In this document: positions 1 to 64,000 of the stretch, piece after piece | How the letters are laid out: each line of letters starts with the position of its first letter | Position numbering within the stretch: the first letter of the stretch is position 1 | Assembly: GCA_046262115.1 (NCBI GenBank) | Contig: JBHENJ010000080.1 | Coordinates: forward strand, 7,941-71,940 | Length of the DNA stretch: 64,000 bases | Source: Candidatus Limnocylindria bacterium | GTDB lineage: Bacteria > Chloroflexota > Limnocylindria > QHBO01 | Direction of reading: 5' to 3' | Notes under the pieces: model-generated | The model's database searches: none | Told to the model about the DNA's origin: nothing | What the model saw: the letters and a program-made list of their open reading frames with translations, nothing else | Position numbers and translations under genes: made by a program

Positions 1-2
1 TC

Positions 3-455
3 GTCGCACCCGCGGGCTACGGCTCGCCACGCCGCGCCGTGAACGGGATAGATCTCAACCGGGTCCTGATGCTGATCGCCGTCCTGGCCCGGCACGCCGG
101 CCTCAACCTGACCGGCCACGACGTCTACGTCAACGTCGCGGGCGGCCTCCGCATCGACGAGCCCGCGGTGGATCTCGCGGCGGCCGCAGCCCTGGCGTCG
201 AGCCTGCGCGGCGTCCCGATCCGTCCCGCCACGGCGCTGGCCGGCGAGCTCTCGCTGTCCGGGCGCCTGCGGGCGGCGGGCCGCCTCGAGAGCCGCCTCG
301 CCGAGGCGGGACGGCTGGGCTTCGAGCGGCTGGTCAGCGGCCCGCCGAACGGGCCACCGTCGGCCGCGCCGGCGCGATCGCCGCATTCGCGCCCCGAGCT
401 CGTCGCGGCGGGGGACATCCGATCCGCGCTGGACGCAGCGCTCGCTCGCTTCTGA
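3..455 (+). CDS. radA: DNA repair protein RadA/Sms, C-terminal Lon-like domain (5-prime partial, runs off window start)
   Basis: Translation ...GIDLNRVLMLIAVLARHAGLNLTGHDVYVNVAGGLRIDEPAVDLAAAAALASSLRGVPI matches the conserved RadA C-terminal domain; stop TGA 453-455. Confidence 0.85.
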   Translation, partial: VAPAGYGSPRRAVNGIDLNRVLMLIAVLARHAGLNLTGHDVYVNVAGGLRIDEPAVDLAAAAALASSLRGVPIRPATALAGELSLSGRLRAAGRLESRLAEAGRLGFERLVSGPPNGPPSAAPARSPHSRPELVAAGDIRSALDAALARF

Positions 456-578
456 CGCCCGATTGCCGCCCTCCGGCGCCCGTGCTAGGCTCGAAACGGT
501 TCATCGAGCACGGTTCATCGCTCGTCATCGGTCGATCGTCTCGTCCATTCATCGCCCGCGAAGCGGATTCATAGCGCC

Positions 579-1631
579 ATGACCAAGTTCATCCAGCTCG
601 TCGGTGCGTTCATCGGCACCGGGCTCGGCCTTCTCCTGGGGCTGGTCATCCTCGAGGTGCGCGGCGACGCCGTGAGCCCAGCCAACCGGCCGGCGTTCCT
701 GATGGCCATGGTCGCCGCGTCGCTCCTCTTCGGGTACCTCGTGATCCCTTACATCACCGTCCGGCCCGCGCGCTGGGCGGTCGGGCGGTTGTCCGAGGCG
801 AGCGCGGGGGACTACGGCCTGGCCGTCGGCGCGGTCGTGGTCGGACTCCTGATGGGGTTCCTGCTCGGCGTCCCGCTGTCGGCGCTCCCCGGGCCGTTCG
901 GCGACATCCTGCCGCCGTTCGTCTCGATCGTCCTCGCGCTCGTGATGGCGTGGGCGACCCTGTACAAGCGCGACGAGCTGCTGTCGGCGCTCGCCGGTTT
1001 GATCCCCGGCCGCCGTCGCGGCGCCGGACGGCAGCTGATCCTCGTCGACACCAGCGCGATCATCGACGGTCGCATCGTCGACATCAGCAAGACCGGGTTC
1101 GTCATGGGCACGCTCGTCATCCCGCGCTTCGTCCTGGACGAGCTCCAGCGCATCGCGGACTCATCGGACCCCCTGCGGCGTAATCGCGGGCGGCGGGGTC
1201 TCGAGATGCTGAGCACCCTCCAGCGCGAATCGGTCTCGCCGGTCGAGATCGGAGAGGACGACGACGGCGAGGCGGGGGAGGTCGACGCGAAACTCGTCGC
1301 GCACGCGCGTGCGTACGAGGCGAGCATCCTGACGAACGACTTTAACCTGAACCGTGTCGCGGAGGTCCAGGGGATCCGCGTGCTGAACATCAACCAGCTG
1401 GCGAACGCCGTGAAGTCGGTCCTGCATCCCGGCGAGGAGATGAGCGTGAGGATCATCCAGGAAGGGAAGGAGCCGGGTCAGGGGGTCGGCTACCTGGACG
1501 ACGGCACGATGATCGTCGTCGAGCAGGGCAGTCGATATATCGACCGGGAGATCGGCGTCACGGTCACGCGCGTCCTCCAGACGGTCGCGGGAAGGATGAT
1601 CTTCGCGCAGCCGCGTCCCGACCGGGCCTGA
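579..1631 (+). CDS. PIN + TRAM domain membrane protein (YacL family)
   Basis: N-terminal 4 TM helices, then a PIN-like segment (LILVDTSAIIDGRI...VIPRFVLDELQ) and a C-terminal TRAM-like beta domain; the position between radA and ispD matches B. subtilis yacL. Confidence 0.7.
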   Translation: MTKFIQLVGAFIGTGLGLLLGLVILEVRGDAVSPANRPAFLMAMVAASLLFGYLVIPYITVRPARWAVGRLSEASAGDYGLAVGAVVVGLLMGFLLGVPLSALPGPFGDILPPFVSIVLALVMAWATLYKRDELLSALAGLIPGRRRGAGRQLILVDTSAIIDGRIVDISKTGFVMGTLVIPRFVLDELQRIADSSDPLRRNRGRRGLEMLSTLQRESVSPVEIGEDDDGEAGEVDAKLVAHARAYEASILTNDFNLNRVAEVQGIRVLNINQLANAVKSVLHPGEEMSVRIIQEGKEPGQGVGYLDDGTMIVVEQGSRYIDREIGVTVTRVLQTVAGRMIFAQPRPDRA

Positions 1632-1637
1632 CGACCG

Positions 1638-2840
1638 ATGCCGCCGCTCGTCGGCGTGCTCGTCGCCGCGGGCTCGAGCAGCCGGATGGGGCTTGACAAG
1701 CTATGGATCGAGATCGCCGGGCGTCCGGTCTGGCGCTGGGCGTTCGACGCCATGATCGCCGTTCCGGACATGGCGGCCGTCGCGGTCGTGACGCCGGCGG
1801 GATCCGAAGCCGCGTTCCGCGAGCGGATCGGTGACGCGCCTCACTGCCTGATCGTCCCGGGCGGCAGCGTCCGGGCCGACTCGGTCCTGGCGGGGCTCGA
1901 CGCGCTGGCGAATCACGGCCTGACGGACGAGACCGTCGTGCTCGTCCATGACGCAGCACGCCCGGCGGCCGGCGCCGACTTGCTGGATCGCGTCCGTCGC
2001 GCCGCCTCTTCCGGGCGGGCGGTCGTCCCGGTCGTGCCCGCGCGCGACTCGCTATGGCGCGTCGCGGGCGCCGCGTCGGGGGACGCGATCATGGGCGAGC
2101 CTGTCGACCGAGACCGCGCCGTCGTCGCGCAGACGCCCCAGGCGGCCCGGCTCGGTGACCTGCGGGTGGCGCTGCGCGAGGCGCGCGCCGCCGGCGAGAG
2201 CCCTGGCGACGAGGCTGCCGCGCTCACGGCCCGCGGCATAGAGATCACTACCGTCGCCGGAGAGCCCGAGAACGTGAAGCTGACCGATCCGGGCGACGAG
2301 CGCCTCCTCGAAGCGGTGCTGCTTCGACGCGGGGTCCCCGCCGTCGAGGCGCGCGACGTCCCGACCGGAGCCCGCGCGGGGATCGGGTTCGACGCGCACC
2401 GCCTTGCGACCGGGCGACCGATGATCCTGGGCGGCCTCCCCTTCGCCGACGAGCCGCGGGGTCCGGCCGGCCACTCCGACGGCGACGTGGTGCTGCATGC
2501 CGTGGTCGACGCCCTGCTCGGCGCGGCGCGTCTCGGCGACATCGGCGGCCTCTTCCCTGACGAGGAGCGGTGGCGCGCGGCCGACAGCGCCGAGCTCCTG
2601 CGGCAGACGCTCGAGCGCGTCGCCCGCTGCGGCTTTGCGCCGACGTCGGTCGACGTCACCGTTGTCGCGGCGGCGCCGCGCATCGCGCCGCGCGCGGCGG
2701 AGATGGCGGTGCGCGTGGCAGGCCTCATCGGCCTCGCCGTGACCGCGGTGAACGTCAAGGCGACGACGACCGACGGGCTGGGGTTTCCCGCGGGCGAGGG
2801 CATCGCGGCCTACGCCGTGGTGGTCGTCGAGCGGCGGTGA
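1638..2840 (+). CDS. ispDF: Bifunctional 2-C-methyl-D-erythritol 4-phosphate cytidylyltransferase / MEcPP synthase (IspD-IspF fusion)
   Basis: N-terminal half is IspD-like (GVLVAAGSSSRMG...); C-terminal half is IspF-like (GIGFDAHRL...HSDGDVVLHAVVDALLGAA...LGDIG); single 400-aa ORF. Confidence 0.9.
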   Translation: MPPLVGVLVAAGSSSRMGLDKLWIEIAGRPVWRWAFDAMIAVPDMAAVAVVTPAGSEAAFRERIGDAPHCLIVPGGSVRADSVLAGLDALANHGLTDETVVLVHDAARPAAGADLLDRVRRAASSGRAVVPVVPARDSLWRVAGAASGDAIMGEPVDRDRAVVAQTPQAARLGDLRVALREARAAGESPGDEAAALTARGIEITTVAGEPENVKLTDPGDERLLEAVLLRRGVPAVEARDVPTGARAGIGFDAHRLATGRPMILGGLPFADEPRGPAGHSDGDVVLHAVVDALLGAARLGDIGGLFPDEERWRAADSAELLRQTLERVARCGFAPTSVDVTVVAAAPRIAPRAAEMAVRVAGLIGLAVTAVNVKATTTDGLGFPAGEGIAAYAVVVVERR

Positions 2841-3613
2841 GCGAGCTCGTGGGAGGGCGCCGGCCCGTGGCCGAGGCGCTCGCGAGCGGCCGGCGCGCCG
2901 AGCGGCTTATCCTCGGCGCGAACAGCCGCCGCCCGAATCCCGAGCTGCGCTCGATCATCACCGAGGCCAGGCGGAGGGGGATCCCCGTCGAGGAGCGCGA
3001 CTCCGGGACGCTCCAGCGCCTCGCCGGTTTCGACGGGCACCAGGGCGTGCTGCTGGAGGTCGCCGACCGCCGCTACAGCGACCTCGCCGAGATCGTCGCG
3101 CTCGCCGTCCGCCGCAACGCCGAGCCGTTAGTTATCGTCCTCGACTCGCTGCAGGATCCGGTCAACTTCGGGTCCCTGCTCCGTGCGGCCGAGGCGGCCG
3201 GAGTGCACGGCGTCGTCTTCCCAGAACGCGGCGCCGCTCCGCTCTCACCCGCCGCGGTGAAGGCCTCCGCAGGGGCCAGCGAGCACCTGCTCCTCGCCCG
3301 CGTGGAAAGCCTGAGCGCGTCGCTCGACGAGCTGCGCGCGCGGAACGTCCGGATAGTCGCCGCGGACCAGGACGCCACCGCGACCGCTTGGGAGACCGAT
3401 CTCTCGGGCGCAGTCGCGGTCGTCGTGGGCGCTGAGGGCGCCGGCCTGTCGGCGGGGACCCGCCGCCGTTGCGACGAGCTGGTCCGGTTTCCGATGGCGG
3501 GTGCCATCGGCTCGCTCAATGCCGCGACCGCGGGCGCGCTCCTCGTCTTCGAGGTGGTCCGGCAGCGGTCGGGAGCGGCTCGCGCGCTAGAATCGGCCCC
3601 GGCGCCGACGTAG
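2837..3613 (+). CDS. rlmB: TrmH/SpoU-family 23S rRNA 2-prime-O-methyltransferase (RlmB-like)
   Basis: SpoU motifs (LDSLQDPVNFGSLLRAAEAAG, VVVGAEGAGLS, SLNAATAGALLVFE); GTG 2837 overlaps the ispDF stop; alternative GTG at 2849. Confidence 0.8.
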   Translation: MSELVGGRRPVAEALASGRRAERLILGANSRRPNPELRSIITEARRRGIPVEERDSGTLQRLAGFDGHQGVLLEVADRRYSDLAEIVALAVRRNAEPLVIVLDSLQDPVNFGSLLRAAEAAGVHGVVFPERGAAPLSPAAVKASAGASEHLLLARVESLSASLDELRARNVRIVAADQDATATAWETDLSGAVAVVVGAEGAGLSAGTRRRCDELVRFPMAGAIGSLNAATAGALLVFEVVRQRSGAARALESAPAPT

Positions 3614-3676
3614 CTCAATTGGCAGAGCAGTGGTTTTGTAAACCACCGGTTCTCGGTTCGACCCCGAGCGTCGGCT
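3604..3676 (+). tRNA. tRNA-Thr (anticodon UGU)
   Basis: Cloverleaf folds by eye: acceptor gccgacg/cgtcggc, D-stem gctc/gagc, anticodon stem gtggt/accac with loop tttgtaa, T-arm ctcgg-ttcgacc-ccgag; CCA not encoded. Confidence 0.9.
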
Positions 3677-3682
3677 TCACCC

Positions 3683-4012
3683 CTACGTCTCGCCGACCAC
3701 CTCGTAGTGCTCGATCGCGGTCACCTCGCCGCCGATCTGGGCGGTCACGGCGTGACGCAGCATCGCGGCTGCCTCCTCGCTCGCGCGCATGGCGGCCTCC
3801 GTCTCCCAGAGGCTGAGCACGGCCGCCTCCCCGGTCGTGCGGTCCACCATCCAGTAGCCGTGCACCTGGCCCTCGCGCTGGCGCGCGCGCGGGATCACCT
3901 GCTCATGGAGGAGGAAGATCCCGTCCTCCACTCTCCGCGGGTCACCCTTGAACCTCGTGATCCTAGCGTACACGCGGCTCCCCCCGGAATCCTCCTCCGA
4001 CCCTGTCGTCAA
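3683..4012 (-). CDS. Small hypothetical protein, possibly ABM/Dabb-like
   Basis: 109-aa ORF convergent with and directly abutting the 3-prime end of tRNA-Thr; weak resemblance to antibiotic-biosynthesis-monooxygenase-type small proteins; no strong motif. Confidence 0.4.
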   Translation of the reverse strand: MTTGSEEDSGGSRVYARITRFKGDPRRVEDGIFLLHEQVIPRARQREGQVHGYWMVDRTTGEAAVLSLWETEAAMRASEEAAAMLRHAVTAQIGGEVTAIEHYEVVGET

Positions 4013-4101
4013 CTTCGCCGTGGTCGCGGCAGTCTGTCGGCTGCCGCTCCGACCGCGGCCCGGAAGATGTAATCTACGCGGCGCCGAAAGGAGGGCACAG
4101 C

Positions 4102-4182
4102 ATGGACCTGATCTGGATCATCATCATCGTCCTGATCGTACTAGCCCTGCTCGGGTTCCTCGGGCGCGGTCGCTTCTACTAG
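4102..4182 (+). CDS. 26-aa hydrophobic membrane peptide (MDLIWIIIIVLIVLALLGFLGRGRFY)
   Basis: Strong SD (aaaggagg) 7 nt upstream of the ATG; a single predicted TM helix followed by a basic tail; sits between tRNA-Thr and tRNA-Tyr. Confidence 0.35.
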   Translation: MDLIWIIIIVLIVLALLGFLGRGRFY

Positions 4183-4198
4183 AGCCGATCGCTCCGAA

Positions 4199-4228
4199 TT
4201 GAGCGCCCGCCCGCGCCGGCGATATACT
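4199..4228 (+). promoter_or_regulatory. Sigma70-like promoter for tRNA-Tyr/tRNA-Thr (TTGAGC - 18 nt - TATACT)
   Basis: -35 at 4199-4204, -10 at 4223-4228, 21 nt upstream of tRNA-Tyr; a 10-bp inverted repeat (4209-4239) overlaps the -10. Confidence 0.45.
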
Positions 4229-4248
4229 GCGGCGCGGGCTGCGGCCGC

Positions 4249-4334
4249 GGGTAGGTTGAGCAGGTGGTGAGCTCCGCTGACTGTAGATCAGCCGTCTTTC
4301 GACTGTGGGGGTTCGATTCCCTCCCTGCCCACCA
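4249..4334 (+). tRNA. tRNA-Tyr (anticodon GUA), long variable arm, CCA encoded
   Basis: Acceptor gggtagg/cctgccc (one G-U), anticodon stem gctga/tcagc with loop ctgtaga, long variable arm, T-arm ggggg-ttcgatt-ccctc, 3-prime ACCA. Confidence 0.9.
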
Positions 4335-4343
4335 ACACGACGG

Positions 4344-4419
4344 GCCCACATAGCTCAGCAGGCAGAGCACTTCCTTGGTAAGGAAGAGGTCTCCGGTTCG
4401 AACCCGGATGTGGGCTCCA
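4344..4419 (+). tRNA. tRNA-Thr (anticodon GGU), CCA encoded
   Basis: Acceptor gcccaca/tgtgggc, D-arm gctc-agcaggca-gagc, anticodon stem cttcc/ggaag with loop ttggtaa, T-arm tccgg-ttcgaac-ccgga, 3-prime TCCA. Confidence 0.9.
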
Positions 4420-4439
4420 GGTAACCGGGGACGATAAGC

Positions 4440-5492
4440 GTGGATCCGAACGTCATCCTGCCGCTCCTGTCGTCGGTGGTCTCGTTCGTGTTCGCGGCGC
4501 TCGTCCTCGACCAGTGGCTTCGTCGACGGCGCCCGTACCAGCTTGTGTGGACCATCGGCCTCCTGTGGTACGGCATCAGCGCCGGCACGGAGTTCGTGGG
4601 CGGCGCGTTCGGTTGGAGCGACCCGCTGTACCGCGCGTGGTACCTCTTCGGCGCGTTCGGCGTGGCGGCGTACCTCGGCCTCGGCACCGTCTACCTGCTC
4701 AACCGGACGCGATTCGGGTATTTCGTGGCGTTCTCGCTGTTCGCCGGCGGCCTGTTCAGCATCCTGTCAGCGGTTGCGCGCGCGCGCGAGGGTGATCCCG
4801 TCGCGCCCGCCGCCGTCGTCGCGGTCGTCGGCGTCGCCTCCCTCGGCGCCGTGATGTTGATCGCGACCACCCGGCTCGACCGGCGCTTCGTCGCCCCGGC
4901 CACCGCGACGTTGCTGGCGGCAGCGTCGATGGTCGTGACCGTGCTCGTGCTTACCGCTCCGCTCGAGGCGCCGGGGTATGCCCTCGACCCCGCGACGGGT
5001 GTCCCGGTCGGAACGGCATTCCCGTCGTACGTCCGCATCCTGACCCCTCCGTTCAACATCACCGGCGCGTTCGCCCTCGTCTTCGGTGCGGTGTACTCGG
5101 CGTACATCTTCATGCCCAAGCGGCGGGTGGTGCGCGTGCGAACCGCGATACCGCTGGTCTCGCATGCCGCGCGCGCGGTCGCGGTGACGATCAACTTCGC
5201 GGCGTCGATCCCGGCCGCCATCGCAGCCGGACGCCGCGGGCAGCTCAACTCGCGCGTGCCCGCCACGCTGCTCATCGCTCTCGGCGGATTCATCCCCGGC
5301 TGGACGAGCGGGCTGAACCGATTCGGCGTCACGTGGGCGTTCTTCCTCGGCGAGCTCGTCGGCGTCGTCCTGATCTTCGCGGGCTTCCTCGTGAGCATCG
5401 AGGTCTTCAGCGATCTGCGCATCCCGTTCACCGAGGTCGTCATCGGGCGGCGGGCCGTCGCGGCGGAGGCGAACCGGAGCCGACCCGGCTGA
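4440..5492 (+). CDS. Polytopic integral membrane protein of unknown function (about 9 TM)
   Basis: 350-aa ORF, GTG start, hydrophobic throughout, codon third positions strongly G/C; no recognisable catalytic motif. Confidence 0.6.
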   Translation: MDPNVILPLLSSVVSFVFAALVLDQWLRRRRPYQLVWTIGLLWYGISAGTEFVGGAFGWSDPLYRAWYLFGAFGVAAYLGLGTVYLLNRTRFGYFVAFSLFAGGLFSILSAVARAREGDPVAPAAVVAVVGVASLGAVMLIATTRLDRRFVAPATATLLAAASMVVTVLVLTAPLEAPGYALDPATGVPVGTAFPSYVRILTPPFNITGAFALVFGAVYSAYIFMPKRRVVRVRTAIPLVSHAARAVAVTINFAASIPAAIAAGRRGQLNSRVPATLLIALGGFIPGWTSGLNRFGVTWAFFLGELVGVVLIFAGFLVSIEVFSDLRIPFTEVVIGRRAVAAEANRSRPG

Positions 5493-5513
5493 AGCCGCGC
5501 GCCTCGCGCTGCA

Positions 5514-5543
5514 TTGACGGAGCACGCTCGGCGGCCCTACAAT
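5514..5543 (+). promoter_or_regulatory. Sigma70-like promoter for rpmG-tRNA-Trp-secE-nusG (TTGACG - 18 nt - TACAAT)
   Basis: -35 at 5514-5519, -10 at 5538-5543, in the intergenic region after the membrane-protein gene. Confidence 0.5.
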
Positions 5544-5637
5544 CGCTGCCTTCCCCGAGACCGAGCCCTAGAGTCCCGTGGCCGCCTGTCGGCGCCCGGG
5601 TGCCATCGGCCCCGAGGGCGGTGAGGACTCACGAGCA

Positions 5638-5802
5638 GTGGCCAAGACAGAGAATCGACCGGTGATCGCGCTTGCGTGCACGACATGCCGGGAGCGGACG
5701 TACAGCACCCGCAAGAACAAGAAGAACGATCCGGGCCGGATGGAGCTGAACAAGTTCTGCCCGCGTTGCCGGCACCACACGCTGCACCGGGAGGCGAAAT
5801 AG
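5638..5802 (+). CDS. rpmG: 50S ribosomal protein L33
   Basis: [54 protein letters not shown] has the C4 Zn-ribbon L33 signature; GTG start chosen inside the longer ORF 5578-5802. Confidence 0.85.
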
Positions 5803-5817
5803 CGCGCCGATCGGCGA

Positions 5818-5893
5818 AGGGGTGTAGCTCAATTGGTAGAGCACTGGTCTCCAAAACCAGCGGTTGTGGGTTCGAGTCCCGCCGCCCCTGCCA
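5818..5893 (+). tRNA. tRNA-Trp (anticodon CCA), CCA encoded
   Basis: Acceptor aggggtg/cgcccct, anticodon stem ctggt/accag with loop ctccaaa, T-arm gtggg-ttcgagt-cccgc; classic rpmG-tRNA-Trp-secE position. Confidence 0.9.
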
Positions 5894-5953
5894 ACCCGAA
5901 TCGACGACACCGCGCGGAACGACGATGAACGATCGGATGCGAGCGCTGCCGGC

Positions 5954-6142
5954 ATGAGGCTTCAGGGCGTTCGGCAGTACCTGGCCGAGAGCTGGTCGGA
6001 GCTGAAGAAGGTGGCGTGGCCGACGCGGCAGATGGTGGTCAACCTGACGCTCATCGTGCTCGTCGTCGCCGTCTTGGTCGGCGGCTACATCCAGGTGATC
6101 GACTTGACGCTGAGAACGGGACTTGAGCAGGTGCTGAGATGA
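5954..6142 (+). CDS. secE: Preprotein translocase subunit SecE
   Basis: MRLQGVRQYLAESWSELKKVAWPTRQMVVNLTLIVLVVAVLVGGYIQVIDL is the single-TM SecE signature; ATG 5954 chosen because the upstream part of ORF 5864 overlaps tRNA-Trp. Confidence 0.8.
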   Translation: MRLQGVRQYLAESWSELKKVAWPTRQMVVNLTLIVLVVAVLVGGYIQVIDLTLRTGLEQVLR

Positions 6143-6720
6143 CCGAACGACGGCAGGCGACCGCGCACCTCGACGACGCCTACGCGGCCGAGCGTGACAA
6201 GAAGCAGTGGTACGTCATCCATACCTACTCGGGCTACGAGAACAAGGTCAAGGCGAACCTCGAGCACCGCATCGAGTCGATGGGCGTGGAGGACCAGATC
6301 TTCCAGGTGCTCGTGCCGATGGAGGAGGAGATCGAGATCAAGAACGGCCAGCGGCAAACCGTCAACAAGAAGGTTTTCCCCGGCTACGTGCTGGTCGAGA
6401 TGCTCATGACCGATGACTCCTGGTACGTCGTGCGCAACACGCCCGGCGTGACCAGCTTCGTCGGCTCGGGGAACAAGCCGACCCCGCTCATGGAGGGCGA
6501 GGTCAAGTCGATCCTCAAGCAGATGGGCGTCGAGACGCCGAAGTTCAAGGTCCAGTTCCAGAAGAGCCAGAGCGTGCGCGTCACCGACGGGCCGTTCGCC
6601 GAGTTCATCGGCACCGTGGACGAGGTCAACCCGGAGCGCAACAAGGTCAAGGTGCTCGTGAGCATCTTCGGCCGCGAGACGCCGGTCGAGCTCGATTTCC
6701 TCCAGATCGAGAAGCTGTAG
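6139..6720 (+). CDS. nusG: Transcription termination/antitermination factor NusG
   Basis: NGN domain ([16 protein letters not shown]) plus C-terminal KOW (FEVGDRVRV-like ...[16 protein letters not shown]). Confidence 0.95.
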
Positions 6721-6727
6721 GCGACCG

Positions 6728-7153
6728 GTGGCCAAGAAGGTACGGGCGATCGTGAAGGTCCAGGCGCCCGCCGGCAAGGCGACCGCTGCCCCTCCCGTGG
6801 GGCCGGCGCTGGGCCAGCACGGGATCAACATCATGGAGTTCATCAAGGCGTTCAACGAGCGGACGGCAGCGCAGACCGGCTACGTCGTGCCGGCGGAGAT
6901 CACCGTCTTCGAGGATCGCTCGTTCACATTCGTGACGAAGGCGCCGCTGGCCGCGGCGCTGCTTAGGCGCGCCGCGGGCATCGAGACCGGCTCGGGGACG
7001 CCGAACCGCGAGAAGGTTGGCCGCGTCACGCGCGACCAGGTCCGCCAGATCGCCGAGACGAAGATGACGGACCTCAACGCGAACAGCATCGAGCAGGCCA
7101 TGCGGATCATCGAGGGCACCGCACGCAGCATGGGGATCGAGGTGACCGCCTGA
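6728..7153 (+). CDS. rplK: 50S ribosomal protein L11
   Basis: [44 protein letters not shown] is canonical L11. Confidence 0.95.
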
Positions 7154-7860
7154 TGGTCCAGAGAGGCAAGCGCTACACCGACGCCGCCAAGCTCGTCGAT
7201 CGCGAGCGTCGCTATCCGATCGGTGAGGCGGTCGAGCTCGCTAAGCAGGTCAACACCGTCAAGTTCGACGCGACGGTCGAGGCGCACCTCCGCTTGGGAG
7301 TCGACCCGCGCCACGCCGACCAGCTGGTGCGCGGGACGGTCGTCCTGCCCCACGGGACGGGCAAGCAGACGCGCGTCATCGTTTTCGCACAGGGCCAGAA
7401 GGCGCAGGAGGCGCTCCGCGCCGGAGCCGACGAAGTCGGCGGCGAGGATCTCGTCAAGCGGATCGACGGCGGCTGGTTCGAGTTCGACCTCGCGATCGCG
7501 ACGCCTGACATGATGGGAACGGTCGGCCGACTGGGGAAGAAGCTCGGCCCGCGGGGCCTGATGCCGAATCCGAAGTCGGGCACGGTAACGTTCGACATCG
7601 AGCGCGCCGTGCGCGAGGTGAAGAGCGGCCGCATCGAGTTCAAGGTGGACCGGGCGGGGATCGTCCACGTCCCGGTAGGACGCGCGTCGTTCGAGGCGTC
7701 GAAGCTCCAGGAGAACCTGGCTGCGCTGATCGACGCCATCCAGCGCGCCAAGCCGACCGGAGCGAAGGGTACCTACATGCGATCGCTGAGTCTCGCACCG
7801 ACCATGGGGCCCGGCATCCGGGTCGACATCCCGTCGGCGCTGGCCGCAGCGAGCGCGTAG
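7153..7860 (+). CDS. rplA: 50S ribosomal protein L1
   Basis: GKRY...AKLVD...[34 protein letters not shown] is canonical L1; TGATG overlap with rplK. Confidence 0.95.
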
Positions 7861-7870
7861 GCGGAGCGAG

Positions 7871-8416
7871 ATGCCGACCGAAGCGAAGCGCCGGGAAGTC
7901 ACCGAGCTGGCCGAGCTGCTGCGGGGCAGCTCTGCCGTGGCCAGCGTCGACTATCGCGGGCTGCGGGTGGCCGACGTCCAGACCGTGCGGCGCTCGCTGC
8001 GCGCCAACGGGGTGGGGTTCCGCGTGGTCAAGAACCGGCTCATGCGGATCGCCGCCGACGAGGCCGGCGTCCCGGAGATCAAGCCGATCCTCGACGGGCC
8101 TACTGCCGTCGCGGTGACGTCTGGAGACGAGGCCGCCCTGGCGCGCAGCGTCCTCGAGGCGCTGCGGCCGTACAGTCGCATCGTCAAGGTTCGCGGCGCC
8201 GTCCTCGGCACGCGGCTGATCGACGCGGACGCGCTCCAGCGACTCTCGGTCCTCCCCGGGCGCGACGTGCTGCTCGGGAGAGTAGCGGGAGCGATGCAGG
8301 CGCCCATGGCGCAGCTCGCATCGGTGCTGTCCGCCAATCTGCGTAGTCTCGTCGGCGTGCTGAACGCGATCGCCGAGAAGAAGGGGTCGGCCGGCGGAAC
8401 GGCCGCCGGAAGCTAA
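7871..8416 (+). CDS. rplJ: 50S ribosomal protein L10
   Basis: L10 fold and size; position between rplA and rplL. Confidence 0.9.
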
Positions 8417-8427
8417 GAGGAACAGAC

Positions 8428-8829
8428 ATGGCAACCAAGACGCTCGACAAGCAGGCGATCCTCAAGGCGATCGACAACATGACCGTCCTCGAACTCTCCG
8501 AGCTGGTCAAGGCCTTCGAGGAGCGCTACGGCGTCACCGCCGCGGCACCGGTGGCGGTCGCGGCCGCACCCGCCGGAGGCGGTGATGGGGCGGCGGCAGC
8601 GGCGCCGGCCGAGGAGCAGACCGAGTTCAACGCGGTGCTCACGGACGTCGGCCCGAACAAGATCCTGGTCATCAAGGCCGTCCGCGAGCTGACCGGGCTC
8701 GGCCTCAAGGAGGCCAAGGACCTCGTCGACGCGGCGCCGAAGCCGGTCAAGGAGGGCGTCCCGCGCGAGGATGCGGACGCCGTTCGCGAGAAGCTCGCCG
8801 AGGCGGGAGCGACGGTCGAAGTCCGATAG
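8428..8829 (+). CDS. rplL: 50S ribosomal protein L7/L12
   Basis: Ala-rich hinge plus C-terminal domain [25 protein letters not shown]...[22 protein letters not shown]. Confidence 0.95.
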
Positions 8830-8913
8830 CCGGCAAGAAGCGCCCGGAGCTGCTATACTCGCCGCTCCCTAGCCGTGCCGTGTCCGCCTTTCCACCTGCC
8901 CCAGGAGACCTGA

Positions 8914-12321
<3,408 letters not shown>

Positions 12322-12378
12322 CCACCCACGCGCGCGCGACCCGCCCGCGGTCTGTCCTCACAGGAGTCTTGAGAGCTG

Positions 12379-16788
<4,410 letters not shown>

Positions 16789-16796
16789 CGGTCCGG

Positions 16797-16826
16797 TTGA
16801 CACTCTGGAGCGGCGCTCCGTATACT
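16797..16826 (+). promoter_or_regulatory. Sigma70-like str-operon promoter (TTGACA - 18 nt - TATACT) followed by a roughly 140-nt GC-rich leader
   Basis: -35 consensus at 16797-16802, -10 at 16821-16826, immediately after the rpoC stop. Confidence 0.55.
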
Positions 16827-16968
16827 CGGCGGCCGGTGTCCCTCCGCGAGGGGCGCCTTCCGTGTGCCGGCCGGAGCGTGTCCGGACCCTCATAGTGATC
16901 GGGCCCCGGCTCGCCGTGTGTCCCGCGCCCGCCCGCCATCATCGGTCTTGTTCAGGGGATCCCGTCAG

Positions 16969-17388
16969 TTGCCAACGATCAACCAGCTGATCCGCAAGGG
17001 CCGATCGCCGGTCCGCAAGAAGATGAAGTCGCCTGCCTTGCGCCGCACCTTCAACACCATGAAGCAGCAGGCGTCGGAGGGCCGTGGGGCGCCGCAAAAG
17101 CGCGGCGTCTGCCTGCAGGTCATGACCCGCACGCCCAAGAAGCCGAACTCCGCGCTGCGAAAGGTGGCGCGCGTGCGCCTGACAAACGGGATGGAGGTGA
17201 CGGCGTACATCCCCGGCGTGGGCCACAACCTTCAGGAGCACTCGGTGGTGCTCGTGCGCGGCGGGAAGGTACGTGACCTGCCCGCGGTGAAGTACCACAT
17301 CATCCGCGGCACGCTCGACACCGCCGGAGTCCGCGACCGTAAGCAGGGCCGCAGCAAGTACGGCGCGAAGTCGCCGCAGAAGGCCTAG
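16969..17388 (+). CDS. rpsL: 30S ribosomal protein S12
   Basis: [12 protein letters not shown]...[50 protein letters not shown]; TTG start with SD aggggat 8 nt upstream. Confidence 0.9.
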
Positions 17389-17392
17389 CGCG

Positions 17393-17859
17393 ATGCCCCG
17401 CCGCCCCACGACCGCCCGCAAGTCGAAGTACGCCGAGTCGCTCGCCGGCACGGCGCTGACCATGTCGCAGTTCACGAACAAGCTGATGCGCGGCGGGAAG
17501 AAGCACCTGGCCTCGAGCATCCTCGAGGACGCGATCGCACGCTGTGAGCGCCAGGCGGGCCGTGCCGGGATCGAGGTCATGGAGACGGCGCTGCGGAACG
17601 CGATGCCGCTCATCGAGGTGAAACCGAAGCGCGTGGGCGGGTCGACCTACCAGATCCCGGTCGAGGTCCGCGCGGATCGGCGCGTCTCGCTCGGAATGCG
17701 GTGGCTGATCGACTCGGCGCGAAAGCGCCAGGGCAAGAGCATGGGCGAGAAGCTCGCCGGTGAATTCCTCGACGCCGCGAACGGCGTCGGTAACGCGGTT
17801 CGTCGCCGGGAAGAGACACATCGCATGGCGGAGGCGAACAAGGCCTTCAGCCACTTCAA

Positions 17860-17866
<7 letters not shown>
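17393..17866 (+). CDS. rpsG: 30S ribosomal protein S7
   Basis: Canonical S7 ([19 protein letters not shown]...[19 protein letters not shown]). Confidence 0.95.
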
Positions 17867-19980
<2,114 letters not shown>

Positions 19981-20000
19981 GGGAGCACCAAGGAGCAGGA

Positions 20001-21203
<1,203 letters not shown>

Positions 21204-21206
21204 GTC

Positions 21207-21515
21207 ATGGCGAAGCAGCGGATCCGGATCCGGCTGAAGGCGTACGACCACAAGCTGCTCGACCAGTCGGCCGAGCAGATTGTGGAGACTGCGCAGCGCA
21301 CCGGCGCGGACGTCGCCGGTCCGGTTCCGTTGCCTACGCGGATCGAGAAGTTCTCCGTGATCAGGAGTCCGTTCATCTACAAGGACTCCCGGGAGCAGTT
21401 CGAGATCCGCACCCACAAGCGGCTGATCGACATCATCGACCCGTCGACCAAGACGGTCGACGCGCTGATGCGGCTCTCGCTGGCCGCCGGCGTGGACATC
21501 GAGATCAAGATGTGA
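21207..21515 (+). CDS. rpsJ: 30S ribosomal protein S10
   Basis: [29 protein letters not shown]... Confidence 0.95.
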
Positions 21516-21525
21516 GGCGGCCGAT

Positions 21526-22149
21526 ATGACAGCAGGACTGATCGGCCGCAAGCTCGGGATGATGCGCGTCTTCGGCGACGACGGCAGCGTCCTGCCGGTG
21601 AGCGTGATCGAGGCAACCCCGAACGCGGTCGTCCGGCTCCGGACGCCGGAGCGCGATGGCTACGCCGCCGTGCAGGTCGCGGCGGGAACCGCGAAGCGCG
21701 TTACCAAGCCGGTGGCCGGCCAGGTCAAGACACTGCCGAAGGAGCATCAGCGTCCCGCGCTGATGCGCGAATTCCGCGTCGAGTCAACCGAGGGCTACGA
21801 AGCGGGCGCGACCGTCGATGTGTCGCTCTTCGCCCCCGGGGAGCTGGTGGACGTGACCGGCATCTCGAAGGGGCACGGGTTCACCGGCGTGATCGCGCGG
21901 CACCACTTCCGCCGCGGCCCGAAGACCCATGGCTCGGACCACCACCGCGCCCCGGGCTCCGTTGGCGCGGGCACGACGCCGGGCCGTGTGTGGAAGAACA
22001 CCCGCATGGCGGGGCACATGGGCAACGAGCGCATCACCGTCAAGAAGCTCGCCGTCGTCCGCGTCGACACGGAGCGCAACCTGCTCCTCGTGAAGGGCGC
22101 CGTGCCCGGCGCACGGAACGGGCTGCTGCTCGTCCGCAAGGCGAAGTGA
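21526..22149 (+). CDS. rplC: 50S ribosomal protein L3
   Basis: [13 protein letters not shown]...[19 protein letters not shown]. Confidence 0.95.
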
Positions 22150-22151
22150 CG

Positions 22152-22775
22152 ATGGCCGAGCTGACGCTCCTCAGGCCCGGCGCGAAGCCCTCCGGCAAGG
22201 TCGAGCTCTCCGACGCGCTCTTCGCTGCGCCGGTGAACGAGTCGCTCATCCACCAGGCCGTCGTGCGGCAGATGAACAACCGCCGCCTCGGCACGTCGGA
22301 CACCCTGACGCGCGGGCTCGTGTCGGGCGGTGGCAAGAAGCCGTGGCGACAGAAGGGAACCGGCCGCGCCCGCCAGGGCAGCCGTCGCGCCCCGCAGTGG
22401 AAGGGCGGCGGCGTGGTCTTTGGGCCGCACCCGCGCAGCCACAGGCAGGACATGCCGGCAAGGATGCGGCGAGCGGCGCTGCGCGGGGTGCTCTCCGCCA
22501 AGCAGAGCGACGGCCGCGTGGCGGTCGTGGAAGGCTTCGGCCTGGATGGCATCAAGACTCGCGCCTTGCGGGATCGCCTCTCGGAGTGGGATCTGACCGG
22601 CAAGGTCCTGCTGGTCGTCGCCGAGCGCGACGAGGTCTTGGAGCGGTCCGCGCGCAATCTCGAACAGGTGACCGTCCTGCTCGCCGACAGCCTGAACGTC
22701 GTCGATCTGCTCGCCGCGGACAGCGTGGTCTTCACGCGGGCCGCGCTGGAACGGGCGCACCAGGTGTACCGATGA
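22152..22775 (+). CDS. rplD: 50S ribosomal protein L4
   Basis: GGGKKPWRQKGTGRARQGSRRAPQWKGGGVVFGP; start at ATG 22152 inside the longer ORF. Confidence 0.93.
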   Translation: MAELTLLRPGAKPSGKVELSDALFAAPVNESLIHQAVVRQMNNRRLGTSDTLTRGLVSGGGKKPWRQKGTGRARQGSRRAPQWKGGGVVFGPHPRSHRQDMPARMRRAALRGVLSAKQSDGRVAVVEGFGLDGIKTRALRDRLSEWDLTGKVLLVVAERDEVLERSARNLEQVTVLLADSLNVVDLLAADSVVFTRAALERAHQVYR

Positions 22776-23071
22776 GCGTGCTCGCCGTGCACGACGTCCT
22801 GCTGCGACCCGTCATCACCGAGAAATCGACGCAGCAGACCGAGCGCAACAACTACACGTTCGCCGTGGCTCGCGAGGCGAACAAGTTCCAGATCAAGGCT
22901 GCCGTCGAGACGCAGTTCAAGGTCGACGTGCTCGGCGTGCGCGTCCTGTCGGTGAAGCCGAAGCAGAAGCGTCGCGGCCGCCGGCAGAGCGGTATGACCA
23001 CCGGCTGGCGCAAGGCGGTCGTGACTATCGCCGACGGCCAAAAGATCGAATTCTTCGAGACGGGGGTCTGA
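22772..23071 (+). CDS. rplW: 50S ribosomal protein L23
   Basis: LLRPVITEKST...YTFAVAREANKFQIKAAVETQFKVDV; ATGA overlap with rplD. Confidence 0.93.
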   Translation: MSVLAVHDVLLRPVITEKSTQQTERNNYTFAVAREANKFQIKAAVETQFKVDVLGVRVLSVKPKQKRRGRRQSGMTTGWRKAVVTIADGQKIEFFETGV

Positions 23072-23074
23072 CCG

Positions 23075-23905
23075 ATGCCACTCCGCAGCTACCGACCCAC
23101 CACGCCGGGCCAGCGCCAAATGACGCGCGCGACCTTCGAGGAGATCACAACCAGGCAGCCGCACAAGCCGCTGACGCGCCGCCTGGTCAGCCAGGCCGGT
23201 CGCAACGCACAAGGCAAGCTCACCGTCCGCCACCAGGGTGGCGGCCACAAGCGGCTGTACCGGGTGATCGACTTCAAGCGCGACAAGTGGGGCGTCCCCG
23301 CGCGCGTCGTGACGGTCGAGTACGACCCGAACCGGTCCGCGCGGATCGGCCTTCTCAACTACGCCGACGGTGAGAAGCGTTACATCCTGCTCCCGAACGG
23401 CGTGGAGGTCGGCGACACGCTCGTCGCGGGACCCGATGTCGAGGCGCGCCCCGGCAACGCGCTGCCGCTGGCGCGCATCCCGCTGGGTAGCCAGGTCCAC
23501 AACATCGAGCTCACCGCCGGGCGCGGCGGCCAGATCGTGCGCAGCGCGGGCACCGGCGCGCAGCTGCTCGCAAAGGAAGGGGAGATGGCGACCATCCGGT
23601 TGCCGTCGGGCGAGGTGCGGCGCGTCCGGCAGGAATGCATGGCCACCATCGGCCAGGTCGGGAACCTGGACCACGAGAACCAGAAGCTCGGCAAGGCGGG
23701 TCGCAGCCGCCACATGGGGCGCCGTCCCACCGTCCGAGGCGTGGTGATGAACCCGAACGATCACCCGCACGGCGGGGGCGAGGGCAAGTCGCCCACGGGC
23801 ATGCCGCCCAAGACGCCGTGGGGGAAGCAGGCGATGGGCCCGCGCACCCGGCGCAACAAGAGCACCAACAAGCTGATCGTCCGCCGCCGATACGGCCGCG
23901 GCTAG
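23075..23905 (+). CDS. rplB: 50S ribosomal protein L2
   Basis: [22 protein letters not shown]...[14 protein letters not shown]. Confidence 0.97.
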
Positions 23906-23916
23906 GAGTCGAGCGA

Positions 23917-24201
23917 ATGAGCCGATCGGTCAAGAAGGGTCCGTACGTCGATCCGCGCCTCCTGGGGCGCATCGAGGAGATGAACCGCCGCAATGAGCGG
24001 AACGTGCTGAAGACGTGGTCGCGCGCGTCGGTCGTCTTCCCGCAGATGGTCGGTCACACCATCGCCGTGCACGACGGCCGGCGCCACGTCCCGGTCTTCA
24101 TGACCGAGAACATGGTCGGTCACCGCCTGGGCGAGTTCGCGCCGACGCGGCAGTACCGCGGCCACGGGCGCGCCACCGAGCGCTCCACGGCGCTGAAGTA
24201 G
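23917..24201 (+). CDS. rpsS: 30S ribosomal protein S19
   Basis: [15 protein letters not shown]...[29 protein letters not shown]. Confidence 0.95.
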
Positions 24202-24208
24202 GAGCGCC

Positions 24209-24562
24209 ATGCGAGCGTCCGCGACGGCCAAATACATCCGGATCAGCCCGCGCAAGGTGCGGCTGGTGACCGACCTCATCCGCGGCAAGCCCGTCGAGGA
24301 GGCCGCGGCCATCCTGCGCTTCCTGCCCAACGCGGCGGCGCGCGACGTCGCCAAGGTCCTCAAGAGCGCGACCGCCAACGCCGAGAACAACTTCAACATG
24401 TCGGCCGATGAGCTGCGCGTCGTCGGGGCGGTGGCCGACGAGGGTCCGACGATGAAGCGCTGGAGGCCGCGAGCGCAGGGACGCACATTCGGCGTCCTGA
24501 AGCGCACCAGCCACATCACCGTCGCCGTGGGCGACCGAGAGGAGGCCCAGATTGGGTCATAA
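24209..24562 (+). CDS. rplV: 50S ribosomal protein L22
   Basis: [34 protein letters not shown]. Confidence 0.95.
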
Positions 24563-25559
24563 GGTCCACCCGTACGGCTTCCGGCTGGGGATTACCAAGC
24601 CCTGGCTCGCCAAGTGGTACGCCGATCGCGACTACGCGTCGCTCGTCCAGGAGGACATGAAGATCCGCGACCTCGTGTCGCGGACGCTGGCCAACGCGAG
24701 CGTCGGCCTGGTCGAGATCGAGCGCGGCATCAACCACGTGACCGTCACCGTGCACTCGGCCAAGCCGGGCATCGTCATCGGCAAGGGCGGCGCGAACGTC
24801 GAGATTTTGCGCAACTCGATCGGGAAGCTGACCTCCAAGAAGGTCAAGCTCGAGATCAAGGAGATCCTTCAGCCGGAGCTCGACGCCGTCCTCGTCGCGC
24901 AGAACGTCGCCGGCCAGCTCACGCGGCGGATCGCGTTCCGCAAGGCGATGAAGCAGGCGATCCAGCGCACGATCAAGGCCGGCGCCAAGGGTGTGCGCGT
25001 CCAGGTCTCCGGCCGCCTCGGCGGGTCCGAGATGTCGCGCACGGAGTGGGACCGCGAGGGACGCATCCCGCTCGGGACGCTCCGGGCGGACATCAGCTAC
25101 GGCGTCGTCCACGCCCACACCACCTACGGCCGGATCGGCGTCAAGGTCTGGATCTACCGCGGAGAGCTGCTCGGCGAGAAGCCCGCGCCCGGTATCACGG
25201 AGCCGCGCCAGGCGCGCCCGCCGGCGCGGGCACCTGCCCGCGGGCGAACGCGGACGGCGCCCGCCGCCGCTGCGACGGCGTCGGCGGCCGTGGCGACCGC
25301 ATCGCCCGCGCCGGCGTCCATCGCGCCTGCGTCGGGTGAGGCGCCCGCCGCGACGGTGCCCACGGGACCGGGTCCCGAGGCGCCGCCGTCGCCGGCAGCA
25401 GCCGAGGTCGCCGACCTCGCAGAGGCGTCTGAGCAGGCACCCGCCGCCGAGCAGGACGCCGCGACCGAGACCGCCGGGGAAACGACCGACGCCGCCGCAG
25501 AGACGGAGCCGGCAGCGGCAACGAGCCAGCCGGCAGCCACCGAGACCGAGGAGGGCTGA
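24552..25559 (+). CDS. rpsC: 30S ribosomal protein S3 with a roughly 110-aa Ala/Pro/Thr/Glu-rich C-terminal extension
   Basis: TTG start, [18 protein letters not shown]... KH and S3-C domains through about residue 225, then a low-complexity tail (25200-25559). Confidence 0.93.
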
Positions 25560-25561
25560 GC

Positions 25562-25990
25562 GTGTTGATGCCCAAGCGGGTCAAGCACCGCAAGGTCCAG
25601 CGCGGGCGGCGCGCGGGACTGTCGAAGGGCGGCACGTCCGTGAGCTTCGGCGAGTACGGGCTGATGGCGGAGGAGGTCTGCTGGCTCACCAGCCGGCAGA
25701 TCGAGGCCGCACGACGCGCCATGACCCACCACATCAAGCGCGGCGGTCGCATCTGGATCCGCGTCTTCCCGGACAAGCCCGTCACGAAGAAGCCCGCCGA
25801 GGTCCGCATGGGCTCGGGCAAGGGCGCGCCCGATCACTGGGTCGCGGTCGTCAAGCCCGGGCGCGTCATGTTCGAGATGTCCGGCGTTCCCGAGCCGATC
25901 GCCAAGGAGGCGATGAGGCTGGCCGGGCACAAGCTGCCGATCTCGACGAAGTTCGTCGTCAAGGAGGGGCTCGAACATGGACATCAATGA
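25562..25990 (+). CDS. rplP: 50S ribosomal protein L16
   Basis: [19 protein letters not shown]... Confidence 0.95.
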
Positions 25991-26195
25991 GATCCGCGGG
26001 CTGTCCGACCGGGACCTCGAGACGGCCCTGGTCGATGCCAAGCAGGAGCTGTGGAAGATCCGCTTCGACCTCGCGACGCGCCAGGAGAAGAACTACAGCC
26101 GCCTGCCCGCCACGCGCCGCCGGATCGCGCGGATCCTAACGGTGATGGGCGAGCGCGAGCGGCAGCGCGAGGCAGAGGAGCAGAAGGCGAGCTGA
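25977..26195 (+). CDS. rpmC: 50S ribosomal protein L29
   Basis: [32 protein letters not shown]. Confidence 0.9.
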
Positions 26196-26464
26196 TGCAG
26201 GGCAAGCGCAAGAGCAAGGTCGGCCGCGTGGTCTCCGACAAAATGGACAAGACCGTCGTCGTGAGCGTCGAGCGGCTGCGCAGGCATGCCGTCTACAAGC
26301 GTGTCGTGCGCCTCTCGACGAAGTTCAAGGCGCACGACGCGGACAACGCGGCGCGGGTCGGTGACACCGTGCGGATCGAGGAGAGCCGTCCGCTCTCCGC
26401 CGAGAAGCGATGGCGGGTGGTCGAGGTCATCGCCCACGGCGCGCACGAGGAGCTGGTCGGCTAG
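26195..26464 (+). CDS. rpsQ: 30S ribosomal protein S17
   Basis: [35 protein letters not shown]; ATG overlaps the rpmC stop. Confidence 0.93.
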
Positions 26465-26466
26465 CG

Positions 26467-26835
26467 ATGATTCGCCAGTACACCAGGCTGCGCGTGGCCG
26501 ACAACACCGGCGCGCGGACGCTGATGTGCATCACGGTCCTCGGCCGGTCCCAGTCAGACACGGCGGAGGTCGGTGACGTCATCGTGGCGAGCGTCAAGCA
26601 GGCGCTGCCGAACGCCGGAGTGAAGAAGGGCGAGGTCGTCCGCGCCGTCGTGGTGCGAACCGCCAAGGAGTACGGCCGCCCCGACGGCAGCCACATCCGC
26701 TTCGATGAGAACGCGGCCGTCCTGATCAACCCGCAGGGCAATCCCCGCGGCACCAGGATCTTCGGGCCCGTGGCGCGCGAGCTCCGCGAGCGGAACTACA
26801 TGAAGATCGTTTCGCTCGCGCCGGAGGTGCTGTAG
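26467..26835 (+). CDS. rplN: 50S ribosomal protein L14
   Basis: [26 protein letters not shown]... Confidence 0.95.
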
Positions 26836-26837
26836 CG

Positions 26838-27173
26838 ATGAACGTTCGCGCGGGAGACACCGTCCTCGTCCTGACGGGCAAGGACCGTGGCAAGCGTGGC
26901 CGCATCGAGCGCGTGCAGCGCACCAAGCGCGGGATGGGCGTGGTCGTCACGGGCGTGAACGTGGCCAAGAAGCACGAGCGGCCGCGTGGCCGGACACGAC
27001 AGGGCGGGATCATCGACCTGCCGGTCCCGCTGCACGTTAGCAACGTCCAGCTCGTGTGCCCGAACTGCAACAAGCCGACGCGCGTCGCGCACGGCCATCT
27101 TCCCGGCGAGTCGGGTCGTCGTGTCCGGATGTGCAAGCAGTGCGGTGAGCAGATCGAGGTCGGCCGCCGATGA
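26838..27173 (+). CDS. rplX: 50S ribosomal protein L24 (Thermus-type with C4 zinc ribbon)
   Basis: KOW motif [18 protein letters not shown] plus CPNCNKPTR...CKQCGE. Confidence 0.93.
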
Positions 27174-28096
27174 GCGCCGATTCGACGCCGCCGCGCCGCC
27201 GCTCGGCGACGAAGACGAAGTTGCAGCCCGAAGCCGTCCCGGAGACCGCCTCGTCGGTCGAGGAAGGCGCGACCGAGACGGCTGCTCCGGCGCCGGCCAG
27301 GCGTCGTACCCGCGCCTCGGCGGCCGCTGAGAGCGAGCCTGCCGCCGGTTCCGCGACCGATGAGGCTGCACCAGCTGCCGCTCCGCCGGCACGCCGCCGG
27401 GCTCCCGCCACTCGCGGCGAGCAAGACGCGCCGCGACCCCGTGCGCCACGCAGGCAGCGGGCTGCTGAGCCGGACACGGCCGTGGATGCCGCGCCGGCCG
27501 GAGTCGCCGCGGGCGCCAACGGCGACGCGCCGCGCGGATACGGGCGGCCGACGTACCACGGGCTCCGACAGCGGTATCACGACGATATTGCTCCCGCGCT
27601 GCTCCGGCAGTTCGGCTACCCGAACGTGATGCAGATCCCGCGGCTCGAGAAGGTGGTCGTCAACATCGGTCTCGGCGAGGCGATCCAGAACGCCAAGGCG
27701 ATCGATGCAGCGGTCGGCGACCTCGCGATCATCACCGGCCAGAAGCCGATCGTCACGCGGGCCCGGCGATCGATCGCACAGTTCCGCGTCCGGACCGGAA
27801 TGCCCATCGGCGCCAAGGTGACGCTCCGCGGACAGCGGATGTACGACTTCGTGGAGCGCACCGTACGGCTTGCGCTGCCGCGCATCCGGGACTTCCGCGG
27901 AATCCCGACACGCTCGTTCGATGGCCGCGGCAACTTCACGCTCGGCATCCGGGAGCAGCTCGTGTACCCCGAGATCGACTACGACAAGATCGACCGGCTG
28001 CGCGGTCTCGAGATCAGCATCGTGACGACCGCGCGCACCGATGAAGAGGGCCGACGGCTGCTCGACCTGCTCGGCATGCCGTTCCAGGCGAACTAG
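27170..28096 (+). CDS. rplE: 50S ribosomal protein L5 with a roughly 125-aa low-complexity N-terminal extension
   Basis: Conserved L5 begins at ...[40 protein letters not shown]; the only in-frame start giving a sensible N-terminus is ATG 27170, in an ATGA overlap with the rplX stop. Confidence 0.85.
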
Positions 28097-28108
28097 GAAA
28101 GGACCAGG

Positions 28109-28294
28109 ATGGCGAAGACCTCGAAGATCGCTCGCTCGCGCCGACCGGCGCGCTTTCCCGTGCGCGAGCGCAACCGATGCTCGATCTGCGGACGGCCGCG
28201 CGGCTACATGCGTCGCTTCGCGCTGTGCCGTATCTGCTTCCGCGAGCGTGCCAACCAGGGGTTCCTGCCCGGCGTGACGAAGTCGAGCTGGTAG
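28109..28294 (+). CDS. rpsN: 30S ribosomal protein S14 type Z (zinc-binding, 61 aa)
   Basis: [12 protein letters not shown]...[23 protein letters not shown]. Confidence 0.95.
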
Positions 28295-28302
28295 GCGACC
28301 GA

Positions 28303-28701
28303 ATGAACGTCACCGATCCGATCGCCGACATGCTCACGCGAATCCGGAACGCGAGCCTGGCCCGCCACCCTGAGGTCACGCTGCCGTCGTCCAAGGTCAA
28401 GCGCGAGATCGCTCGCATCCTCGCCGAGGAGGGCTTCATCGACGGGTATCGCACCTCGACCGATGGCGTCCAGGAGTACCTCGAGCTCGGCCTGAAGTAC
28501 ATCGAGGGGCGCTCTCCGGTCGTCGCCGGGTTGAAGCGCATCAGCAAGCCGGGGCTGCGTGTCTATGCCCGAAAGACCGAGATTCCCCGCGTGCTGGGCG
28601 GCCTCGGCATCGTCATCCTCTCCACCTCGCGCGGGATCATGACCGGGCAGCAGGCCCGGAAACAGAACCTCGGCGGCGAGGTGCTGTGCTACGTCTGGTA
28701 G
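28303..28701 (+). CDS. rpsH: 30S ribosomal protein S8
   Basis: [22 protein letters not shown]... Confidence 0.95.
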
Positions 28702-28710
28702 AGGAACGCG

Positions 28711-29259
28711 ATGTCACGCATTGGACGCATGCCGATCGCGATCCCGTCGGGAGTCGAGATCGTCGAGGACAACGGCGCGCTGACTGTGAGCGGGCCGCTC
28801 GGCACACTCCGGCGTCGGCTGCATCCCGAGATGCGGCTCGACCGCGAGGACGGGCAGCTGCTCGTGCGACGGCCCAGCGACCAGCCGCGGCATCGGGCGC
28901 TGCATGGGCTGACGCGAACGCTGGTCAACAACATGGTGACGGGCGTGACGACCGGCTACACCAAGGTGCTCGAGCTCAGTGGTGTCGGCTACCGCGCCGC
29001 GTTGAGCGACGAAAAGCTCGTTCTCTCGCTCGGCTTCTCGCACCCCGTCGAGGTCACGCCGCCTCCAGGCATTCAGTTCAGGGTAGAGACCCCGACGCGC
29101 TTCAGCGTGATCGGCGCCGACAAGGAGCTGGTTGGGCAGGTCGCCGCGGACATCCGCTCGCGGCGAAAGCCGGAGCCCTACAAGGGCAAGGGCATCCGCT
29201 ACTCCGGCGAGCAGATCCGGCGCAAGGCTGGAAAGGCCGGGAAGGGCGGCGCGAAGTAG
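28711..29259 (+). CDS. rplF: 50S ribosomal protein L6
   Basis: [17 protein letters not shown]... Confidence 0.95.
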
Positions 29260-29260
29260 C

Positions 29261-29620
29261 ATGATCGGCAAGCAGACCGGAAACGCACTCCGCCGGAAGC
29301 GCCACCAGCGCCTCCGTCTCAGGGTGCAGGGAACGCCCGAGCGTCCACGCCTCTCGGTCTTCCGAAGCGCACGGTTCATCTACGCGCAGGTCGTGGACGA
29401 CTCGGCGGGCCGGACGCTCGCAGCCGCCTCGAGTCGGGAACCCAGGCTCGCGGGCGGGCCCGGCAAGACGGCCGCGGCCCACGCAGTGGGTCGCGCCATC
29501 GCGGAGCGGGCCCGCGCGGCCGGCGTCTCGGCGGTCGTGCTCGATCGCGGCGGATACCGATATCACGGGCGCGTTCGCTCCCTCGCCGAGGGAGCGCGCG
29601 AGGCCGGTCTTCAGCTCTAG
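29261..29620 (+). CDS. rplR: 50S ribosomal protein L18
   Basis: [43 protein letters not shown]. Confidence 0.93.
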
Positions 29621-29632
29621 AGAAGGGGATTC

Positions 29633-30220
29633 ATGGCAAGACTCGATGCGTCGAAGCTCAACCTCGAGGAGCGCGTCGTCCAGATCAACCGCGTGGCCAA
29701 GGTCGTCAAGGGCGGGCGCAGGTTCAGCTTCAGCGCGATCGTGGTCGTCGGTGATGGGAACGGTGCCGTCGGCGTGGGGCTAGGCAAGGCCGGAGAAGTG
29801 CCAGAGGCGATCCGCAAGGGGGTCGAGGACGCCAAGAAGAACGTCGTCCGCGTGCCGCTCGTCGGGACGACGATCAGCCACGAGGTGACGCGCGACTTCG
29901 GCGCCTCGCGCGTGATGCTCAAGCCGGCATCAGCCGGGACGGGCGTGATCGCCGGCGGCTCGGTGCGGTCGGTGGTCGAGGCCGCCGGGATCCGCGACAT
30001 CCTGTCGAAGTCGCTCGGGAGCAACAATCCGATCAACGTCGTGCAAGCGACCATGGTCGCGCTGTCCGCTCTCAGCTCGGCGGACGCCATCGCCCATCGC
30101 CGCGACAAGACCGCCGAGCAGCTGATCGGCCGCCGCGCCGCGGAGGCGTCGCGGCAGGTCCACCAGGTCGTGGAGCGCTCGCCGGCGCTATCCGGCCAGG
30201 GAGCGCCGCGTGCCCGCTAG
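29633..30220 (+). CDS. rpsE: 30S ribosomal protein S5 (roughly 30-aa C-terminal extension)
   Basis: [41 protein letters not shown]. Confidence 0.95.
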
Positions 30221-30716
30221 ACGGAAGGCGCCGGTCGTTGGCGCGACTGACGCGCCCATGGCGACCGATGCGACCGATGCGACCGATGCGGCCGGTGCGA
30301 CCGATGTGCCGTTAGAAGCCGTGACTGCGGCCACGTCGGTTTGCGCCACGCCCACGCGAACGGCGAGGCGACCGCGGCCCGCGACCGACGAGACCACGGA
30401 GACGCCCACGGCGACGGAGACACGCGCGCCACGCGCGACGACGACGCCGGACACCGCTCCCGCCGATGAGCCGCTCGCGGCGCCGCACGCTCCGACGTCC
30501 GACGAGGTGGCCGCCGGACGCGTCCGCGTGACGCTGGTCAGGTCGACGATCGGCCACCGGGCCGCCGCACGCGGCACCGTGCGCGCGCTCGGTCTCCATC
30601 GGCTTCACCAGAGCGTCGAGATCGACGACACGCCGCAGAACCGCGGGATGCTCCGGCGAATCGCGTTTCTCGTCGACGTGCGCGAGCCCGCGACGACCGA
30701 CGGGGTCGACCGATGA
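30210..30716 (+). CDS. rpmD: 50S ribosomal protein L30 with a roughly 105-aa Ala/Thr/Asp/Pro-rich N-terminal extension
   Basis: Conserved L30 core [54 protein letters not shown] is at the C-terminus; no start codon lies near the core, so the start is GTG 30210 or ATG 30258. Confidence 0.8.
30261..30305 (+). repeat. 9-bp tandem repeat (gcgaccgat x3, gcggccggt, gcgaccgat) encoding (ATD)n inside the rpmD extension
   Basis: Direct reading of 30258-30308: atg gcg acc gat gcg acc gat gcg acc gat gcg gcc ggt gcg acc gat gtg. Confidence 0.8.
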
Positions 30717-31327
30717 AGCTCCACGAGCTTCGGCCTTCGCCGGGGTCGCATCGAACCCAGCGTCGCATGGGCCGCGGCCACGGATCCGGACGAGGCAAGA
30801 CCGCGGGGCGCGGGACCAAGGGACAGAAGGCGCGCTCGGGCGGGAACCTGCCCGCGTGGTTCGAGGGCGGTCAGACGCCCCTTCACGTGCGTACGCCCAA
30901 GCTGCCCGGGTTCAAGAACCGGTTCCGGGTTGCGTACGCCCCGATCAACCTGAGCAGGCTGAGCGGCGTCGAGCGCGGCACGCTCATCACGCCAGACGTG
31001 CTCGAGCACGACGGCCTGGTCCGCGACCAGAAGCTCCCGATCAAGATCCTTGGCGCCGGTGACGCGCCGGGAGGCGTCACGATCCACGCGCACGCCTTCA
31101 GCCGTGTCGCGCGCGAGAAGCTCGAGGCGGCGGGCAGCTCGGTCGTGCGCCTGACGTGGCCGGACAACGCGCCGGCGGACGATGTCGACGAGGACGCCGA
31201 GGCACACGCGCCGGACGACATCGCGCCCGCAGAGGCGACCGCCGACACGAACGCGGCAGGCGCGACGGATCGCGGTGGGGAGACTGAACCGGAGGCGAGC
31301 CCGGCGGACGCCGAGCCGGAGGGCTGA
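30713..31327 (+). CDS. rplO: 50S ribosomal protein L15 (roughly 55-aa acidic C-terminal extension)
   Basis: [43 protein letters not shown]. Confidence 0.93.
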   Translation: MKLHELRPSPGSHRTQRRMGRGHGSGRGKTAGRGTKGQKARSGGNLPAWFEGGQTPLHVRTPKLPGFKNRFRVAYAPINLSRLSGVERGTLITPDVLEHDGLVRDQKLPIKILGAGDAPGGVTIHAHAFSRVAREKLEAAGSSVVRLTWPDNAPADDVDEDAEAHAPDDIAPAEATADTNAAGATDRGGETEPEASPADAEPEG

Positions 31328-32611
31328 GTGCTCCAGAACCTCGTCACGGCGTTCCGCGCGCCCGACATCCGCCGCAAGATCCTGTTCACGCTCTTCATCC
31401 TTCTCGTATTCAGGATCCTGACCAACGTCCCGGTCCCTAACGTCAACCGGGACGAGCTGGCGCGGCTCTTCCAGACGAACCAGCTGCTCGGCCTCCTTGA
31501 CCTCTTCTCGGGCGGCGGACTGGCGACGGCGTCGATCATCGGCATGGGGGTCAACCCCTACATCAACGCCAGCATCATCATGCAGCTCATGCAGGGCGTG
31601 ATTCCCGCGCTCAGCCAGCTCGCGCGTGAAGGCGAGTACGGTCGCAACAAGATCAACCAGTACGTCCGGATGCTCACCGTGCCGCTGGCGTTCGCGCAGG
31701 GCTACGGGTTCAGCGTGCTCCTGACGAATGCCGGCGTGCTGCCGGCCGCGCCGCTCTTCAGTGTTCAGACGCTGTCGCTGCTGCTGTCGTTCACCGCCGG
31801 GACGATCCTGCTCATGTGGCTCGGCGAGCTGATCACGGAGCGCGGCCTCGGCAATGGGATCAGCTTCATCATCTTCGCGGGGATCGTGGGCCGCATTCCC
31901 GACCAAGCCGCGCCCATCATCACCGGCCCCGAGGGGGTCGTGAAGATGATCCCGTTCGTGCTGATCGGCCTAGTTGTGATTGCCGGGATTGTCTTCATCA
32001 ACGAGGGCCAGCGCCGGATCCCGGTCCAGTACGCAAGCCGCGTCCGCGGGCGGCGGATGTACCAGGGAACCACGACGCACCTGCCGCTCAAGGTCACGAT
32101 GGCCGGGGTGATCCCGATCATCTTCTCGATCAGCATCCTGCTCTTCCCCAGCCAGATCGCGACGTACTTCACGACCAGCGACATCGACTGGGTGCGTGCA
32201 GCGGCCGATTTCGTCGCGTTCCACCTGAGCCCGCAGGACATCTTCGTGTACGGCGGGCTCTACTTCCTGCTGACCGTGTTCTTCACCTACTTCTACACCG
32301 CGTTCACCTTCAAGCCAGATGAGACGGCCGACTACCTCCGCAAGAACGGCGGTTTCATCCCCGGCATCCGGCCGGGGCGGCCGACCCAGGACTTCCTGGC
32401 CCGCGTGGTCAACCGCATCACGCTCGGCGGCGCCATCTTCCTGGGCGCCATCGCCGTCCTCCCCCTCGTGGTGGCCAGCCTCATCCCCGGGACGGAGAAC
32501 CTGCGCCTCGGCGGCACGAGCATCCTGATCGTGGTGGGCGTAGTGGTGGAGACGATGAAGCAGCTCGAGGCGCAGATGCTGATGCGCAACTACGAGGGCT
32601 TCATCCGTTGA
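31328..32611 (+). CDS. secY: Preprotein translocase subunit SecY
   Basis: 10-TM SecY with conserved segments (IFTLFILLVFRI, GMGVNPYINASIIMQL, GTSILIVVGVVVETMKQLEAQ). Confidence 0.97.
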   Translation: MLQNLVTAFRAPDIRRKILFTLFILLVFRILTNVPVPNVNRDELARLFQTNQLLGLLDLFSGGGLATASIIGMGVNPYINASIIMQLMQGVIPALSQLAREGEYGRNKINQYVRMLTVPLAFAQGYGFSVLLTNAGVLPAAPLFSVQTLSLLLSFTAGTILLMWLGELITERGLGNGISFIIFAGIVGRIPDQAAPIITGPEGVVKMIPFVLIGLVVIAGIVFINEGQRRIPVQYASRVRGRRMYQGTTTHLPLKVTMAGVIPIIFSISILLFPSQIATYFTTSDIDWVRAAADFVAFHLSPQDIFVYGGLYFLLTVFFTYFYTAFTFKPDETADYLRKNGGFIPGIRPGRPTQDFLARVVNRITLGGAIFLGAIAVLPLVVASLIPGTENLRLGGTSILIVVGVVVETMKQLEAQMLMRNYEGFIR

Positions 32612-33297
32612 CCGATGCGCGCGCGCGGCGAATCGTCCTGCTCATGGGCGCCGTCGGCGCCGGAAAGGGCACGCAGGCAGTGATCCTCGCGGATCGGCTG
32701 GGTGTACCGCACGTCTCATCCGGCGACCTGTTCCGCGAAGCCGTCCGACGCGGGAGTCCGCTCGGTGACAAGGCGAGCGAGTACATGACGCGCGGCGACC
32801 TCGTTCCCGACGAGATCACCGTTGGGCTGGTCACGCAGCGGCTGGCGCAGGAGGACGCCGCCGAGGGAGCCATCCTGGACGGGTTCCCGCGCACCTTCGC
32901 GCAGGCCGCGGCGCTCGACCGCACTCTGGCCCAGCGCGGGGATCGCGTCTCCCGGGTGATCATGATCGAGGTCCCCGAGGAGGAGCTCGTGCGGCGTGTG
33001 GCGGGGCGCCGGATCTGCCCGATCTGCAAGACGTCGTATCACCTCGACTGGAACCCGCCGCGCGTGGCCGAGCGGTGCGACCGGGAAGGAGCCCGCCTCG
33101 ACCAGCGCGATGACGACCGACCCGAGGTCTTCGGGGCACGCCTCGCGAAGCAGGTCCCACCCATGCTCGAGGTGGTTGCCCACTACGAACGGCAGCCAGG
33201 CGTGGTCACGCGCGTCGACGGCACGAAGGCCATCGAGGAGGTCACGAGCGACATCCTCGAGCTGCTTGGTGGCACCCGTGCGGGCCTCGCTGGCTGA
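32608..33297 (+). CDS. adk: Adenylate kinase
   Basis: P-loop MGAVGAGKGTQA, LID domain with C-x2-C...C/D (CPICKTSYHLDWNPP...CDREGARL); TTG start. Confidence 0.93.
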   Translation: MTDARARRIVLLMGAVGAGKGTQAVILADRLGVPHVSSGDLFREAVRRGSPLGDKASEYMTRGDLVPDEITVGLVTQRLAQEDAAEGAILDGFPRTFAQAAALDRTLAQRGDRVSRVIMIEVPEEELVRRVAGRRICPICKTSYHLDWNPPRVAERCDREGARLDQRDDDRPEVFGARLAKQVPPMLEVVAHYERQPGVVTRVDGTKAIEEVTSDILELLGGTRAGLAG

Positions 33298-33304
33298 CCG
33301 GCCG

Positions 33305-34051
33305 ATGGTGACGATCAAGCGCCCCGAGGAGATCGCGCGGATGCGTGAGGCGGGACGCATCCTCGCGTCCGTCCTGGACGTCTTCCAGCGTGACCTGCGG
33401 CCCGGGATGACCACCGCGGAGCTCGACCGGATCGCCGAGCGGATGATCGCCGAGGCGGGTGCGATTCCCTCGTTCAAGGGTTACCGCGGGTACCCGGCCT
33501 CGATCTGCGCGTCGATCAACGACGAGGTGGTCCACGGCATTCCCGACGACCGCAGCATTCGCCACGGCGACGTCGTCTCCCTCGACATCGGCTGCATCTG
33601 GCAGGGCTGGCACGCCGACTGTGCACGGACCTTCTACTTGGGGGACCCGCCCCCAACGGTCGACGCGCTGATCCGGGACACGCAGCGCGCGATGGAGGCG
33701 GGCATCGCCGCCGCGAGGCCGGGCAACCGGGTCGGTGACATCGGCGCCGCCATCGAGGCGGTGGCTCGCGAACGGGGGTACGGAGTGGTCCGGCAGTTCG
33801 TCGGGCACGGGATCGGCGCCGCCATGCACGAGGAGCCCCAGGTGCCGAACTACGGTGAGCCGGGGCGCGGACTTCGCATCGAGCCGGGGATGTGCTTCGC
33901 CATCGAGCCGATGTTCAACCTCGGTGGCGACGCGGTCGACGTACTCGACGACGGCTGGACGGTCGTCACGCGCGACGGGACGCTCTCAGCGCACTTCGAG
34001 AACACGATCGCGGTGACGGAGAACGCGCCGCAGCTGCTCACCGCGCCATGA
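33305..34051 (+). CDS. map: Methionine aminopeptidase type I
   Basis: [21 protein letters not shown]..., metal ligands D/D/H/E/E context ([30 protein letters not shown]). Confidence 0.93.
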
Positions 34052-34062
34052 AGACAGGGGTG

Positions 34063-34092
34063 TTGAAGCCGGAGCGCCGGCTGGGGTACACT
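34063..34092 (+). promoter_or_regulatory. Sigma70-like promoter for infA-rpmJ-rpsM-rpsK-rpsD-rpoA-rplQ (TTGAAG - 18 nt - TACACT)
   Basis: -35 at 34063-34068, -10 at 34087-34092, in the map-infA intergenic region. Confidence 0.5.
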
Positions 34093-34164
34093 ACGCGGTC
34101 TGCGGGTCGCCATGCCGGCGGCCCGTCTCGTGTGTCCGGAACGTTGTACGGAGTTGCGTAGCGC

Positions 34165-34383
34165 TTGGCGAAGAAGGATGCGATCGAGGTCGAGGGAGAG
34201 GTGATCCTGCCCCTCCCGAACGCGATGTTCAAGGTGCGACTGGAGAACGGTCACGAGGTCCTGGCTCACATCTCCGGAAAGCTCCGGCAGAACTTCATCC
34301 GCATCCTTCCCGGGGACACCGTCCGCGTCGAGCTCTCCCCGTACGACCTGTCCCGAGGCCGTATCACGTACAGGATGAGATGA
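34165..34383 (+). CDS. infA: Translation initiation factor IF-1
   Basis: [66 protein letters not shown]; TTG start. Confidence 0.93.
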
Positions 34384-34493
34384 AAGTCAGCGCATCGGTC
34401 AAGCCGCGCTGCGAACGCTGCAAGGTGATTCGGCGTTCGGGCGTGGTGATCGTGATCTGCACGAACCCAAAGCACAAGCAGCGGCAGGGGTAG
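34380..34493 (+). CDS. rpmJ: 50S ribosomal protein L36
   Basis: [37 protein letters not shown]; ATGA overlap with infA; not in the supplied ORF track because it is too short. Confidence 0.9.
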
Positions 34494-34496
34494 CGA

Positions 34497-34868
34497 GTGG
34501 CGCGTATCGCAGGCGTCGACATCCCACGCGAGAAGCGCGTGATCATCGGCCTGACCTACATCTACGGCATCGGTTCCACCTCGGCGGACCAGCTAATCGC
34601 GGCCACGCGGGTCAATCCCGACACGCGGGTGCGGGACCTGACCGAGGAGGAGATCAACCGCCTACGCGAGGTGATCGACCGACGCTACAAGGTGGAGGGA
34701 GATCTCCGTCGCGAGCAGTCCATGAACGTGAAGCGCCTGATGGACATCGGCTCATACCGCGGCCTCCGGCATCGACGAAATCTGCCGGTCCGCGGGCAGC
34801 GAACCAAGACCAACGCGAGACAGCGCCGCGGGACCCGCAAGACCGTCGGCGTGCGACGCAAGAAGTAA
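34497..34868 (+). CDS. rpsM: 30S ribosomal protein S13
   Basis: [26 protein letters not shown]. Confidence 0.95.
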
Positions 34869-34904
34869 CAACCATCAACGCCACCCCCCGCATTCGGGAG
34901 AGCT

Positions 34905-35303
34905 ATGCCACCGGAGCGTAAGCGCGCCACGCGTACCAAGAAGCGAGAGAAGAAGAACGTGCCGACCGGGCACGTCCACATCCAGTCGACGTTCAACAAC
35001 ACGATCGTGACCATCACGGACGCGACGGGGAACGTCATCAGCTGGGGCAGTGCGGGGCTCGTCGGCTTCAAGGGCTCGCGCAAGAGCACGCCGTACGCCG
35101 CCGCCCAGACGGCCGATGGCGCGGCCCGCCGCGCCATGGAGCACGGCATGCGGCAGGTCGAGGTGTTCGTCAAGGGGCCGGGCGCCGGTCGCGAACAGGC
35201 GATCCGATCGCTCCAGGCCGCCGGCCTCGAGGTGAGCGCGATCACCGATGTCACCCCCATCCCGCACAACGGCTGCCGCCCGCCGAAGCGACGTCGGGTC
35301 TAG
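34905..35303 (+). CDS. rpsK: 30S ribosomal protein S11
   Basis: [30 protein letters not shown]. Confidence 0.95.
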
Positions 35304-35311
35304 AGAACGAG

Positions 35312-35938
35312 ATGGCACGCTACACGGAGCCCGTCTGCCGGATCTGCCGGCGCGAAGGCCTCAAGCTCTTCCTCAAGGGCACGCGCTGTTACACGCGCAA
35401 GTGCTCGTTCGAGCGGCGCGCGACGCCACCGGGCACCGCGACCGTGCGGCGTCGCAAGGTGAGCGAGTTCGGCCTCCAGCTGCGCGAGAAGCAGAAGGTC
35501 CGCAAGAGCTACTCGGTCCTCGAGCGCCAGTTCCGCAACTACTTCGACAAGGCCGAGCAAATCAAGGGCATGACCGGGGAGAACCTCCTGCGCATGCTCG
35601 AGATGCGGCTCGACAACGTCGTCTATCGCATGGGCCTTGCCCGCTCGCGCCCCGAGGCGCGCCAGCTGGTGAGCCACGGCCACTTCACCGTGAACGGCCG
35701 TCCGACCAACATCCCGAGTTTCGGGACGACGCTGGGTGACCGGATCTCGGTTCGCGAGAGCCGCCGCAGCCGTGAGTTCTTCACGGTCGCCGCCGAGAAC
35801 ATGCGCAACGCCCGCGTCCCGGAGTGGCTCACCACCGACGCGGCGACGCTCTCCGCGACCGTCACCTCCGAGCCGGCGCGCGATCAGATGCCGCTCGAGT
35901 TCAACGAACAGCTCGTCGTCGAGTTCTACTCGCGATAG
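35312..35938 (+). CDS. rpsD: 30S ribosomal protein S4
   Basis: MARYTEPVCRICRREGLKLFLKGTRC... Confidence 0.95.
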   Translation: MARYTEPVCRICRREGLKLFLKGTRCYTRKCSFERRATPPGTATVRRRKVSEFGLQLREKQKVRKSYSVLERQFRNYFDKAEQIKGMTGENLLRMLEMRLDNVVYRMGLARSRPEARQLVSHGHFTVNGRPTNIPSFGTTLGDRISVRESRRSREFFTVAAENMRNARVPEWLTTDAATLSATVTSEPARDQMPLEFNEQLVVEFYSR

Positions 35939-35955
35939 GGAGTACCGATAGCCAC

Positions 35956-37038
35956 ATGATCGAGCTCGAAGCCACCGTCCCCCGCATCGAAGAGGTCGAG
36001 ACCCGCGGCAATTACTCGCGGTTCGAGGTCAACCCGCTCCAGGCGGGGTACGGCGTGACGCTCGGCAACGCCATGCGGCGCGTTCTGCTCAGCTCGCTCG
36101 AGGGCGCCGCGGTGACGTCGATCCAGATCCACGGCGTATACCACGAGTTCTCGACCATCGAGAACGTCAAGGAAGACGTCACCCAGATCCTCCTCAACGT
36201 CAAGAAGCTGCGGTTGCGCGCGTTCGCCCGCCATCCGGTGACGCTCAAGCTGATCAAGCACGGAGCGGGCCCCGTCACGGCCGACGACATCACCGAGTCG
36301 GCGGACGTCGAGATCGTCAACGACGACCTCGTGCTGCTGACGCTCGATTCGGACTCGGGGTCGATCGAGATGGACCTCACCGTCGAGCCCGGCGTGGGGT
36401 ACGTGCCCGCCGAGCGCCAGGAGGACCTTCCGATCGGTGTCATCCCGGTCGACGCGATCTTCTCGCCGGTCCGCCTGGTGAACTTCAGCATCGAGAACAC
36501 CCGTGTCGGGCAGATGACGAACTACGACAAGCTGACCCTCGAGATCGAGACCGACGGCACCACCTCACCCGAGTCGGCGCTCTCGCAGGCCGCCGCGATC
36601 CTGGTCCGCGAGTTCAGCCGTTTCGCGGAGATCGGTCAGCGTCCGGCGGTCGGCCCCGGCAACGGGTCCGTGAGCGGCCTGTCGACGAATCTGCTTGACA
36701 CGCCGATCGAGGACCTGGACCTGCCGATGCGCGCCTACAACAGCCTAAAGCGCAACAACATCACCAAGGTCGGACAGCTGCTGGCACTCGACGACGACGA
36801 GCTCCTCCGCATGCGCAACTTCGGGAAGAAGAGCCTCGACGAGATGAAGGAACGACTCCAGCTTCGCGGCTTCATCGGTCCCGACGAGCTCGGCGAGCTG
36901 GGTGCGGCCGGCGACGAAGAGGGGCTCCCGAGCCCCGCGGAGATTGACGAGGCGGCGGCTCGCGGTCTCGGCGCCGATGGCAGCGGGCCGTCGAGCGAGC
37001 CCGTCGAGGCCGGCGTCGGCGAAGAGCGGGACCGCTAG
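35956..37038 (+). CDS. rpoA: DNA-directed RNA polymerase subunit alpha (acidic roughly 40-aa C-terminal tail)
   Basis: NTD GYGVTLGNAMRRVLLSSLEGAAVTSIQI...; CTD DLPMRAYNSLKRNNITKVGQLL. Confidence 0.95.
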   Translation: MIELEATVPRIEEVETRGNYSRFEVNPLQAGYGVTLGNAMRRVLLSSLEGAAVTSIQIHGVYHEFSTIENVKEDVTQILLNVKKLRLRAFARHPVTLKLIKHGAGPVTADDITESADVEIVNDDLVLLTLDSDSGSIEMDLTVEPGVGYVPAERQEDLPIGVIPVDAIFSPVRLVNFSIENTRVGQMTNYDKLTLEIETDGTTSPESALSQAAAILVREFSRFAEIGQRPAVGPGNGSVSGLSTNLLDTPIEDLDLPMRAYNSLKRNNITKVGQLLALDDDELLRMRNFGKKSLDEMKERLQLRGFIGPDELGELGAAGDEEGLPSPAEIDEAAARGLGADGSGPSSEPVEAGVGEERDR

Positions 37039-37044
37039 GCCTCC

Positions 37045-37398
37045 ATGCCGCACCGGTCGGCGGGACGCAAGCTCGGCCGCGAGCACGCGCACCGTATCCA
37101 CATGCTCGAGAACCTGGCCGTGGCCGTCATCCGCTACGAGCGGGTCAAGACGACCGAGGCCAAGGCCAAGGAGGTCCGGACGTTCGTTGACCGGCTCATC
37201 CGGCTGGCGAAGCGCGGCGACGTCGCCGCGCGGCGACAGCTGCTGGCGCGGATGCCGCACGAGCCGCTGATCGTCGACAAGCTGATCGGAGAGCTCGCGG
37301 CGAAGTACGCCGACCGCGACTCGGGCTACACGCGGATTGTGCGGACGGGGTTGCGCCTCGGCGACGCCGCGCCGATGGTCCAAATCGAGCTGGTCTGA
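37045..37398 (+). CDS. rplQ: 50S ribosomal protein L17
   Basis: HRSAGRKLGREHAHRIHMLENLAVAVIRYERVKTTEAKAKEVR. Confidence 0.95.
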   Translation: MPHRSAGRKLGREHAHRIHMLENLAVAVIRYERVKTTEAKAKEVRTFVDRLIRLAKRGDVAARRQLLARMPHEPLIVDKLIGELAAKYADRDSGYTRIVRTGLRLGDAAPMVQIELV

Positions 37399-37404
37399 GG
37401 ACCG

Positions 37405-38169
37405 ATGCGGGCCGCCGCTCTTCGCTGCGCCCGGGCTGTCGTCGAGTACGACGGCACCGAGTTCTCCGGCTCGCAGTCGCAACCCAACGCCCGCACCGTC
37501 CAGGACGAGCTCGAGGACGCGTTGCGCCGGCTGACCGGCGAGGATGTCCGCGTTCGCTTCGCCGGGCGAACGGACGCGGGCGTGCACGCGAGGGGACAGG
37601 TAGCGGTGTTCTGCCTGGATCGGCGCCGCGCGACCGCATGGCAGGGGTGGCGCGAGCTCGGACGCCGGTTGAATCACACGCTGCCCGACGACCTCGCGGT
37701 GCGCGGCCTGTGTCCGGTCGATCCGCGCTTCGACCCGCGCCGTGACGCCGTCGCGCGCGTCTACCGCTATCGGATCCGCACTGGCGGCGTCCGGCGTCCC
37801 ATCGACCGGCGCACCACGTACGAGATCGACGACCGGCCCGACACGGGCGCGATGCAGGCCGCCGCGAAGACCCTGGTCGGCGACCACGACTTCGCGGCCT
37901 TCGGCAGCGACCCGAACGGGCGAACGCGTCGCAGCGTCAAGGAGCTCACCGTTCGGCGCCGCGGCGAGCTGATCGAGATCACCGTCGTCGCCGACGCATT
38001 CCTGCGCCGCATGGTGCGCAGCATCGTCGCGGTCCTCCTCCACGTCGGCCGCGGGCGGCTCGCACCCGAGCGGGTCAGCGAGCTCCTCGCGGCGCGCGAG
38101 CGCGCGCTGCACGGGCGCGCCGCACCGGCGCGCGGTCTCACTTTAGAGCGCGTGGTGTACGCCCGATGA
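37405..38169 (+). CDS. truA: tRNA pseudouridine(38-40) synthase TruA
   Basis: [28 protein letters not shown]...[12 protein letters not shown] (catalytic Asp context). Confidence 0.9.
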
Positions 38170-38645
38170 CCGGCGGCACCGAGGCTCGCACCTTCGCGGT
38201 CCGCGCCGGTGACGTGGAGCGTCGCTGGTGGCTGGTCGACGCGACCGACCAGACGCTCGGTCGCCTGGCGGTGCGCGTCGCCGGGCTGCTCGAGGGCAAG
38301 CACAAGCCGATCTACTCGCCGCACCTCGACGTCGGCGACCATGTCGTGGTGGTGAACGCCGGCCGGATCCGTGTCACTGGAGCCAAGCTCGAGCAGAAGC
38401 GATACATCCGGCACTCGAACTATCCGGGCGGGCTCAAGGAGGAGACGCTCCAGGCCGTGCTCGCCCGCAAGCCGGAGCTCGTCATCGAGCGCGCCGTCAA
38501 GGGCATGCTTCCGCGCAATCGGCTCGGCAACGCGATGTTCCGGAAGCTCCGCGTCTACGCGGGAGCGGACCACCCGCATGACGCCCAGCGGCCCGAGCCG
38601 GTGCCGCGATCCACCGACCGCACGCGAGGTTCGACATCCGAGTGA
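38166..38645 (+). CDS. rplM: 50S ribosomal protein L13
   Basis: [47 protein letters not shown]. Confidence 0.95.
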
Positions 38646-39040
38646 GCCCACCGACCACGTACATCTACGGCACGGGGCGGCGCAAGACCGCCGTGGCGCG
38701 CGTCCGCCTTCTGCCCGGGGACGGAAGCATCGTCGTCAACGGCAAGGGGCTCGACGAGTTCTTCGGTCACTCGGTGCCGCCCGGCTACGTCGCGGTCCCG
38801 TTCCGCGTCACCGACACGGAGGGGCGATACTCGGCAACGGTGCTCGTCTCGGGCGGTGGCTTCACCGGCCAGGCGGGGGCGATCCGTCATGGGATCGCAC
38901 GCGCGCTCGTGCAGGCCCACCCGAACGCGCGGCACGCGCTGCGCTCGGCGGGCCTGCTGACCCGCGACCCGCGGGCCAAGGAACGCAAGAAGTACGGGTT
39001 GAAGCGGGCTCGGAAGGCGCCACAGTTCACGAAGCGCTGA
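38642..39040 (+). CDS. rpsI: 30S ribosomal protein S9
   Basis: [15 protein letters not shown]...[17 protein letters not shown]. Confidence 0.95.
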
Positions 39041-39090
39041 CGTCTTAGGGCGTATGATCGCCAGCCAAGCCGAGTGAAGACCGACCCATC

Positions 39091-40062
39091 GTGCTGGACG
39101 CGTTCCGCGAGTTCATCGACACCTATCTCCAGGGGCGCCTCACCTCGCTGATCGACATCGCGGTGGTCGCGTTCCTGATCTACGGCCTCTTCGTCCTCAT
39201 CCGCGGCACGCGCGCGTGGCAGGGCGTCATCGGCCTCTCGGTTCTGTACGCCGTCTACCTGATCGCCCAGTTCTTCGAGCTGCGCCTCCTCTCAACCCTC
39301 CTCCAGACCGGGGCGGTGGTGGGCCTCTTCGCCATCGTGGTGGTCTTTCAGCCCGAGCTGCGGCGAGGGCTGGAGCAGCTGGGACGGGTCGGATCGGTCA
39401 ACCGGCTGTTCACGCACCGCGAGGCGTCCGTCGTCGACCGGATGGCGCGCGAGGTCTCCCGCGCGGGGAGGCTTCTCGCCGAGGAGCGACACGGCGCCCT
39501 CGTCGTGCTGGAGCGTGAGACCGGCCTCCACGACCTCACGGAGGAGTCCGGCATCCCGGTCAACGCCGACCTCTCCGCGGAGCTCCTGCTCAGCATCTTC
39601 TTCCCACGTTCGCCGTTGCACGACGGCGCCGTAGTCATTAGCGGGATGAAGATCGCCGCGGCCGGTGTTCTCCTCCCGCTCTCGAACAACGTGCTCGACT
39701 CGGGCCGATACGGAACGCGACATCGCGCCGCCATCGGCATCAGCGAACAGACCGATGCGGTCGTCGTCGTCGTCAGCGAGGAGACGGGATCGATCTCGCT
39801 CGTCCGGCAGGGCCGGATCGAGCGCAACCTGACCGAGGAGAACCTGCGGCGGCGGCTGCTCAACCTGTTCCGTCCCCCGACCGCGCGCACGGCCGTACCG
39901 CTCCTGCGTCGCACGATCGAGGGCCGATGGCTGACGCGCGACAGGCGCGCCGAGGATGCCGCCGACGAGGAGCGCGTCATCGAGGATCACGCACCGGTGC
40001 GCGACGCGCCCGTGCGCGACACGCCGCCGCTCGCGCAGGCGGCTGGCGAGCGACGGCGCTGA
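39091..40062 (+). CDS. cdaA: Diadenylate cyclase CdaA (membrane-anchored DAC domain) with a roughly 50-aa charged C-terminal extension
   Basis: 3 N-terminal TM helices, then DAC motifs LHDGAVVI and GTRHRAAIGIS; GTG is the only in-frame start after the upstream stop. Confidence 0.9.
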   Translation: MLDAFREFIDTYLQGRLTSLIDIAVVAFLIYGLFVLIRGTRAWQGVIGLSVLYAVYLIAQFFELRLLSTLLQTGAVVGLFAIVVVFQPELRRGLEQLGRVGSVNRLFTHREASVVDRMAREVSRAGRLLAEERHGALVVLERETGLHDLTEESGIPVNADLSAELLLSIFFPRSPLHDGAVVISGMKIAAAGVLLPLSNNVLDSGRYGTRHRAAIGISEQTDAVVVVVSEETGSISLVRQGRIERNLTEENLRRRLLNLFRPPTARTAVPLLRRTIEGRWLTRDRRAEDAADEERVIEDHAPVRDAPVRDTPPLAQAAGERRR

Positions 40063-40073
40063 CACGGCGAGTG

Positions 40074-41324
40074 ATGGGACTGCTCTTGAGGAACTGGCAC
40101 ATCAAGCTGTCCGCGATCGCGCTCGCGACGATCCTGTACACCGGGATCGTATTCTCCGGCTCGTTCAGCGAGGACACGTTGCCCGGCGTGGACGTGCAGC
40201 CGGTCCGCAAGCCTGACAACACGTATCTCTTCAGCGACGCGCCGGTGGCGGTCGACGTGGACTACCGCGCCGCGCGGACACAGGTCACACGCATCGGCCG
40301 CGACAGCTTCCAGGCGTTCGTCGACCTTTCGACGTACGACCTGACTCGCCCCGGTGAGCCGCAACGGCTGGCGGTAGAGGTCACCGCCGACGAGGGGATC
40401 CAGGTGCTCGACTGGGAGCCGCGCCAGGTGACGGTTCGACTCGACGAGCTGGCGGTGCGCGAGGTACCGGTGGTCGTGGATCCGGGGCAAGTGCCCGGGG
40501 GATTCGAGGTCGGCACACCGTCGATCGAGCCGACGCGCGTCGAGGCGCGGGGACCGCGGACGCGGTTGGCCGAGGTCGTCCAGGCCGTCGCGCGCGTCCG
40601 GATCGACTCCTCCGGGGTGGACGTCCGCCAGCAGGTGACGCTCGTTGCAGTCGACGCCGATGGGGAGGAGGTCGAGCCGATCGACCTCGACCCCGAGCTC
40701 GCGACTGTCGACATCGCCGTGCGCACGACGGAGACCACGAAGACCGTTCCGGTGGCGTACACGATCGTCGGGAGCCCGGCCGCAGGTTACGTGCTGGACG
40801 CCGTGACCGCCGAGCCCGCGGTGGTCACGATCCGCGGTGATCCACGGACGATCCGGGCGGTTGCAAACGTCCCGACCGCGCCGATCGCGATCGACGGTGC
40901 GACGACGGCCTCCGAGTTCACCGCGGAGCTGGTCGTCCCGGAGGGCGTCCGCCTGGTTGAGGCGACCACGGTCACCGTCAGCGTCACGATCTCGCCTGCC
41001 AGCGGCAGCCGAACCCTCACGGTCGGCATCGTGTGCAGCGGAGCGCCCGACGGCGGTCGCTGTGAGCTGAGCCTCGATCGTCTGTCCGTGACGGTCGAGG
41101 GCCCCGTCCCGCTCCTCAACGACCTGACCGCGCAGGAGGCGACGCCCACGGTGTCGGTCAGCGGTCTGGCGCCGGGAACCTACACCCTCGAGCCGACGTT
41201 CGCGCTCCCCGACGGGCTCGAGGTGCTCTCGGTCTCGCCAACGACGGTCGAGGTTGCGGTCTTCGCGGCTGCGACGCCGGCACCGACCGCCGAGGCGACG
41301 CCCACGCCGACGACCGCACCGTAG
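40074..41324 (+). CDS. cdaR: CdaA regulatory protein CdaR (YbbR-like domains)
   Basis: N-terminal TM, then repeated YbbR-type beta domains; conserved cdaA-cdaR-glmM-glmS order; alternative GTG start at 40071. Confidence 0.8.
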   Translation: MGLLLRNWHIKLSAIALATILYTGIVFSGSFSEDTLPGVDVQPVRKPDNTYLFSDAPVAVDVDYRAARTQVTRIGRDSFQAFVDLSTYDLTRPGEPQRLAVEVTADEGIQVLDWEPRQVTVRLDELAVREVPVVVDPGQVPGGFEVGTPSIEPTRVEARGPRTRLAEVVQAVARVRIDSSGVDVRQQVTLVAVDADGEEVEPIDLDPELATVDIAVRTTETTKTVPVAYTIVGSPAAGYVLDAVTAEPAVVTIRGDPRTIRAVANVPTAPIAIDGATTASEFTAELVVPEGVRLVEATTVTVSVTISPASGSRTLTVGIVCSGAPDGGRCELSLDRLSVTVEGPVPLLNDLTAQEATPTVSVSGLAPGTYTLEPTFALPDGLEVLSVSPTTVEVAVFAAATPAPTAEATPTPTTAP

Positions 41325-42649
41325 TGCCCCTGCTATTCGGCACCGATGGGATCCGCGGCGTTGCGAATCAGGATCTGACGCCGCTGACGGCGTTCCGGCT
41401 GGGCCGCGCCGTCGGCGATCGCCTCGATCCCGAGCATGGCGGGGTGCTGATCGGGCAGGACACGCGCCGCTCGGGCGACATGTTCGTGGCCGCCGCGGCG
41501 GCGGGGGTCGCGGCTGCCGGCTCGGACGCGATCTTCATCGGCGTGGTCACGACTCCGTGCCTGGCGCATGCGACCGCCGAGACGGGGCGCCCCGGGATCA
41601 TGGTCTCGGCATCGCACAACCCCGCCCCGGACAACGGCCTCAAGGTCCTCGTCGGCGGCCGCAAGCCGCCGATTGCGGTCGAGGACGAGCTCGAGGTGCT
41701 GATGGCGCGCGTCGAGTCACTCCCCGGGCCCGGAAACGATCGCATCGGAACCCTCCGACACGACCTCGCGCCCATCGAGCGGTACCTCGAGACCCTGTGC
41801 CGCCTGGCCGGCGACGCCTTCACCGGCCTCCGCGTGGCCATCGACTGCGCGAACGGGTCCGCGTCGCGCACCGCGCCGGTGCTCTATCGCTCGCTCGGCG
41901 CAGAGGTGACGGTTCACGCGGCCGAGCCCGACGGCACGAACATCAATCGGCGGTGCGGCGCGACGCATCCCGAGGCCTTGCAGCGCGTCGTGGTCGAGTC
42001 CGGGGCGGAGGTCGGGCTCGCCTTCGACGGTGATGCCGATCGGCTGATCGCCGTCGACGAGCGCGGCGGCCTGGTCGACGGCGACGGCGTCATGGGCATC
42101 TGCGCACTGGATCGACTCTCGCGCGATGAGCTGCGCAATCGCGTGCTCGTCGCGACGGTGATGAGCAACGGAGGGCTCGACCGCGCCGTCGAGGCCGCGG
42201 GAGGCCGTGTCGTTCGAACCGGTGTCGGTGACCGTGAAGTCGCCGACGAGATGGAGCGCAGCGGCGCGGTCCTGGGCGGAGAGCAGTCCGGCCACGTCAT
42301 CTTCTCGGATCTGTCGACGACGGGCGACGGCATGCTCACCGCGATCGAGCTCGTAAAGGCGATCCGCGCCGCCGGCGAGCCGCTCTCCGTGCTGGCGTGG
42401 CGGATCCCGAGCCTCCCGCAGGTGGTGCTAAACTCAGCCGCTCTCCACAAGGACCGCTGGCAGCACGATCCCGCCGTCTCGGGCGCCGTCGCTAGCGCCG
42501 AAGCCCGCCTGAAAGGACGCGGCCGCGTCCTTGTCCGTCCCTCGGGAACGGAGCCGAAGCTGCGGGTCATGGTCGAGGGGGACGACGAGCGCGAGATCGG
42601 CGAGATCGCGCGGCAGCTGGTCGATCTGGCTGAGGCGCGCCTCAACTAG
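41324..42649 (+). CDS. glmM: Phosphoglucosamine mutase
   Basis: MPLLFGTDGIRGVAN..., active-site SASHNPAPDNG. Confidence 0.95.
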   Translation: MPLLFGTDGIRGVANQDLTPLTAFRLGRAVGDRLDPEHGGVLIGQDTRRSGDMFVAAAAAGVAAAGSDAIFIGVVTTPCLAHATAETGRPGIMVSASHNPAPDNGLKVLVGGRKPPIAVEDELEVLMARVESLPGPGNDRIGTLRHDLAPIERYLETLCRLAGDAFTGLRVAIDCANGSASRTAPVLYRSLGAEVTVHAAEPDGTNINRRCGATHPEALQRVVVESGAEVGLAFDGDADRLIAVDERGGLVDGDGVMGICALDRLSRDELRNRVLVATVMSNGGLDRAVEAAGGRVVRTGVGDREVADEMERSGAVLGGEQSGHVIFSDLSTTGDGMLTAIELVKAIRAAGEPLSVLAWRIPSLPQVVLNSAALHKDRWQHDPAVSGAVASAEARLKGRGRVLVRPSGTEPKLRVMVEGDDEREIGEIARQLVDLAEARLN

Positions 42650-42667
42650 CGAGCGGAGGACGAGCGG

Positions 42668-44497
42668 ATGTGCGGCATCGTCGGGTACGTCGGACCGCGG
42701 GAGGCCGCGCCGATCGTCCTCGATGGCCTGAAGCGGCTCGAGTACCGCGGGTACGACTCGGCCGGCATCGCGCTGCGGACGATGGACGGCGGCGTCTTCG
42801 TCGAGAAGCGCGCCGGCAAGCTGTCGAACCTCACCGATCACCTCAACGGAGGCGCCCCCGCCGGAACGCTCGGCATCGGCCACACCCGCTGGGCGACGCA
42901 CGGCCGCCCGACCGACACGAATGCGCATCCGCACCAGGATTGCACCGGCGACCTGGCCCTGATCCACAACGGCATCATCGAGAACTACCGCGAGCTCGGC
43001 GACCGTCTCCGGGCATCCGGGCATCGATTCGTCTCGGAGACCGATACCGAGACGCTCGTCCACCTCATCGAGGAGCGCTACACCGGCGACCTGGCCGGCG
43101 CCGTCCGCTCTGCGCTTGCCGACGTGGATGGCGCGTACGCCATCGGCGTCATGCACACCGACCACCCCAACCGGATCGTCGGCGCACGCCGCAACGTGCC
43201 GCTCATCGTCGGGCTCGGTGACGGCGAGGGATTCCTTGCCAGCGACGTCCCGGCGATCCTCCCGCACACCAAGCGTGTCGTGATCCTCCAGGAGGGCGAC
43301 GTCGCCGACATCACGCCGGATGGCGTCAGCATCACGGGCCTCGACGGCGAGGTGGTGCGTCGCGACGTCACGGAGATTCGCTGGTCGATCGAGGCCGCGG
43401 AGAAGGGCGGCTTCGCGCACTTCATGCAGAAGGAGATCTACGAGCAGCCGCACGCCATCCAGGAGGCGCTCCGCGGCCGACTCAATGCAGCCGGCGAGCT
43501 GCGCCTTCCCGAGCTCAACGCGATCGACGACAAGCTGCGACGCGTCGAGCGCATCTACGTCGTCGGCTGCGGGACGGCGGGATACGCCGCGCAGGTCGGC
43601 GCCATCCTCCTCCAGGACTGGGCGCGCCTGCCGGCGGTCGGGCAGGTCGGGAGCGAGATGCGCTACTCGCCGCCTCCGATCGACGACCGGACGCTCGTGG
43701 TGAGCGTCACACAGTCCGGCGAGACGGCCGACACGCTCGCCCCGCACAAGATGGCCAAGGAGGCGGGCGCCACCGTGATCGCCGTCACCAACGTCGTCGG
43801 CAGCGCCGTGACCCGGGAGGCCGATGCGGTCTGCTTCCTCCAGGCCGGCCCCGAGATATCGGTCGTGGCGACCAAGACGTTCGTCACGCAGGTCGTCCTG
43901 CTGACCATGATCGCGCTCCATATCGCCCGCCTCCGCGGAACGCTGAAGCCGCGGGAGCTGCGCACCTACGGGCTCGCGCTCCGCGCCCTCCCGGGCGCCG
44001 CCGCGGAGGCCCTGGGACGTGTCAACCCGGTCAAGAAGCTCGCCCAGCGCTATGCCCATGCCAGCGACTTCCTCTTCATCGGTCGCGGCGTGGGCTACCC
44101 GACCGCACTCGAGGGCGCGCTCAAGCTGAAGGAAGTGAGCTACGTCCACGCCGAGGGCTACGCCGCCGGCGAGCTCAAGCACGGCCCGATCGCGCTGCTG
44201 CAGGCCGACGTGCCGCTGGTGGCGATCGCCACTAGCGCAGCCACGTACGACAAGCTACTGAGCAACGTCAGCGAGGTGCGCGCTCGCGAGGCGCCGGTGA
44301 TCGCGGTCGCGACCGATGGCGACGACCAGATCGGCCGCTACGCGAGCGACGTCCTGTTCGTGCCGGAAACGGTCGAGGCGGTGTCTCCGGTGATCGCGAT
44401 CCTCCCGCTCCAGCTCCTCGCGTATGAGATCGCGGTGATCCGTGGCACAGACGTCGACCAGCCGCGCAACCTCGCCAAGTCGGTCACCGTCGAATAG
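42668..44497 (+). CDS. glmS: Glutamine--fructose-6-phosphate aminotransferase
   Basis: MCGIVGYVG N-terminal nucleophile, two SIS domains, C-terminal ...KSVTVE; only an 18-nt gap to glmM (no room for a glmS ribozyme). Confidence 0.97.
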   Translation: MCGIVGYVGPREAAPIVLDGLKRLEYRGYDSAGIALRTMDGGVFVEKRAGKLSNLTDHLNGGAPAGTLGIGHTRWATHGRPTDTNAHPHQDCTGDLALIHNGIIENYRELGDRLRASGHRFVSETDTETLVHLIEERYTGDLAGAVRSALADVDGAYAIGVMHTDHPNRIVGARRNVPLIVGLGDGEGFLASDVPAILPHTKRVVILQEGDVADITPDGVSITGLDGEVVRRDVTEIRWSIEAAEKGGFAHFMQKEIYEQPHAIQEALRGRLNAAGELRLPELNAIDDKLRRVERIYVVGCGTAGYAAQVGAILLQDWARLPAVGQVGSEMRYSPPPIDDRTLVVSVTQSGETADTLAPHKMAKEAGATVIAVTNVVGSAVTREADAVCFLQAGPEISVVATKTFVTQVVLLTMIALHIARLRGTLKPRELRTYGLALRALPGAAAEALGRVNPVKKLAQRYAHASDFLFIGRGVGYPTALEGALKLKEVSYVHAEGYAAGELKHGPIALLQADVPLVAIATSAATYDKLLSNVSEVRAREAPVIAVATDGDDQIGRYASDVLFVPETVEAVSPVIAILPLQLLAYEIAVIRGTDVDQPRNLAKSVTVE

Positions 44498-44528
44498 CGC
44501 CCGCCGCCGTCGCCGTTCCGGCCGCCCG

Positions 44529-44906
44529 ATGAGCCGTCACGAGATCGGGATCGACGTCGTCGACATCGAGCGCATCCGCGGCACGCTCACGCGTCACCGG
44601 GAGCGCTTCCGGTGCCGCGTGCTGACCCCGCGCGAGGATCGGTACTGCGGCGCACGCGTCGAGCGAGTCGCAGGCAGGTGGGCGGCGAAGGAGGCCGTGA
44701 GCAAGGTCCTCGGGCTCGGCGTTCGCGGAGTCGGCTGGCGTGAGATCGAGGTGCTCCCGAACCGGGCCGGGCAGCCGCAGGTCGCGCTGCACGCGCGCGC
44801 GGCGGCTCGTGCCGAGGTTCTGCGGCTGGCCGAGGTCACCGTCTCCATCTCGCACGAGCGCGGGACCGCGGTGGCCGTGGCGATCGCGCACCGAGACGAG
44901 CCGTGA
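44529..44906 (+). CDS. acpS: Holo-[acyl-carrier-protein] synthase
   Basis: GIDVVDIERI...EAVSKVLGLG...SISHERG. Confidence 0.85.
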   Translation: MSRHEIGIDVVDIERIRGTLTRHRERFRCRVLTPREDRYCGARVERVAGRWAAKEAVSKVLGLGVRGVGWREIEVLPNRAGQPQVALHARAAARAEVLRLAEVTVSISHERGTAVAVAIAHRDEP

Positions 44907-45889
44907 TGACGAGCGCGATCGACGAGCGCGCGGGTGCCGCCGCCGCTGCGGAGGCCGACGCGTGGGACGAGCGCGGCCCACGCGCCGGCGTAGGGCCTCT
45001 CGATCCCGCTTGGGTGGCGGAGCAGCTCCCCGCACGGCCCGACAGCGCGCACAAGGGAACGTTCGGACGGGTCCTGATCGTCGCAGGGTCGACTCGCTAT
45101 CCCGGTGCCGGCATGCTCACCGGGCTGGGCGCTGCGCGGGCGGGCGCCGGCCTGGTCTGTCTTGCGGCGCCGGAGTCGCTGCAGCGACAGCTCGCAGCGT
45201 CGATCCCGGAGCTGGCATGGCTGCCGCTCCCCGAGGAGGCGCCGGGCGTGAGTGCGCCCGGCGGCTGGCGGCGCATCGCGGAGGAGGCCGATCGCTACGA
45301 TGCCATCGTGGTGGGGCCAGGCCTCGGCAACCTCGCGACCACGCGGCGTCGCGCGCGCCGCCTGCTGAAGGAGCTCGTCCGGCCGCTGGTCGTCGACGCC
45401 GATGGGCTCAACGCACTCGCGGAGGACGCGCACTGGTGGACCGGGCTGCGCGGCCCCGCCGTCCTCACGCCGCACCCGGGCGAATTCGCTCGGTTGGCGC
45501 GCGTCCCGCTGGATGTCATCACGGACAGCGACGACGCGCGGCTCGACCTCGCCGAACAGGCCGCGGCGGCATGGGATCGAGTGGTTGTCCTCAAGGGCGC
45601 GCGGACGGTCGTCGCAGCGCCCGATGGCCGGGTCCGGGTCTCGCACGTCGCGACGCCGGCGCTCGCCACCGCGGGGAGCGGCGACGTCCTCGCCGGCGCG
45701 ATCGGCGCGCTCGTTGCCGCCGGACTCGAGCCGTTCACGGCGGCGTGCTGCGGTGTCGCCGTCCACGCTGCGGCGGGCCAGATCTGCGAGGAGCGCATCG
45801 GGCGCGTGGGCGTTCTCGCGTCCGACATCGCGGCAACGCTCCCGGCGGCGGTCACATCGGTGCGGGCGTCCGCGGGGCAGGGCCAGTGA
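44903..45889 (+). CDS. nnr: ADP-dependent (S)-NAD(P)H-hydrate dehydratase (YjeF C-terminal-type carbohydrate kinase fold)
   Basis: HKGTFGRVLIVAGSTRYPGAGMLTGLGAARAGAGLV...GSGDVLAGAIGAL. Confidence 0.8.
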   Translation: MMTSAIDERAGAAAAAEADAWDERGPRAGVGPLDPAWVAEQLPARPDSAHKGTFGRVLIVAGSTRYPGAGMLTGLGAARAGAGLVCLAAPESLQRQLAASIPELAWLPLPEEAPGVSAPGGWRRIAEEADRYDAIVVGPGLGNLATTRRRARRLLKELVRPLVVDADGLNALAEDAHWWTGLRGPAVLTPHPGEFARLARVPLDVITDSDDARLDLAEQAAAAWDRVVVLKGARTVVAAPDGRVRVSHVATPALATAGSGDVLAGAIGALVAAGLEPFTAACCGVAVHAAAGQICEERIGRVGVLASDIAATLPAAVTSVRASAGQGQ

Positions 45890-47100
45890 GCGCGGCGATC
45901 GTCGCATCCAGCTCTCGAAGCCGTCACCGCGCGTGGATCGAGGTGGACCTCGCCGCAGTCGCGAGGAACCTGGGTGTGCTCCGGCGGCTGGGTCGCGAAG
46001 GCCAGCAGGTCATCGGCGTCGTCAAGGCGAACGCCTACGGCCACGGTGACGTCGAAATCGCGCGAACGCTCGTCGGCGAGGGTGTCGATCGCCTCGCGGT
46101 CGCTACCGTCGACGAGGGGATCCGTCTTCGCCAGGCGGGGATCGACGCCCCCATCCTGGTTCTATTCGAGATGGATCGCGCCGAGGCCGCCCGTGCGGTG
46201 GCCGCGCGGCTGGAGGCGACGATCTTCACGGATCGCGGGGTCGCCGCGCTCTCGCATGCGGCTACCGCCCGCCGGACGGTCGCCGTTCACGTCAAGGTCG
46301 ACACCGGCCTCGGACGCCAGGGCGCGGACCCGGCCGACGCCCTCGCACTCGCCACGTCTGCAGTCTCGCGGCCCGAGATCGAACTGGCCGGGACGTACAC
46401 GCACCTGGCCGTGCCCGGCGAGGACGAGGCGTACACCGATCTGCAGCTGGTCCGATTTGGGCAGGTGCTCGACGCGCTCCGGGGCTCCGCGATCGACCCA
46501 GGGCTCGTCCACGTCTCTGGCACCGGCGGCGTGTTGTCCGGCGTCGGTGGATTCGCCGATGCCATCCGCCCGGGACTCGGCCTCTACGGCATGGCGCCGT
46601 CCTGGGCGAGTGCCGACGATATCGGCCTGCGCCCGGCGCTCAGTCTTCGCTCACTCCCACTGCGGATCTTCGATCTCGCCGGTGGCGAACCGATCGGCTA
46701 TGGCCTCCGCTTCCGTGCCGGCCGCCGCTCGCGGATCGCAACCCTGGGGATGGGTTACGCCGACGGCTGGCCGCGCGTCCACGCCAACAACGGTGTCGTC
46801 CTCGTACGAGGGAAGCGCGCGCCGATCGTGGGCGCCATCTCGATGGACGCGCTGACCGTCGACGTCACCGACGTCGACGGCGTTACCGAGGACGACGAGT
46901 TCGTCCTGATCGGGTCGCAGGATGGCGAACGGATCACGGCGGACGAGGTCGCCGCCCAGCGCCGCACGATCAACTACGAGGTCACGACGGCGCTCGGCAT
47001 CCGGCTCTCGCGCATGCCCCTCGCCTCCGGGCGCCGAGATGGGCCGATCGCCCGCGTGCCGTCGGCAGCGATTCCGGGTGCCGCGCATGGCGGAGTCTGA
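45886..47100 (+). CDS. alr: Alanine racemase
   Basis: PLP-site VVKANAYGHG, C-terminal domain; GTGA overlap with nnr; only the 3-prime part of the long ORF 44740-47100. Confidence 0.9.
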   Translation: MSAAIVASSSRSRHRAWIEVDLAAVARNLGVLRRLGREGQQVIGVVKANAYGHGDVEIARTLVGEGVDRLAVATVDEGIRLRQAGIDAPILVLFEMDRAEAARAVAARLEATIFTDRGVAALSHAATARRTVAVHVKVDTGLGRQGADPADALALATSAVSRPEIELAGTYTHLAVPGEDEAYTDLQLVRFGQVLDALRGSAIDPGLVHVSGTGGVLSGVGGFADAIRPGLGLYGMAPSWASADDIGLRPALSLRSLPLRIFDLAGGEPIGYGLRFRAGRRSRIATLGMGYADGWPRVHANNGVVLVRGKRAPIVGAISMDALTVDVTDVDGVTEDDEFVLIGSQDGERITADEVAAQRRTINYEVTTALGIRLSRMPLASGRRDGPIARVPSAAIPGAAHGGV

Positions 47101-47362
47101 GCGGGTGGAACCAGACGTCGGTGCGCTCGCCCGGGCGATCGAGCGGCGCGGTCTTGCCGCGACCGCGCTGCTCCTTCTCGATGCGCACCGCCCGTACCGA
47201 CCGCTCGTCGCTCACGCGGCGACGTTCCTTGCGCCGGTCCTGCGGCCGCTGGTGGGCGGCCCATTCGCGTCCGCGCGCGACCTCCTGAGCTCCGAGGAGA
47301 ACATCGACCGGCTGGTCGCATCACTCGAGTCGGGCCGCGCCGAGGGGCGCGCGGATGCCTGA
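47087..47362 (+). CDS. Hypothetical small protein (91 aa), first gene of the novel operon
   Basis: ATG 47087 overlaps the alr 3-prime end by 14 nt; G/C-rich third positions; no recognisable domain. Confidence 0.5.
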   Translation: MAESERVEPDVGALARAIERRGLAATALLLLDAHRPYRPLVAHAATFLAPVLRPLVGGPFASARDLLSSEENIDRLVASLESGRAEGRADA

Positions 47363-48203
47363 CCTCGGGGAGCTCGTCGGCGGCGTCGTACGCTTCCTCG
47401 GCGACTCGCTCTCGGCGTCGCGACTTGCCGTCGGCGTCGGTCCCACGCTGGCGCTCCTGACCGTGATGCTCGTGCTGCTCTATCTGCTTGCCCGGCCGAC
47501 TGCGCGGTGGCGCGGGCGCGACCTCGGCCGTCTCCAGGGCGTGGTGAGGACGATGGCGCTGGCCGCCGAATCCGGCGGCACCGCCTCCTTCTCCCTCGGA
47601 ACCGCGGGGGTCGTCCGTCCGGCGGCGGCCGTCGACCGACTGCAGACCCTCGCCGCGCTGCCGGTCCTCGGGCACGTCGCGAGCGCCGCGGCGCGCGGCG
47701 GCGTGCCGCTGATGGTGACCGCGAACGACGCCGTGGCGGTCGAGCTCGCGCGAGCTGTGCTCGACGAGGCGTTTGCCGCGACAAGCACCAGCGAGCGCGC
47801 TCGACGCGCGCGAGCGGAGCACGTGGGCGACGGCAGGGCAAGCGCCGCGGGTCGCTCGCTCGCGCGACCCGCCGGCGCGGGCAACACGACGCACGTGCTG
47901 GGTGGCCTCAGCGAGGAGGCGCCCGCGTTGCTCACCGGCGAGGTCGACGGTGCCGCGACGACGACGTTCGGGACCGCGACGCCCGCGGAGGCAGTGTGGG
48001 TCCTGCTCCTCGGACAGGGTGCGGTCATCGGCCCCGAGCTCTACAGCGCCGCGAGCGCGGTGCTCCCCGCGACGGACGAACGCGCCGCGGTCTTCGCCGT
48101 CAACCGTCTCATCTGGGTGGCGCTGGCGCTCCTGGCCGGCGGCTCGCTTCTCCGAGTGCTGGGCATCTTCGACGTCGCCGGCTTCGTCCTCGGGCGCAGC
48201 TGA
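47355..48203 (+). CDS. Hypothetical bitopic membrane protein (282 aa)
   Basis: ATG overlaps the upstream stop by 8 nt; TM helix near the N-terminus (PTLALLTVMLVLLYLLA) and another near the C-terminus; clear G/C third-position bias across the frame. Confidence 0.6.
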   Translation: MPDLGELVGGVVRFLGDSLSASRLAVGVGPTLALLTVMLVLLYLLARPTARWRGRDLGRLQGVVRTMALAAESGGTASFSLGTAGVVRPAAAVDRLQTLAALPVLGHVASAAARGGVPLMVTANDAVAVELARAVLDEAFAATSTSERARRARAEHVGDGRASAAGRSLARPAGAGNTTHVLGGLSEEAPALLTGEVDGAATTTFGTATPAEAVWVLLLGQGAVIGPELYSAASAVLPATDERAAVFAVNRLIWVALALLAGGSLLRVLGIFDVAGFVLGRS

Positions 48204-48209
48204 CCTTCG

Positions 48210-48824
48210 ATGCGGCGTGGGATCGTTCCTGCCCTGGTCATTGGTGCGGGGCTCGTCGTGCTGGTCGACTACCTCGTCGTCAACCCGAGCGTCGATGTCG
48301 TCGGCGGATACCTACTCAGCTACCTGATCGCGCTGGCGGCCGCAGCCGGCGTGGCCGGCGGTGTGGAGGTGGTCGCCGCCCAGGTCATCCACCTTCGTGA
48401 GCGACGCCGCGATCCGACCGCCGCGGTCGCGACACTGGTCGGGTTCCTGCTGGCCGTCGGGGCCGGCTTCTATCCGGGCTCCGCCGGCGCGTCCGATCCC
48501 GCGATGCGGTGGATCGTCGCCGCGATGCTGCTTCCCCTCGTCGCCTCACTCTTCTCGCTGCTCTTCTTCTTCATGCTCGCCGCCGTCTCGCGCGGACTTC
48601 GATTGCGCGGACGGGAGACGACCGTGATCGTGGCGGCCGCCGCGGCCATGCTGGTGCTGCTCCTTCCGCTGGGAGGTGACGTCGGGCGCTCGCTCGCCTC
48701 CGCTGCCGGCTGGACCCTGGACGTGCCGGTCGGTGCCGTCTTCCGCGGCCTTCTCATCGGTGTCGCGATCGCCACGTCGGTGGCGGCCGCAAGGACGCTG
48801 CTCACGCCGGCGGGGGAGGGGTGA
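48210..48824 (+). CDS. Hypothetical polytopic membrane protein (204 aa, about 5 TM)
   Basis: 6-nt gap from the upstream gene; hydrophobic throughout. Confidence 0.6.
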   Translation: MRRGIVPALVIGAGLVVLVDYLVVNPSVDVVGGYLLSYLIALAAAAGVAGGVEVVAAQVIHLRERRRDPTAAVATLVGFLLAVGAGFYPGSAGASDPAMRWIVAAMLLPLVASLFSLLFFFMLAAVSRGLRLRGRETTVIVAAAAAMLVLLLPLGGDVGRSLASAAGWTLDVPVGAVFRGLLIGVAIATSVAAARTLLTPAGEG

Positions 48825-49606
48825 ACCTCGCCGCGGTGCGGCTGGCGCTGCTCGCGGCGGTCGCCGGTGCCGTTCTCCTGACATCGGCCGGGACGTACCT
48901 GCCTCTGGGGGACCGCGGGCGGGCCGCCGCGGAGGATTTCCTCGGCGTCGTTGGTTCGCTGCCGGCCGGGTCGAGCGTCCTGGTCGCGTTCGACGCGGAC
49001 GCCGGCACCTATCCGGAGATCGTGTACGCCACCCGGAGCGTGATCCGCCGGTTCGAGCTCGCGCGGCACGAGATGGCGTTCGTGAGCTTCACGCCTGAAG
49101 GCAGGGCCCTCGCCGTCGGCGAGCTCGACCGCCTCAGTCGAGACGCAGACCTCGGTGACGCCCAGATCCGGGATCTCGGGTACCGCGCCGGGGCCGAGGC
49201 AGCGCTGGCGCGGTCCATCGGCGAGCTCGACGTCGCATCGTTCGATCTCATCCTCCTGATCGGCGGGATCGACCTCGGGCCGCGAGCGTGGGTCGAGCAG
49301 GTCCAGCCCAGGCTGTCCGACGAGGCGGAGCCGCAGATGGTGGCGATCGCACCATCGTTCCTGCTTCCCGAGCTCGAGCCCTACCGCGCGTCGGGCCAGC
49401 TCGCCGCGGTGCTCGACAATCCGCGTGACGCGCTTACGCTCGCGGGCGCAGCCGCGCCGGACGACGTCGACTCCGCTTTAAGGCTGCCGTCCGAGGCCGC
49501 GATCCTCGTCGGCCTGCTCGGCGCGCTCGGGATCCTCGTGGCGGCGTTGATCCGCACCGGGTCCGAACGCGTCGGCGTCCGGGGGAACCGGGGCGCCGGA
49601 CGGTGA
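48821..49606 (+). CDS. Hypothetical membrane-anchored protein (261 aa; N- and C-terminal TM helices, soluble middle)
   Basis: GTGA overlap with the upstream stop. Confidence 0.55.
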   Translation: MNLAAVRLALLAAVAGAVLLTSAGTYLPLGDRGRAAAEDFLGVVGSLPAGSSVLVAFDADAGTYPEIVYATRSVIRRFELARHEMAFVSFTPEGRALAVGELDRLSRDADLGDAQIRDLGYRAGAEAALARSIGELDVASFDLILLIGGIDLGPRAWVEQVQPRLSDEAEPQMVAIAPSFLLPELEPYRASGQLAAVLDNPRDALTLAGAAAPDDVDSALRLPSEAAILVGLLGALGILVAALIRTGSERVGVRGNRGAGR

Positions 49607-50247
49607 GCGGGTTCTTCGGCGACGACCTCGCGGGCACGCTCGGAACGTGGCTCGCGGCAGCGATCACGCTGTCCGTGTGGGCCTACCTGGTGGGCGAGCG
49701 CCGCGCCTTCGCGTACGCGCAGCACCTGCTCGCCGGGCTCCTCACAGGCTACGTCGTCGTGATCTCGATCCGCGAGGTGCTCGTTCCATTCTTCCTCGAC
49801 CCGCTGGTGCGTGATCCCCGCGGTCACGCCGCGCTGTGGCCGGCCATCCTCCTCGCGGGCGTCGTCGTCGTCGGCCGCTTCCTCCCCCGACCGCTCACGG
49901 CGATCCCCGTCTCGATCCTGGTGGGCGGGACCGCGGCGTTCGCGCTGGCCGGGGCGGTGGTCGGGACCCTCACCCCCCAGCTCGCCAAGGCCATCCTCCC
50001 CGGAGGTGGGAGCCTCCCGGCGCTGGTCGGCGGGGCGGTGTCGGTGGTCATCATGGCGCTCGTCGTCGTCAGCTTCCGCCACGGCGTCGCCGTCGACGGG
50101 TTCGCCGGGCGTGCGTCCGTGGCGGGACGATGGCTCCTCATGGCCGGGCTCGGCGGATGGTTCGGATTCATGCTGCTCGGCCGTCTCGTGCTGGTGATCG
50201 AGCGGATCGGCTTCCTGCTGTTCGAGTGGCTCAAGATAGGTCGATGA
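49603..50247 (+). CDS. Hypothetical polytopic membrane protein (214 aa, about 6 TM)
   Basis: GTGA overlap with the upstream stop. Confidence 0.55.
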   Translation: MSGFFGDDLAGTLGTWLAAAITLSVWAYLVGERRAFAYAQHLLAGLLTGYVVVISIREVLVPFFLDPLVRDPRGHAALWPAILLAGVVVVGRFLPRPLTAIPVSILVGGTAAFALAGAVVGTLTPQLAKAILPGGGSLPALVGGAVSVVIMALVVVSFRHGVAVDGFAGRASVAGRWLLMAGLGGWFGFMLLGRLVLVIERIGFLLFEWLKIGR

Positions 50248-51932
50248 CGCCTACTCCCGCTATCGCGCTGGCTATCGACCACGGGTCAACCTGGACCAAG
50301 GCGTCTGTGATCGGTCGGGTGGCGGGACGCTGGCATGTGGCTGCACACGTCAGCCAGCCGACGGCGTGGGGCGAGGACGAGCTGCTGCGCGCCCTCACCG
50401 CGCGTCTCGCGGCACGGGCCGACCGTCGCTGGACGAGCGCCGTCCCTGCCCTTGTCGGCCGGGCGTCGCGGATCGAATGTCACACGCCGGGACGACCGGG
50501 TCGCATCGGGCTCGCCGCGGTGTCGCGGGACATCTCCGGGCAGACGGCGCGGCGGGCGGCGGAATCGGCGGGCTGGGTCATCGCGGAGAGCGCGACGCTC
50601 GACGACGGCCGCTCGCTGGCCGAGCGTCTGACCGCGCTCCAGGCCGCGGACGTGGATGCGTGGCTCCTCGCTGGTGGCTTCGAGGGCGCGGACGCCGAGC
50701 AGGCGCTCGAGGTGGCCGGCCTCGTCGCTGCGGCTCGCGCGACGGGCACCGGCCCGGTGATCTGGGCAGGCGCCGCGAACCTGGCCGGCGAGGTCGAGGA
50801 GTTGTTCGAGCCCGGAGCGGTCACCGTCGTCGAGAACCCGAAGCCGAGCGCCGACGTGGAGCGGCCGCTCCAGCTCCGCGCGGGATTGGAAGGACTGCTC
50901 CGATTGATCGTGGAGCCGGAGGGCTCCCTGCACCTCGCGCCGACCGCCTTCGGACGCTCCGTCGGCACCGTCGGCCGCATCAGCGGCCTGAACGTGCTCG
51001 GCGTCGACCTCGGCGCGCGCTATGCGACGTGGGCGCTATGCGGGGAGCGCGGCGTCGAGACGCGCGTGCATGCCGAGGGCGGCCTCGGTTCGCCGGCGCT
51101 GGCCGCGCCCGCGATCGCGGGGCGCCTGTCACGCAGCCTGCCGCGCGACGTCGACGAGACGTCGGTCGCGGACACGCTTCAGAACATGCGGACTCGGCCC
51201 GCCGCGGTACCCCAGACGCAGGACGAGATCGCCGTCATGCACGCCGCGGCGCGACATCAGCTCGCGGCGCTGGTCGGCGCGAGTGCCGTGCAGGGAGTCG
51301 ACCTGCTGGTCGGCAGCGGACGCGCGATTGCGGCGTTTCCGCGGCCCGGGCAGGCCGCCGAGCTGCTCGTCGAGGGGATACGGCCGCTCGGCGTGACCCA
51401 GCTCGCGGTCGACGCCGCGGGCGTGCTTGCGCCGCTGGGCTCGCTAGACGACGAGGATCTGGGCGAAGGCGTCGGTGCGCTGCTCGGCGACGCGCTCGCC
51501 CCGCTGGGGACTGCCGTCATCACCCGGGGGGGCAACCCGGGCGACCCCGCGCTGCGCCTATGGCTGAGGCCACTGCCCGCTTCAGGCGGCCGAGGCGTCA
51601 ACGGCGCGGTGCCCGGCATCGGCCACGGCGGCGACGACGATCGCGTAGGCGCCGCGCTCGAGGTCCGCTACGGGCAGCTGCTCATCCTGCCGCTCCCCTA
51701 TGGGCGCCGCGCCGAGGTCCACCTCGAGCTCGAGCCCGGCGTGTCGCTGGGAGCCGCGCGTCGCAGCCGGGAGGTGCGGACGCGCGTCGTCGGTGGCGCG
51801 GTAGGTCTCATCGTCGACACACGCGACATGCCGATCGCGCTCCCGCGTCGTGCCGATGACCGCGAGGCGGTACTTACCTCCTGGCACGAGACGTTCGTTC
51901 GCGAGCACGCGACCGAGCTCCCGCTGCGATGA
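50244..51932 (+). CDS. ASKHA-superfamily ATPase-like protein, MutL/EutA-like (562 aa)
   Basis: N-terminus AIALAIDHGSTWTKASVIG carries the DxGSTxTK phosphate-1 motif typical of glutamate-mutase MutL / EutA-type ASKHA proteins; ATGA overlap with the upstream gene; the upstream part of the 698-aa ORF is antisense/overlapping noise. Confidence 0.6.
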   Translation: MTPTPAIALAIDHGSTWTKASVIGRVAGRWHVAAHVSQPTAWGEDELLRALTARLAARADRRWTSAVPALVGRASRIECHTPGRPGRIGLAAVSRDISGQTARRAAESAGWVIAESATLDDGRSLAERLTALQAADVDAWLLAGGFEGADAEQALEVAGLVAAARATGTGPVIWAGAANLAGEVEELFEPGAVTVVENPKPSADVERPLQLRAGLEGLLRLIVEPEGSLHLAPTAFGRSVGTVGRISGLNVLGVDLGARYATWALCGERGVETRVHAEGGLGSPALAAPAIAGRLSRSLPRDVDETSVADTLQNMRTRPAAVPQTQDEIAVMHAAARHQLAALVGASAVQGVDLLVGSGRAIAAFPRPGQAAELLVEGIRPLGVTQLAVDAAGVLAPLGSLDDEDLGEGVGALLGDALAPLGTAVITRGGNPGDPALRLWLRPLPASGGRGVNGAVPGIGHGGDDDRVGAALEVRYGQLLILPLPYGRRAEVHLELEPGVSLGAARRSREVRTRVVGGAVGLIVDTRDMPIALPRRADDREAVLTSWHETFVREHATELPLR

Positions 51933-52957
51933 CGTCTGCTGTCACCGCACTCGACCACCGCGTTCCGTTCCCACCCAGCGCGCGGATCCTCGTCGCGCCG
52001 GGCGACGAGGTCCGCGCCGACGACGCGCTCGCGACCAGCCGATCGCTCGGTGAGCCGATCGCGGTGCCGGTCGCGGCCCGGCTGCGGTGCGACGCGCGCG
52101 ACGGCGCTCGTCACCTCATCGGACGGCCCGGCGTGACCGTGCGGACGCGAGAGAAGCTCGCGGCGTGGCACGGCCGCGAGGTGCGCAGTCCCGTGGACGG
52201 CCTGCTGATCGGGTACTCGCGGACCGATGGCGTTGCGCTCCTCGCGCCGTTCGGCGGCGAGACAGCCATCGTCGGTCACGTGCGCGGGACCGTCACGGCG
52301 GTCGAGCCGTCCAGCGTCGTCGTCTCGGTGCCGGCGGCGCGCATCGGCGGCGTGCACGCCAGCGGGGACGCAGTCCACGGGGAGCTGATGATCGGCGTGC
52401 GGAGCCCGGCCGACGAGTTGCGTGCTGGCCAGGTGGACGTGTCGGCCACGGGGCGGATCCTTGTGGGCGGGTCGCGCGCATCGGCCGAAACACTCGCGCG
52501 TGCACGGGCGATGGGAATCGCTGGGATCGTCCTCGGGGGCATCCTCGACAAGGAGCTGCGCGACTTCACGGCGATACAGGAACGCCGCGAGAAGATGGGC
52601 GGCCTGACCGGCTCGTTCGCGTTGCTGCTCGTCGAGGGGTACGGCAAGGTCGCGCTCGACCCCGGGCTGTTCGCATGGCTGAGCGACCATCAGGGACACG
52701 AAGCCAGCCTCTTCGCCGGCGAGGGCGTCCTCTATGTGTACGACGCCGCGCCTCCGCCCCCGCGCCGCGTGCCGGCGCACGACGGCGATCGCGTGGTGAT
52801 CCACCGCCGGCCACACCAGGGCAGCAGCGGGCGCGTCGAGCGGGTCTTCGATCAGGTCCACGCGGCGGCGTCCGGGTTGCTGGCGCGACATGCCGTCGTC
52901 GCGCTGGAGGACGGAACCCGTGCGGTCATGCCGCTCGCCAACCTCGAGGCCACGTAG
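51929..52957 (+). CDS. Hypothetical protein (342 aa) with an N-terminal barrel-sandwich-hybrid-like segment and a C-terminal KOW-like motif
   Basis: ATGA overlap with the upstream gene; ARILVAPGDEVRADDAL (hybrid-motif-like) and GDRVVIHRRPHQGSSGRVERV (KOW-like). Confidence 0.55.
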   Translation: MTSAVTALDHRVPFPPSARILVAPGDEVRADDALATSRSLGEPIAVPVAARLRCDARDGARHLIGRPGVTVRTREKLAAWHGREVRSPVDGLLIGYSRTDGVALLAPFGGETAIVGHVRGTVTAVEPSSVVVSVPAARIGGVHASGDAVHGELMIGVRSPADELRAGQVDVSATGRILVGGSRASAETLARARAMGIAGIVLGGILDKELRDFTAIQERREKMGGLTGSFALLLVEGYGKVALDPGLFAWLSDHQGHEASLFAGEGVLYVYDAAPPPPRRVPAHDGDRVVIHRRPHQGSSGRVERVFDQVHAAASGLLARHAVVALEDGTRAVMPLANLEAT

Positions 52958-53016
52958 ACGTCGCGCTGAGAGGCATGCCCGGCGGGCGCAGCGGCGAGGC
53001 TTCCTATACTGCGAGC

Positions 53017-53514
53017 ATGGCTGTCCGCGATCATTCGGCGCCCGGCCGGTCCGTCACGCGCTCACCGGCGCAGACGTTCGATATCGGGCGGATGCTCGGT
53101 CGCCGTGCCCAGGCGGGCGACGTCCTGGCACTCAGCGGGCCGCTGGGCGCGGGTAAGACCATCTTCGCCAAGGGTGTCGCGGCCGGCCTCGGCGTGACGT
53201 CCGTAGTGAACAGTCCCACCTTCGTCCTGATGAACGAGCACCACGGCCGGCTCCCGCTGTTTCACGCCGACGTCTACCGGCTCTCGGATCCCGAAGAGGC
53301 GATCGCGGCCGGACTGCTCGACGAGGCGAACGCGCGCGGCGTCAGCGTGATCGAGTGGGCCGATCGCATCGAGCGTGAGCTCCCGGCCGACCGCCTGGAC
53401 GTGACGCTCCGGCCGCGCGAGGGCGACGAGCGGCTGATCTCGTGGCGCGCGCGCGGGCCGCGACATGCCCGACTGGCGGCCGCGCTGCACGACCTCGCGA
53501 CGCGAGCGGCGTGA
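53017..53514 (+). CDS. tsaE: tRNA threonylcarbamoyladenosine biosynthesis protein TsaE
   Basis: P-loop LSGPLGAGKTIFAKGVAAGLG...SPTFVL; 3-prime part of ORF 52087-53514. Confidence 0.85.
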   Translation: MAVRDHSAPGRSVTRSPAQTFDIGRMLGRRAQAGDVLALSGPLGAGKTIFAKGVAAGLGVTSVVNSPTFVLMNEHHGRLPLFHADVYRLSDPEEAIAAGLLDEANARGVSVIEWADRIERELPADRLDVTLRPREGDERLISWRARGPRHARLAAALHDLATRAA

Positions 53515-54167
53515 TCGTCGCGATCGAGAGCTCCTCGACCGATCTCTCCATCGCCGTCGCGGACCTGACCGGTGAGACCGGCAACGTCGATGGTTGGAGC
53601 GGCGGTCACCGCCATGCGCGCGAGCTGCTGCCGCGACTCGTGTCGCTGGTCGAGCGGCGCGGCGATCGGCTCGGCGACGCCGGCGCCGTGGTGATCGGGA
53701 CCGGACCCGGCTCGTTCACCGGGCTGCGCGTCGGGATGGGCGTGGCGAAGGGGATCGCGCTGGCCGTAGGCTGCTCGATCTTCGGGGTACCGAGCCTCGC
53801 GGCGTGGCTCATCGCCGAGCCCCACGCCGAGGCCGCGATCGGTCGCGCCGGCGTCGCCGAGGCGTACCTGCTGCTCCGAGACGGCCAGGCGCCGTCGGTC
53901 GTCGGCTTCGACGAGCTCCGCGCCGAGCGATTCGGCAGCGTGGTCGCGCCGGCGGACCTGATCGCTCAGCTCGGTCTGTCGCACGGTGTCCCGCCGTTCC
54001 GCGCGGGCGACGGGCTGGTCCGCGAGGGCGTCAGGCGGATGTCGGAAGCATCGAGCGGCGACGACGTCGAGACGCTCGAGCCGGCGTACCTGCGCCCGCC
54101 CCGCCGCACGGAGGCACACGATGGGGGCAGGGAGGCAGAGCATCGGGGCACGGTGGGATGCGCCTAA
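53511..54167 (+). CDS. tsaB: tRNA t6A biosynthesis protein TsaB
   Basis: VIVAIESSSTDLSIAVAD...GTGPGSFTGLRVGMGVAKGIA; GTGA overlap with tsaE. Confidence 0.85.
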   Translation: MIVAIESSSTDLSIAVADLTGETGNVDGWSGGHRHARELLPRLVSLVERRGDRLGDAGAVVIGTGPGSFTGLRVGMGVAKGIALAVGCSIFGVPSLAAWLIAEPHAEAAIGRAGVAEAYLLLRDGQAPSVVGFDELRAERFGSVVAPADLIAQLGLSHGVPPFRAGDGLVREGVRRMSEASSGDDVETLEPAYLRPPRRTEAHDGGREAEHRGTVGCA

Positions 54168-54673
54168 CGTCGGCCGCGCGAATCAACGACATGCAGATCG
54201 CGGATATCCCGGCCGTGCACGCGATCGAGCGTCGCTCGTTCAGCAGTCCATGGCCCGAGAACGCGTTCCACGAGGAGCTGACCCACAACCGGATGGCGCG
54301 CTACGTGGTGGCACGCGTCGGTGAAGAGATCGCGGCATACGCCGGGCTGTGGATGATCGTCGACGAGGGCCACATCACCACCTTCGGCGTGGATCCGGCA
54401 TGGCGGCGGCAGGGGATCGGTCAGCGGATGCTTCTGTACCTGGTGGATCTCAGCCGGGAGCTTCAGGCGACGCGCATGACACTCGAGGTGCGCGCGTCGA
54501 ACCAGGCCGCGCAGGCTCTGTACTGCAAGTTCGGGTTCGTCGAGACCGGCCGGCGGCCGCGCTACTACAGCGACGACGGCGAGGACGCCATCGTGATGGC
54601 CACACCGCTCCTCGACGATCCCGTCTTCCTCGAGCTCCTCGAGCTGCGACGCGCCACCATCGAGGACCGATGA
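54158..54673 (+). CDS. rimI: Ribosomal-protein-alanine N-acetyltransferase (GNAT)
   Basis: GNAT motif A (WRRQGIGQRML); alternative start at ATG 54191. Confidence 0.8.
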   Translation: MRLTSAARINDMQIADIPAVHAIERRSFSSPWPENAFHEELTHNRMARYVVARVGEEIAAYAGLWMIVDEGHITTFGVDPAWRRQGIGQRMLLYLVDLSRELQATRMTLEVRASNQAAQALYCKFGFVETGRRPRYYSDDGEDAIVMATPLLDDPVFLELLELRRATIEDR

Positions 54674-55710
54674 CCGGGCCGCGCATCCTCGCGATCGAGA
54701 CGAGCTGTGACGAGACGGGCGTTGCCGTCATCAGCGGCGGCCGCACGATCGAATCCAACGTTGTGGCGTCGCAGGTGGCGCTGCACGCTCAGACCGGCGG
54801 GATCGTCCCCGAGGTCGCGGCGCGACAGCAGCTCCGCTGGATCGTCCCGACGGTGCGACAGGCGCTGCATGAAGCCGGGACTGAGTGGTCCGCAATCGAT
54901 GCGGTGGCCGTCACATACGGCCCGGGGCTGATCGGTTCGCTCCTCGTGGGCGTCAACGTGGCAAAGACGCTGGCCGCGGCCCAGGGCCTGCCGCTCGTCG
55001 CCGTCAACCACATCGAGGGTCACATCTACGCCAACTGGTTGACCGATGAGGACGGGACCGCCGGCCGCGAGCCGCCGTTCCCGCTGCTGTGCCTCGTCGT
55101 CTCGGGCGGGCACACCCAGCTGGTGCTGATGCACGACCACGGCCGATACCAGCTGCTGGGCCAGACCGTGGACGACGCGGCGGGCGGGGCCTTCGACAAG
55201 GTTGGTCGCCTGCTGGGCCTGCCGTATCCGGGCGGGCCCGCGATCAGCCGGGCCGCCGAGGGAGCACGTCCGGCGACCCGCTTCCCGAGGGCGCGCACGG
55301 CCGGTCGCTACGACTTCTCGTTCTCCGGGCTGAAGACCGCCGCGCTCCGGGAGATCACCGCGTATCGCGACCGCGGGGAGGGCATCCCTGTCGACGGGTT
55401 GGCGGCGGCGTTCGAGGACGCCGTCGTCGACGCGCTGGTGACCAAGACCGTGGCCGCCGCCCGCGACCGCGCGGTGGCGGCCGTGGCGCTCGGCGGCGGC
55501 GTCGCGGCCAACCGGGCGCTCCGCGCCGAGCTGGCGCGGCGGCTAGAAGGCCTGCCGCTGATCGTGCCGCCGCCGGAGCTGTGCACGGACAACGGCGCGA
55601 TGATCGGTGCGGCGGCGGCCTTCCGGATGACGGCGGGCGACCGCGCCGACCTCGACCTCGACGCGATCCCGAACCTCAGCCTCCCGTGGCTCGAGAGCGC
55701 CGCGGCGTGA
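54670..55710 (+). CDS. tsaD: tRNA N6-adenosine threonylcarbamoyltransferase TsaD
   Basis: ILAIETSCDETGVAVI..., HIEGHI, VVSGGHTQL, GGVAAN; ATGA overlap with rimI. Confidence 0.95.
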   Translation: MTGPRILAIETSCDETGVAVISGGRTIESNVVASQVALHAQTGGIVPEVAARQQLRWIVPTVRQALHEAGTEWSAIDAVAVTYGPGLIGSLLVGVNVAKTLAAAQGLPLVAVNHIEGHIYANWLTDEDGTAGREPPFPLLCLVVSGGHTQLVLMHDHGRYQLLGQTVDDAAGGAFDKVGRLLGLPYPGGPAISRAAEGARPATRFPRARTAGRYDFSFSGLKTAALREITAYRDRGEGIPVDGLAAAFEDAVVDALVTKTVAAARDRAVAAVALGGGVAANRALRAELARRLEGLPLIVPPPELCTDNGAMIGAAAAFRMTAGDRADLDLDAIPNLSLPWLESAAA

Positions 55711-56618
55711 TCCACCCCGCGCTCGCACCGGAGCGCCTCGCGCCGCCGACCCCGAGCCAGCTCCGCCGGCTGCTCGCCGGCGAGCGGCTCCGACCGCGGC
55801 GCTCGCTGTCGCAGAACTTCCTTACCGATCCGGAGGCGCTCGACGCCATCGTCCGCGCCGCCGACCTCGCACCCGGCGACGCCGTCGCCGAGGTCGGGCC
55901 GGGGCTCGGCGTCCTCACGCGCCGCCTCCTCGCGGCGGGGTGCGAGGTTGTGGCGGTCGAGCTCGACCCAAGACTCGCGGCGTACCTCCGACGCAAGCTG
56001 AAGGGCGTCGGTGGCTTTGATCTTATCGAGGCCGATGCGCTCACCGTGGCGGGCGAGGACGTCTTTCCGGGCCGCCGGTACAAGCTCGTCGCGAACATCC
56101 CGTACCACATCACGAGCCCGCTGCTGCATCGCTTCCTGGGCGGCGGCCACCCACCCGAGATCACCGTCCTGCTCGTCCAGCTCGAGGTCGCCGAGCGCGT
56201 CGCCGCTCCACCCGGCGCGATGAGCTACCTCTCGGTCTTCGTCCAGCATCTCGCCGAGGCGGAAATCGTGGCGAGGGTTCCCGCGGCCGCCTTCGAGCCT
56301 GCGCCGAAGGTCGACTCGGCGGTGCTCCGGCTCCGCCGACGCCCGGATCCCCTGATCGGGCCGCATCGTCGCGAAGCCTTCTACCGTCTCGTGCAGGCTG
56401 GGTTCCGCCAGCGCCGCAAGCAGATCCACAACGCCCTCTCCCGCGAGCTGCCGATCGACCGCAGGGAGCTCGATGCTGCGCTCGCGGCGTGCGCGATCGA
56501 CCAGGATCGGAGAGCGCAGACGCTGACGGTGCCGGAATGGGCATGCCTCGCCGAGCGCCTCAACGCGCGTCTCGACCGCCCCGCGCGCGGCGACCTGGGA
56601 CCGCCGCTCCGCGAGTGA
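55707..56618 (+). CDS. rsmA: 16S rRNA (adenine1518/1519-N6)-dimethyltransferase
   Basis: SLSQNFLTDPEALDAIV...AEVGPGLGVLT...VANIPYHITSPLL. Confidence 0.9.
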   Translation: MIHPALAPERLAPPTPSQLRRLLAGERLRPRRSLSQNFLTDPEALDAIVRAADLAPGDAVAEVGPGLGVLTRRLLAAGCEVVAVELDPRLAAYLRRKLKGVGGFDLIEADALTVAGEDVFPGRRYKLVANIPYHITSPLLHRFLGGGHPPEITVLLVQLEVAERVAAPPGAMSYLSVFVQHLAEAEIVARVPAAAFEPAPKVDSAVLRLRRRPDPLIGPHRREAFYRLVQAGFRQRRKQIHNALSRELPIDRRELDAALAACAIDQDRRAQTLTVPEWACLAERLNARLDRPARGDLGPPLRE

Positions 56619-57496
56619 TGTTCGCGCTCACCGTCGAGGCCCCGGCCAAGATCAACCTGTCGCTGGCAGTGACCGGGCGGCGGTCCGACGGCTATCACGA
56701 GCTCGCCGGCGTGATGGCGCTCATCGATCTGACGGACACGCTGACGCTGACGCCCGGCTGCTCGGGCCTGCGTGTCAACGCGCCGCCGAGCGAGGAGATC
56801 CCGGTGTCGCGCGCGGACAACCTCGCCTGGCGCGGCCTCGTCGCCGGGGCGGGCGGCGATCCCGACATCGCCTGCATGACGCTGGAGAAGCGGATCCCGA
56901 TGGGCGCGGGCCTCGGCGGCGGGTCGTCGGACGCCGGCGCGGGGTGGCGGCTTGGGCGCCGGCTCGCCGATCGTCCCGACGTGCCCACGGTCGACGAGCT
57001 GACAGGTGAGCTCGCCGGCATCGGTGCCGACGTCCCGTTCTTCGCAACGATGGAACCGGCTGCGTACGTGACGGGGATCGGCGAACGGGTTCGATCGGTC
57101 GCGCCTCGAGAAGCGTTGGTCGTTCTCGCGCTGCCGCGGTTCCGGCTCTCGACCGCCGCGGTGTTCGCCGAGCTGAGCCCGTCCGACTGGTCGGGGGAGG
57201 CACCGGACGCGCAGGCGACGCCGGGCTGGAACGACCTACTCGGCCCCGCGGCGCGTCTGCGACCCGAGCTCGACGACCTGCTGCGCGACATGCGGACGGT
57301 GGGCGCCGAGCCGCACCTGTCGGGCAGCGGGCCATGCTGCTTCGCCCTGACCGACGATCCCGATCGAGCAGCGGCCGTGGTCGCGGCGATGACCGCGCGA
57401 GGCGTATGTACCATGCAGACGAGGCTGCTGACTTCCGCGTACGAGATCGCGGAGTTGAGCGCCGAGCACGACACCGAGGAGCACGACGATGCGTGA
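56618..57496 (+). CDS. ispE: 4-diphosphocytidyl-2-C-methyl-D-erythritol kinase
   Basis: APAKINLSLAVTGRRSDGYHEL..., GHMP motif PMGAGLGGGSSDA. Confidence 0.9.
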   Translation: MFALTVEAPAKINLSLAVTGRRSDGYHELAGVMALIDLTDTLTLTPGCSGLRVNAPPSEEIPVSRADNLAWRGLVAGAGGDPDIACMTLEKRIPMGAGLGGGSSDAGAGWRLGRRLADRPDVPTVDELTGELAGIGADVPFFATMEPAAYVTGIGERVRSVAPREALVVLALPRFRLSTAAVFAELSPSDWSGEAPDAQATPGWNDLLGPAARLRPELDDLLRDMRTVGAEPHLSGSGPCCFALTDDPDRAAAVVAAMTARGVCTMQTRLLTSAYEIAELSAEHDTEEHDDA

Positions 57497-57875
57497 CGCG
57501 ATCCACACCGAGCGGGCGCCGGCCGCCATCGGCCCGTACAGCCAGGCCGTGCGCGCCGGAAACATGGTCTTCACGTCGGGGATGGGCGGCGTCGACCCGG
57601 CCACGCGCACGCTCGTCGCCGGGGGCGTCGCCGCCGAAACGGAGCGGGCGCTCCACAACCTGGCCGCCACCCTCGAGGCCGCCGGATCGAGCCTCGACCA
57701 CGTGGTCCGTGTCGGATTGTTCCTTGCCGACATGGCCGATTTCGCGGCCGTCAACGAGGTCTATCGGGGCTTCTTCGCGGAGCCCTTCCCGGCGCGCACG
57801 ACGGTCGCCGTACGGGAGCTCCCGGCGGGCCTGCACGTCGAGATCGACTGCATCGCGGTGGTCGCCGAAAGTTGA
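57489..57875 (+). CDS. ridA: RidA/YjgF-family reactive-intermediate deaminase
   Basis: AIGPYSQAVRAGNMVFTSG...LFLADMADFAAVNEVY...PARTTVAV. Confidence 0.9.
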   Translation: MRDAIHTERAPAAIGPYSQAVRAGNMVFTSGMGGVDPATRTLVAGGVAAETERALHNLAATLEAAGSSLDHVVRVGLFLADMADFAAVNEVYRGFFAEPFPARTTVAVRELPAGLHVEIDCIAVVAES

Positions 57876-57954
57876 CCCTCACACGCGGTCGCGTCTACCA
57901 TCGCCGCGAGCCAGAACTGGCTGACGTAACTCCTCCGAGGAGCATCTCACCGAC

Positions 57955-59331
57955 TTGGTAGATCTGGCGGCCATCGTTCTGGCTGCTGGCCAAGGGACGC
58001 GCATGCGCTCCCGAGTCCCCAAGGTCCTTCACCCCCTCGCCGGCCGTCCGATGATCCACCACGTGCTGGATGCGCTCGCCGCCGCCGGCATCCCGCGTCC
58101 GGTCGTCGTCACCGGGCACGACGCCGAGCGCGTCGAAGAGGCGGTCGCGGCCCGCGCGGAGACGGTCCGCCAGGAGCCGCAGCGCGGCACGGCGGACGCG
58201 GTCAGGGTCGCCCTCGACCGCGTCCCGCACGACGCACGGCGTGTCCTCGTCACCTCGGGCGACGCGCCGCTTCAGCCACCCGAGCTGTTCGGGTCTCTCG
58301 TGGGCGCACAGCCCGATGGCGTCGCGGTCGCCATGGTCAGTGCCCGCGTCCCCGATCCCGCGGGCTACGGGCGGGTGGTGCGAAACGGCCACGGCGGGGC
58401 GCAGCGCATCGTGGAGGACCGTGACCTCGACGACGGCCAGGCGGATCTGGACGAGGTCAACGTCGGAACCTACTGCTTCGACGCGGCGTGGCTCCGCGGG
58501 CGAGTCGCGACGCTCGAGCCGTCGTCGTCGGGCGAGCTGTACCTCACCGATCTCGTCGCGGCGGCGCGCGAGGACGGCCGGCGCGTCGCGGTGTGCGAGG
58601 CTCCCGACCCCGAGCTCACCATCGGCATCAACGACCGCGTCCAGCTGGCGGCTGCGGAGGCCCTGCTCCGTCGCCGCATCAACGAAGGGCACATGCGCGC
58701 CGGCGTCACGATCGTGGATCCGGCGAGCACGTTCATCGACTCCGACGTGGCCATCGCGCGCGACGCCCGGATCGAGCCGTGGACGATCCTCCAGGGGCGG
58801 ACAGTGGTGGACGACAGCGCCGTCATCGGTCCCTCCAGCGAGGTCAGCGACAGCCGCATCGGGGCGCGGTCCGTGGTCCAGCGCAGCGTGGTCGAGGAAT
58901 CGGTCGTGGCGGAGGACTGCTGGATCGGGCCGTTCGCCCACCTGCGCCCGGGGTCCGAGATCGGACCGCGCTGCCGCATCGGCAACTATGCCGAGATCAA
59001 GCAGAGCCGCATCGGGGCCGAGACGCAGTCGCACCACTTCAGCTACATCGGTGATGCCGAGATCGGGGAGCGGGTCAATATCGGCGCCGGGACAATCACC
59101 GCCAATTACGACGGGGAGAAGAAGAACCGCACCACGGTCGGCGACGACGCGTTCCTGGGCGTGGACACCATGCTCCGCGCCCCGGTGACCATCGGGCGCG
59201 GCGCGAAGACCGGAGCGGGCAGCGTGGTGACACGCGACGTCCCGGACGGAAAGACGGTGGTCGGCATGCCGGCCCGCCCGCTCGACGCGCGTCGACGCCG
59301 CTCGGCGGAGCGCGAGGAGCCGGACGCCTAG
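57955..59331 (+). CDS. glmU: Bifunctional UDP-N-acetylglucosamine pyrophosphorylase / GlcN-1-P acetyltransferase
   Basis: AIVLAAGQGTRMRS N-terminal nucleotidyltransferase, C-terminal left-handed beta-helix hexapeptide repeats; TTG start. Confidence 0.93.
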   Translation: MVDLAAIVLAAGQGTRMRSRVPKVLHPLAGRPMIHHVLDALAAAGIPRPVVVTGHDAERVEEAVAARAETVRQEPQRGTADAVRVALDRVPHDARRVLVTSGDAPLQPPELFGSLVGAQPDGVAVAMVSARVPDPAGYGRVVRNGHGGAQRIVEDRDLDDGQADLDEVNVGTYCFDAAWLRGRVATLEPSSSGELYLTDLVAAAREDGRRVAVCEAPDPELTIGINDRVQLAAAEALLRRRINEGHMRAGVTIVDPASTFIDSDVAIARDARIEPWTILQGRTVVDDSAVIGPSSEVSDSRIGARSVVQRSVVEESVVAEDCWIGPFAHLRPGSEIGPRCRIGNYAEIKQSRIGAETQSHHFSYIGDAEIGERVNIGAGTITANYDGEKKNRTTVGDDAFLGVDTMLRAPVTIGRGAKTGAGSVVTRDVPDGKTVVGMPARPLDARRRRSAEREEPDA

Positions 59332-60747
59332 ATGGAGCCGGGCAGTACCGGGGGCGGCGGCACCGGCAATCCGCTGCTCGACATCGTCATCGTTCTGACC
59401 CTGATCCTGGCCGGCGGGTTCTTCGCGGCGTCCGAGATCGCGCTGATCACCGTCAAACGCCACCGCCTCCGGCAACTCTCCATGGAGGGCAGCCGCGCCT
59501 CCCGCGTCGCGCTGCGACTGACCGAGAACCCCAGCCGGTTCCTCGCCACGGCGCAGATCGGGATGACGTTCCTCGGCTTCCTTGCGTCTGCCGTCGGCGC
59601 AGTCGCGTTCTCAGACGTCCTCGCGGACGGCGTCCGCCTCATCCCGCTCGGCTTCATACTCAACGCCGCCGATACGATCGCGTTCGTGCTCATGACGATG
59701 TTCATAGCCCTGGCGTCGATCATCATCGGCGAGCTGGTCCCGAAGACGCTCGCGCTGAGCTTCACCGAACGGCTCGCGCTGATCGTGGCGCACCCGATCA
59801 ACTTCCTCGACCGGGTCCTGTCGCCGATCGTCTGGTTCGTGTCGCGCACCAGCCTGGTCTTCGTGAAGGCCCTGGGCGGGAAGGAGCGGCCCGACACCGG
59901 GTACCTGTCGACGGAGGAGCTGAAGATCCTCGTCGAGACGGGGTCCGAACGCGGCGACATCGAGGAAGAAGAGAAGGAGATGATCCACGGGGTCATCGAG
60001 CTCGGCGACAAGAGCGTCCACGAGGTGATGGTCCCGCGCATCGGGATACGGGCCGTCGACGTCGACGCGCCGCTCGAAGAGGTTCTGGACCTGATGATGA
60101 ACGCCGGGCACTCGCGCGTCCCGGTCTATACCGAATCACTCGACACCATCGTGGGCATCCTGTACGCGAAGGACCTGCTGCCCTACCTCAAGACCAACGG
60201 CCGGCGGACGAACGGCTCGGGCAAGATCGACATCCGCAACGTGGTCCGGGAGCCGGTCTACGTGCCGGAGACCAAGCGCGTAGACGAGCTGCTGCGCGAG
60301 ATGCGGCAGGGCAAGACGCACATGGCGATCGTGGTCGACGAGTACGGTGGCACCGCCGGCCTGATCACGATGGAGGACCTGGTCGAGGAGATCGTCGGCG
60401 AGATCCAGGACGAGTACGACACCGAGGAGTCGCTGATCGAGCCGGTGGACCTCGATGGGCAGCAGGCCTTTCGCGTCGACGGTCGGGTGAGCGTCGACGA
60501 CCTGCGGGACCTGTTCGACCTGCCGGATGACGAAGAGCCGGATGAGGACGACTACGACACCGTCGGAGGGCTGATCATCAACCGCGTCGGCCGCATCCCG
60601 CTGCCCGGCGCCGAAGTGCCGTTCCGCGACCTCATGCTCAGGGTCGAGGCGGCCGACCCGCGGCGCGTCGCGAAAGTGCTTGCCGTGCGGCAGGGCAACG
60701 GCGCGTCCCGAGCCGCGGGCGCGGAGGCTTCAGCAGCCGAGGCGTGA
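59332..60747 (+). CDS. HlyC/CorC-family transporter (DUF21 membrane domain + CBS pair + CorC_HlyC)
   Basis: 4 TM N-terminal domain, two CBS motifs (VMVPRIGI..., [29 protein letters not shown]), C-terminal transporter-associated domain. Confidence 0.85.
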
Positions 60748-60751
60748 CGCG

Positions 60752-61822
60752 TCAGGCGTCGATGATGGCCTGGACGAGGCGCACGAGGATCTGCTGCCCG
60801 TCGGCTAGGATCGGCAGTTCCACGAGGTCGCCGATCGCCTGATCCCGATAGCGGCGCGCTTCGGCCACGGCGTAGTCACGCGCACCGCACGACTCGAGGA
60901 TCCTCAGGACTTCGCTGACGGTAGCCTCGTCGAGCAGCTGCTCGGCACCGGGGGCGGCGCGACCGTCGAGCGCGCGGATGATCGGCCGGTAGATCTCGCG
61001 GAGCCGGCGGCCGGGATCGCCATCGACGTTCTGGAGGGCCCAGATGACGGGCAGCGTCTTCTTGCGCTTGGCGATGTCGCCGGCCTCCCGCTTCCCGGTC
61101 TGGGAGCTCGATCCGAACGCGCCCTTCAGGTCGTCGGCGATCTGAAACGCGATGCCGAGGTCGTATCCGAAGCGGCGGTACGCCTCGTGGATCTGGGGGT
61201 CATCGGTCGCCAGGATGGCGGCGGCATGGACTGATGCGGCGATCAGCGCGGCGGTCTTCTTGCCGATCATGTCGAGGTACTCCTCGACGCGCACGTCGTC
61301 GCGCTGCTCGAAGCTGATGTCGAGGTATTGGCCCTCGCAGAGCGCGAGGCAGGTCTCGTCGTACATCTTCATCATGTCGAGCTTCTTGCGGTCGGGGACG
61401 TCCTCCTCGCCCTCCGGCACCGGCCGATGCAGCGCGAGCCGGCTCAGCGCGAACAGGGTGTCGCCTGCGTTGATCGCCATCGGGACGCCCCACACGGCCC
61501 ACACCGTCGGCCGATGCCGGCGCTCGCGATCCTGGTCCTCGATGTCGTCGTGGACCAGGCTGAAGTTGTGGCCGAGCTCGACGGCAGCCACCCCCGGCAG
61601 CGCCTTCCGGTACTCGCCGGTGAGCGACTGGTAAGCCAGCAGACCGATCAACGAGCGCAGCCGTTTGCCTCCCGCCCCACGGTGCTCGCCGATGCCCAGG
61701 TGGTAGGCGAGCATGTCGTACAGCGGCCGGGTGCCGTCGTCACGCTCGCTGAGGACCTTGCCCATCTCGTCCTCGATGTCCTCGAGGAGCTGGCTAAACT
61801 CGGTCTTGATGTCGAGGGCCAC
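60752..61822 (-). CDS. Polyprenyl (trans-isoprenyl) diphosphate synthase
   Basis: FARM LVHDDIED and SARM QIADDL aspartate-rich motifs; 356 aa; GTG start. Confidence 0.88.
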   Translation of the reverse strand: MALDIKTEFSQLLEDIEDEMGKVLSERDDGTRPLYDMLAYHLGIGEHRGAGGKRLRSLIGLLAYQSLTGEYRKALPGVAAVELGHNFSLVHDDIEDQDRERRHRPTVWAVWGVPMAINAGDTLFALSRLALHRPVPEGEEDVPDRKKLDMMKMYDETCLALCEGQYLDISFEQRDDVRVEEYLDMIGKKTAALIAASVHAAAILATDDPQIHEAYRRFGYDLGIAFQIADDLKGAFGSSSQTGKREAGDIAKRKKTLPVIWALQNVDGDPGRRLREIYRPIIRALDGRAAPGAEQLLDEATVSEVLRILESCGARDYAVAEARRYRDQAIGDLVELPILADGQQILVRLVQAIIDA

Positions 61823-61925
61823 GGCCGAATGCTACCCGAGGGGTCGGCTTCGGTAATCGAGAGGTAAGGCACCGATAAGCCCGCGCGCCAGGATCTACAA
61901 GACCCAGGGGATCGTTCTGCGCTCA

Positions 61926-62663
61926 ATGGACCTCGGTGAGGCCGATCGGGTCCTCACCGTCCTGACGCCGCACACCGGGAAGTTGCGCGTCATCGCCAAG
62001 GGCGTACGGCGCACCCGCTCCCGCATCGGCGGCGGGTTGGACCTGTTCAGCGATGTGCACCTCGTCATGGCCGTCGGCCGCACCTTCGACGTCGTCACGC
62101 AGACGAGCCTCCAGGATGCGCACCTCCCGCTTCGCAACGACCTGCTGTCGACCGCCTGCGCCTGGTATCTGGTCGAGCTGGCGGATCGCTTCTGCGAGGA
62201 CCGGGCCGAGTCGCACGCGGCCTTCGTCCTGCTCGCGCAGGCGCTCACAGCGCTCGATGCGCCGCGTGACGCGGTCGACCACGACGTCGTCGCGCGGTGG
62301 TTCGAGCTGCACCTGCTCGAGGCGATGGGATTCCGCCCGGAGTTGACCCGCTGCCTGGAATGCGGGGCCACCATCGAACCGGACGGCAACTTCTATTCCG
62401 CGGTGGCCGGCGGAATCCTCGACGCGCAGTGTGCGGATGCGGCGCTGGCGGCCCGTCCGATATCGGCCGATACGCTCAAGTTCCTCCGGCATCTCCAGCG
62501 CTCTGCACTCGGGGACGCCATCCGCGTGGCCGCGCCGTCATCAGTGTCGCGCGAGGCAGAGCGGCTCAGTCGCGACACCGTGCGAACGGTCCTCGAGCGC
62601 GAGATGCGATCGATCGACTTCCTGGACGAGGTGGCTTCGCGGGCGTCGCTCGTCAGCGCATGA
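61926..62663 (+). CDS. recO: DNA repair protein RecO (the N-terminal roughly 30 codons lie in another frame at 61829-61921: apparent +1 frameshift)
   Basis: MDLGEADRVLTVLTPHTGKLRVIAKGVRR... plus C-terminal C-x2-C...C-x2-C zinc motif; the conserved RecO start IYKTQGIVLR is encoded in frame 2 just upstream. Confidence 0.8.
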   Translation: MDLGEADRVLTVLTPHTGKLRVIAKGVRRTRSRIGGGLDLFSDVHLVMAVGRTFDVVTQTSLQDAHLPLRNDLLSTACAWYLVELADRFCEDRAESHAAFVLLAQALTALDAPRDAVDHDVVARWFELHLLEAMGFRPELTRCLECGATIEPDGNFYSAVAGGILDAQCADAALAARPISADTLKFLRHLQRSALGDAIRVAAPSSVSREAERLSRDTVRTVLEREMRSIDFLDEVASRASLVSA

Positions 62664-63101
62664 GGCCCCGCGTCGCCGTCGCCACCGGACTGAGTCGCGG
62701 CCTTGGCCGGATGCCAGTACTTTGTCGCGCAACCACGGCCGCAGCCGGTCGCCCCGCCGCGCCAGTTCACAGGCCTGACCCTCGACATCGTCAACCGTTC
62801 CACTGACCCGGTGACCATCCTGTATGAGGGTCGGACCGGGACTGGCGCAGGGACACTGGAGACGCTTGTCGACGGCCGTCAGGCCGTGGGGGTCGCGCTG
62901 ACCCTTGACGACCGCTGGCAGCTCACCGTCGATTCCGGGGTGATTCTCGCCACGGCCGACGTGCCTCCGCCGAACGCGCGCCCGGAGGGGATGACGGCGG
63001 CAGTCGAGATCCAGCCCGACGGCGAGGTCGTCGTTGCGAAGGCGCCTGCAGCGGGCCTGGCGCCGCCCGAGCCGGCACGAAGCGTCCGCAGGTGTCAGTA
63101 G
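62660..63101 (+). pseudogene. Lipoprotein paralog 1, frameshifted within the signal peptide
   Basis: ATG 62660 (ATGA overlap with the recO stop) encodes MRPRVAVATGL...; the lipobox LAGC and the mature domain continue in the +1 frame from 62694; removing A62693 restores one ORF. Confidence 0.45.
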
Positions 63102-63565
63102 CCGCGCCTGCGGCGCGGCGCGCCGTGGCCACGCTCGGCCTGAGCGTGCTTTTCACCGGTTGCGAGTACTTCGTGACGCAGCCGCCGCAACAGCCGGCCC
63201 GTCTCCCCGGGGACGTCTGGATCGACGTCACCAATCGTTCGGCCAGAGACGTACAGGTCGGCACCGAGGGCGAGAGCGTTGGGAGCGCATCCGGGAGTGG
63301 CGGCCTCGTTGGCGCGTGCCAGGCGCTTCGTATGGGCGGCGGCATGGAGCAGACGTGGCGCATCCTCGTCGACGGCGAGGTGGTGTTCGACTCGGCGGAG
63401 CTGCCGGCTGGGGTACCGGGTGCCGGCCGCGTCGATGTCGTCGTGCCGATCGAGATCCGGCCTGACGGCGAGGTGATCGTCGGCCAGCCTCGTCCCGCGC
63501 CGGATGCGGCGCCTGGCGATGGACGCGCGTTGCCTGGCTGCGGAGAGCCCTCGCCTACCGGCTGA
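63092..63565 (+). CDS. Putative lipoprotein (paralog 2; lipobox LFTGC)
   Basis: Signal peptide MSVAAPAARRAVATLGLSVLFTGC; the mature region aligns with paralog 1 (GCEYFVTQPPQQP.. / GCQYFVAQPRPQP..; IEIRPDGEVIV / VEIQPDGEVVV). Confidence 0.55.
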   Translation: MSVAAPAARRAVATLGLSVLFTGCEYFVTQPPQQPARLPGDVWIDVTNRSARDVQVGTEGESVGSASGSGGLVGACQALRMGGGMEQTWRILVDGEVVFDSAELPAGVPGAGRVDVVVPIEIRPDGEVIVGQPRPAPDAAPGDGRALPGCGEPSPTG

Positions 63566-63769
63566 ACACCGCCGTCGCGCCATCGGTCCTGGGGTCTGGG
63601 AGGACCCATGTTGCGCGGCGTCAACGCCGCTTACGTCTCCGCTCGTGACTCGTCCGGCCTGGACCGCACTGGACCGATTTCGGGAGGGGTACCCAAGTAC
63701 CAGGACCCGTCGTAGAGTCGCGCTCCGCGGTGACGACGTACCAACACCGCGCAGGGGAGCTCAGGACAC

Positions 63770-64000
63770 GTGACGCGGAATCGGACTCATCTCTCTAGAT
63801 TCATCAAGGCGATCGCCGCTCTCGGACGCGTCGCTGCAGTCGCCGCGGCACTGCCCGCCGGCGCCGCGGCCGCGGACGGCACCGAGACCGCCGCCGGCAT
63901 CCTGGGACTCTCTCCGGAAATGCTGCAGGTCGACAGCCGGCTGCTGGTCATCGGTATCGCCATCGTTGGCGTCGCGATCCTCGCCCTGGTGGCTGCGGTT
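63770..64000 (+). CDS. Putative secreted/membrane protein, 3-prime partial (runs off the window end)
   Basis: GTG start with SD aggggag upstream; signal-peptide-like RFIKAIAALGRVAAVAAALPAGAAAADG, then a hydrophobic helix; no stop before the window end. Confidence 0.3.
   Translation, partial: MTRNRTHLSRFIKAIAALGRVAAVAAALPAGAAAADGTETAAGILGLSPEMLQVDSRLLVIGIAIVGVAILALVAAV

Follow-up and report, generated by a model that had tools for sequence, protein, structure and literature searches.

A divergent Limnocylindria member of a seven-to-eight-gene membrane system recurring in many bacterial phyla

The window, a 64,000-nucleotide stretch of DNA from a Candidatus Limnocylindria MAG (Chloroflexota), carries seven consecutive open reading frames on the + strand between alr and tsaE (47087-52957). 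In gene order, o1 to o7 encode 91, 282, 204, 261, 214, 562, and 342 amino acids, and none has an internal stop. GC3 is 0.83-0.90 in all seven, as against 0.49-0.57 for position-2 GC, a pattern that distinguishes these frames from the many spurious overlapping ORFs of the 72% GC window. The original prediction was therefore right about the positions and lengths of the genes. It was also right about the overlap with the 3' end of alr (14 nt, with the o1 start lying over the alr stop), the 8-nt overlap of o1 and o2, and the 6-nt gap between o2 and o3. It counted five ATGA or GTGA junctions; there are four, each a 4-nt overlap, with GTGA at o3/o4 and o4/o5 and ATGA at o5/o6 and o6/o7. Pfam identifies YbbR, GlmM, GlmS, AcpS, Nnr, and Alr upstream, and TsaE and TsaB downstream, with GlmU and CNNM farther along, which confirms the predicted flanking genes for peptidoglycan/UDP-GlcNAc precursors. 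No riboswitch or other Rfam element hinting at a ligand was found, tRNAs occur only at 3.6-5.9 kb, and the cluster has no integrase, border repeat, or border tRNA.

Apart from PF13941 and PF20539, searches of Pfam, NCBIfam, and PADLOC returned no significant match for the seven proteins, and PDB sequence searches and full-text literature searches yielded nothing relevant to the cluster. Neither the family libraries nor the literature searched yielded a description of the system. The earlier statement that no family could be named holds for five of the proteins and fails for o2 (DUF6754) and o6 (MutL/GlmL).

The proteins fall into two modules. Module A is cytoplasmic and comprises the nucleotide-binding protein o6, o7, and the helical protein o1 of ~90 residues. 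The 91-residue o1 product (47087-47362; GC3 0.83) is soluble, as had been predicted, with every hydrophobic segment below the TM threshold. It has no Pfam or NCBIfam match; an iterated HMM finds its family (consensus PAIxFLESxKPL...FxxPFxQ) in 35 loci outside Limnocylindria, each time immediately before o6.

The o6 protein (50244-51932) matches Pfam MutL/GlmL (PF13941) with 86.5 bits (E=2e-24) over residues 9-215, the N-terminal half only, and scores 38.7 bits against NCBIfam GlmL, for which the cut-off is 475. A canonical homologue matches PF13941 over its full length (E=1e-125) and attains 222 bits for GlmL and 214 bits for Or-4, under every curated cut-off. The o6 product is an actin-fold (ASKHA) protein of the GlmL/MutL superfamily on a branch separate from true GlmL. 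GlmL/MutL and Or-4 (NF040745, NF040744, TIGR01319) are accessory proteins whose genes lie in operons for B12-dependent glutamate mutase and for ornithine degradation. Canonical o6 matches GlmL and Or-4 over their whole length, belongs to the same actin/Hsp70-type fold class, and has the canonical nucleotide motifs; unlike them, it carries about 100 extra C-terminal residues and has no mutase gene nearby, its constant partners being o7, o1, and the membrane genes. The canonical family retains all ASKHA nucleotide motifs (DCGSTTTK, GVDIGGATTD, and GSGGVLSHAPRR). Window o6 keeps phosphate-1 (DHGSTWTKA), has GVDLGARYAT where the canonical form has GVDIGGATTD, and has GSGRAIAAFPRP in place of the third motif; only D255, G257, and G357-S358-G359 stay invariant. 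The predicted ASKHA ATPase-like protein is thus correct as to fold class, whereas in Limnocylindria the phosphate-2 consensus has mostly been lost and the adenosine consensus to a large extent, which makes energy coupling particularly uncertain in this lineage. Sequence searches found no PDB relative of o6, and the match of canonical o6 to MreB-like_C is sub-threshold (16.3 bits against 27 in Pfam).

The product of o7 (51929-52957) has the N-terminal barrel-sandwich hybrid and C-terminal KOW/SH3-like barrel originally proposed, and in addition a central swivelling beta/beta/alpha domain. The N-terminal domain belongs to the fold class of lipoyl carriers, and the swivelling domain is of a type that DdrA, an ASKHA reactivase, carries as an insertion. 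No conserved phospho-acceptor residue was found in o7, no lysine is conserved at a lipoyl-type hairpin, and the only invariant residues are glycines. Homologues of o6 and o7 are present in a collection of 5.8 billion proteins. One WOR-3 genome has an orphan o7 adjoining ftsE-ftsX-M23 peptidase.

Module B is a membrane tetrad composed of the DUF6754 protein o2, the polytopic proteins o3 and o5 (about 6 TM each by hydropathy), and the ectodomain protein o4. The polytopic nature of o3 and o5 had been foreseen. The bitopic assignment of o2 and o4 is too simple, since each has two hydrophobic segments, N- and C-terminal, around a soluble domain of ~200 residues. For o2 (47355-48203) these lie at 24-42 and about 250-275 by hydropathy. 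It matches DUF6754 (PF20539) with 30.7 bits against a cut-off of 27 (E=2e-7), and the DUF6754 family HMM run against the window gives E=2e-64. Identity to homologues of other phyla is only 16-22%, and GRATEMGKP, YAESLxLAETG, and CDYTLIGEELYAASAYL are missing. Window o2 is divergent and truncated: the signal peptide and FN3 ectodomain that canonical members carry are absent. The architecture of those members is taken from translations and an AF2 model (P0391; pLDDT 73, with the second half only about 55). In this model, the DUF6754 core forms six beta-alpha units and is predicted to be Rossmann-like, between two TM helices; both fold searches with the model were dominated by the FN3 domain rather than by this core. 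The DUF6754 alpha/beta domain is cytoplasmic, since a basic loop follows TM1 of o2 and the canonical protein begins with a signal peptide and FN3.

The o4 protein (48821-49606; pI 4.7) has an N-terminal TM segment (3-21), an alpha/beta domain of ~200 residues, a C-terminal TM segment (226-244), and a basic tail. By the positive-inside rule, the DRR motif before TM1 and the K/R-rich tail after TM2 in homologues suggest that the domain is extracytoplasmic. None of 27 members has a Pfam match, and no PDB relative was found. The o3 (48210-48824) and o5 (49603-50247) proteins are connected to homologues in other phyla by phmmer (E=1e-9 to 1e-21 and 1e-9 to 1e-22, respectively). In o3, the conserved TM4 motif TMFSLLAFFIASAAYRAFRAR appears as SLFSLLFFFMLAAVSRGLRLR; in o5, the canonical FLYKDNPFYKFAEH and FFFSKEHKG are substituted. 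Neither has a Pfam or PDB relative or an internal 3+3 repeat, and they are not homologous to each other. Pfam, NCBIfam, and PDB sequence searches reveal no likeness of the membrane proteins to a known transporter family.

The cluster is a divergent Limnocylindria member of a seven-to-eight-gene membrane system that recurs in many bacterial phyla. All seven families occur together in Eisenbacteria, Fermentibacteria, Zixibacteria, Latescibacterota, Ignavibacteria, and Nitrospirota, encoded on one strand and usually in the order o0-o1-o6-o7-o2-o3-o4-o5; the eighth family, o0, is absent from the window cluster. They are collinear in 24 fully covered loci spanning Eisenbacteria, Fermentibacteria, Latescibacterota, Zixibacteria, Nitrospirota, and unclassified lineages, and o6 adjoins o7 in 49 of 80 loci. 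The o7 pattern was matched in at least 593 species genomes, with 2127 representatives at 50% identity, and all 8000 DUF6754 candidates scored were significant. Four other Limnocylindria-type contigs have the cluster at the identical position, with tight coupling conserved at about 55% protein identity. The Limnocylindria copy is degenerate: o0 and the FN3 domain are gone, as are many conserved motifs and the phosphate-2 consensus of o6.

This co-occurrence, outside Limnocylindria as well as in syntenic Limnocylindria contigs, bears out the view of a functional, uncharacterised, membrane-associated set; the proteins do not all fall into well-characterised families, and the cluster is neither lost nor rearranged in close relatives. 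The block had been described as interrupting a Firmicutes-like conserved gene order; it is neither peculiar to this genome nor a lineage-specific insertion, and belongs to a very large multi-phylum family. A stoichiometric complex of seven fixed parts is doubtful, given that the tetrad genes are duplicated together and are also found on their own. In five loci (L025, L027, L054, L058, and L082), the tetrad is repeated two to three times behind a single o1-o6-o7, and the 38-57% identity of these paralogues indicates old duplications of whole units. Tetrads are solitary or 7 kb from o6-o7 in three others (L083, L084, and L086).

Genes for peptidoglycan/UDP-GlcNAc precursors surround the cluster in Limnocylindria only, within a long housekeeping string that also holds tsaEBD, ksgA, and ispE; the envelope machine offered earlier as a guess therefore gains no support from this context. 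In other lineages, the cluster adjoins gcvH-gcvP, a lipoate-protein ligase gene, or genes for TonB-dependent receptors. In 22 loci, gcvH-gcvPA-gcvPB immediately precedes o0, and in 17 an LplA/LipB-type ligase gene lies directly downstream. No gcv or lplA homologue was detected in the window, and the linkage is missing in Zixibacteria, Ignavibacteria, Latescibacterota, Nitrospirota, and Limnocylindria. The alr...tsaE setting of the window and the gcvH-gcvPA-gcvPB...lplA setting of FCB lineages are two unrelated arrangements that each place the cluster within a housekeeping operon. Directly after the tetrad, several diderm lineages have genes for a TonB-dependent receptor, ExbB/ExbD, and TonB, with which inner-membrane uptake systems are usually partnered at the outer membrane. 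The TonB context and the gcv/lplA context are each limited to a few related lineages and may represent inherited synteny.

Our preferred, tentative reading (probability about 0.35) is that the system is a nucleotide-gated transport or transduction unit. It draws on the coupling of the genes at a class-conserved position, the collinearity of the families across phyla, the tandem and solitary tetrads, the topology of o2 and o4, the ASKHA motifs kept in canonical o6, the DdrA-type domain of o7, the TonB-system genes after the tetrad in diderms, and the two housekeeping settings. Counting against it are the missing transporter-family likeness, the lack of a repeat or mutual homology in o3 and o5, the absence of a phospho-acceptor in o7 and of an Rfam ligand hint, the degenerate o6 motifs here, the lineage-limited TonB and gcv/lplA contexts, the dominance of FN3 in both fold searches with the canonical o2 model, and the low pLDDT in the second half of that model. 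Moreover, we know of no actin-fold ATPase that energises a transporter. In organisation, the system resembles group II ECF transporters and the shared MsiK/MsmK-type ABC ATPases, where a single cytoplasmic module works with several paralogous membrane units encoded in tandem or elsewhere, and the tetrad likewise has two polytopic proteins and one with an externally exposed domain. It differs in that no P-loop/ABC domain occurs anywhere in the cluster, the putative energiser being actin-fold, and in that o3 and o5 are not homologous to ECF-T/S or ABC permeases. Rnf/Nqr complexes also combine an N-terminal barrel-sandwich hybrid (RnfC/NqrA) with 6-TM pairs (RnfA/E and NqrD/E); here, o2-o5 have no Rnf/Nqr Pfam matches and no flavin or Fe-S motifs, o3 and o5 are unrelated, and neither contains a cysteine in the window, which makes an Fe-S site there impossible.

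Alternatively, the tetrad could be a self-sufficient membrane enzyme, channel, or sensor, with o6, o7, and o1 as an occasional GlmL/DdrA-like, ATP-dependent maintenance or assembly factor rather than an energising subunit, for example in cofactor exchange or the reset of an inactive state of the Rossmann-like DUF6754 domain. We consider this possible though rather unlikely. The nearest named relatives of o6 are B12 mutase accessory proteins, the six beta-alpha units of DUF6754 would suit such a client, several tetrads share one cytoplasmic module or stand alone, and Limnocylindria retain the system despite degenerate o6 motifs. Against this, the modules are contiguous on one strand in the 24 loci and in Limnocylindria, and tightly coupled in the window, an arrangement more typical of subunits than of helpers that act now and then; no cofactor-binding motif is recognised in o2, and no B12, radical-SAM, or other cofactor genes or cobalamin riboswitch were found nearby. 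A complex that exports, flips, or remodels an envelope component, for instance a precursor of peptidoglycan or of a polysaccharide, is less probable still. It would act through the o4 domain outside the membrane and, where o2 is canonical, through its FN3 domain, FN3 domains being common in glycan-binding proteins. Besides glmM, glmS, alr, and glmU around the window cluster and the ftsE-ftsX-linked orphan o7, it can appeal to a peptidoglycan-binding M15 peptidase gene between o1 and o6 (L054) and a family-2 glycosyltransferase gene between o6 and o7 (L078), but these insertions are single cases, and the recurrent neighbours in other phyla are gcvHP, lplA, and TonB-system genes. There is no family similarity to MurJ, FtsW, Wzx, ABC exporters, the divisome, or the elongasome, and the carriers differ greatly in envelope, from the monoderm-like Chloroflexota to diderms of the FCB group and Nitrospirota.

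The gcv and lplA linkage could instead mean that o0, o1, o6, and o7 serve glycine cleavage or protein lipoylation, for example as activators or repair factors of GcvP or GcvH, while the tetrads represent a separate, travelling function. The ligase gene directly follows o7 with no tetrad between them in L009 and L056, gcv-o0-o1-o6-o7 occurs without a nearby tetrad in L020, L031, and L033, and o7 has its lipoyl-carrier fold class. Since the linkage is missing from five lineages, that of the window among them, may derive from one ancestral arrangement, and is not accompanied by a lipoyl-type lysine in o7, we regard this as improbable. The database name of o6, glutamate mutase L, an accessory of B12-dependent methylaspartate mutase, would make the other genes unrelated neighbours. 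Although NCBI gives this name to an identical protein and Pfam reports MutL, the GlmL scores contradict membership, Pfam annotation of 10-kb flanks on four syntenic contigs shows no S/E subunit or B12-binding gene, nor is one present among the window flanking genes checked, and o7 and the tetrad are the constant partners; the name is almost certainly wrong. We give equally little credence to the insertion of a mobile or defence island between alr and tsaE. The two genes are contiguous in that order in many Terrabacteria and are separated here by the block, but the position is identical in contigs of only about 55% protein identity, GC content and GC3 resemble the flanks, no integrase or border element is present, and PADLOC matches neither the seven proteins nor three canonical homologues (o6, o7, and o2), which together already contradict an island.

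For a transport or transduction unit, module A would dock on the cytoplasmic DUF6754 domain and run a nucleotide-dependent open/close cycle, as proposed for Hsp70 and the B12-enzyme reactivases DdrAB/EutA/GlmL. Unlike in DdrAB (PduGH) and EutA, the swivelling domain belongs to a protein of its own, together with barrel-sandwich and KOW domains, no sequence similarity to DdrA or EutA is seen, and the presumed client is a membrane complex rather than a soluble B12 enzyme. The cycle would drive or gate a conformational change in the tetrad, whose likeliest task would be small-solute transport across the cytoplasmic membrane. PilM-PilN-PilO and FtsA offer another parallel, in which an ASKHA protein is likewise encoded beside small membrane proteins with periplasmic domains, even though window o6 has no significant Pfam match to PilM, FtsA, or MreB, pilus or divisome genes are not adjacent, and o3 and o5 lack counterparts. 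Some ASKHA proteins of PilM/FtsA-type assemblies bind nucleotide without robust hydrolysis, and Limnocylindria o6 may do the same. The system would be expressed together with housekeeping genes, with a single cytoplasmic module serving several paralogous tetrads, and in Limnocylindria this module may act by nucleotide binding and gating, with no efficient hydrolysis.

The seven genes between alr and tsaE all lie on the + strand. They encode a small helical protein (o1, 47087-47362), a DUF6754 protein (o2, 47355-48203), a polytopic protein (o3, 48210-48824), an ectodomain protein (o4, 48821-49606), a second polytopic protein (o5, 49603-50247), an actin-fold (ASKHA) protein of the GlmL/MutL branch (o6, 50244-51932) and its barrel-sandwich/swivelling/KOW partner (o7, 51929-52957). 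The alr stop and the o1 start overlap by 14 nt, o1 and o2 by 8 nt, and a 6-nt gap separates o2 from o3. GTGA junctions join o3 to o4 and o4 to o5, and ATGA junctions join o5 to o6 and o6 to o7. The original prediction of seven tightly joined ORFs therefore stands, but its count of five ATGA/GTGA junctions does not, as the 4-nt overlaps number four. The G+C content of about 72% gives long spurious ORFs in every frame of the window. The seven genes are distinguished from these by zero internal stops, a GC fraction of 0.83-0.90 at codon position 3 vs 0.49-0.57 at position 2, and the possession of homologues. A promoter and terminator scan, uninformative at 72% GC, detected neither. Pfam identifies YbbR, GlmM, GlmS, AcpS, Nnr and Alr on the upstream flank and TsaE, TsaB, GlmU and CNNM on the downstream flank, which bears out the cell-wall precursor surroundings (GlmM, GlmS and Alr on one side, GlmU on the other) read earlier from the sequence. 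The string at 39091-44497 (an ORF of 323 aa, YbbR, GlmM, GlmS) resembles the Firmicutes cdaA-cdaR-glmM-glmS order, and no glmS ribozyme is found upstream of the window glmS at Rfam gathering thresholds. Four + strand tRNA genes (3604-3676, 4249-4331, 4344-4416 and 5818-5890) are distant from the cluster and unrelated to it.

Within the window, the family HMMs match the seven ORFs alone, at E = 4e-21 to 1e-157. Searches with single window proteins (phmmer) already find o2 to o7 beside o7 homologues, with one marginal match for o1, and iterated HMMs recover all seven families. The o7 profile retrieves 2127 cluster representatives at 50% identity (E ≤ 1e-3) from 1.84 billion proteins. When one genome per GTDB species was scanned with a narrow alignment (A4) of distant o7 relatives, at least 593 species matched. 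The best 80 loci of that scan were examined; they come from Eisenbacteria, WOR-3, Zixibacteria, Poribacteria, Latescibacterota, Ignavibacteria, Fermentibacteria, Stahlbacteria, Nitrospirota and others. The seven-gene system is thus real and, being found across phyla, more general than was first thought. Two labels in the collection look wrong: L007 (labelled "Dormiibacterota") is arranged exactly like the Eisenbacteria loci, and L084 (GCA_013374385.1, "Candidatus Methanocomedens", an archaeal label) carries a TonB-dependent receptor with ExbBD.

The gene content of the system is clear from these loci. In 24 of them the sequence suffices to show o1, o6 and o7 on one strand with all four of o2-o3-o4-o5 (the tetrad), and o6 adjoins o7 in 49 of the 80. 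The commonest order is o1-o6-o7-o2-o3-o4-o5, and that of the window is o1-o2-o3-o4-o5-o6-o7. An eighth family, o0, immediately precedes o1 in 30 loci that represent several phyla (e.g., L047 7288-7746 and L027 6948-7403). It has about 150 residues, two transmembrane (TM) helices and a C-terminal domain with the motif GVLLSPFxKPSRLExFRG, for which Pfam gives a weak bacterial-PH-like hint. The o0 HMM has no match in the window or in two Limnocylindria-type contigs (L001 and L002).

The system is also modular. Two or three tandem copies of the tetrad follow a single o6-o7 pair in Ignavibacteria (L025 11662-17664), Zixibacteria (L027 11924-20831, L054 11959-21121 and L082 14792-21125) and a further locus (L058 11664-18480), and o1 precedes that pair wherever o1 is detected. 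The tandem paralogues are 38-57% identical, with all four genes duplicated together. Fermentibacteria-like contigs carry the tetrad alone (L083, L084) or 7 kb from o6-o7 (L086), and o0-o1-o6-o7 occurs without a nearby tetrad in, for example, L020, L031 and L033. The system is thus inherited as a cytoplasmic module (o0, o1, o6, o7) accompanied by at least one tetrad. Such duplication argues against a fixed 1:1 assembly of seven subunits, the stoichiometric complex that the tight coupling had suggested. In WOR-3 and Poribacteria, o7 occurs alone in unrelated contexts. The WOR-3 orphan (L012 7204-14635) lies between a gene for a TMEM260-like TPR protein and transketolase-ftsE-ftsX-M23 peptidase genes, with none of the other six families nearby; the contexts of the Poribacteria orphan (L036) are different again.

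Window o6 belongs to the GlmL/MutL superfamily, matching Pfam PF13941 (MutL, ASKHA fold) with 86.5 bits vs a gathering score of 27, but it is not a member of the GlmL equivalog. It scores 38.7 vs 475 bits for the NCBIfam equivalog NF040745 and 41.5 vs 204 bits for the subfamily TIGR01319; the corresponding values for canonical o6, that of the non-Limnocylindria form, are 222 and 159 bits. The window match is limited to profile positions 2-196 of 450, the N-terminal half, and canonical o6 covers positions 1-450 (E = 1e-125). Since canonical o6 resembles GlmL and Or-4 over the whole of their length and nevertheless falls below every curated cut-off, it represents a separate branch of the GlmL superfamily. 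As judged from its sequence, it has the textbook ASKHA nucleotide motifs intact (DCGSTTTK, GVDIGGATTD and GSGGVLSHAPRR). Window o6 retains phosphate-1 as DHGSTWTKA. Its phosphate-2 is GVDLGARYAT vs the canonical GVDIGGATTD, with D255 and G257 alone left, and only G-S-G is left of the adenosine motif. Nucleotide binding by window o6 is plausible. A C-terminal motif, GGVVGxIxDxRGRPFxLP, is conserved in the family and appears in window o6 at residues ~515-545 as GGAVGLIVDTRDMPIALP. It gives a non-significant match to the SH3-like barrel of ribosomal protein eL21 (E = 0.5), and o6 may, like o7, end in a KOW/SH3-like barrel.

No Pfam or NCBIfam family matches o1, o3, o4, o5 or o7. Folds are assigned to o7 and to canonical o2, and those of o7 agree with the barrel-sandwich-hybrid-like N-terminus and KOW-like C-terminus proposed at the outset. 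A phosphorelay role of the PTS/PEP-utiliser style for the o7 swivelling domain was rejected, with no conserved His, Cys or Asp at or near the equivalent position. Window o2 gives a weak but significant match to PF20539 (DUF6754; 30.7 bits vs a gathering score of 27) and is scored at E = 2e-64 by an HMM built from cluster homologues; canonical o2 matches PF20539 at E = 4.5e-123. Hydropathy gives o2 a TM segment, a soluble domain of ~200 residues and a second TM segment, and a basic loop behind TM1 puts the domain on the cytoplasmic side. The o2 motif GRATEMGKP is not a P-loop: its spacing is wrong, and the model puts it in the helix before the first strand. The o4 layout (TM, an acidic domain of ~200 residues, TM and a basic tail) has a charge pattern that places the domain outside, and a member-by-member Pfam scan of the family returns no consistent match. 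Hydropathy indicates about six TM helices each for o3 and o5, in which no internal 3+3 repeats were detected. BLASTP and profile-profile comparison (probabilities ≤ 3%) also dismiss o2/o4 and o3/o5 as paralogous pairs from a duplicated two-gene unit. All seven families are mutually unrelated by profile-profile comparison, and PDB sequence searches with single proteins and family profiles for o2 to o7 yield no meaningful match.

Three Limnocylindria-type contigs (L001, taken from a 2.2-Mb contig, L002 and L088) carry the seven genes between alr and tsaE with the order and tight spacing of the window, even though their proteins are only ~55% identical to those of the window. The block lies in a housekeeping gene string, and the downstream part common to the three includes tsaB, rimI, tsaD, ksgA, ispE, glmU and others. 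All three have a Macro-domain gene between alr and o1 (L001 6267-6791, L002 6270-6800 and L088 3246-3800), which is missing from the window, where alr directly overlaps o1. In L002, o4 occupies two reading frames (8544-9363), a frameshift that represents either an assembly error or a pseudogene. A fourth contig, L087, starts just upstream of o6 and contains o6-o7 followed by the matching downstream string. It is labelled Thermoleophilaceae yet has Limnocylindria downstream flanks and is therefore probably mis-binned, so that the apparent Limnocylindria-type cluster in that family (P0177/L087) is probably an artefact. The "Zixibacteria" label of another homologue, P0133, looks wrong as well, since by sequence it groups with the Limnocylindria proteins (58% identity).

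Within the system, divergence is greatest in the Limnocylindria proteins. Their o2 is only 16-22% identical to others and has neither the FN3 ectodomain nor the acidic and cysteine motifs that are strongly conserved elsewhere; in the window it begins only 23 residues before the first TM segment. The window copy also has other sequence in place of the signature motifs of o2, o5, o6 and o7. The variant is well conserved in the class and is a derived, reduced form, not a decaying one.

Outside Limnocylindria, gcvH-gcvPA-gcvPB lies immediately upstream of o0 in 22 loci from Eisenbacteria, Fermentibacteria and allies, and a lipoate ligase gene of the LplA/LipB type follows the cluster in 17 loci (e.g., gcv genes at L047 4130-7312, the ligase at L015 14489-15232, and ~20 further loci). 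In L056 the ligase gene follows o7 by ~0.9 kb with no tetrad in between, and L009 appears similar. The eight-gene cluster appears to be inserted into a glycine-cleavage/lipoylation operon in these lineages. A TonB-dependent receptor gene lies downstream in nine loci, nearly all with a tetrad, as well as in the tetrad loci L083, L084 and L086; several of these loci also have genes for ExbB, ExbD or TonB. The gcv, ligase and TonB links are all missing from Zixibacteria, Ignavibacteria, Latescibacterota and Nitrospirota, and each association may therefore be inherited synteny. A search of the window and 18 loci (19 sources) with Rfam places no riboswitch or other element beside any cluster and yields just tRNAs and an unrelated Moco riboswitch. 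The latter (L083 1644-1763, - strand) precedes an aldehyde dehydrogenase gene and is unrelated to the L083 tetrad.

The only named relatives of the system are GlmL/MutL and the DUF6754 domain, and its resemblance to DdrAB, ECF-type modular transporters, Rnf/Nqr and PilMNO is architectural only, as the features that define those systems were looked for and not found. Neither the seven window proteins nor the seven canonical proteins with o0 match ABC_tran, BPD_transp, ECF or CbiQ. The N-terminal fold of o7 alone resembles RnfC/NqrA; there are no other matches to RnfA/D/E/G or NqrB-E, and window o3 and o5 have no cysteines. Nothing on the system was found in the full-text literature, a coverage that leaves out most subscription journals. 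On present evidence, the whole system belongs to no known kind, and the window copy is a reduced member of it.

Solute transport is the most likely task, with a probability of about 0.35. It is ranked first because two polytopic proteins are combined with an external and a cytoplasmic domain, because one cytoplasmic module is paired with several membrane units, and because TonB-system genes are neighbours. The cytoplasmic module would dock on the DUF6754 domain and couple a nucleotide-dependent conformational cycle to the tetrad. In the main rival, a possibility we rate below transport, the tetrad would be a membrane enzyme or channel that works by itself, and o6/o7 would maintain it in the manner of GlmL/DdrA. 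This reading is well matched by the stand-alone tetrads and the degenerate Limnocylindria o6. Only the swivelling domain links the system to DdrAB/EutA reactivases, and it does so by structure; PDB and Pfam searches gave no sequence match to DdrA or EutA, and B12-dependent client genes were not found nearby.

Other readings fare worse. A role in envelope biogenesis, in keeping with the original guess of an envelope machine and with the cell-wall precursor flanks, is unlikely, and the comparative context adds nothing to it. That the cytoplasmic module serves glycine cleavage or lipoylation would suit the gcv and ligase neighbours, but the case is weak given the phyla that lack them, and we consider it improbable. 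A true GlmL function is contradicted by the equivalog scores and is hardly credible: glutamate mutase sigma/epsilon genes are absent from the Pfam-annotated 10-kb flanks of L001, L002 and L088, from 9 kb downstream of o6-o7 in L087 and from the checked flanking genes of the window. Equally remote is a defence or mobile island. Ten proteins give no matches in PADLOC-DB 2.0 (anti-phage defence; E ≤ 0.01), GC content is constant across the block, and no signs of mobility were found at its borders.

Returning to transport, the fullest version of the proposal is that the window cluster is a stripped-down member of an undescribed, phylum-spanning class of machines in which the GlmL-branch o6 and o7 power or gate interchangeable tetrads. 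Taken whole, this is speculative and rather doubtful. Were such powering or gating true, the machine would be a primary-active transporter or transmembrane transducer run by an ASKHA protein in place of a P-loop, P-type or rotary ATPase. The alr setting of the window and the gcvHP-lplA setting of FCB lineages, two independent housekeeping contexts, hint that such a machine might carry lipoate or a small neutral amino acid, either glycine or alanine. No known transport or transduction machine pairs an actin-fold nucleotide-binding protein with duplicable tetrads, and working out the architecture could define a new energy-coupling principle. A seven-to-eight-gene membrane system would then have gone undescribed in hundreds of species from many phyla, the carriers being mostly uncultured soil, sediment and freshwater lineages. 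Pfam has entries for two of the eight families only, one a DUF and one with a misleading name; the o6 branch is routinely mis-annotated as "glutamate mutase L", a name that could be corrected on many proteins. As the Limnocylindria variant shows, the system can lose o0, FN3 and the phosphate-2 consensus and yet stay under selection.

Follow-up and report, generated by a model that had tools for sequence, protein, structure and literature searches.

A predicted ASKHA ATPase of the MutL family is encoded in a conserved seven-gene module with membrane proteins in Candidatus Limnocylindria and other bacteria

The product of gene g5 (50244..51932, + strand) carries the NCBI name 'glutamate mutase L', and the question raised by this locus is what such a protein does where no mutase is evident for it to serve. 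The ORF begins at an ATG at position 50244 that shares the sequence ATGA with the TGA stop of g4, ends at 51932, and encodes a 562 aa protein that matches an NCBI protein of a Candidatus Limnocylindria MAG from end to end with 100 % identity. The window, by which we mean the whole 64-kb stretch of DNA that was analysed, is a housekeeping region whose scanned ORFs include ispDF, the gene for ribosomal protein S3, rpoA, a YbbR-domain gene, glmM and glmS, together with alr, tsaE, tsaB, rimI, tsaD, rsmA, ispE, glmU and recO; rpoB and rpoC are probably also present, as judged from ORF size and position. The original prediction, made from these letters alone, regarded the gene as an orphan without a B12 mutase or eut genes, and indeed no B12 enzyme, eut or methylaspartate gene is found among the scanned ORFs of the window.

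Gene g5 is the sixth of seven genes (g0 to g6) at 47087-52957 on the + strand that are translationally coupled, with stop/start overlaps of 4-8 nt at g0/g1 (8 nt), g2/g3, g3/g4, g4/g5 (4 nt) and g5/g6, and a spacing of only 6 nt between g1 and g2. No promoter-like or terminator-like sites were found within the g0-g6 region. Hydropathy analysis places TM segments in the flanking gene products, as expected from the earlier description of an ATPase gene embedded among membrane proteins. Gene g0 (47087..47362, +) encodes, by translation, a small hairpin protein of 91 aa, in which a conserved hydrophobic hairpin (consensus PAIxxLExxKPLxFxGSQ...P) is followed by a LLEDRxNxExL helix, and which has no match in Pfam, NCBIfam or PADLOC. 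The product of g1 (47355..48203, +) is a DUF6754 protein identified by Pfam (E-value 2.3e-7 in the window and 2e-113 in an Eisenbacteria orthologue) and hydropathy, with two TM segments on either side of an alpha/beta domain of about 190 aa. This central domain is predicted to be cytoplasmic, since the K+R value is 3.6 after the first TM segment and 1.2 before it; residues R55, E72, G74, G183, E188 and G226 are invariant. Hydropathy indicates that g2 (48210..48824, +) and g4 (49603..50247, +) encode polytopic membrane proteins of 204 aa with about six TM segments and 214 aa with about five to six, respectively; the two are not homologous to each other, and g2 has no meaningful relative in Pfam or the PDB. 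Between them lies g3 (48821..49606, +), which by the same criterion encodes a bitopic protein with a TM segment, a predicted extracytoplasmic alpha/beta domain of about 200 aa, a second TM segment and a basic tail (K+R 3.5 after TM2). It contains the conserved motif YPYLQSGQLxGL..GAAEYE, and its Anaerolineae orthologues have added N-terminal double zinc ribbons. An hhalign comparison bearing on whether g1 and g3 are distant paralogues of opposite topology gave an E-value of 0.0016 and a probability of 16 %, and PDB profile searches with g1, g2, g3 and g4 yielded nothing significant.

Every module gene of the window has homologues in module genes of other phyla, and the module recurs in about 10 bacterial phyla with no B12 enzyme nearby. 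Among the 37 well-flanked loci (6.5 kb of flank or more in each) the complete seven-gene set is present in 24, drawn from the Chloroflexota, Armatimonadota, Planctomycetota, Gemmatimonadota, Eisenbacteria and others; orthologues of g0 adjoin the module in 30 of these 37 loci, and orthologues of g2 and of g4 are each present in 25. A Limnocylindria relative has the identical seven-gene set at 55 % identity. The Chloroflexota order is g0-g1-g2-g3-g4-g5-g6, and that of the Armatimonadota, Eisenbacteria, Planctomycetota and Gemmatimonadota is g0-g5-g6-g1-g2-g3-g4; since the same genes are kept despite the rearranged order, we argue that selection has acted on the gene set. The Bacillota loci have only g0, g5 and g6 side by side, g5 is solitary in some Armatimonadota and g6 is solitary in WOR-3/Hydrothermia, so that linkage in cis between the cytoplasmic unit and the membrane genes is not universal. 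Neither the seven window proteins nor three canonical orthologues have a match in PADLOC, and identification of the module with a known anti-phage defence system was therefore rejected. Searches of the literature for DUF6754, PF13941, PF20539, IPR006230, TIGR01319 and GlmL as an ASKHA protein returned nothing relevant. The module is uncharacterised, its members being annotated as 'hypothetical' or DUF6754.

Both profile and structural comparisons confirm the assignment of g5 as a real ASKHA-fold ATPase, as predicted, of the PF13941 family. Its match to Pfam MutL (PF13941) has an E-value of 2.2e-24 and a score of 86.5 bits against a gathering threshold of 27, which rules out a chance resemblance. 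The match extends only over residues 9-215, in the N-terminal half of the protein, corresponding to positions 2-196 of the 450 in the model, and canonical orthologues match over all 450 positions (E-value 1e-126 for g5 of locus L051). With this partial match and a GGTDGG motif that has degenerated to GGFEGA, the window protein is, on sequence grounds, a divergent member of the family. The AF2 model (pLDDT 89.7, pTM 0.90) contains the duplicated RNaseH-like core that had been anticipated, in the form of two beta-beta-beta-alpha lobes, the first comprising strands 7-13, 17-26 and 29-39 and then a helix, and the second comprising strands 251-256, 260-267 and 270-277 and then helices. The leading Foldseek matches in the PDB are all ASKHA proteins (PilM, acetone/acetophenone carboxylase, Ppx/GppA, FtsA and HgdC), and a PDB profile search with g5 gave no significant match. 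A photocobilin B12 domain appears as one weak Foldseek match, at rank 45.

The nucleotide-binding motifs are well preserved. Residues 6-24 (AIALAIDHGSTWTKASVIG) contain the phosphate-1 motif D12-H-G14-S-T-W-T18-K19 (DxGxxxxK), and the N-terminal DxGSTxTK motif noted originally is borne out, with D12, G14, S15, T18 and K19 invariant in an alignment of 21 homologues of 52-73 % identity, and D12 and G14 nearly invariant even at 24-30 % identity. The phosphate-2 and adenosine motifs expected downstream are also present, as VDLGARYAT (residues 254-262, with D255 and G257 invariant in the clade) and GSGR (residues 357-360, with G359 conserved). All three motifs are invariant within the clade and for the most part kept across the family, and D12, G14, D255, G257 and G359 are kept down to about 25 % identity. 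The model also contains a Rossmann-like insert at about residues 75-200, in which the B12-binding DxHxxG motif is absent from the family consensus, and a subfamily-specific C-terminal beta-domain and helix at about residues 430-555. This extension, which lies beyond the 450-position Pfam MutL model, carries the best-conserved motif of the family, GGxxGLIIDARGRPLxLP, represented here by GGAVGLIVDTRDMPIALP (residues 517-534).

The possibility that g5 is a true GlmL-type reactivase, acting in trans on a B12-dependent mutase whose gene lies in another part of the genome, is suggested by its NCBI name and by the Pfam MutL match, and GlmL/MutL and Or-4 share with it PF13941 and an ASKHA core with a Rossmann-like insert. 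However, the NCBIfam cut-offs are 204 bits for TIGR01319, 475 for NF040745 (GlmL) and 600 for NF040744 (Or-4), and g5 scores 41.5, 38.7 and 23.6 bits, respectively, all below them; the canonical L051 orthologue, at 159.6, 223.7 and 209.9 bits, also falls below. Relative to GlmL, g5 is about 100-150 aa longer, with the conserved C-terminal domain that carries the GLIIDARGRPL motif, and its gene does not lie between mutase subunits but is paired with g6, usually with four membrane proteins, a linkage maintained across phyla. Mutase genes are absent from the scanned ORFs of the 64-kb window and do not recur in 80 related loci: no B12-mutase subunit genes (glmS/glmE, oraS/oraE) were found in the Pfam-annotated contexts of loci L001, L084 and L088, and no B12-mutase genes among the neighbour clusters recurring over 82 loci (L001-L082). 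Membership of the GlmL family proper was rejected because the scores are far below the cut-offs and no mutase genes lie alongside. We conclude that g5 does not serve to reactivate a B12-dependent mutase, and regard action in trans as highly improbable. The full-length matches of g5 are nearly all 530-680 aa long (among the best 150 representatives), and these long-form proteins are, as judged by their sequences, a distinct subfamily that is dominant among g5 relatives in the samples examined. Since this subfamily is tied to membrane proteins and not to B12 mutases, the automatic name 'glutamate mutase L' is misleading for thousands of genomes.

Of the MutL/EutA-like label given originally, the MutL part stands and the EutA part does not. 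In a Pfam scan at E<=10 MutL was the sole match of g5, which has none to EutA (PF06277), BcrAD_BadFG, FtsA, PilM or MreB, and there was no PDB sequence match; likeness to BadF/BadG, FtsA or PilM is therefore not seen at the sequence level, and placement of g5 in the EutA, BadF, FtsA or PilM families was rejected. PilM and FtsA nevertheless provide the best Foldseek E-values of g5 (1e-7 to 1e-5), and they operate with bitopic membrane proteins, which the g5 module also contains, with short cytoplasmic tails like those of PilN-type partners. These likenesses might suggest that g5 polymerises or oligomerises on the membrane in the manner of FtsA, PilM or MreB and organises the bitopic g1 and g3 products. 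The TM-scores to PilM and FtsA are low, though (0.2-0.35), the inserts differ, and the module has no pilus or divisome genes. The glutamate-mutase (MutL) group, to which g5 belongs, is moreover counted among the non-polymer-forming members (PMC5597319), and g5 has a large Rossmann-like insert and C-terminal domain and can be fused to a 375-aa partner. We thus consider a scaffold very doubtful; of the possible roles as chaperone, motor or scaffold, that of an actin-like filament has the least support.

The closest associate of g5 is the soluble protein encoded by g6 (51929..52957, +; 342 aa), characterised from its AF2 model (pLDDT 90.5) and Foldseek matches, and whose gene adjoins g5 in 31 of the 37 well-flanked loci. 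Three independent g5-g6 fusion proteins were found (P0201, P0159 and P0176; BLASTP E-values 2e-106, 3e-74 and 1e-32). These fusions and the cross-phylum seven-gene module strongly reinforce the earlier suggestion that the ATPase serves 'the membrane complex'. Three domains can be distinguished in the g6 model: a barrel-sandwich hybrid domain at the N-terminus, then a swivelling beta/beta/alpha domain, and finally a KOW/SH3-like domain at the C-terminus. Its best Foldseek matches are to Thermotoga maritima NusG (E-value 1.4e-5) and AF_0055/UPF0107 (5.3e-4), with weaker ones to RraA, pyruvate kinase (PDB entry 2e28) and the Spt5 KOW domain (2e-3 to 4e-2). The C-terminus correspondingly matches the KOW domains of NusG/Spt5, with profile matches to Spt5 (E-value 6e-4) and, more weakly, uL24; KOW is the only significant match in PDB profile searches with g1-g6. 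Some g6 homologues match Pfam RnfC_N, NQRA_N and Biotin_lipoyl, and the N-terminus resembles the barrel-sandwich hybrid domains of RnfC and NqrA. RnfC and NqrA are soluble proteins encoded beside membrane subunits, as is g6, although g6 lacks their flavin, Fe-S and NADH-binding domains and has no lipoyl- or biotinyl-lysine. An Rnf/Nqr-like complex was considered because of these RnfC_N/NQRA_N matches and the approximately 200-aa, 6-TM character of g2 and g4, and was rejected: none of 37 g2 orthologues matches an Rnf-Nqr Pfam family, and g2 and g4 are unlike Rnf/Nqr membrane subunits and are not mutually homologous. A role for g6 as a covalent carrier, with a lipoyl- or biotinyl-lysine or a phospho-histidine on the swivelling domain, was likewise rejected since it has no invariant Lys, His or Cys.

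The explanation that we favour, at about an even chance, is that g5, an ASKHA ATPase of the MutL/hydantoinase-A branch, is catalytically competent and does not polymerise, and that together with its obligate soluble partner g6 it has been recruited to a dedicated membrane complex as the nucleotide-driven unit on the cytoplasmic side. The members of the complex would be the g0 hairpin, g1 with its cytoplasmic DUF6754 domain, the polytopic g2 and g4, and g3 with its outward domain. ATP bound in the cleft that separates the RNaseH-like lobes would draw the two lobes of g5 together, and this motion could be relayed by way of the subfamily-specific C-terminal domain and then the multi-domain g6 to the DUF6754 domain of g1, and from there to the polytopic subunits, where it would power a step of transport or assembly at the cytoplasmic membrane. 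What the analysis shows is the fold, the nucleotide-binding motifs with their conservation, the persistence of the module across phyla, the g5-g6 fusions and the sequence-based topologies; that g5 and g6 dock on g1-g4, in which direction energy is coupled and what kind of substrate is handled, we infer. A transporter energised by an ASKHA ATPase would be, to our knowledge, without precedent, and if g5-g6 does energise a membrane complex this would be an unusual type of ATP coupling at the bacterial membrane. More tentatively, and with the balance somewhat against it, the seven genes may represent an unrecognised class of membrane machine in at least 10 bacterial phyla, in which a MutL/hydantoinase-type ASKHA ATPase locked to the g6 adaptor powers a four-subunit integral membrane complex. 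If so, the motor would fall outside the ABC, P-type, AAA+ and rotary ATPases, it would couple ATP in a novel way to transport or envelope assembly, and most 'glutamate mutase L' proteins would be unrelated to B12 chemistry. The widespread, housekeeping-type module now has a definition in terms of its seven genes, a signature motif and naturally occurring fusions, and so forms a testable unit; its carriers include phyla whose envelope biology is poorly understood (Chloroflexota, Armatimonadota, Planctomycetota and FCB-group candidate phyla).

The pairing of g5 with g6 also recalls the reactivases. EutA and DdrA/PduG are, as g5 would be, ASKHA ATPases that serve another protein complex, and DdrA, the diol dehydratase reactivase, combines an ASKHA core and a swivelling domain in one chain, whereas the swivelling domain is here in the separate partner g6. 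By analogy with the action of GlmL, EutA and DdrA on B12 enzymes, and in line with the chaperone role allowed for originally, g1-g4 might form a membrane enzyme that g5-g6 opens, assembles or repairs at the expense of ATP. Kinship with GlmL, for which a chaperone function in the reactivation of glutamate mutase has been described (PMC4682846), and the NfeD/SPFH and PspA membrane-maintenance genes downstream of the module in Anaerolineae loci are consistent with such a role. Unlike EutA and DdrA/PduG, however, g5 has no EutA match, no nearby eut or pdu genes, and integral membrane proteins as its partners; sequence searches found no cofactor-binding or catalytic signature in g1-g4, and the strict 1:1 operon stoichiometry and the fusions would be more in keeping with a stable subunit than with a transient chaperone. 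We regard this alternative as quite improbable.

It is also possible, if unlikely, that g5-g6 is a soluble enzyme of the hydantoinase/carboxylase type, dependent on ATP and acting on an amino-acid-related small molecule that g0-g4 import or export, the ATPase performing chemistry and not mechanical work. Hydantoinase A/oxoprolinase and the acetone and acetophenone carboxylases are the top structural neighbours of g5 (5svc_B and 5l9w_b, E-value about 3e-7), g5 orthologues have weak Pfam matches to Hydantoinase_A and Hydant_A_N, and the g6 swivelling domain is of a type seen in UPF0107 (AF_0055) and RraA. However, the TM-scores to the hydantoinase/carboxylase subunits are only about 0.25-0.3, g5 lies in a membrane module, none of the loci encodes a hydantoinase-B-type catalytic partner, and g6 offers no invariant residue able to hold a covalent group. 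The neighbouring genes point both ways: no metabolic partner is universal and the Chloroflexota contexts differ, while amino-acid-related neighbours are frequent (gcvTHP, alr and peptidases), with FCB-type modules lying inside gcvT-gcvH-gcvPA-gcvPB ... lplA operons and Bacillota modules beside genes for a PLP-dependent enzyme and peptidases of families C26, S58, M55 and M20.

The reading frame at 50244-51932 (+), here termed g5, was originally predicted to encode an ATPase of the glutamate-mutase MutL type, and it proves to be a real gene: its 562-residue translation (N-terminus MTPTPAIALAIDHGSTWTKASVIG) matches, residue for residue and end to end, an NCBI entry annotated 'glutamate mutase L' from a MAG of Candidatus Limnocylindria (Chloroflexota), and its ATG shares nucleotides with the stop codon of the preceding gene (ATGA). 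Pfam finds one family only, MutL (PF13941; E-value 2.2e-24, 86.5 bits, cut-off 27), which matches only residues 9-215 (model positions 2-196 of 450). The phosphate-binding residues D12, G14, S15, T18 and K19 are invariant among 21 homologues (52-73 % identity), and so, downstream, are D255 and G257 (VDLGARYAT) and G357 and G359 (GSGR); D12, G14, D255, G257 and G359 are invariant or nearly so down to 24 % identity in a 31-sequence alignment. With these catalytic-site motifs conserved, g5 is predicted to be a nucleotide-binding ASKHA protein.

An AlphaFold2 model computed from the 31-sequence alignment (pLDDT 89.7, pTM 0.90) bears out the ASKHA fold: two beta-beta-beta-alpha lobes, which start at residues 7 and 251, are accompanied by a Rossmann-like alpha/beta insert (approx. 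75-200) and an extra C-terminal beta-domain and helix (approx. 419-553). Its top Foldseek matches in the PDB are all ASKHA proteins (PilM, acetophenone and acetone carboxylase subunits, Ppx/GppA, FtsA, type III pantothenate kinase, HgdC and DnaK), at TM-scores of only 0.2-0.44, which the extra domains depress; a PDB search for sequence homologues of g5 found no solved structure. FtsA stands among these matches, and the glutamate-mutase branch is listed with the non-polymerising members of the actin superfamily (PMC5597319); an actin-like scaffold, third in weight among the alternatives considered here, seems improbable. Residues 79-81 (window 50478-50486), Cys-His-Thr, are invariant in the Limnocylindria clade where the wider family has an (A)TTSAG motif, and GGFEGA replaces the wider family's GGTDGG; this local subfamily has remodelled part of the Rossmann-like insert.

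The affiliation with MutL stands at the level of the Pfam family but does not extend to GlmL proper, the accessory protein of B12-dependent glutamate mutase, since g5 reaches 41.5, 38.7 and 23.6 bits on the NCBIfam GlmL subfamily and equivalog models, whose cut-offs are 204, 475 and 600. A canonical orthologue, encoded at locus L051 in an Eisenbacteria MAG, aligns with the whole of the Pfam MutL model (E-value 1e-126), likewise falls under the GlmL cut-offs (223.7 bits versus 475) and carries about 125 additional residues at its C-terminus. The best-conserved stretch of the family, GGxxGLIIDARGRPLxLP, lies within this extension; the window version is GGAVGLIVDTRDMPIALP (517-534), with D525, R527 and P530 invariant. 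A full HMMER search of 1.84 billion representatives returned 771 relatives at E≤1e-3, and of the full-length matches within the best 150 nearly all have 530-680 residues and an alignment that runs through the extension. MutL-family ASKHA ATPases are already known, and g5 represents a new long-form, membrane-module subfamily. GlmL has been described as a chaperone for the reactivation of glutamate mutase (PMC4682846), and a reactivase-like chaperone serving the membrane complex, second in weight among the alternatives, is unlikely for g5. A B12 reactivase acting in trans comes last and is highly improbable; as originally noted, no B12 enzyme was found among the scanned genes of the 64 kb window, nor was one found among the neighbours of related loci.

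The embedding of g5 among membrane proteins is likewise evident. Seven genes of one orientation, g0-g6, occupy the interval from alr to tsaE; they overlap by 4-8 nt except for a 6 nt gap between g1 and g2, with no promoter-like or terminator-like sites within the stretch. A relative within the Limnocylindria (55 % identity) shows the identical gene order from alr to tsaE. g0 (47087-47362, +) encodes a protein of 91 residues with a hydrophobic hairpin, g2 (48210-48824, +) a protein with about six predicted TM segments, g4 (49603-50247, +) one with about five to six, and g6 (51929-52957, +) a soluble protein of 342 residues. The products of g1 (47355-48203, +) and g3 (48821-49606, +) each have a domain between two TM helices. 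In g1 this is DUF6754, predicted to be cytoplasmic from the basic residues clustered after TM1 (K+R 3.6 versus 1.2), and in g3 an alpha/beta domain predicted to lie outside the cell from the basic tail after TM2 (3.5 K+R). hhalign aligns the two over 221 columns (E-value 0.0016, probability 16 %), and they may be distant paralogues of opposite topology. g2 and g4 are unrelated to each other; no known family was matched by g2 in Pfam or by g1-g4 among PDB profiles, and PADLOC gave no matches for the module proteins. Outside the Chloroflexota, g1 is extended at its N-terminus by a hydrophobic, signal-like segment and then an acidic domain of about 100 residues, which to judge by sequence is probably secreted and Fn3-like. 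The g3 of Anaerolineae has long linkers in addition, as well as double zinc ribbons on the cytoplasmic side.

Searching 185,579 species genomes with a distant subfamily alignment gave 80 loci, which belong to Anaerolineae, Thermoflexia, Chloroflexia, Armatimonadota (including Chthonomonas calidirosea), Bacillota, Cloacimonadota, Poribacteria, Eisenbacteria, Planctomycetota (Scalinduaceae, Pirellulales), TA06 and Gemmatimonadota. Module presence was examined by single-sequence searches, unsupervised clustering and searches of six-frame ORFs with component profile HMMs; by the last, 24 of the 37 loci in which g5 has 6.5 kb or more on each side hold the complete g0-g6 set, g1-g4 being present in 25, g6 in 31 and g0 in 30. 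Independent gene calls with precomputed Pfam also place MutL and DUF6754 in one operon at L084 and L088. The order is g0-g1-g2-g3-g4-g5-g6 in Chloroflexota and g0-g5-g6-g1-g2-g3-g4 in most other phyla, and the gene set has therefore been retained despite rearrangement.

The g6 product is the obligate partner of g5. Three proteins of about 1,000 residues (P0201, P0159 and P0176) fuse MutL and its extension to a complete g6, Rosetta-stone evidence which indicates that the two function as a single unit. The g6 model (pLDDT 90.5) divides into three domains: a barrel-sandwich hybrid at the N-terminus, with Thermotoga maritima NusG as top Foldseek match (2xhc, E-value 1.4e-5; isolated NusG domain 2, 2xha_A, ranks 20th at 0.018); a swivelling beta/beta/alpha middle domain matching AF_0055/UPF0107 (5.3e-4) and, more weakly, RraA and Bacillus stearothermophilus pyruvate kinase (2e28), the latter presumably through its extra C-terminal PEP-utiliser-type domain; and a C-terminal KOW domain matching Spt5, NusG and uL24. 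For the N-terminal domain, homologues of g6 match RnfC_N, Biotin_lipoyl and NQRA_N. The family exceeds 3,000 clusters at 90 % identity, and those members that are named at all are called no more than 'hypothetical' or 'KOW domain-containing'. Among the polar residues, D207, E236 (TEGFG motif), R293, N338 and E340 are invariant; no Lys, His or Cys is invariant, and a covalent carrier role is therefore unlikely.

These observations support a self-contained machine in which g5 and g6 are locked together and share their locus with the genes of four integral membrane proteins, the conserved cytoplasmic domain of DUF6754 being a plausible docking site. From the g5 motifs, the g6 link and the membrane genes with this docking candidate we propose a relay, to which we give an even chance: ATP would drive closure of the g5 lobes, and the motion, reaching the membrane subunits by way of the g5 C-terminal domain and then g6, would power a transport or assembly step. 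The link between g5, g6 and the membrane genes is much better supported than this mechanism. No description of the module was found by family identifiers across 8 million open-access papers, and the whole system would be new if the relay model is true.

Genomic context gives hints and no universal partner, most neighbours being housekeeping, amino-acid or envelope genes. The FCB-type order is gcvT-gcvH-gcvPA-gcvPB-(small membrane protein)-g0-g5-g6-g1-g2-g3-g4-lplA/lipB, then a TonB-dependent receptor gene, and gcvP genes lie upstream in 13 loci. This placement may point to a functional connection with glycine or lipoyl metabolism, or may only reflect a common operon history. The weightiest alternative to the relay, though a rather unlikely one, is a metabolon with g5-g6 as an ATP-dependent enzyme. 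The insertion between gcv and lipoate-protein ligase genes is seen at L084 (3026-14646), L088 (3130-15232) and L051 (6404-17101); ExbB, ExbD and TonB likewise follow the module in L084.

The window itself is a housekeeping region. Profiles identify ispDF, ribosomal protein S3, rpoA, a YbbR-domain gene, glmM, glmS and alr before the module and tsaE, tsaB, rimI, tsaD, rsmA, ispE, glmU, a CNNM transporter, polyprenyl synthase and recO after it, with rpoB and rpoC inferred from ORF size and position only. A PIN-domain protein gene (579-1631) lies immediately 5′ of the fused ispD-ispF gene (1638-2840). The longest ORF at 44740-47100 (786 aa) is an artefact of high G+C in which alanine racemase occupies only the last 390 or so residues (Pfam positions 402-759), the 5′ part probably overlapping true acpS and nnrD-type genes as in locus L001. 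The order across 39091-47100 and 52950-59331 is (YbbR-domain gene)-glmM-glmS-...-alr-[module]-tsaE-tsaB-rimI-tsaD-rsmA-ispE-glmU. In Bacillota, g0-g5-g6 also lie 3′ of glmM, glmS and alr and 5′ of rimI and tsaD; the macro-synteny with L031, L033 and L066 means that two phyla have kept the module at one site, with alr on one side and the tsa genes on the other. Bacillota loci also have peptidase genes nearby (families C26, S58, M55 and M20), together with one for a PLP-dependent enzyme. Bacillota locus L038 (1527-12953) has two tandem MutL-like and barrel-sandwich pairs (6258-8210 with 8167-9531; 9959-11827 with 11769-12953), adjoining S58, M55 and M20 peptidases and a DUF4438 gene, with g1-g4 absent in cis.

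A small Pro/Thr-rich TM protein, absent from the window, is encoded immediately 3′ of g6 in 21 Anaerolineae loci (including L005 8745-9161 and L012 13026-13604). Its N-terminal TM segment leads into a Pro/Thr-rich linker, and at the C-terminus a 'PETG'-like motif precedes a hydrophobic stretch and basic residues, an arrangement resembling a sortase/exosortase sorting signal. NfeD and SPFH/Band-7 gene pairs and PspA/IM30 genes also occur 3′ of the Anaerolineae module (4-6 loci each; L016 11943-13493, L015 11044-11718). WOR-3 and Hydrothermia carry g6 without g5 (L083, L085 and L086; 7151-12350), flanked by genes for a TMEM260-like TPR glycosyltransferase and a DegT/DnrJ-type aminotransferase.
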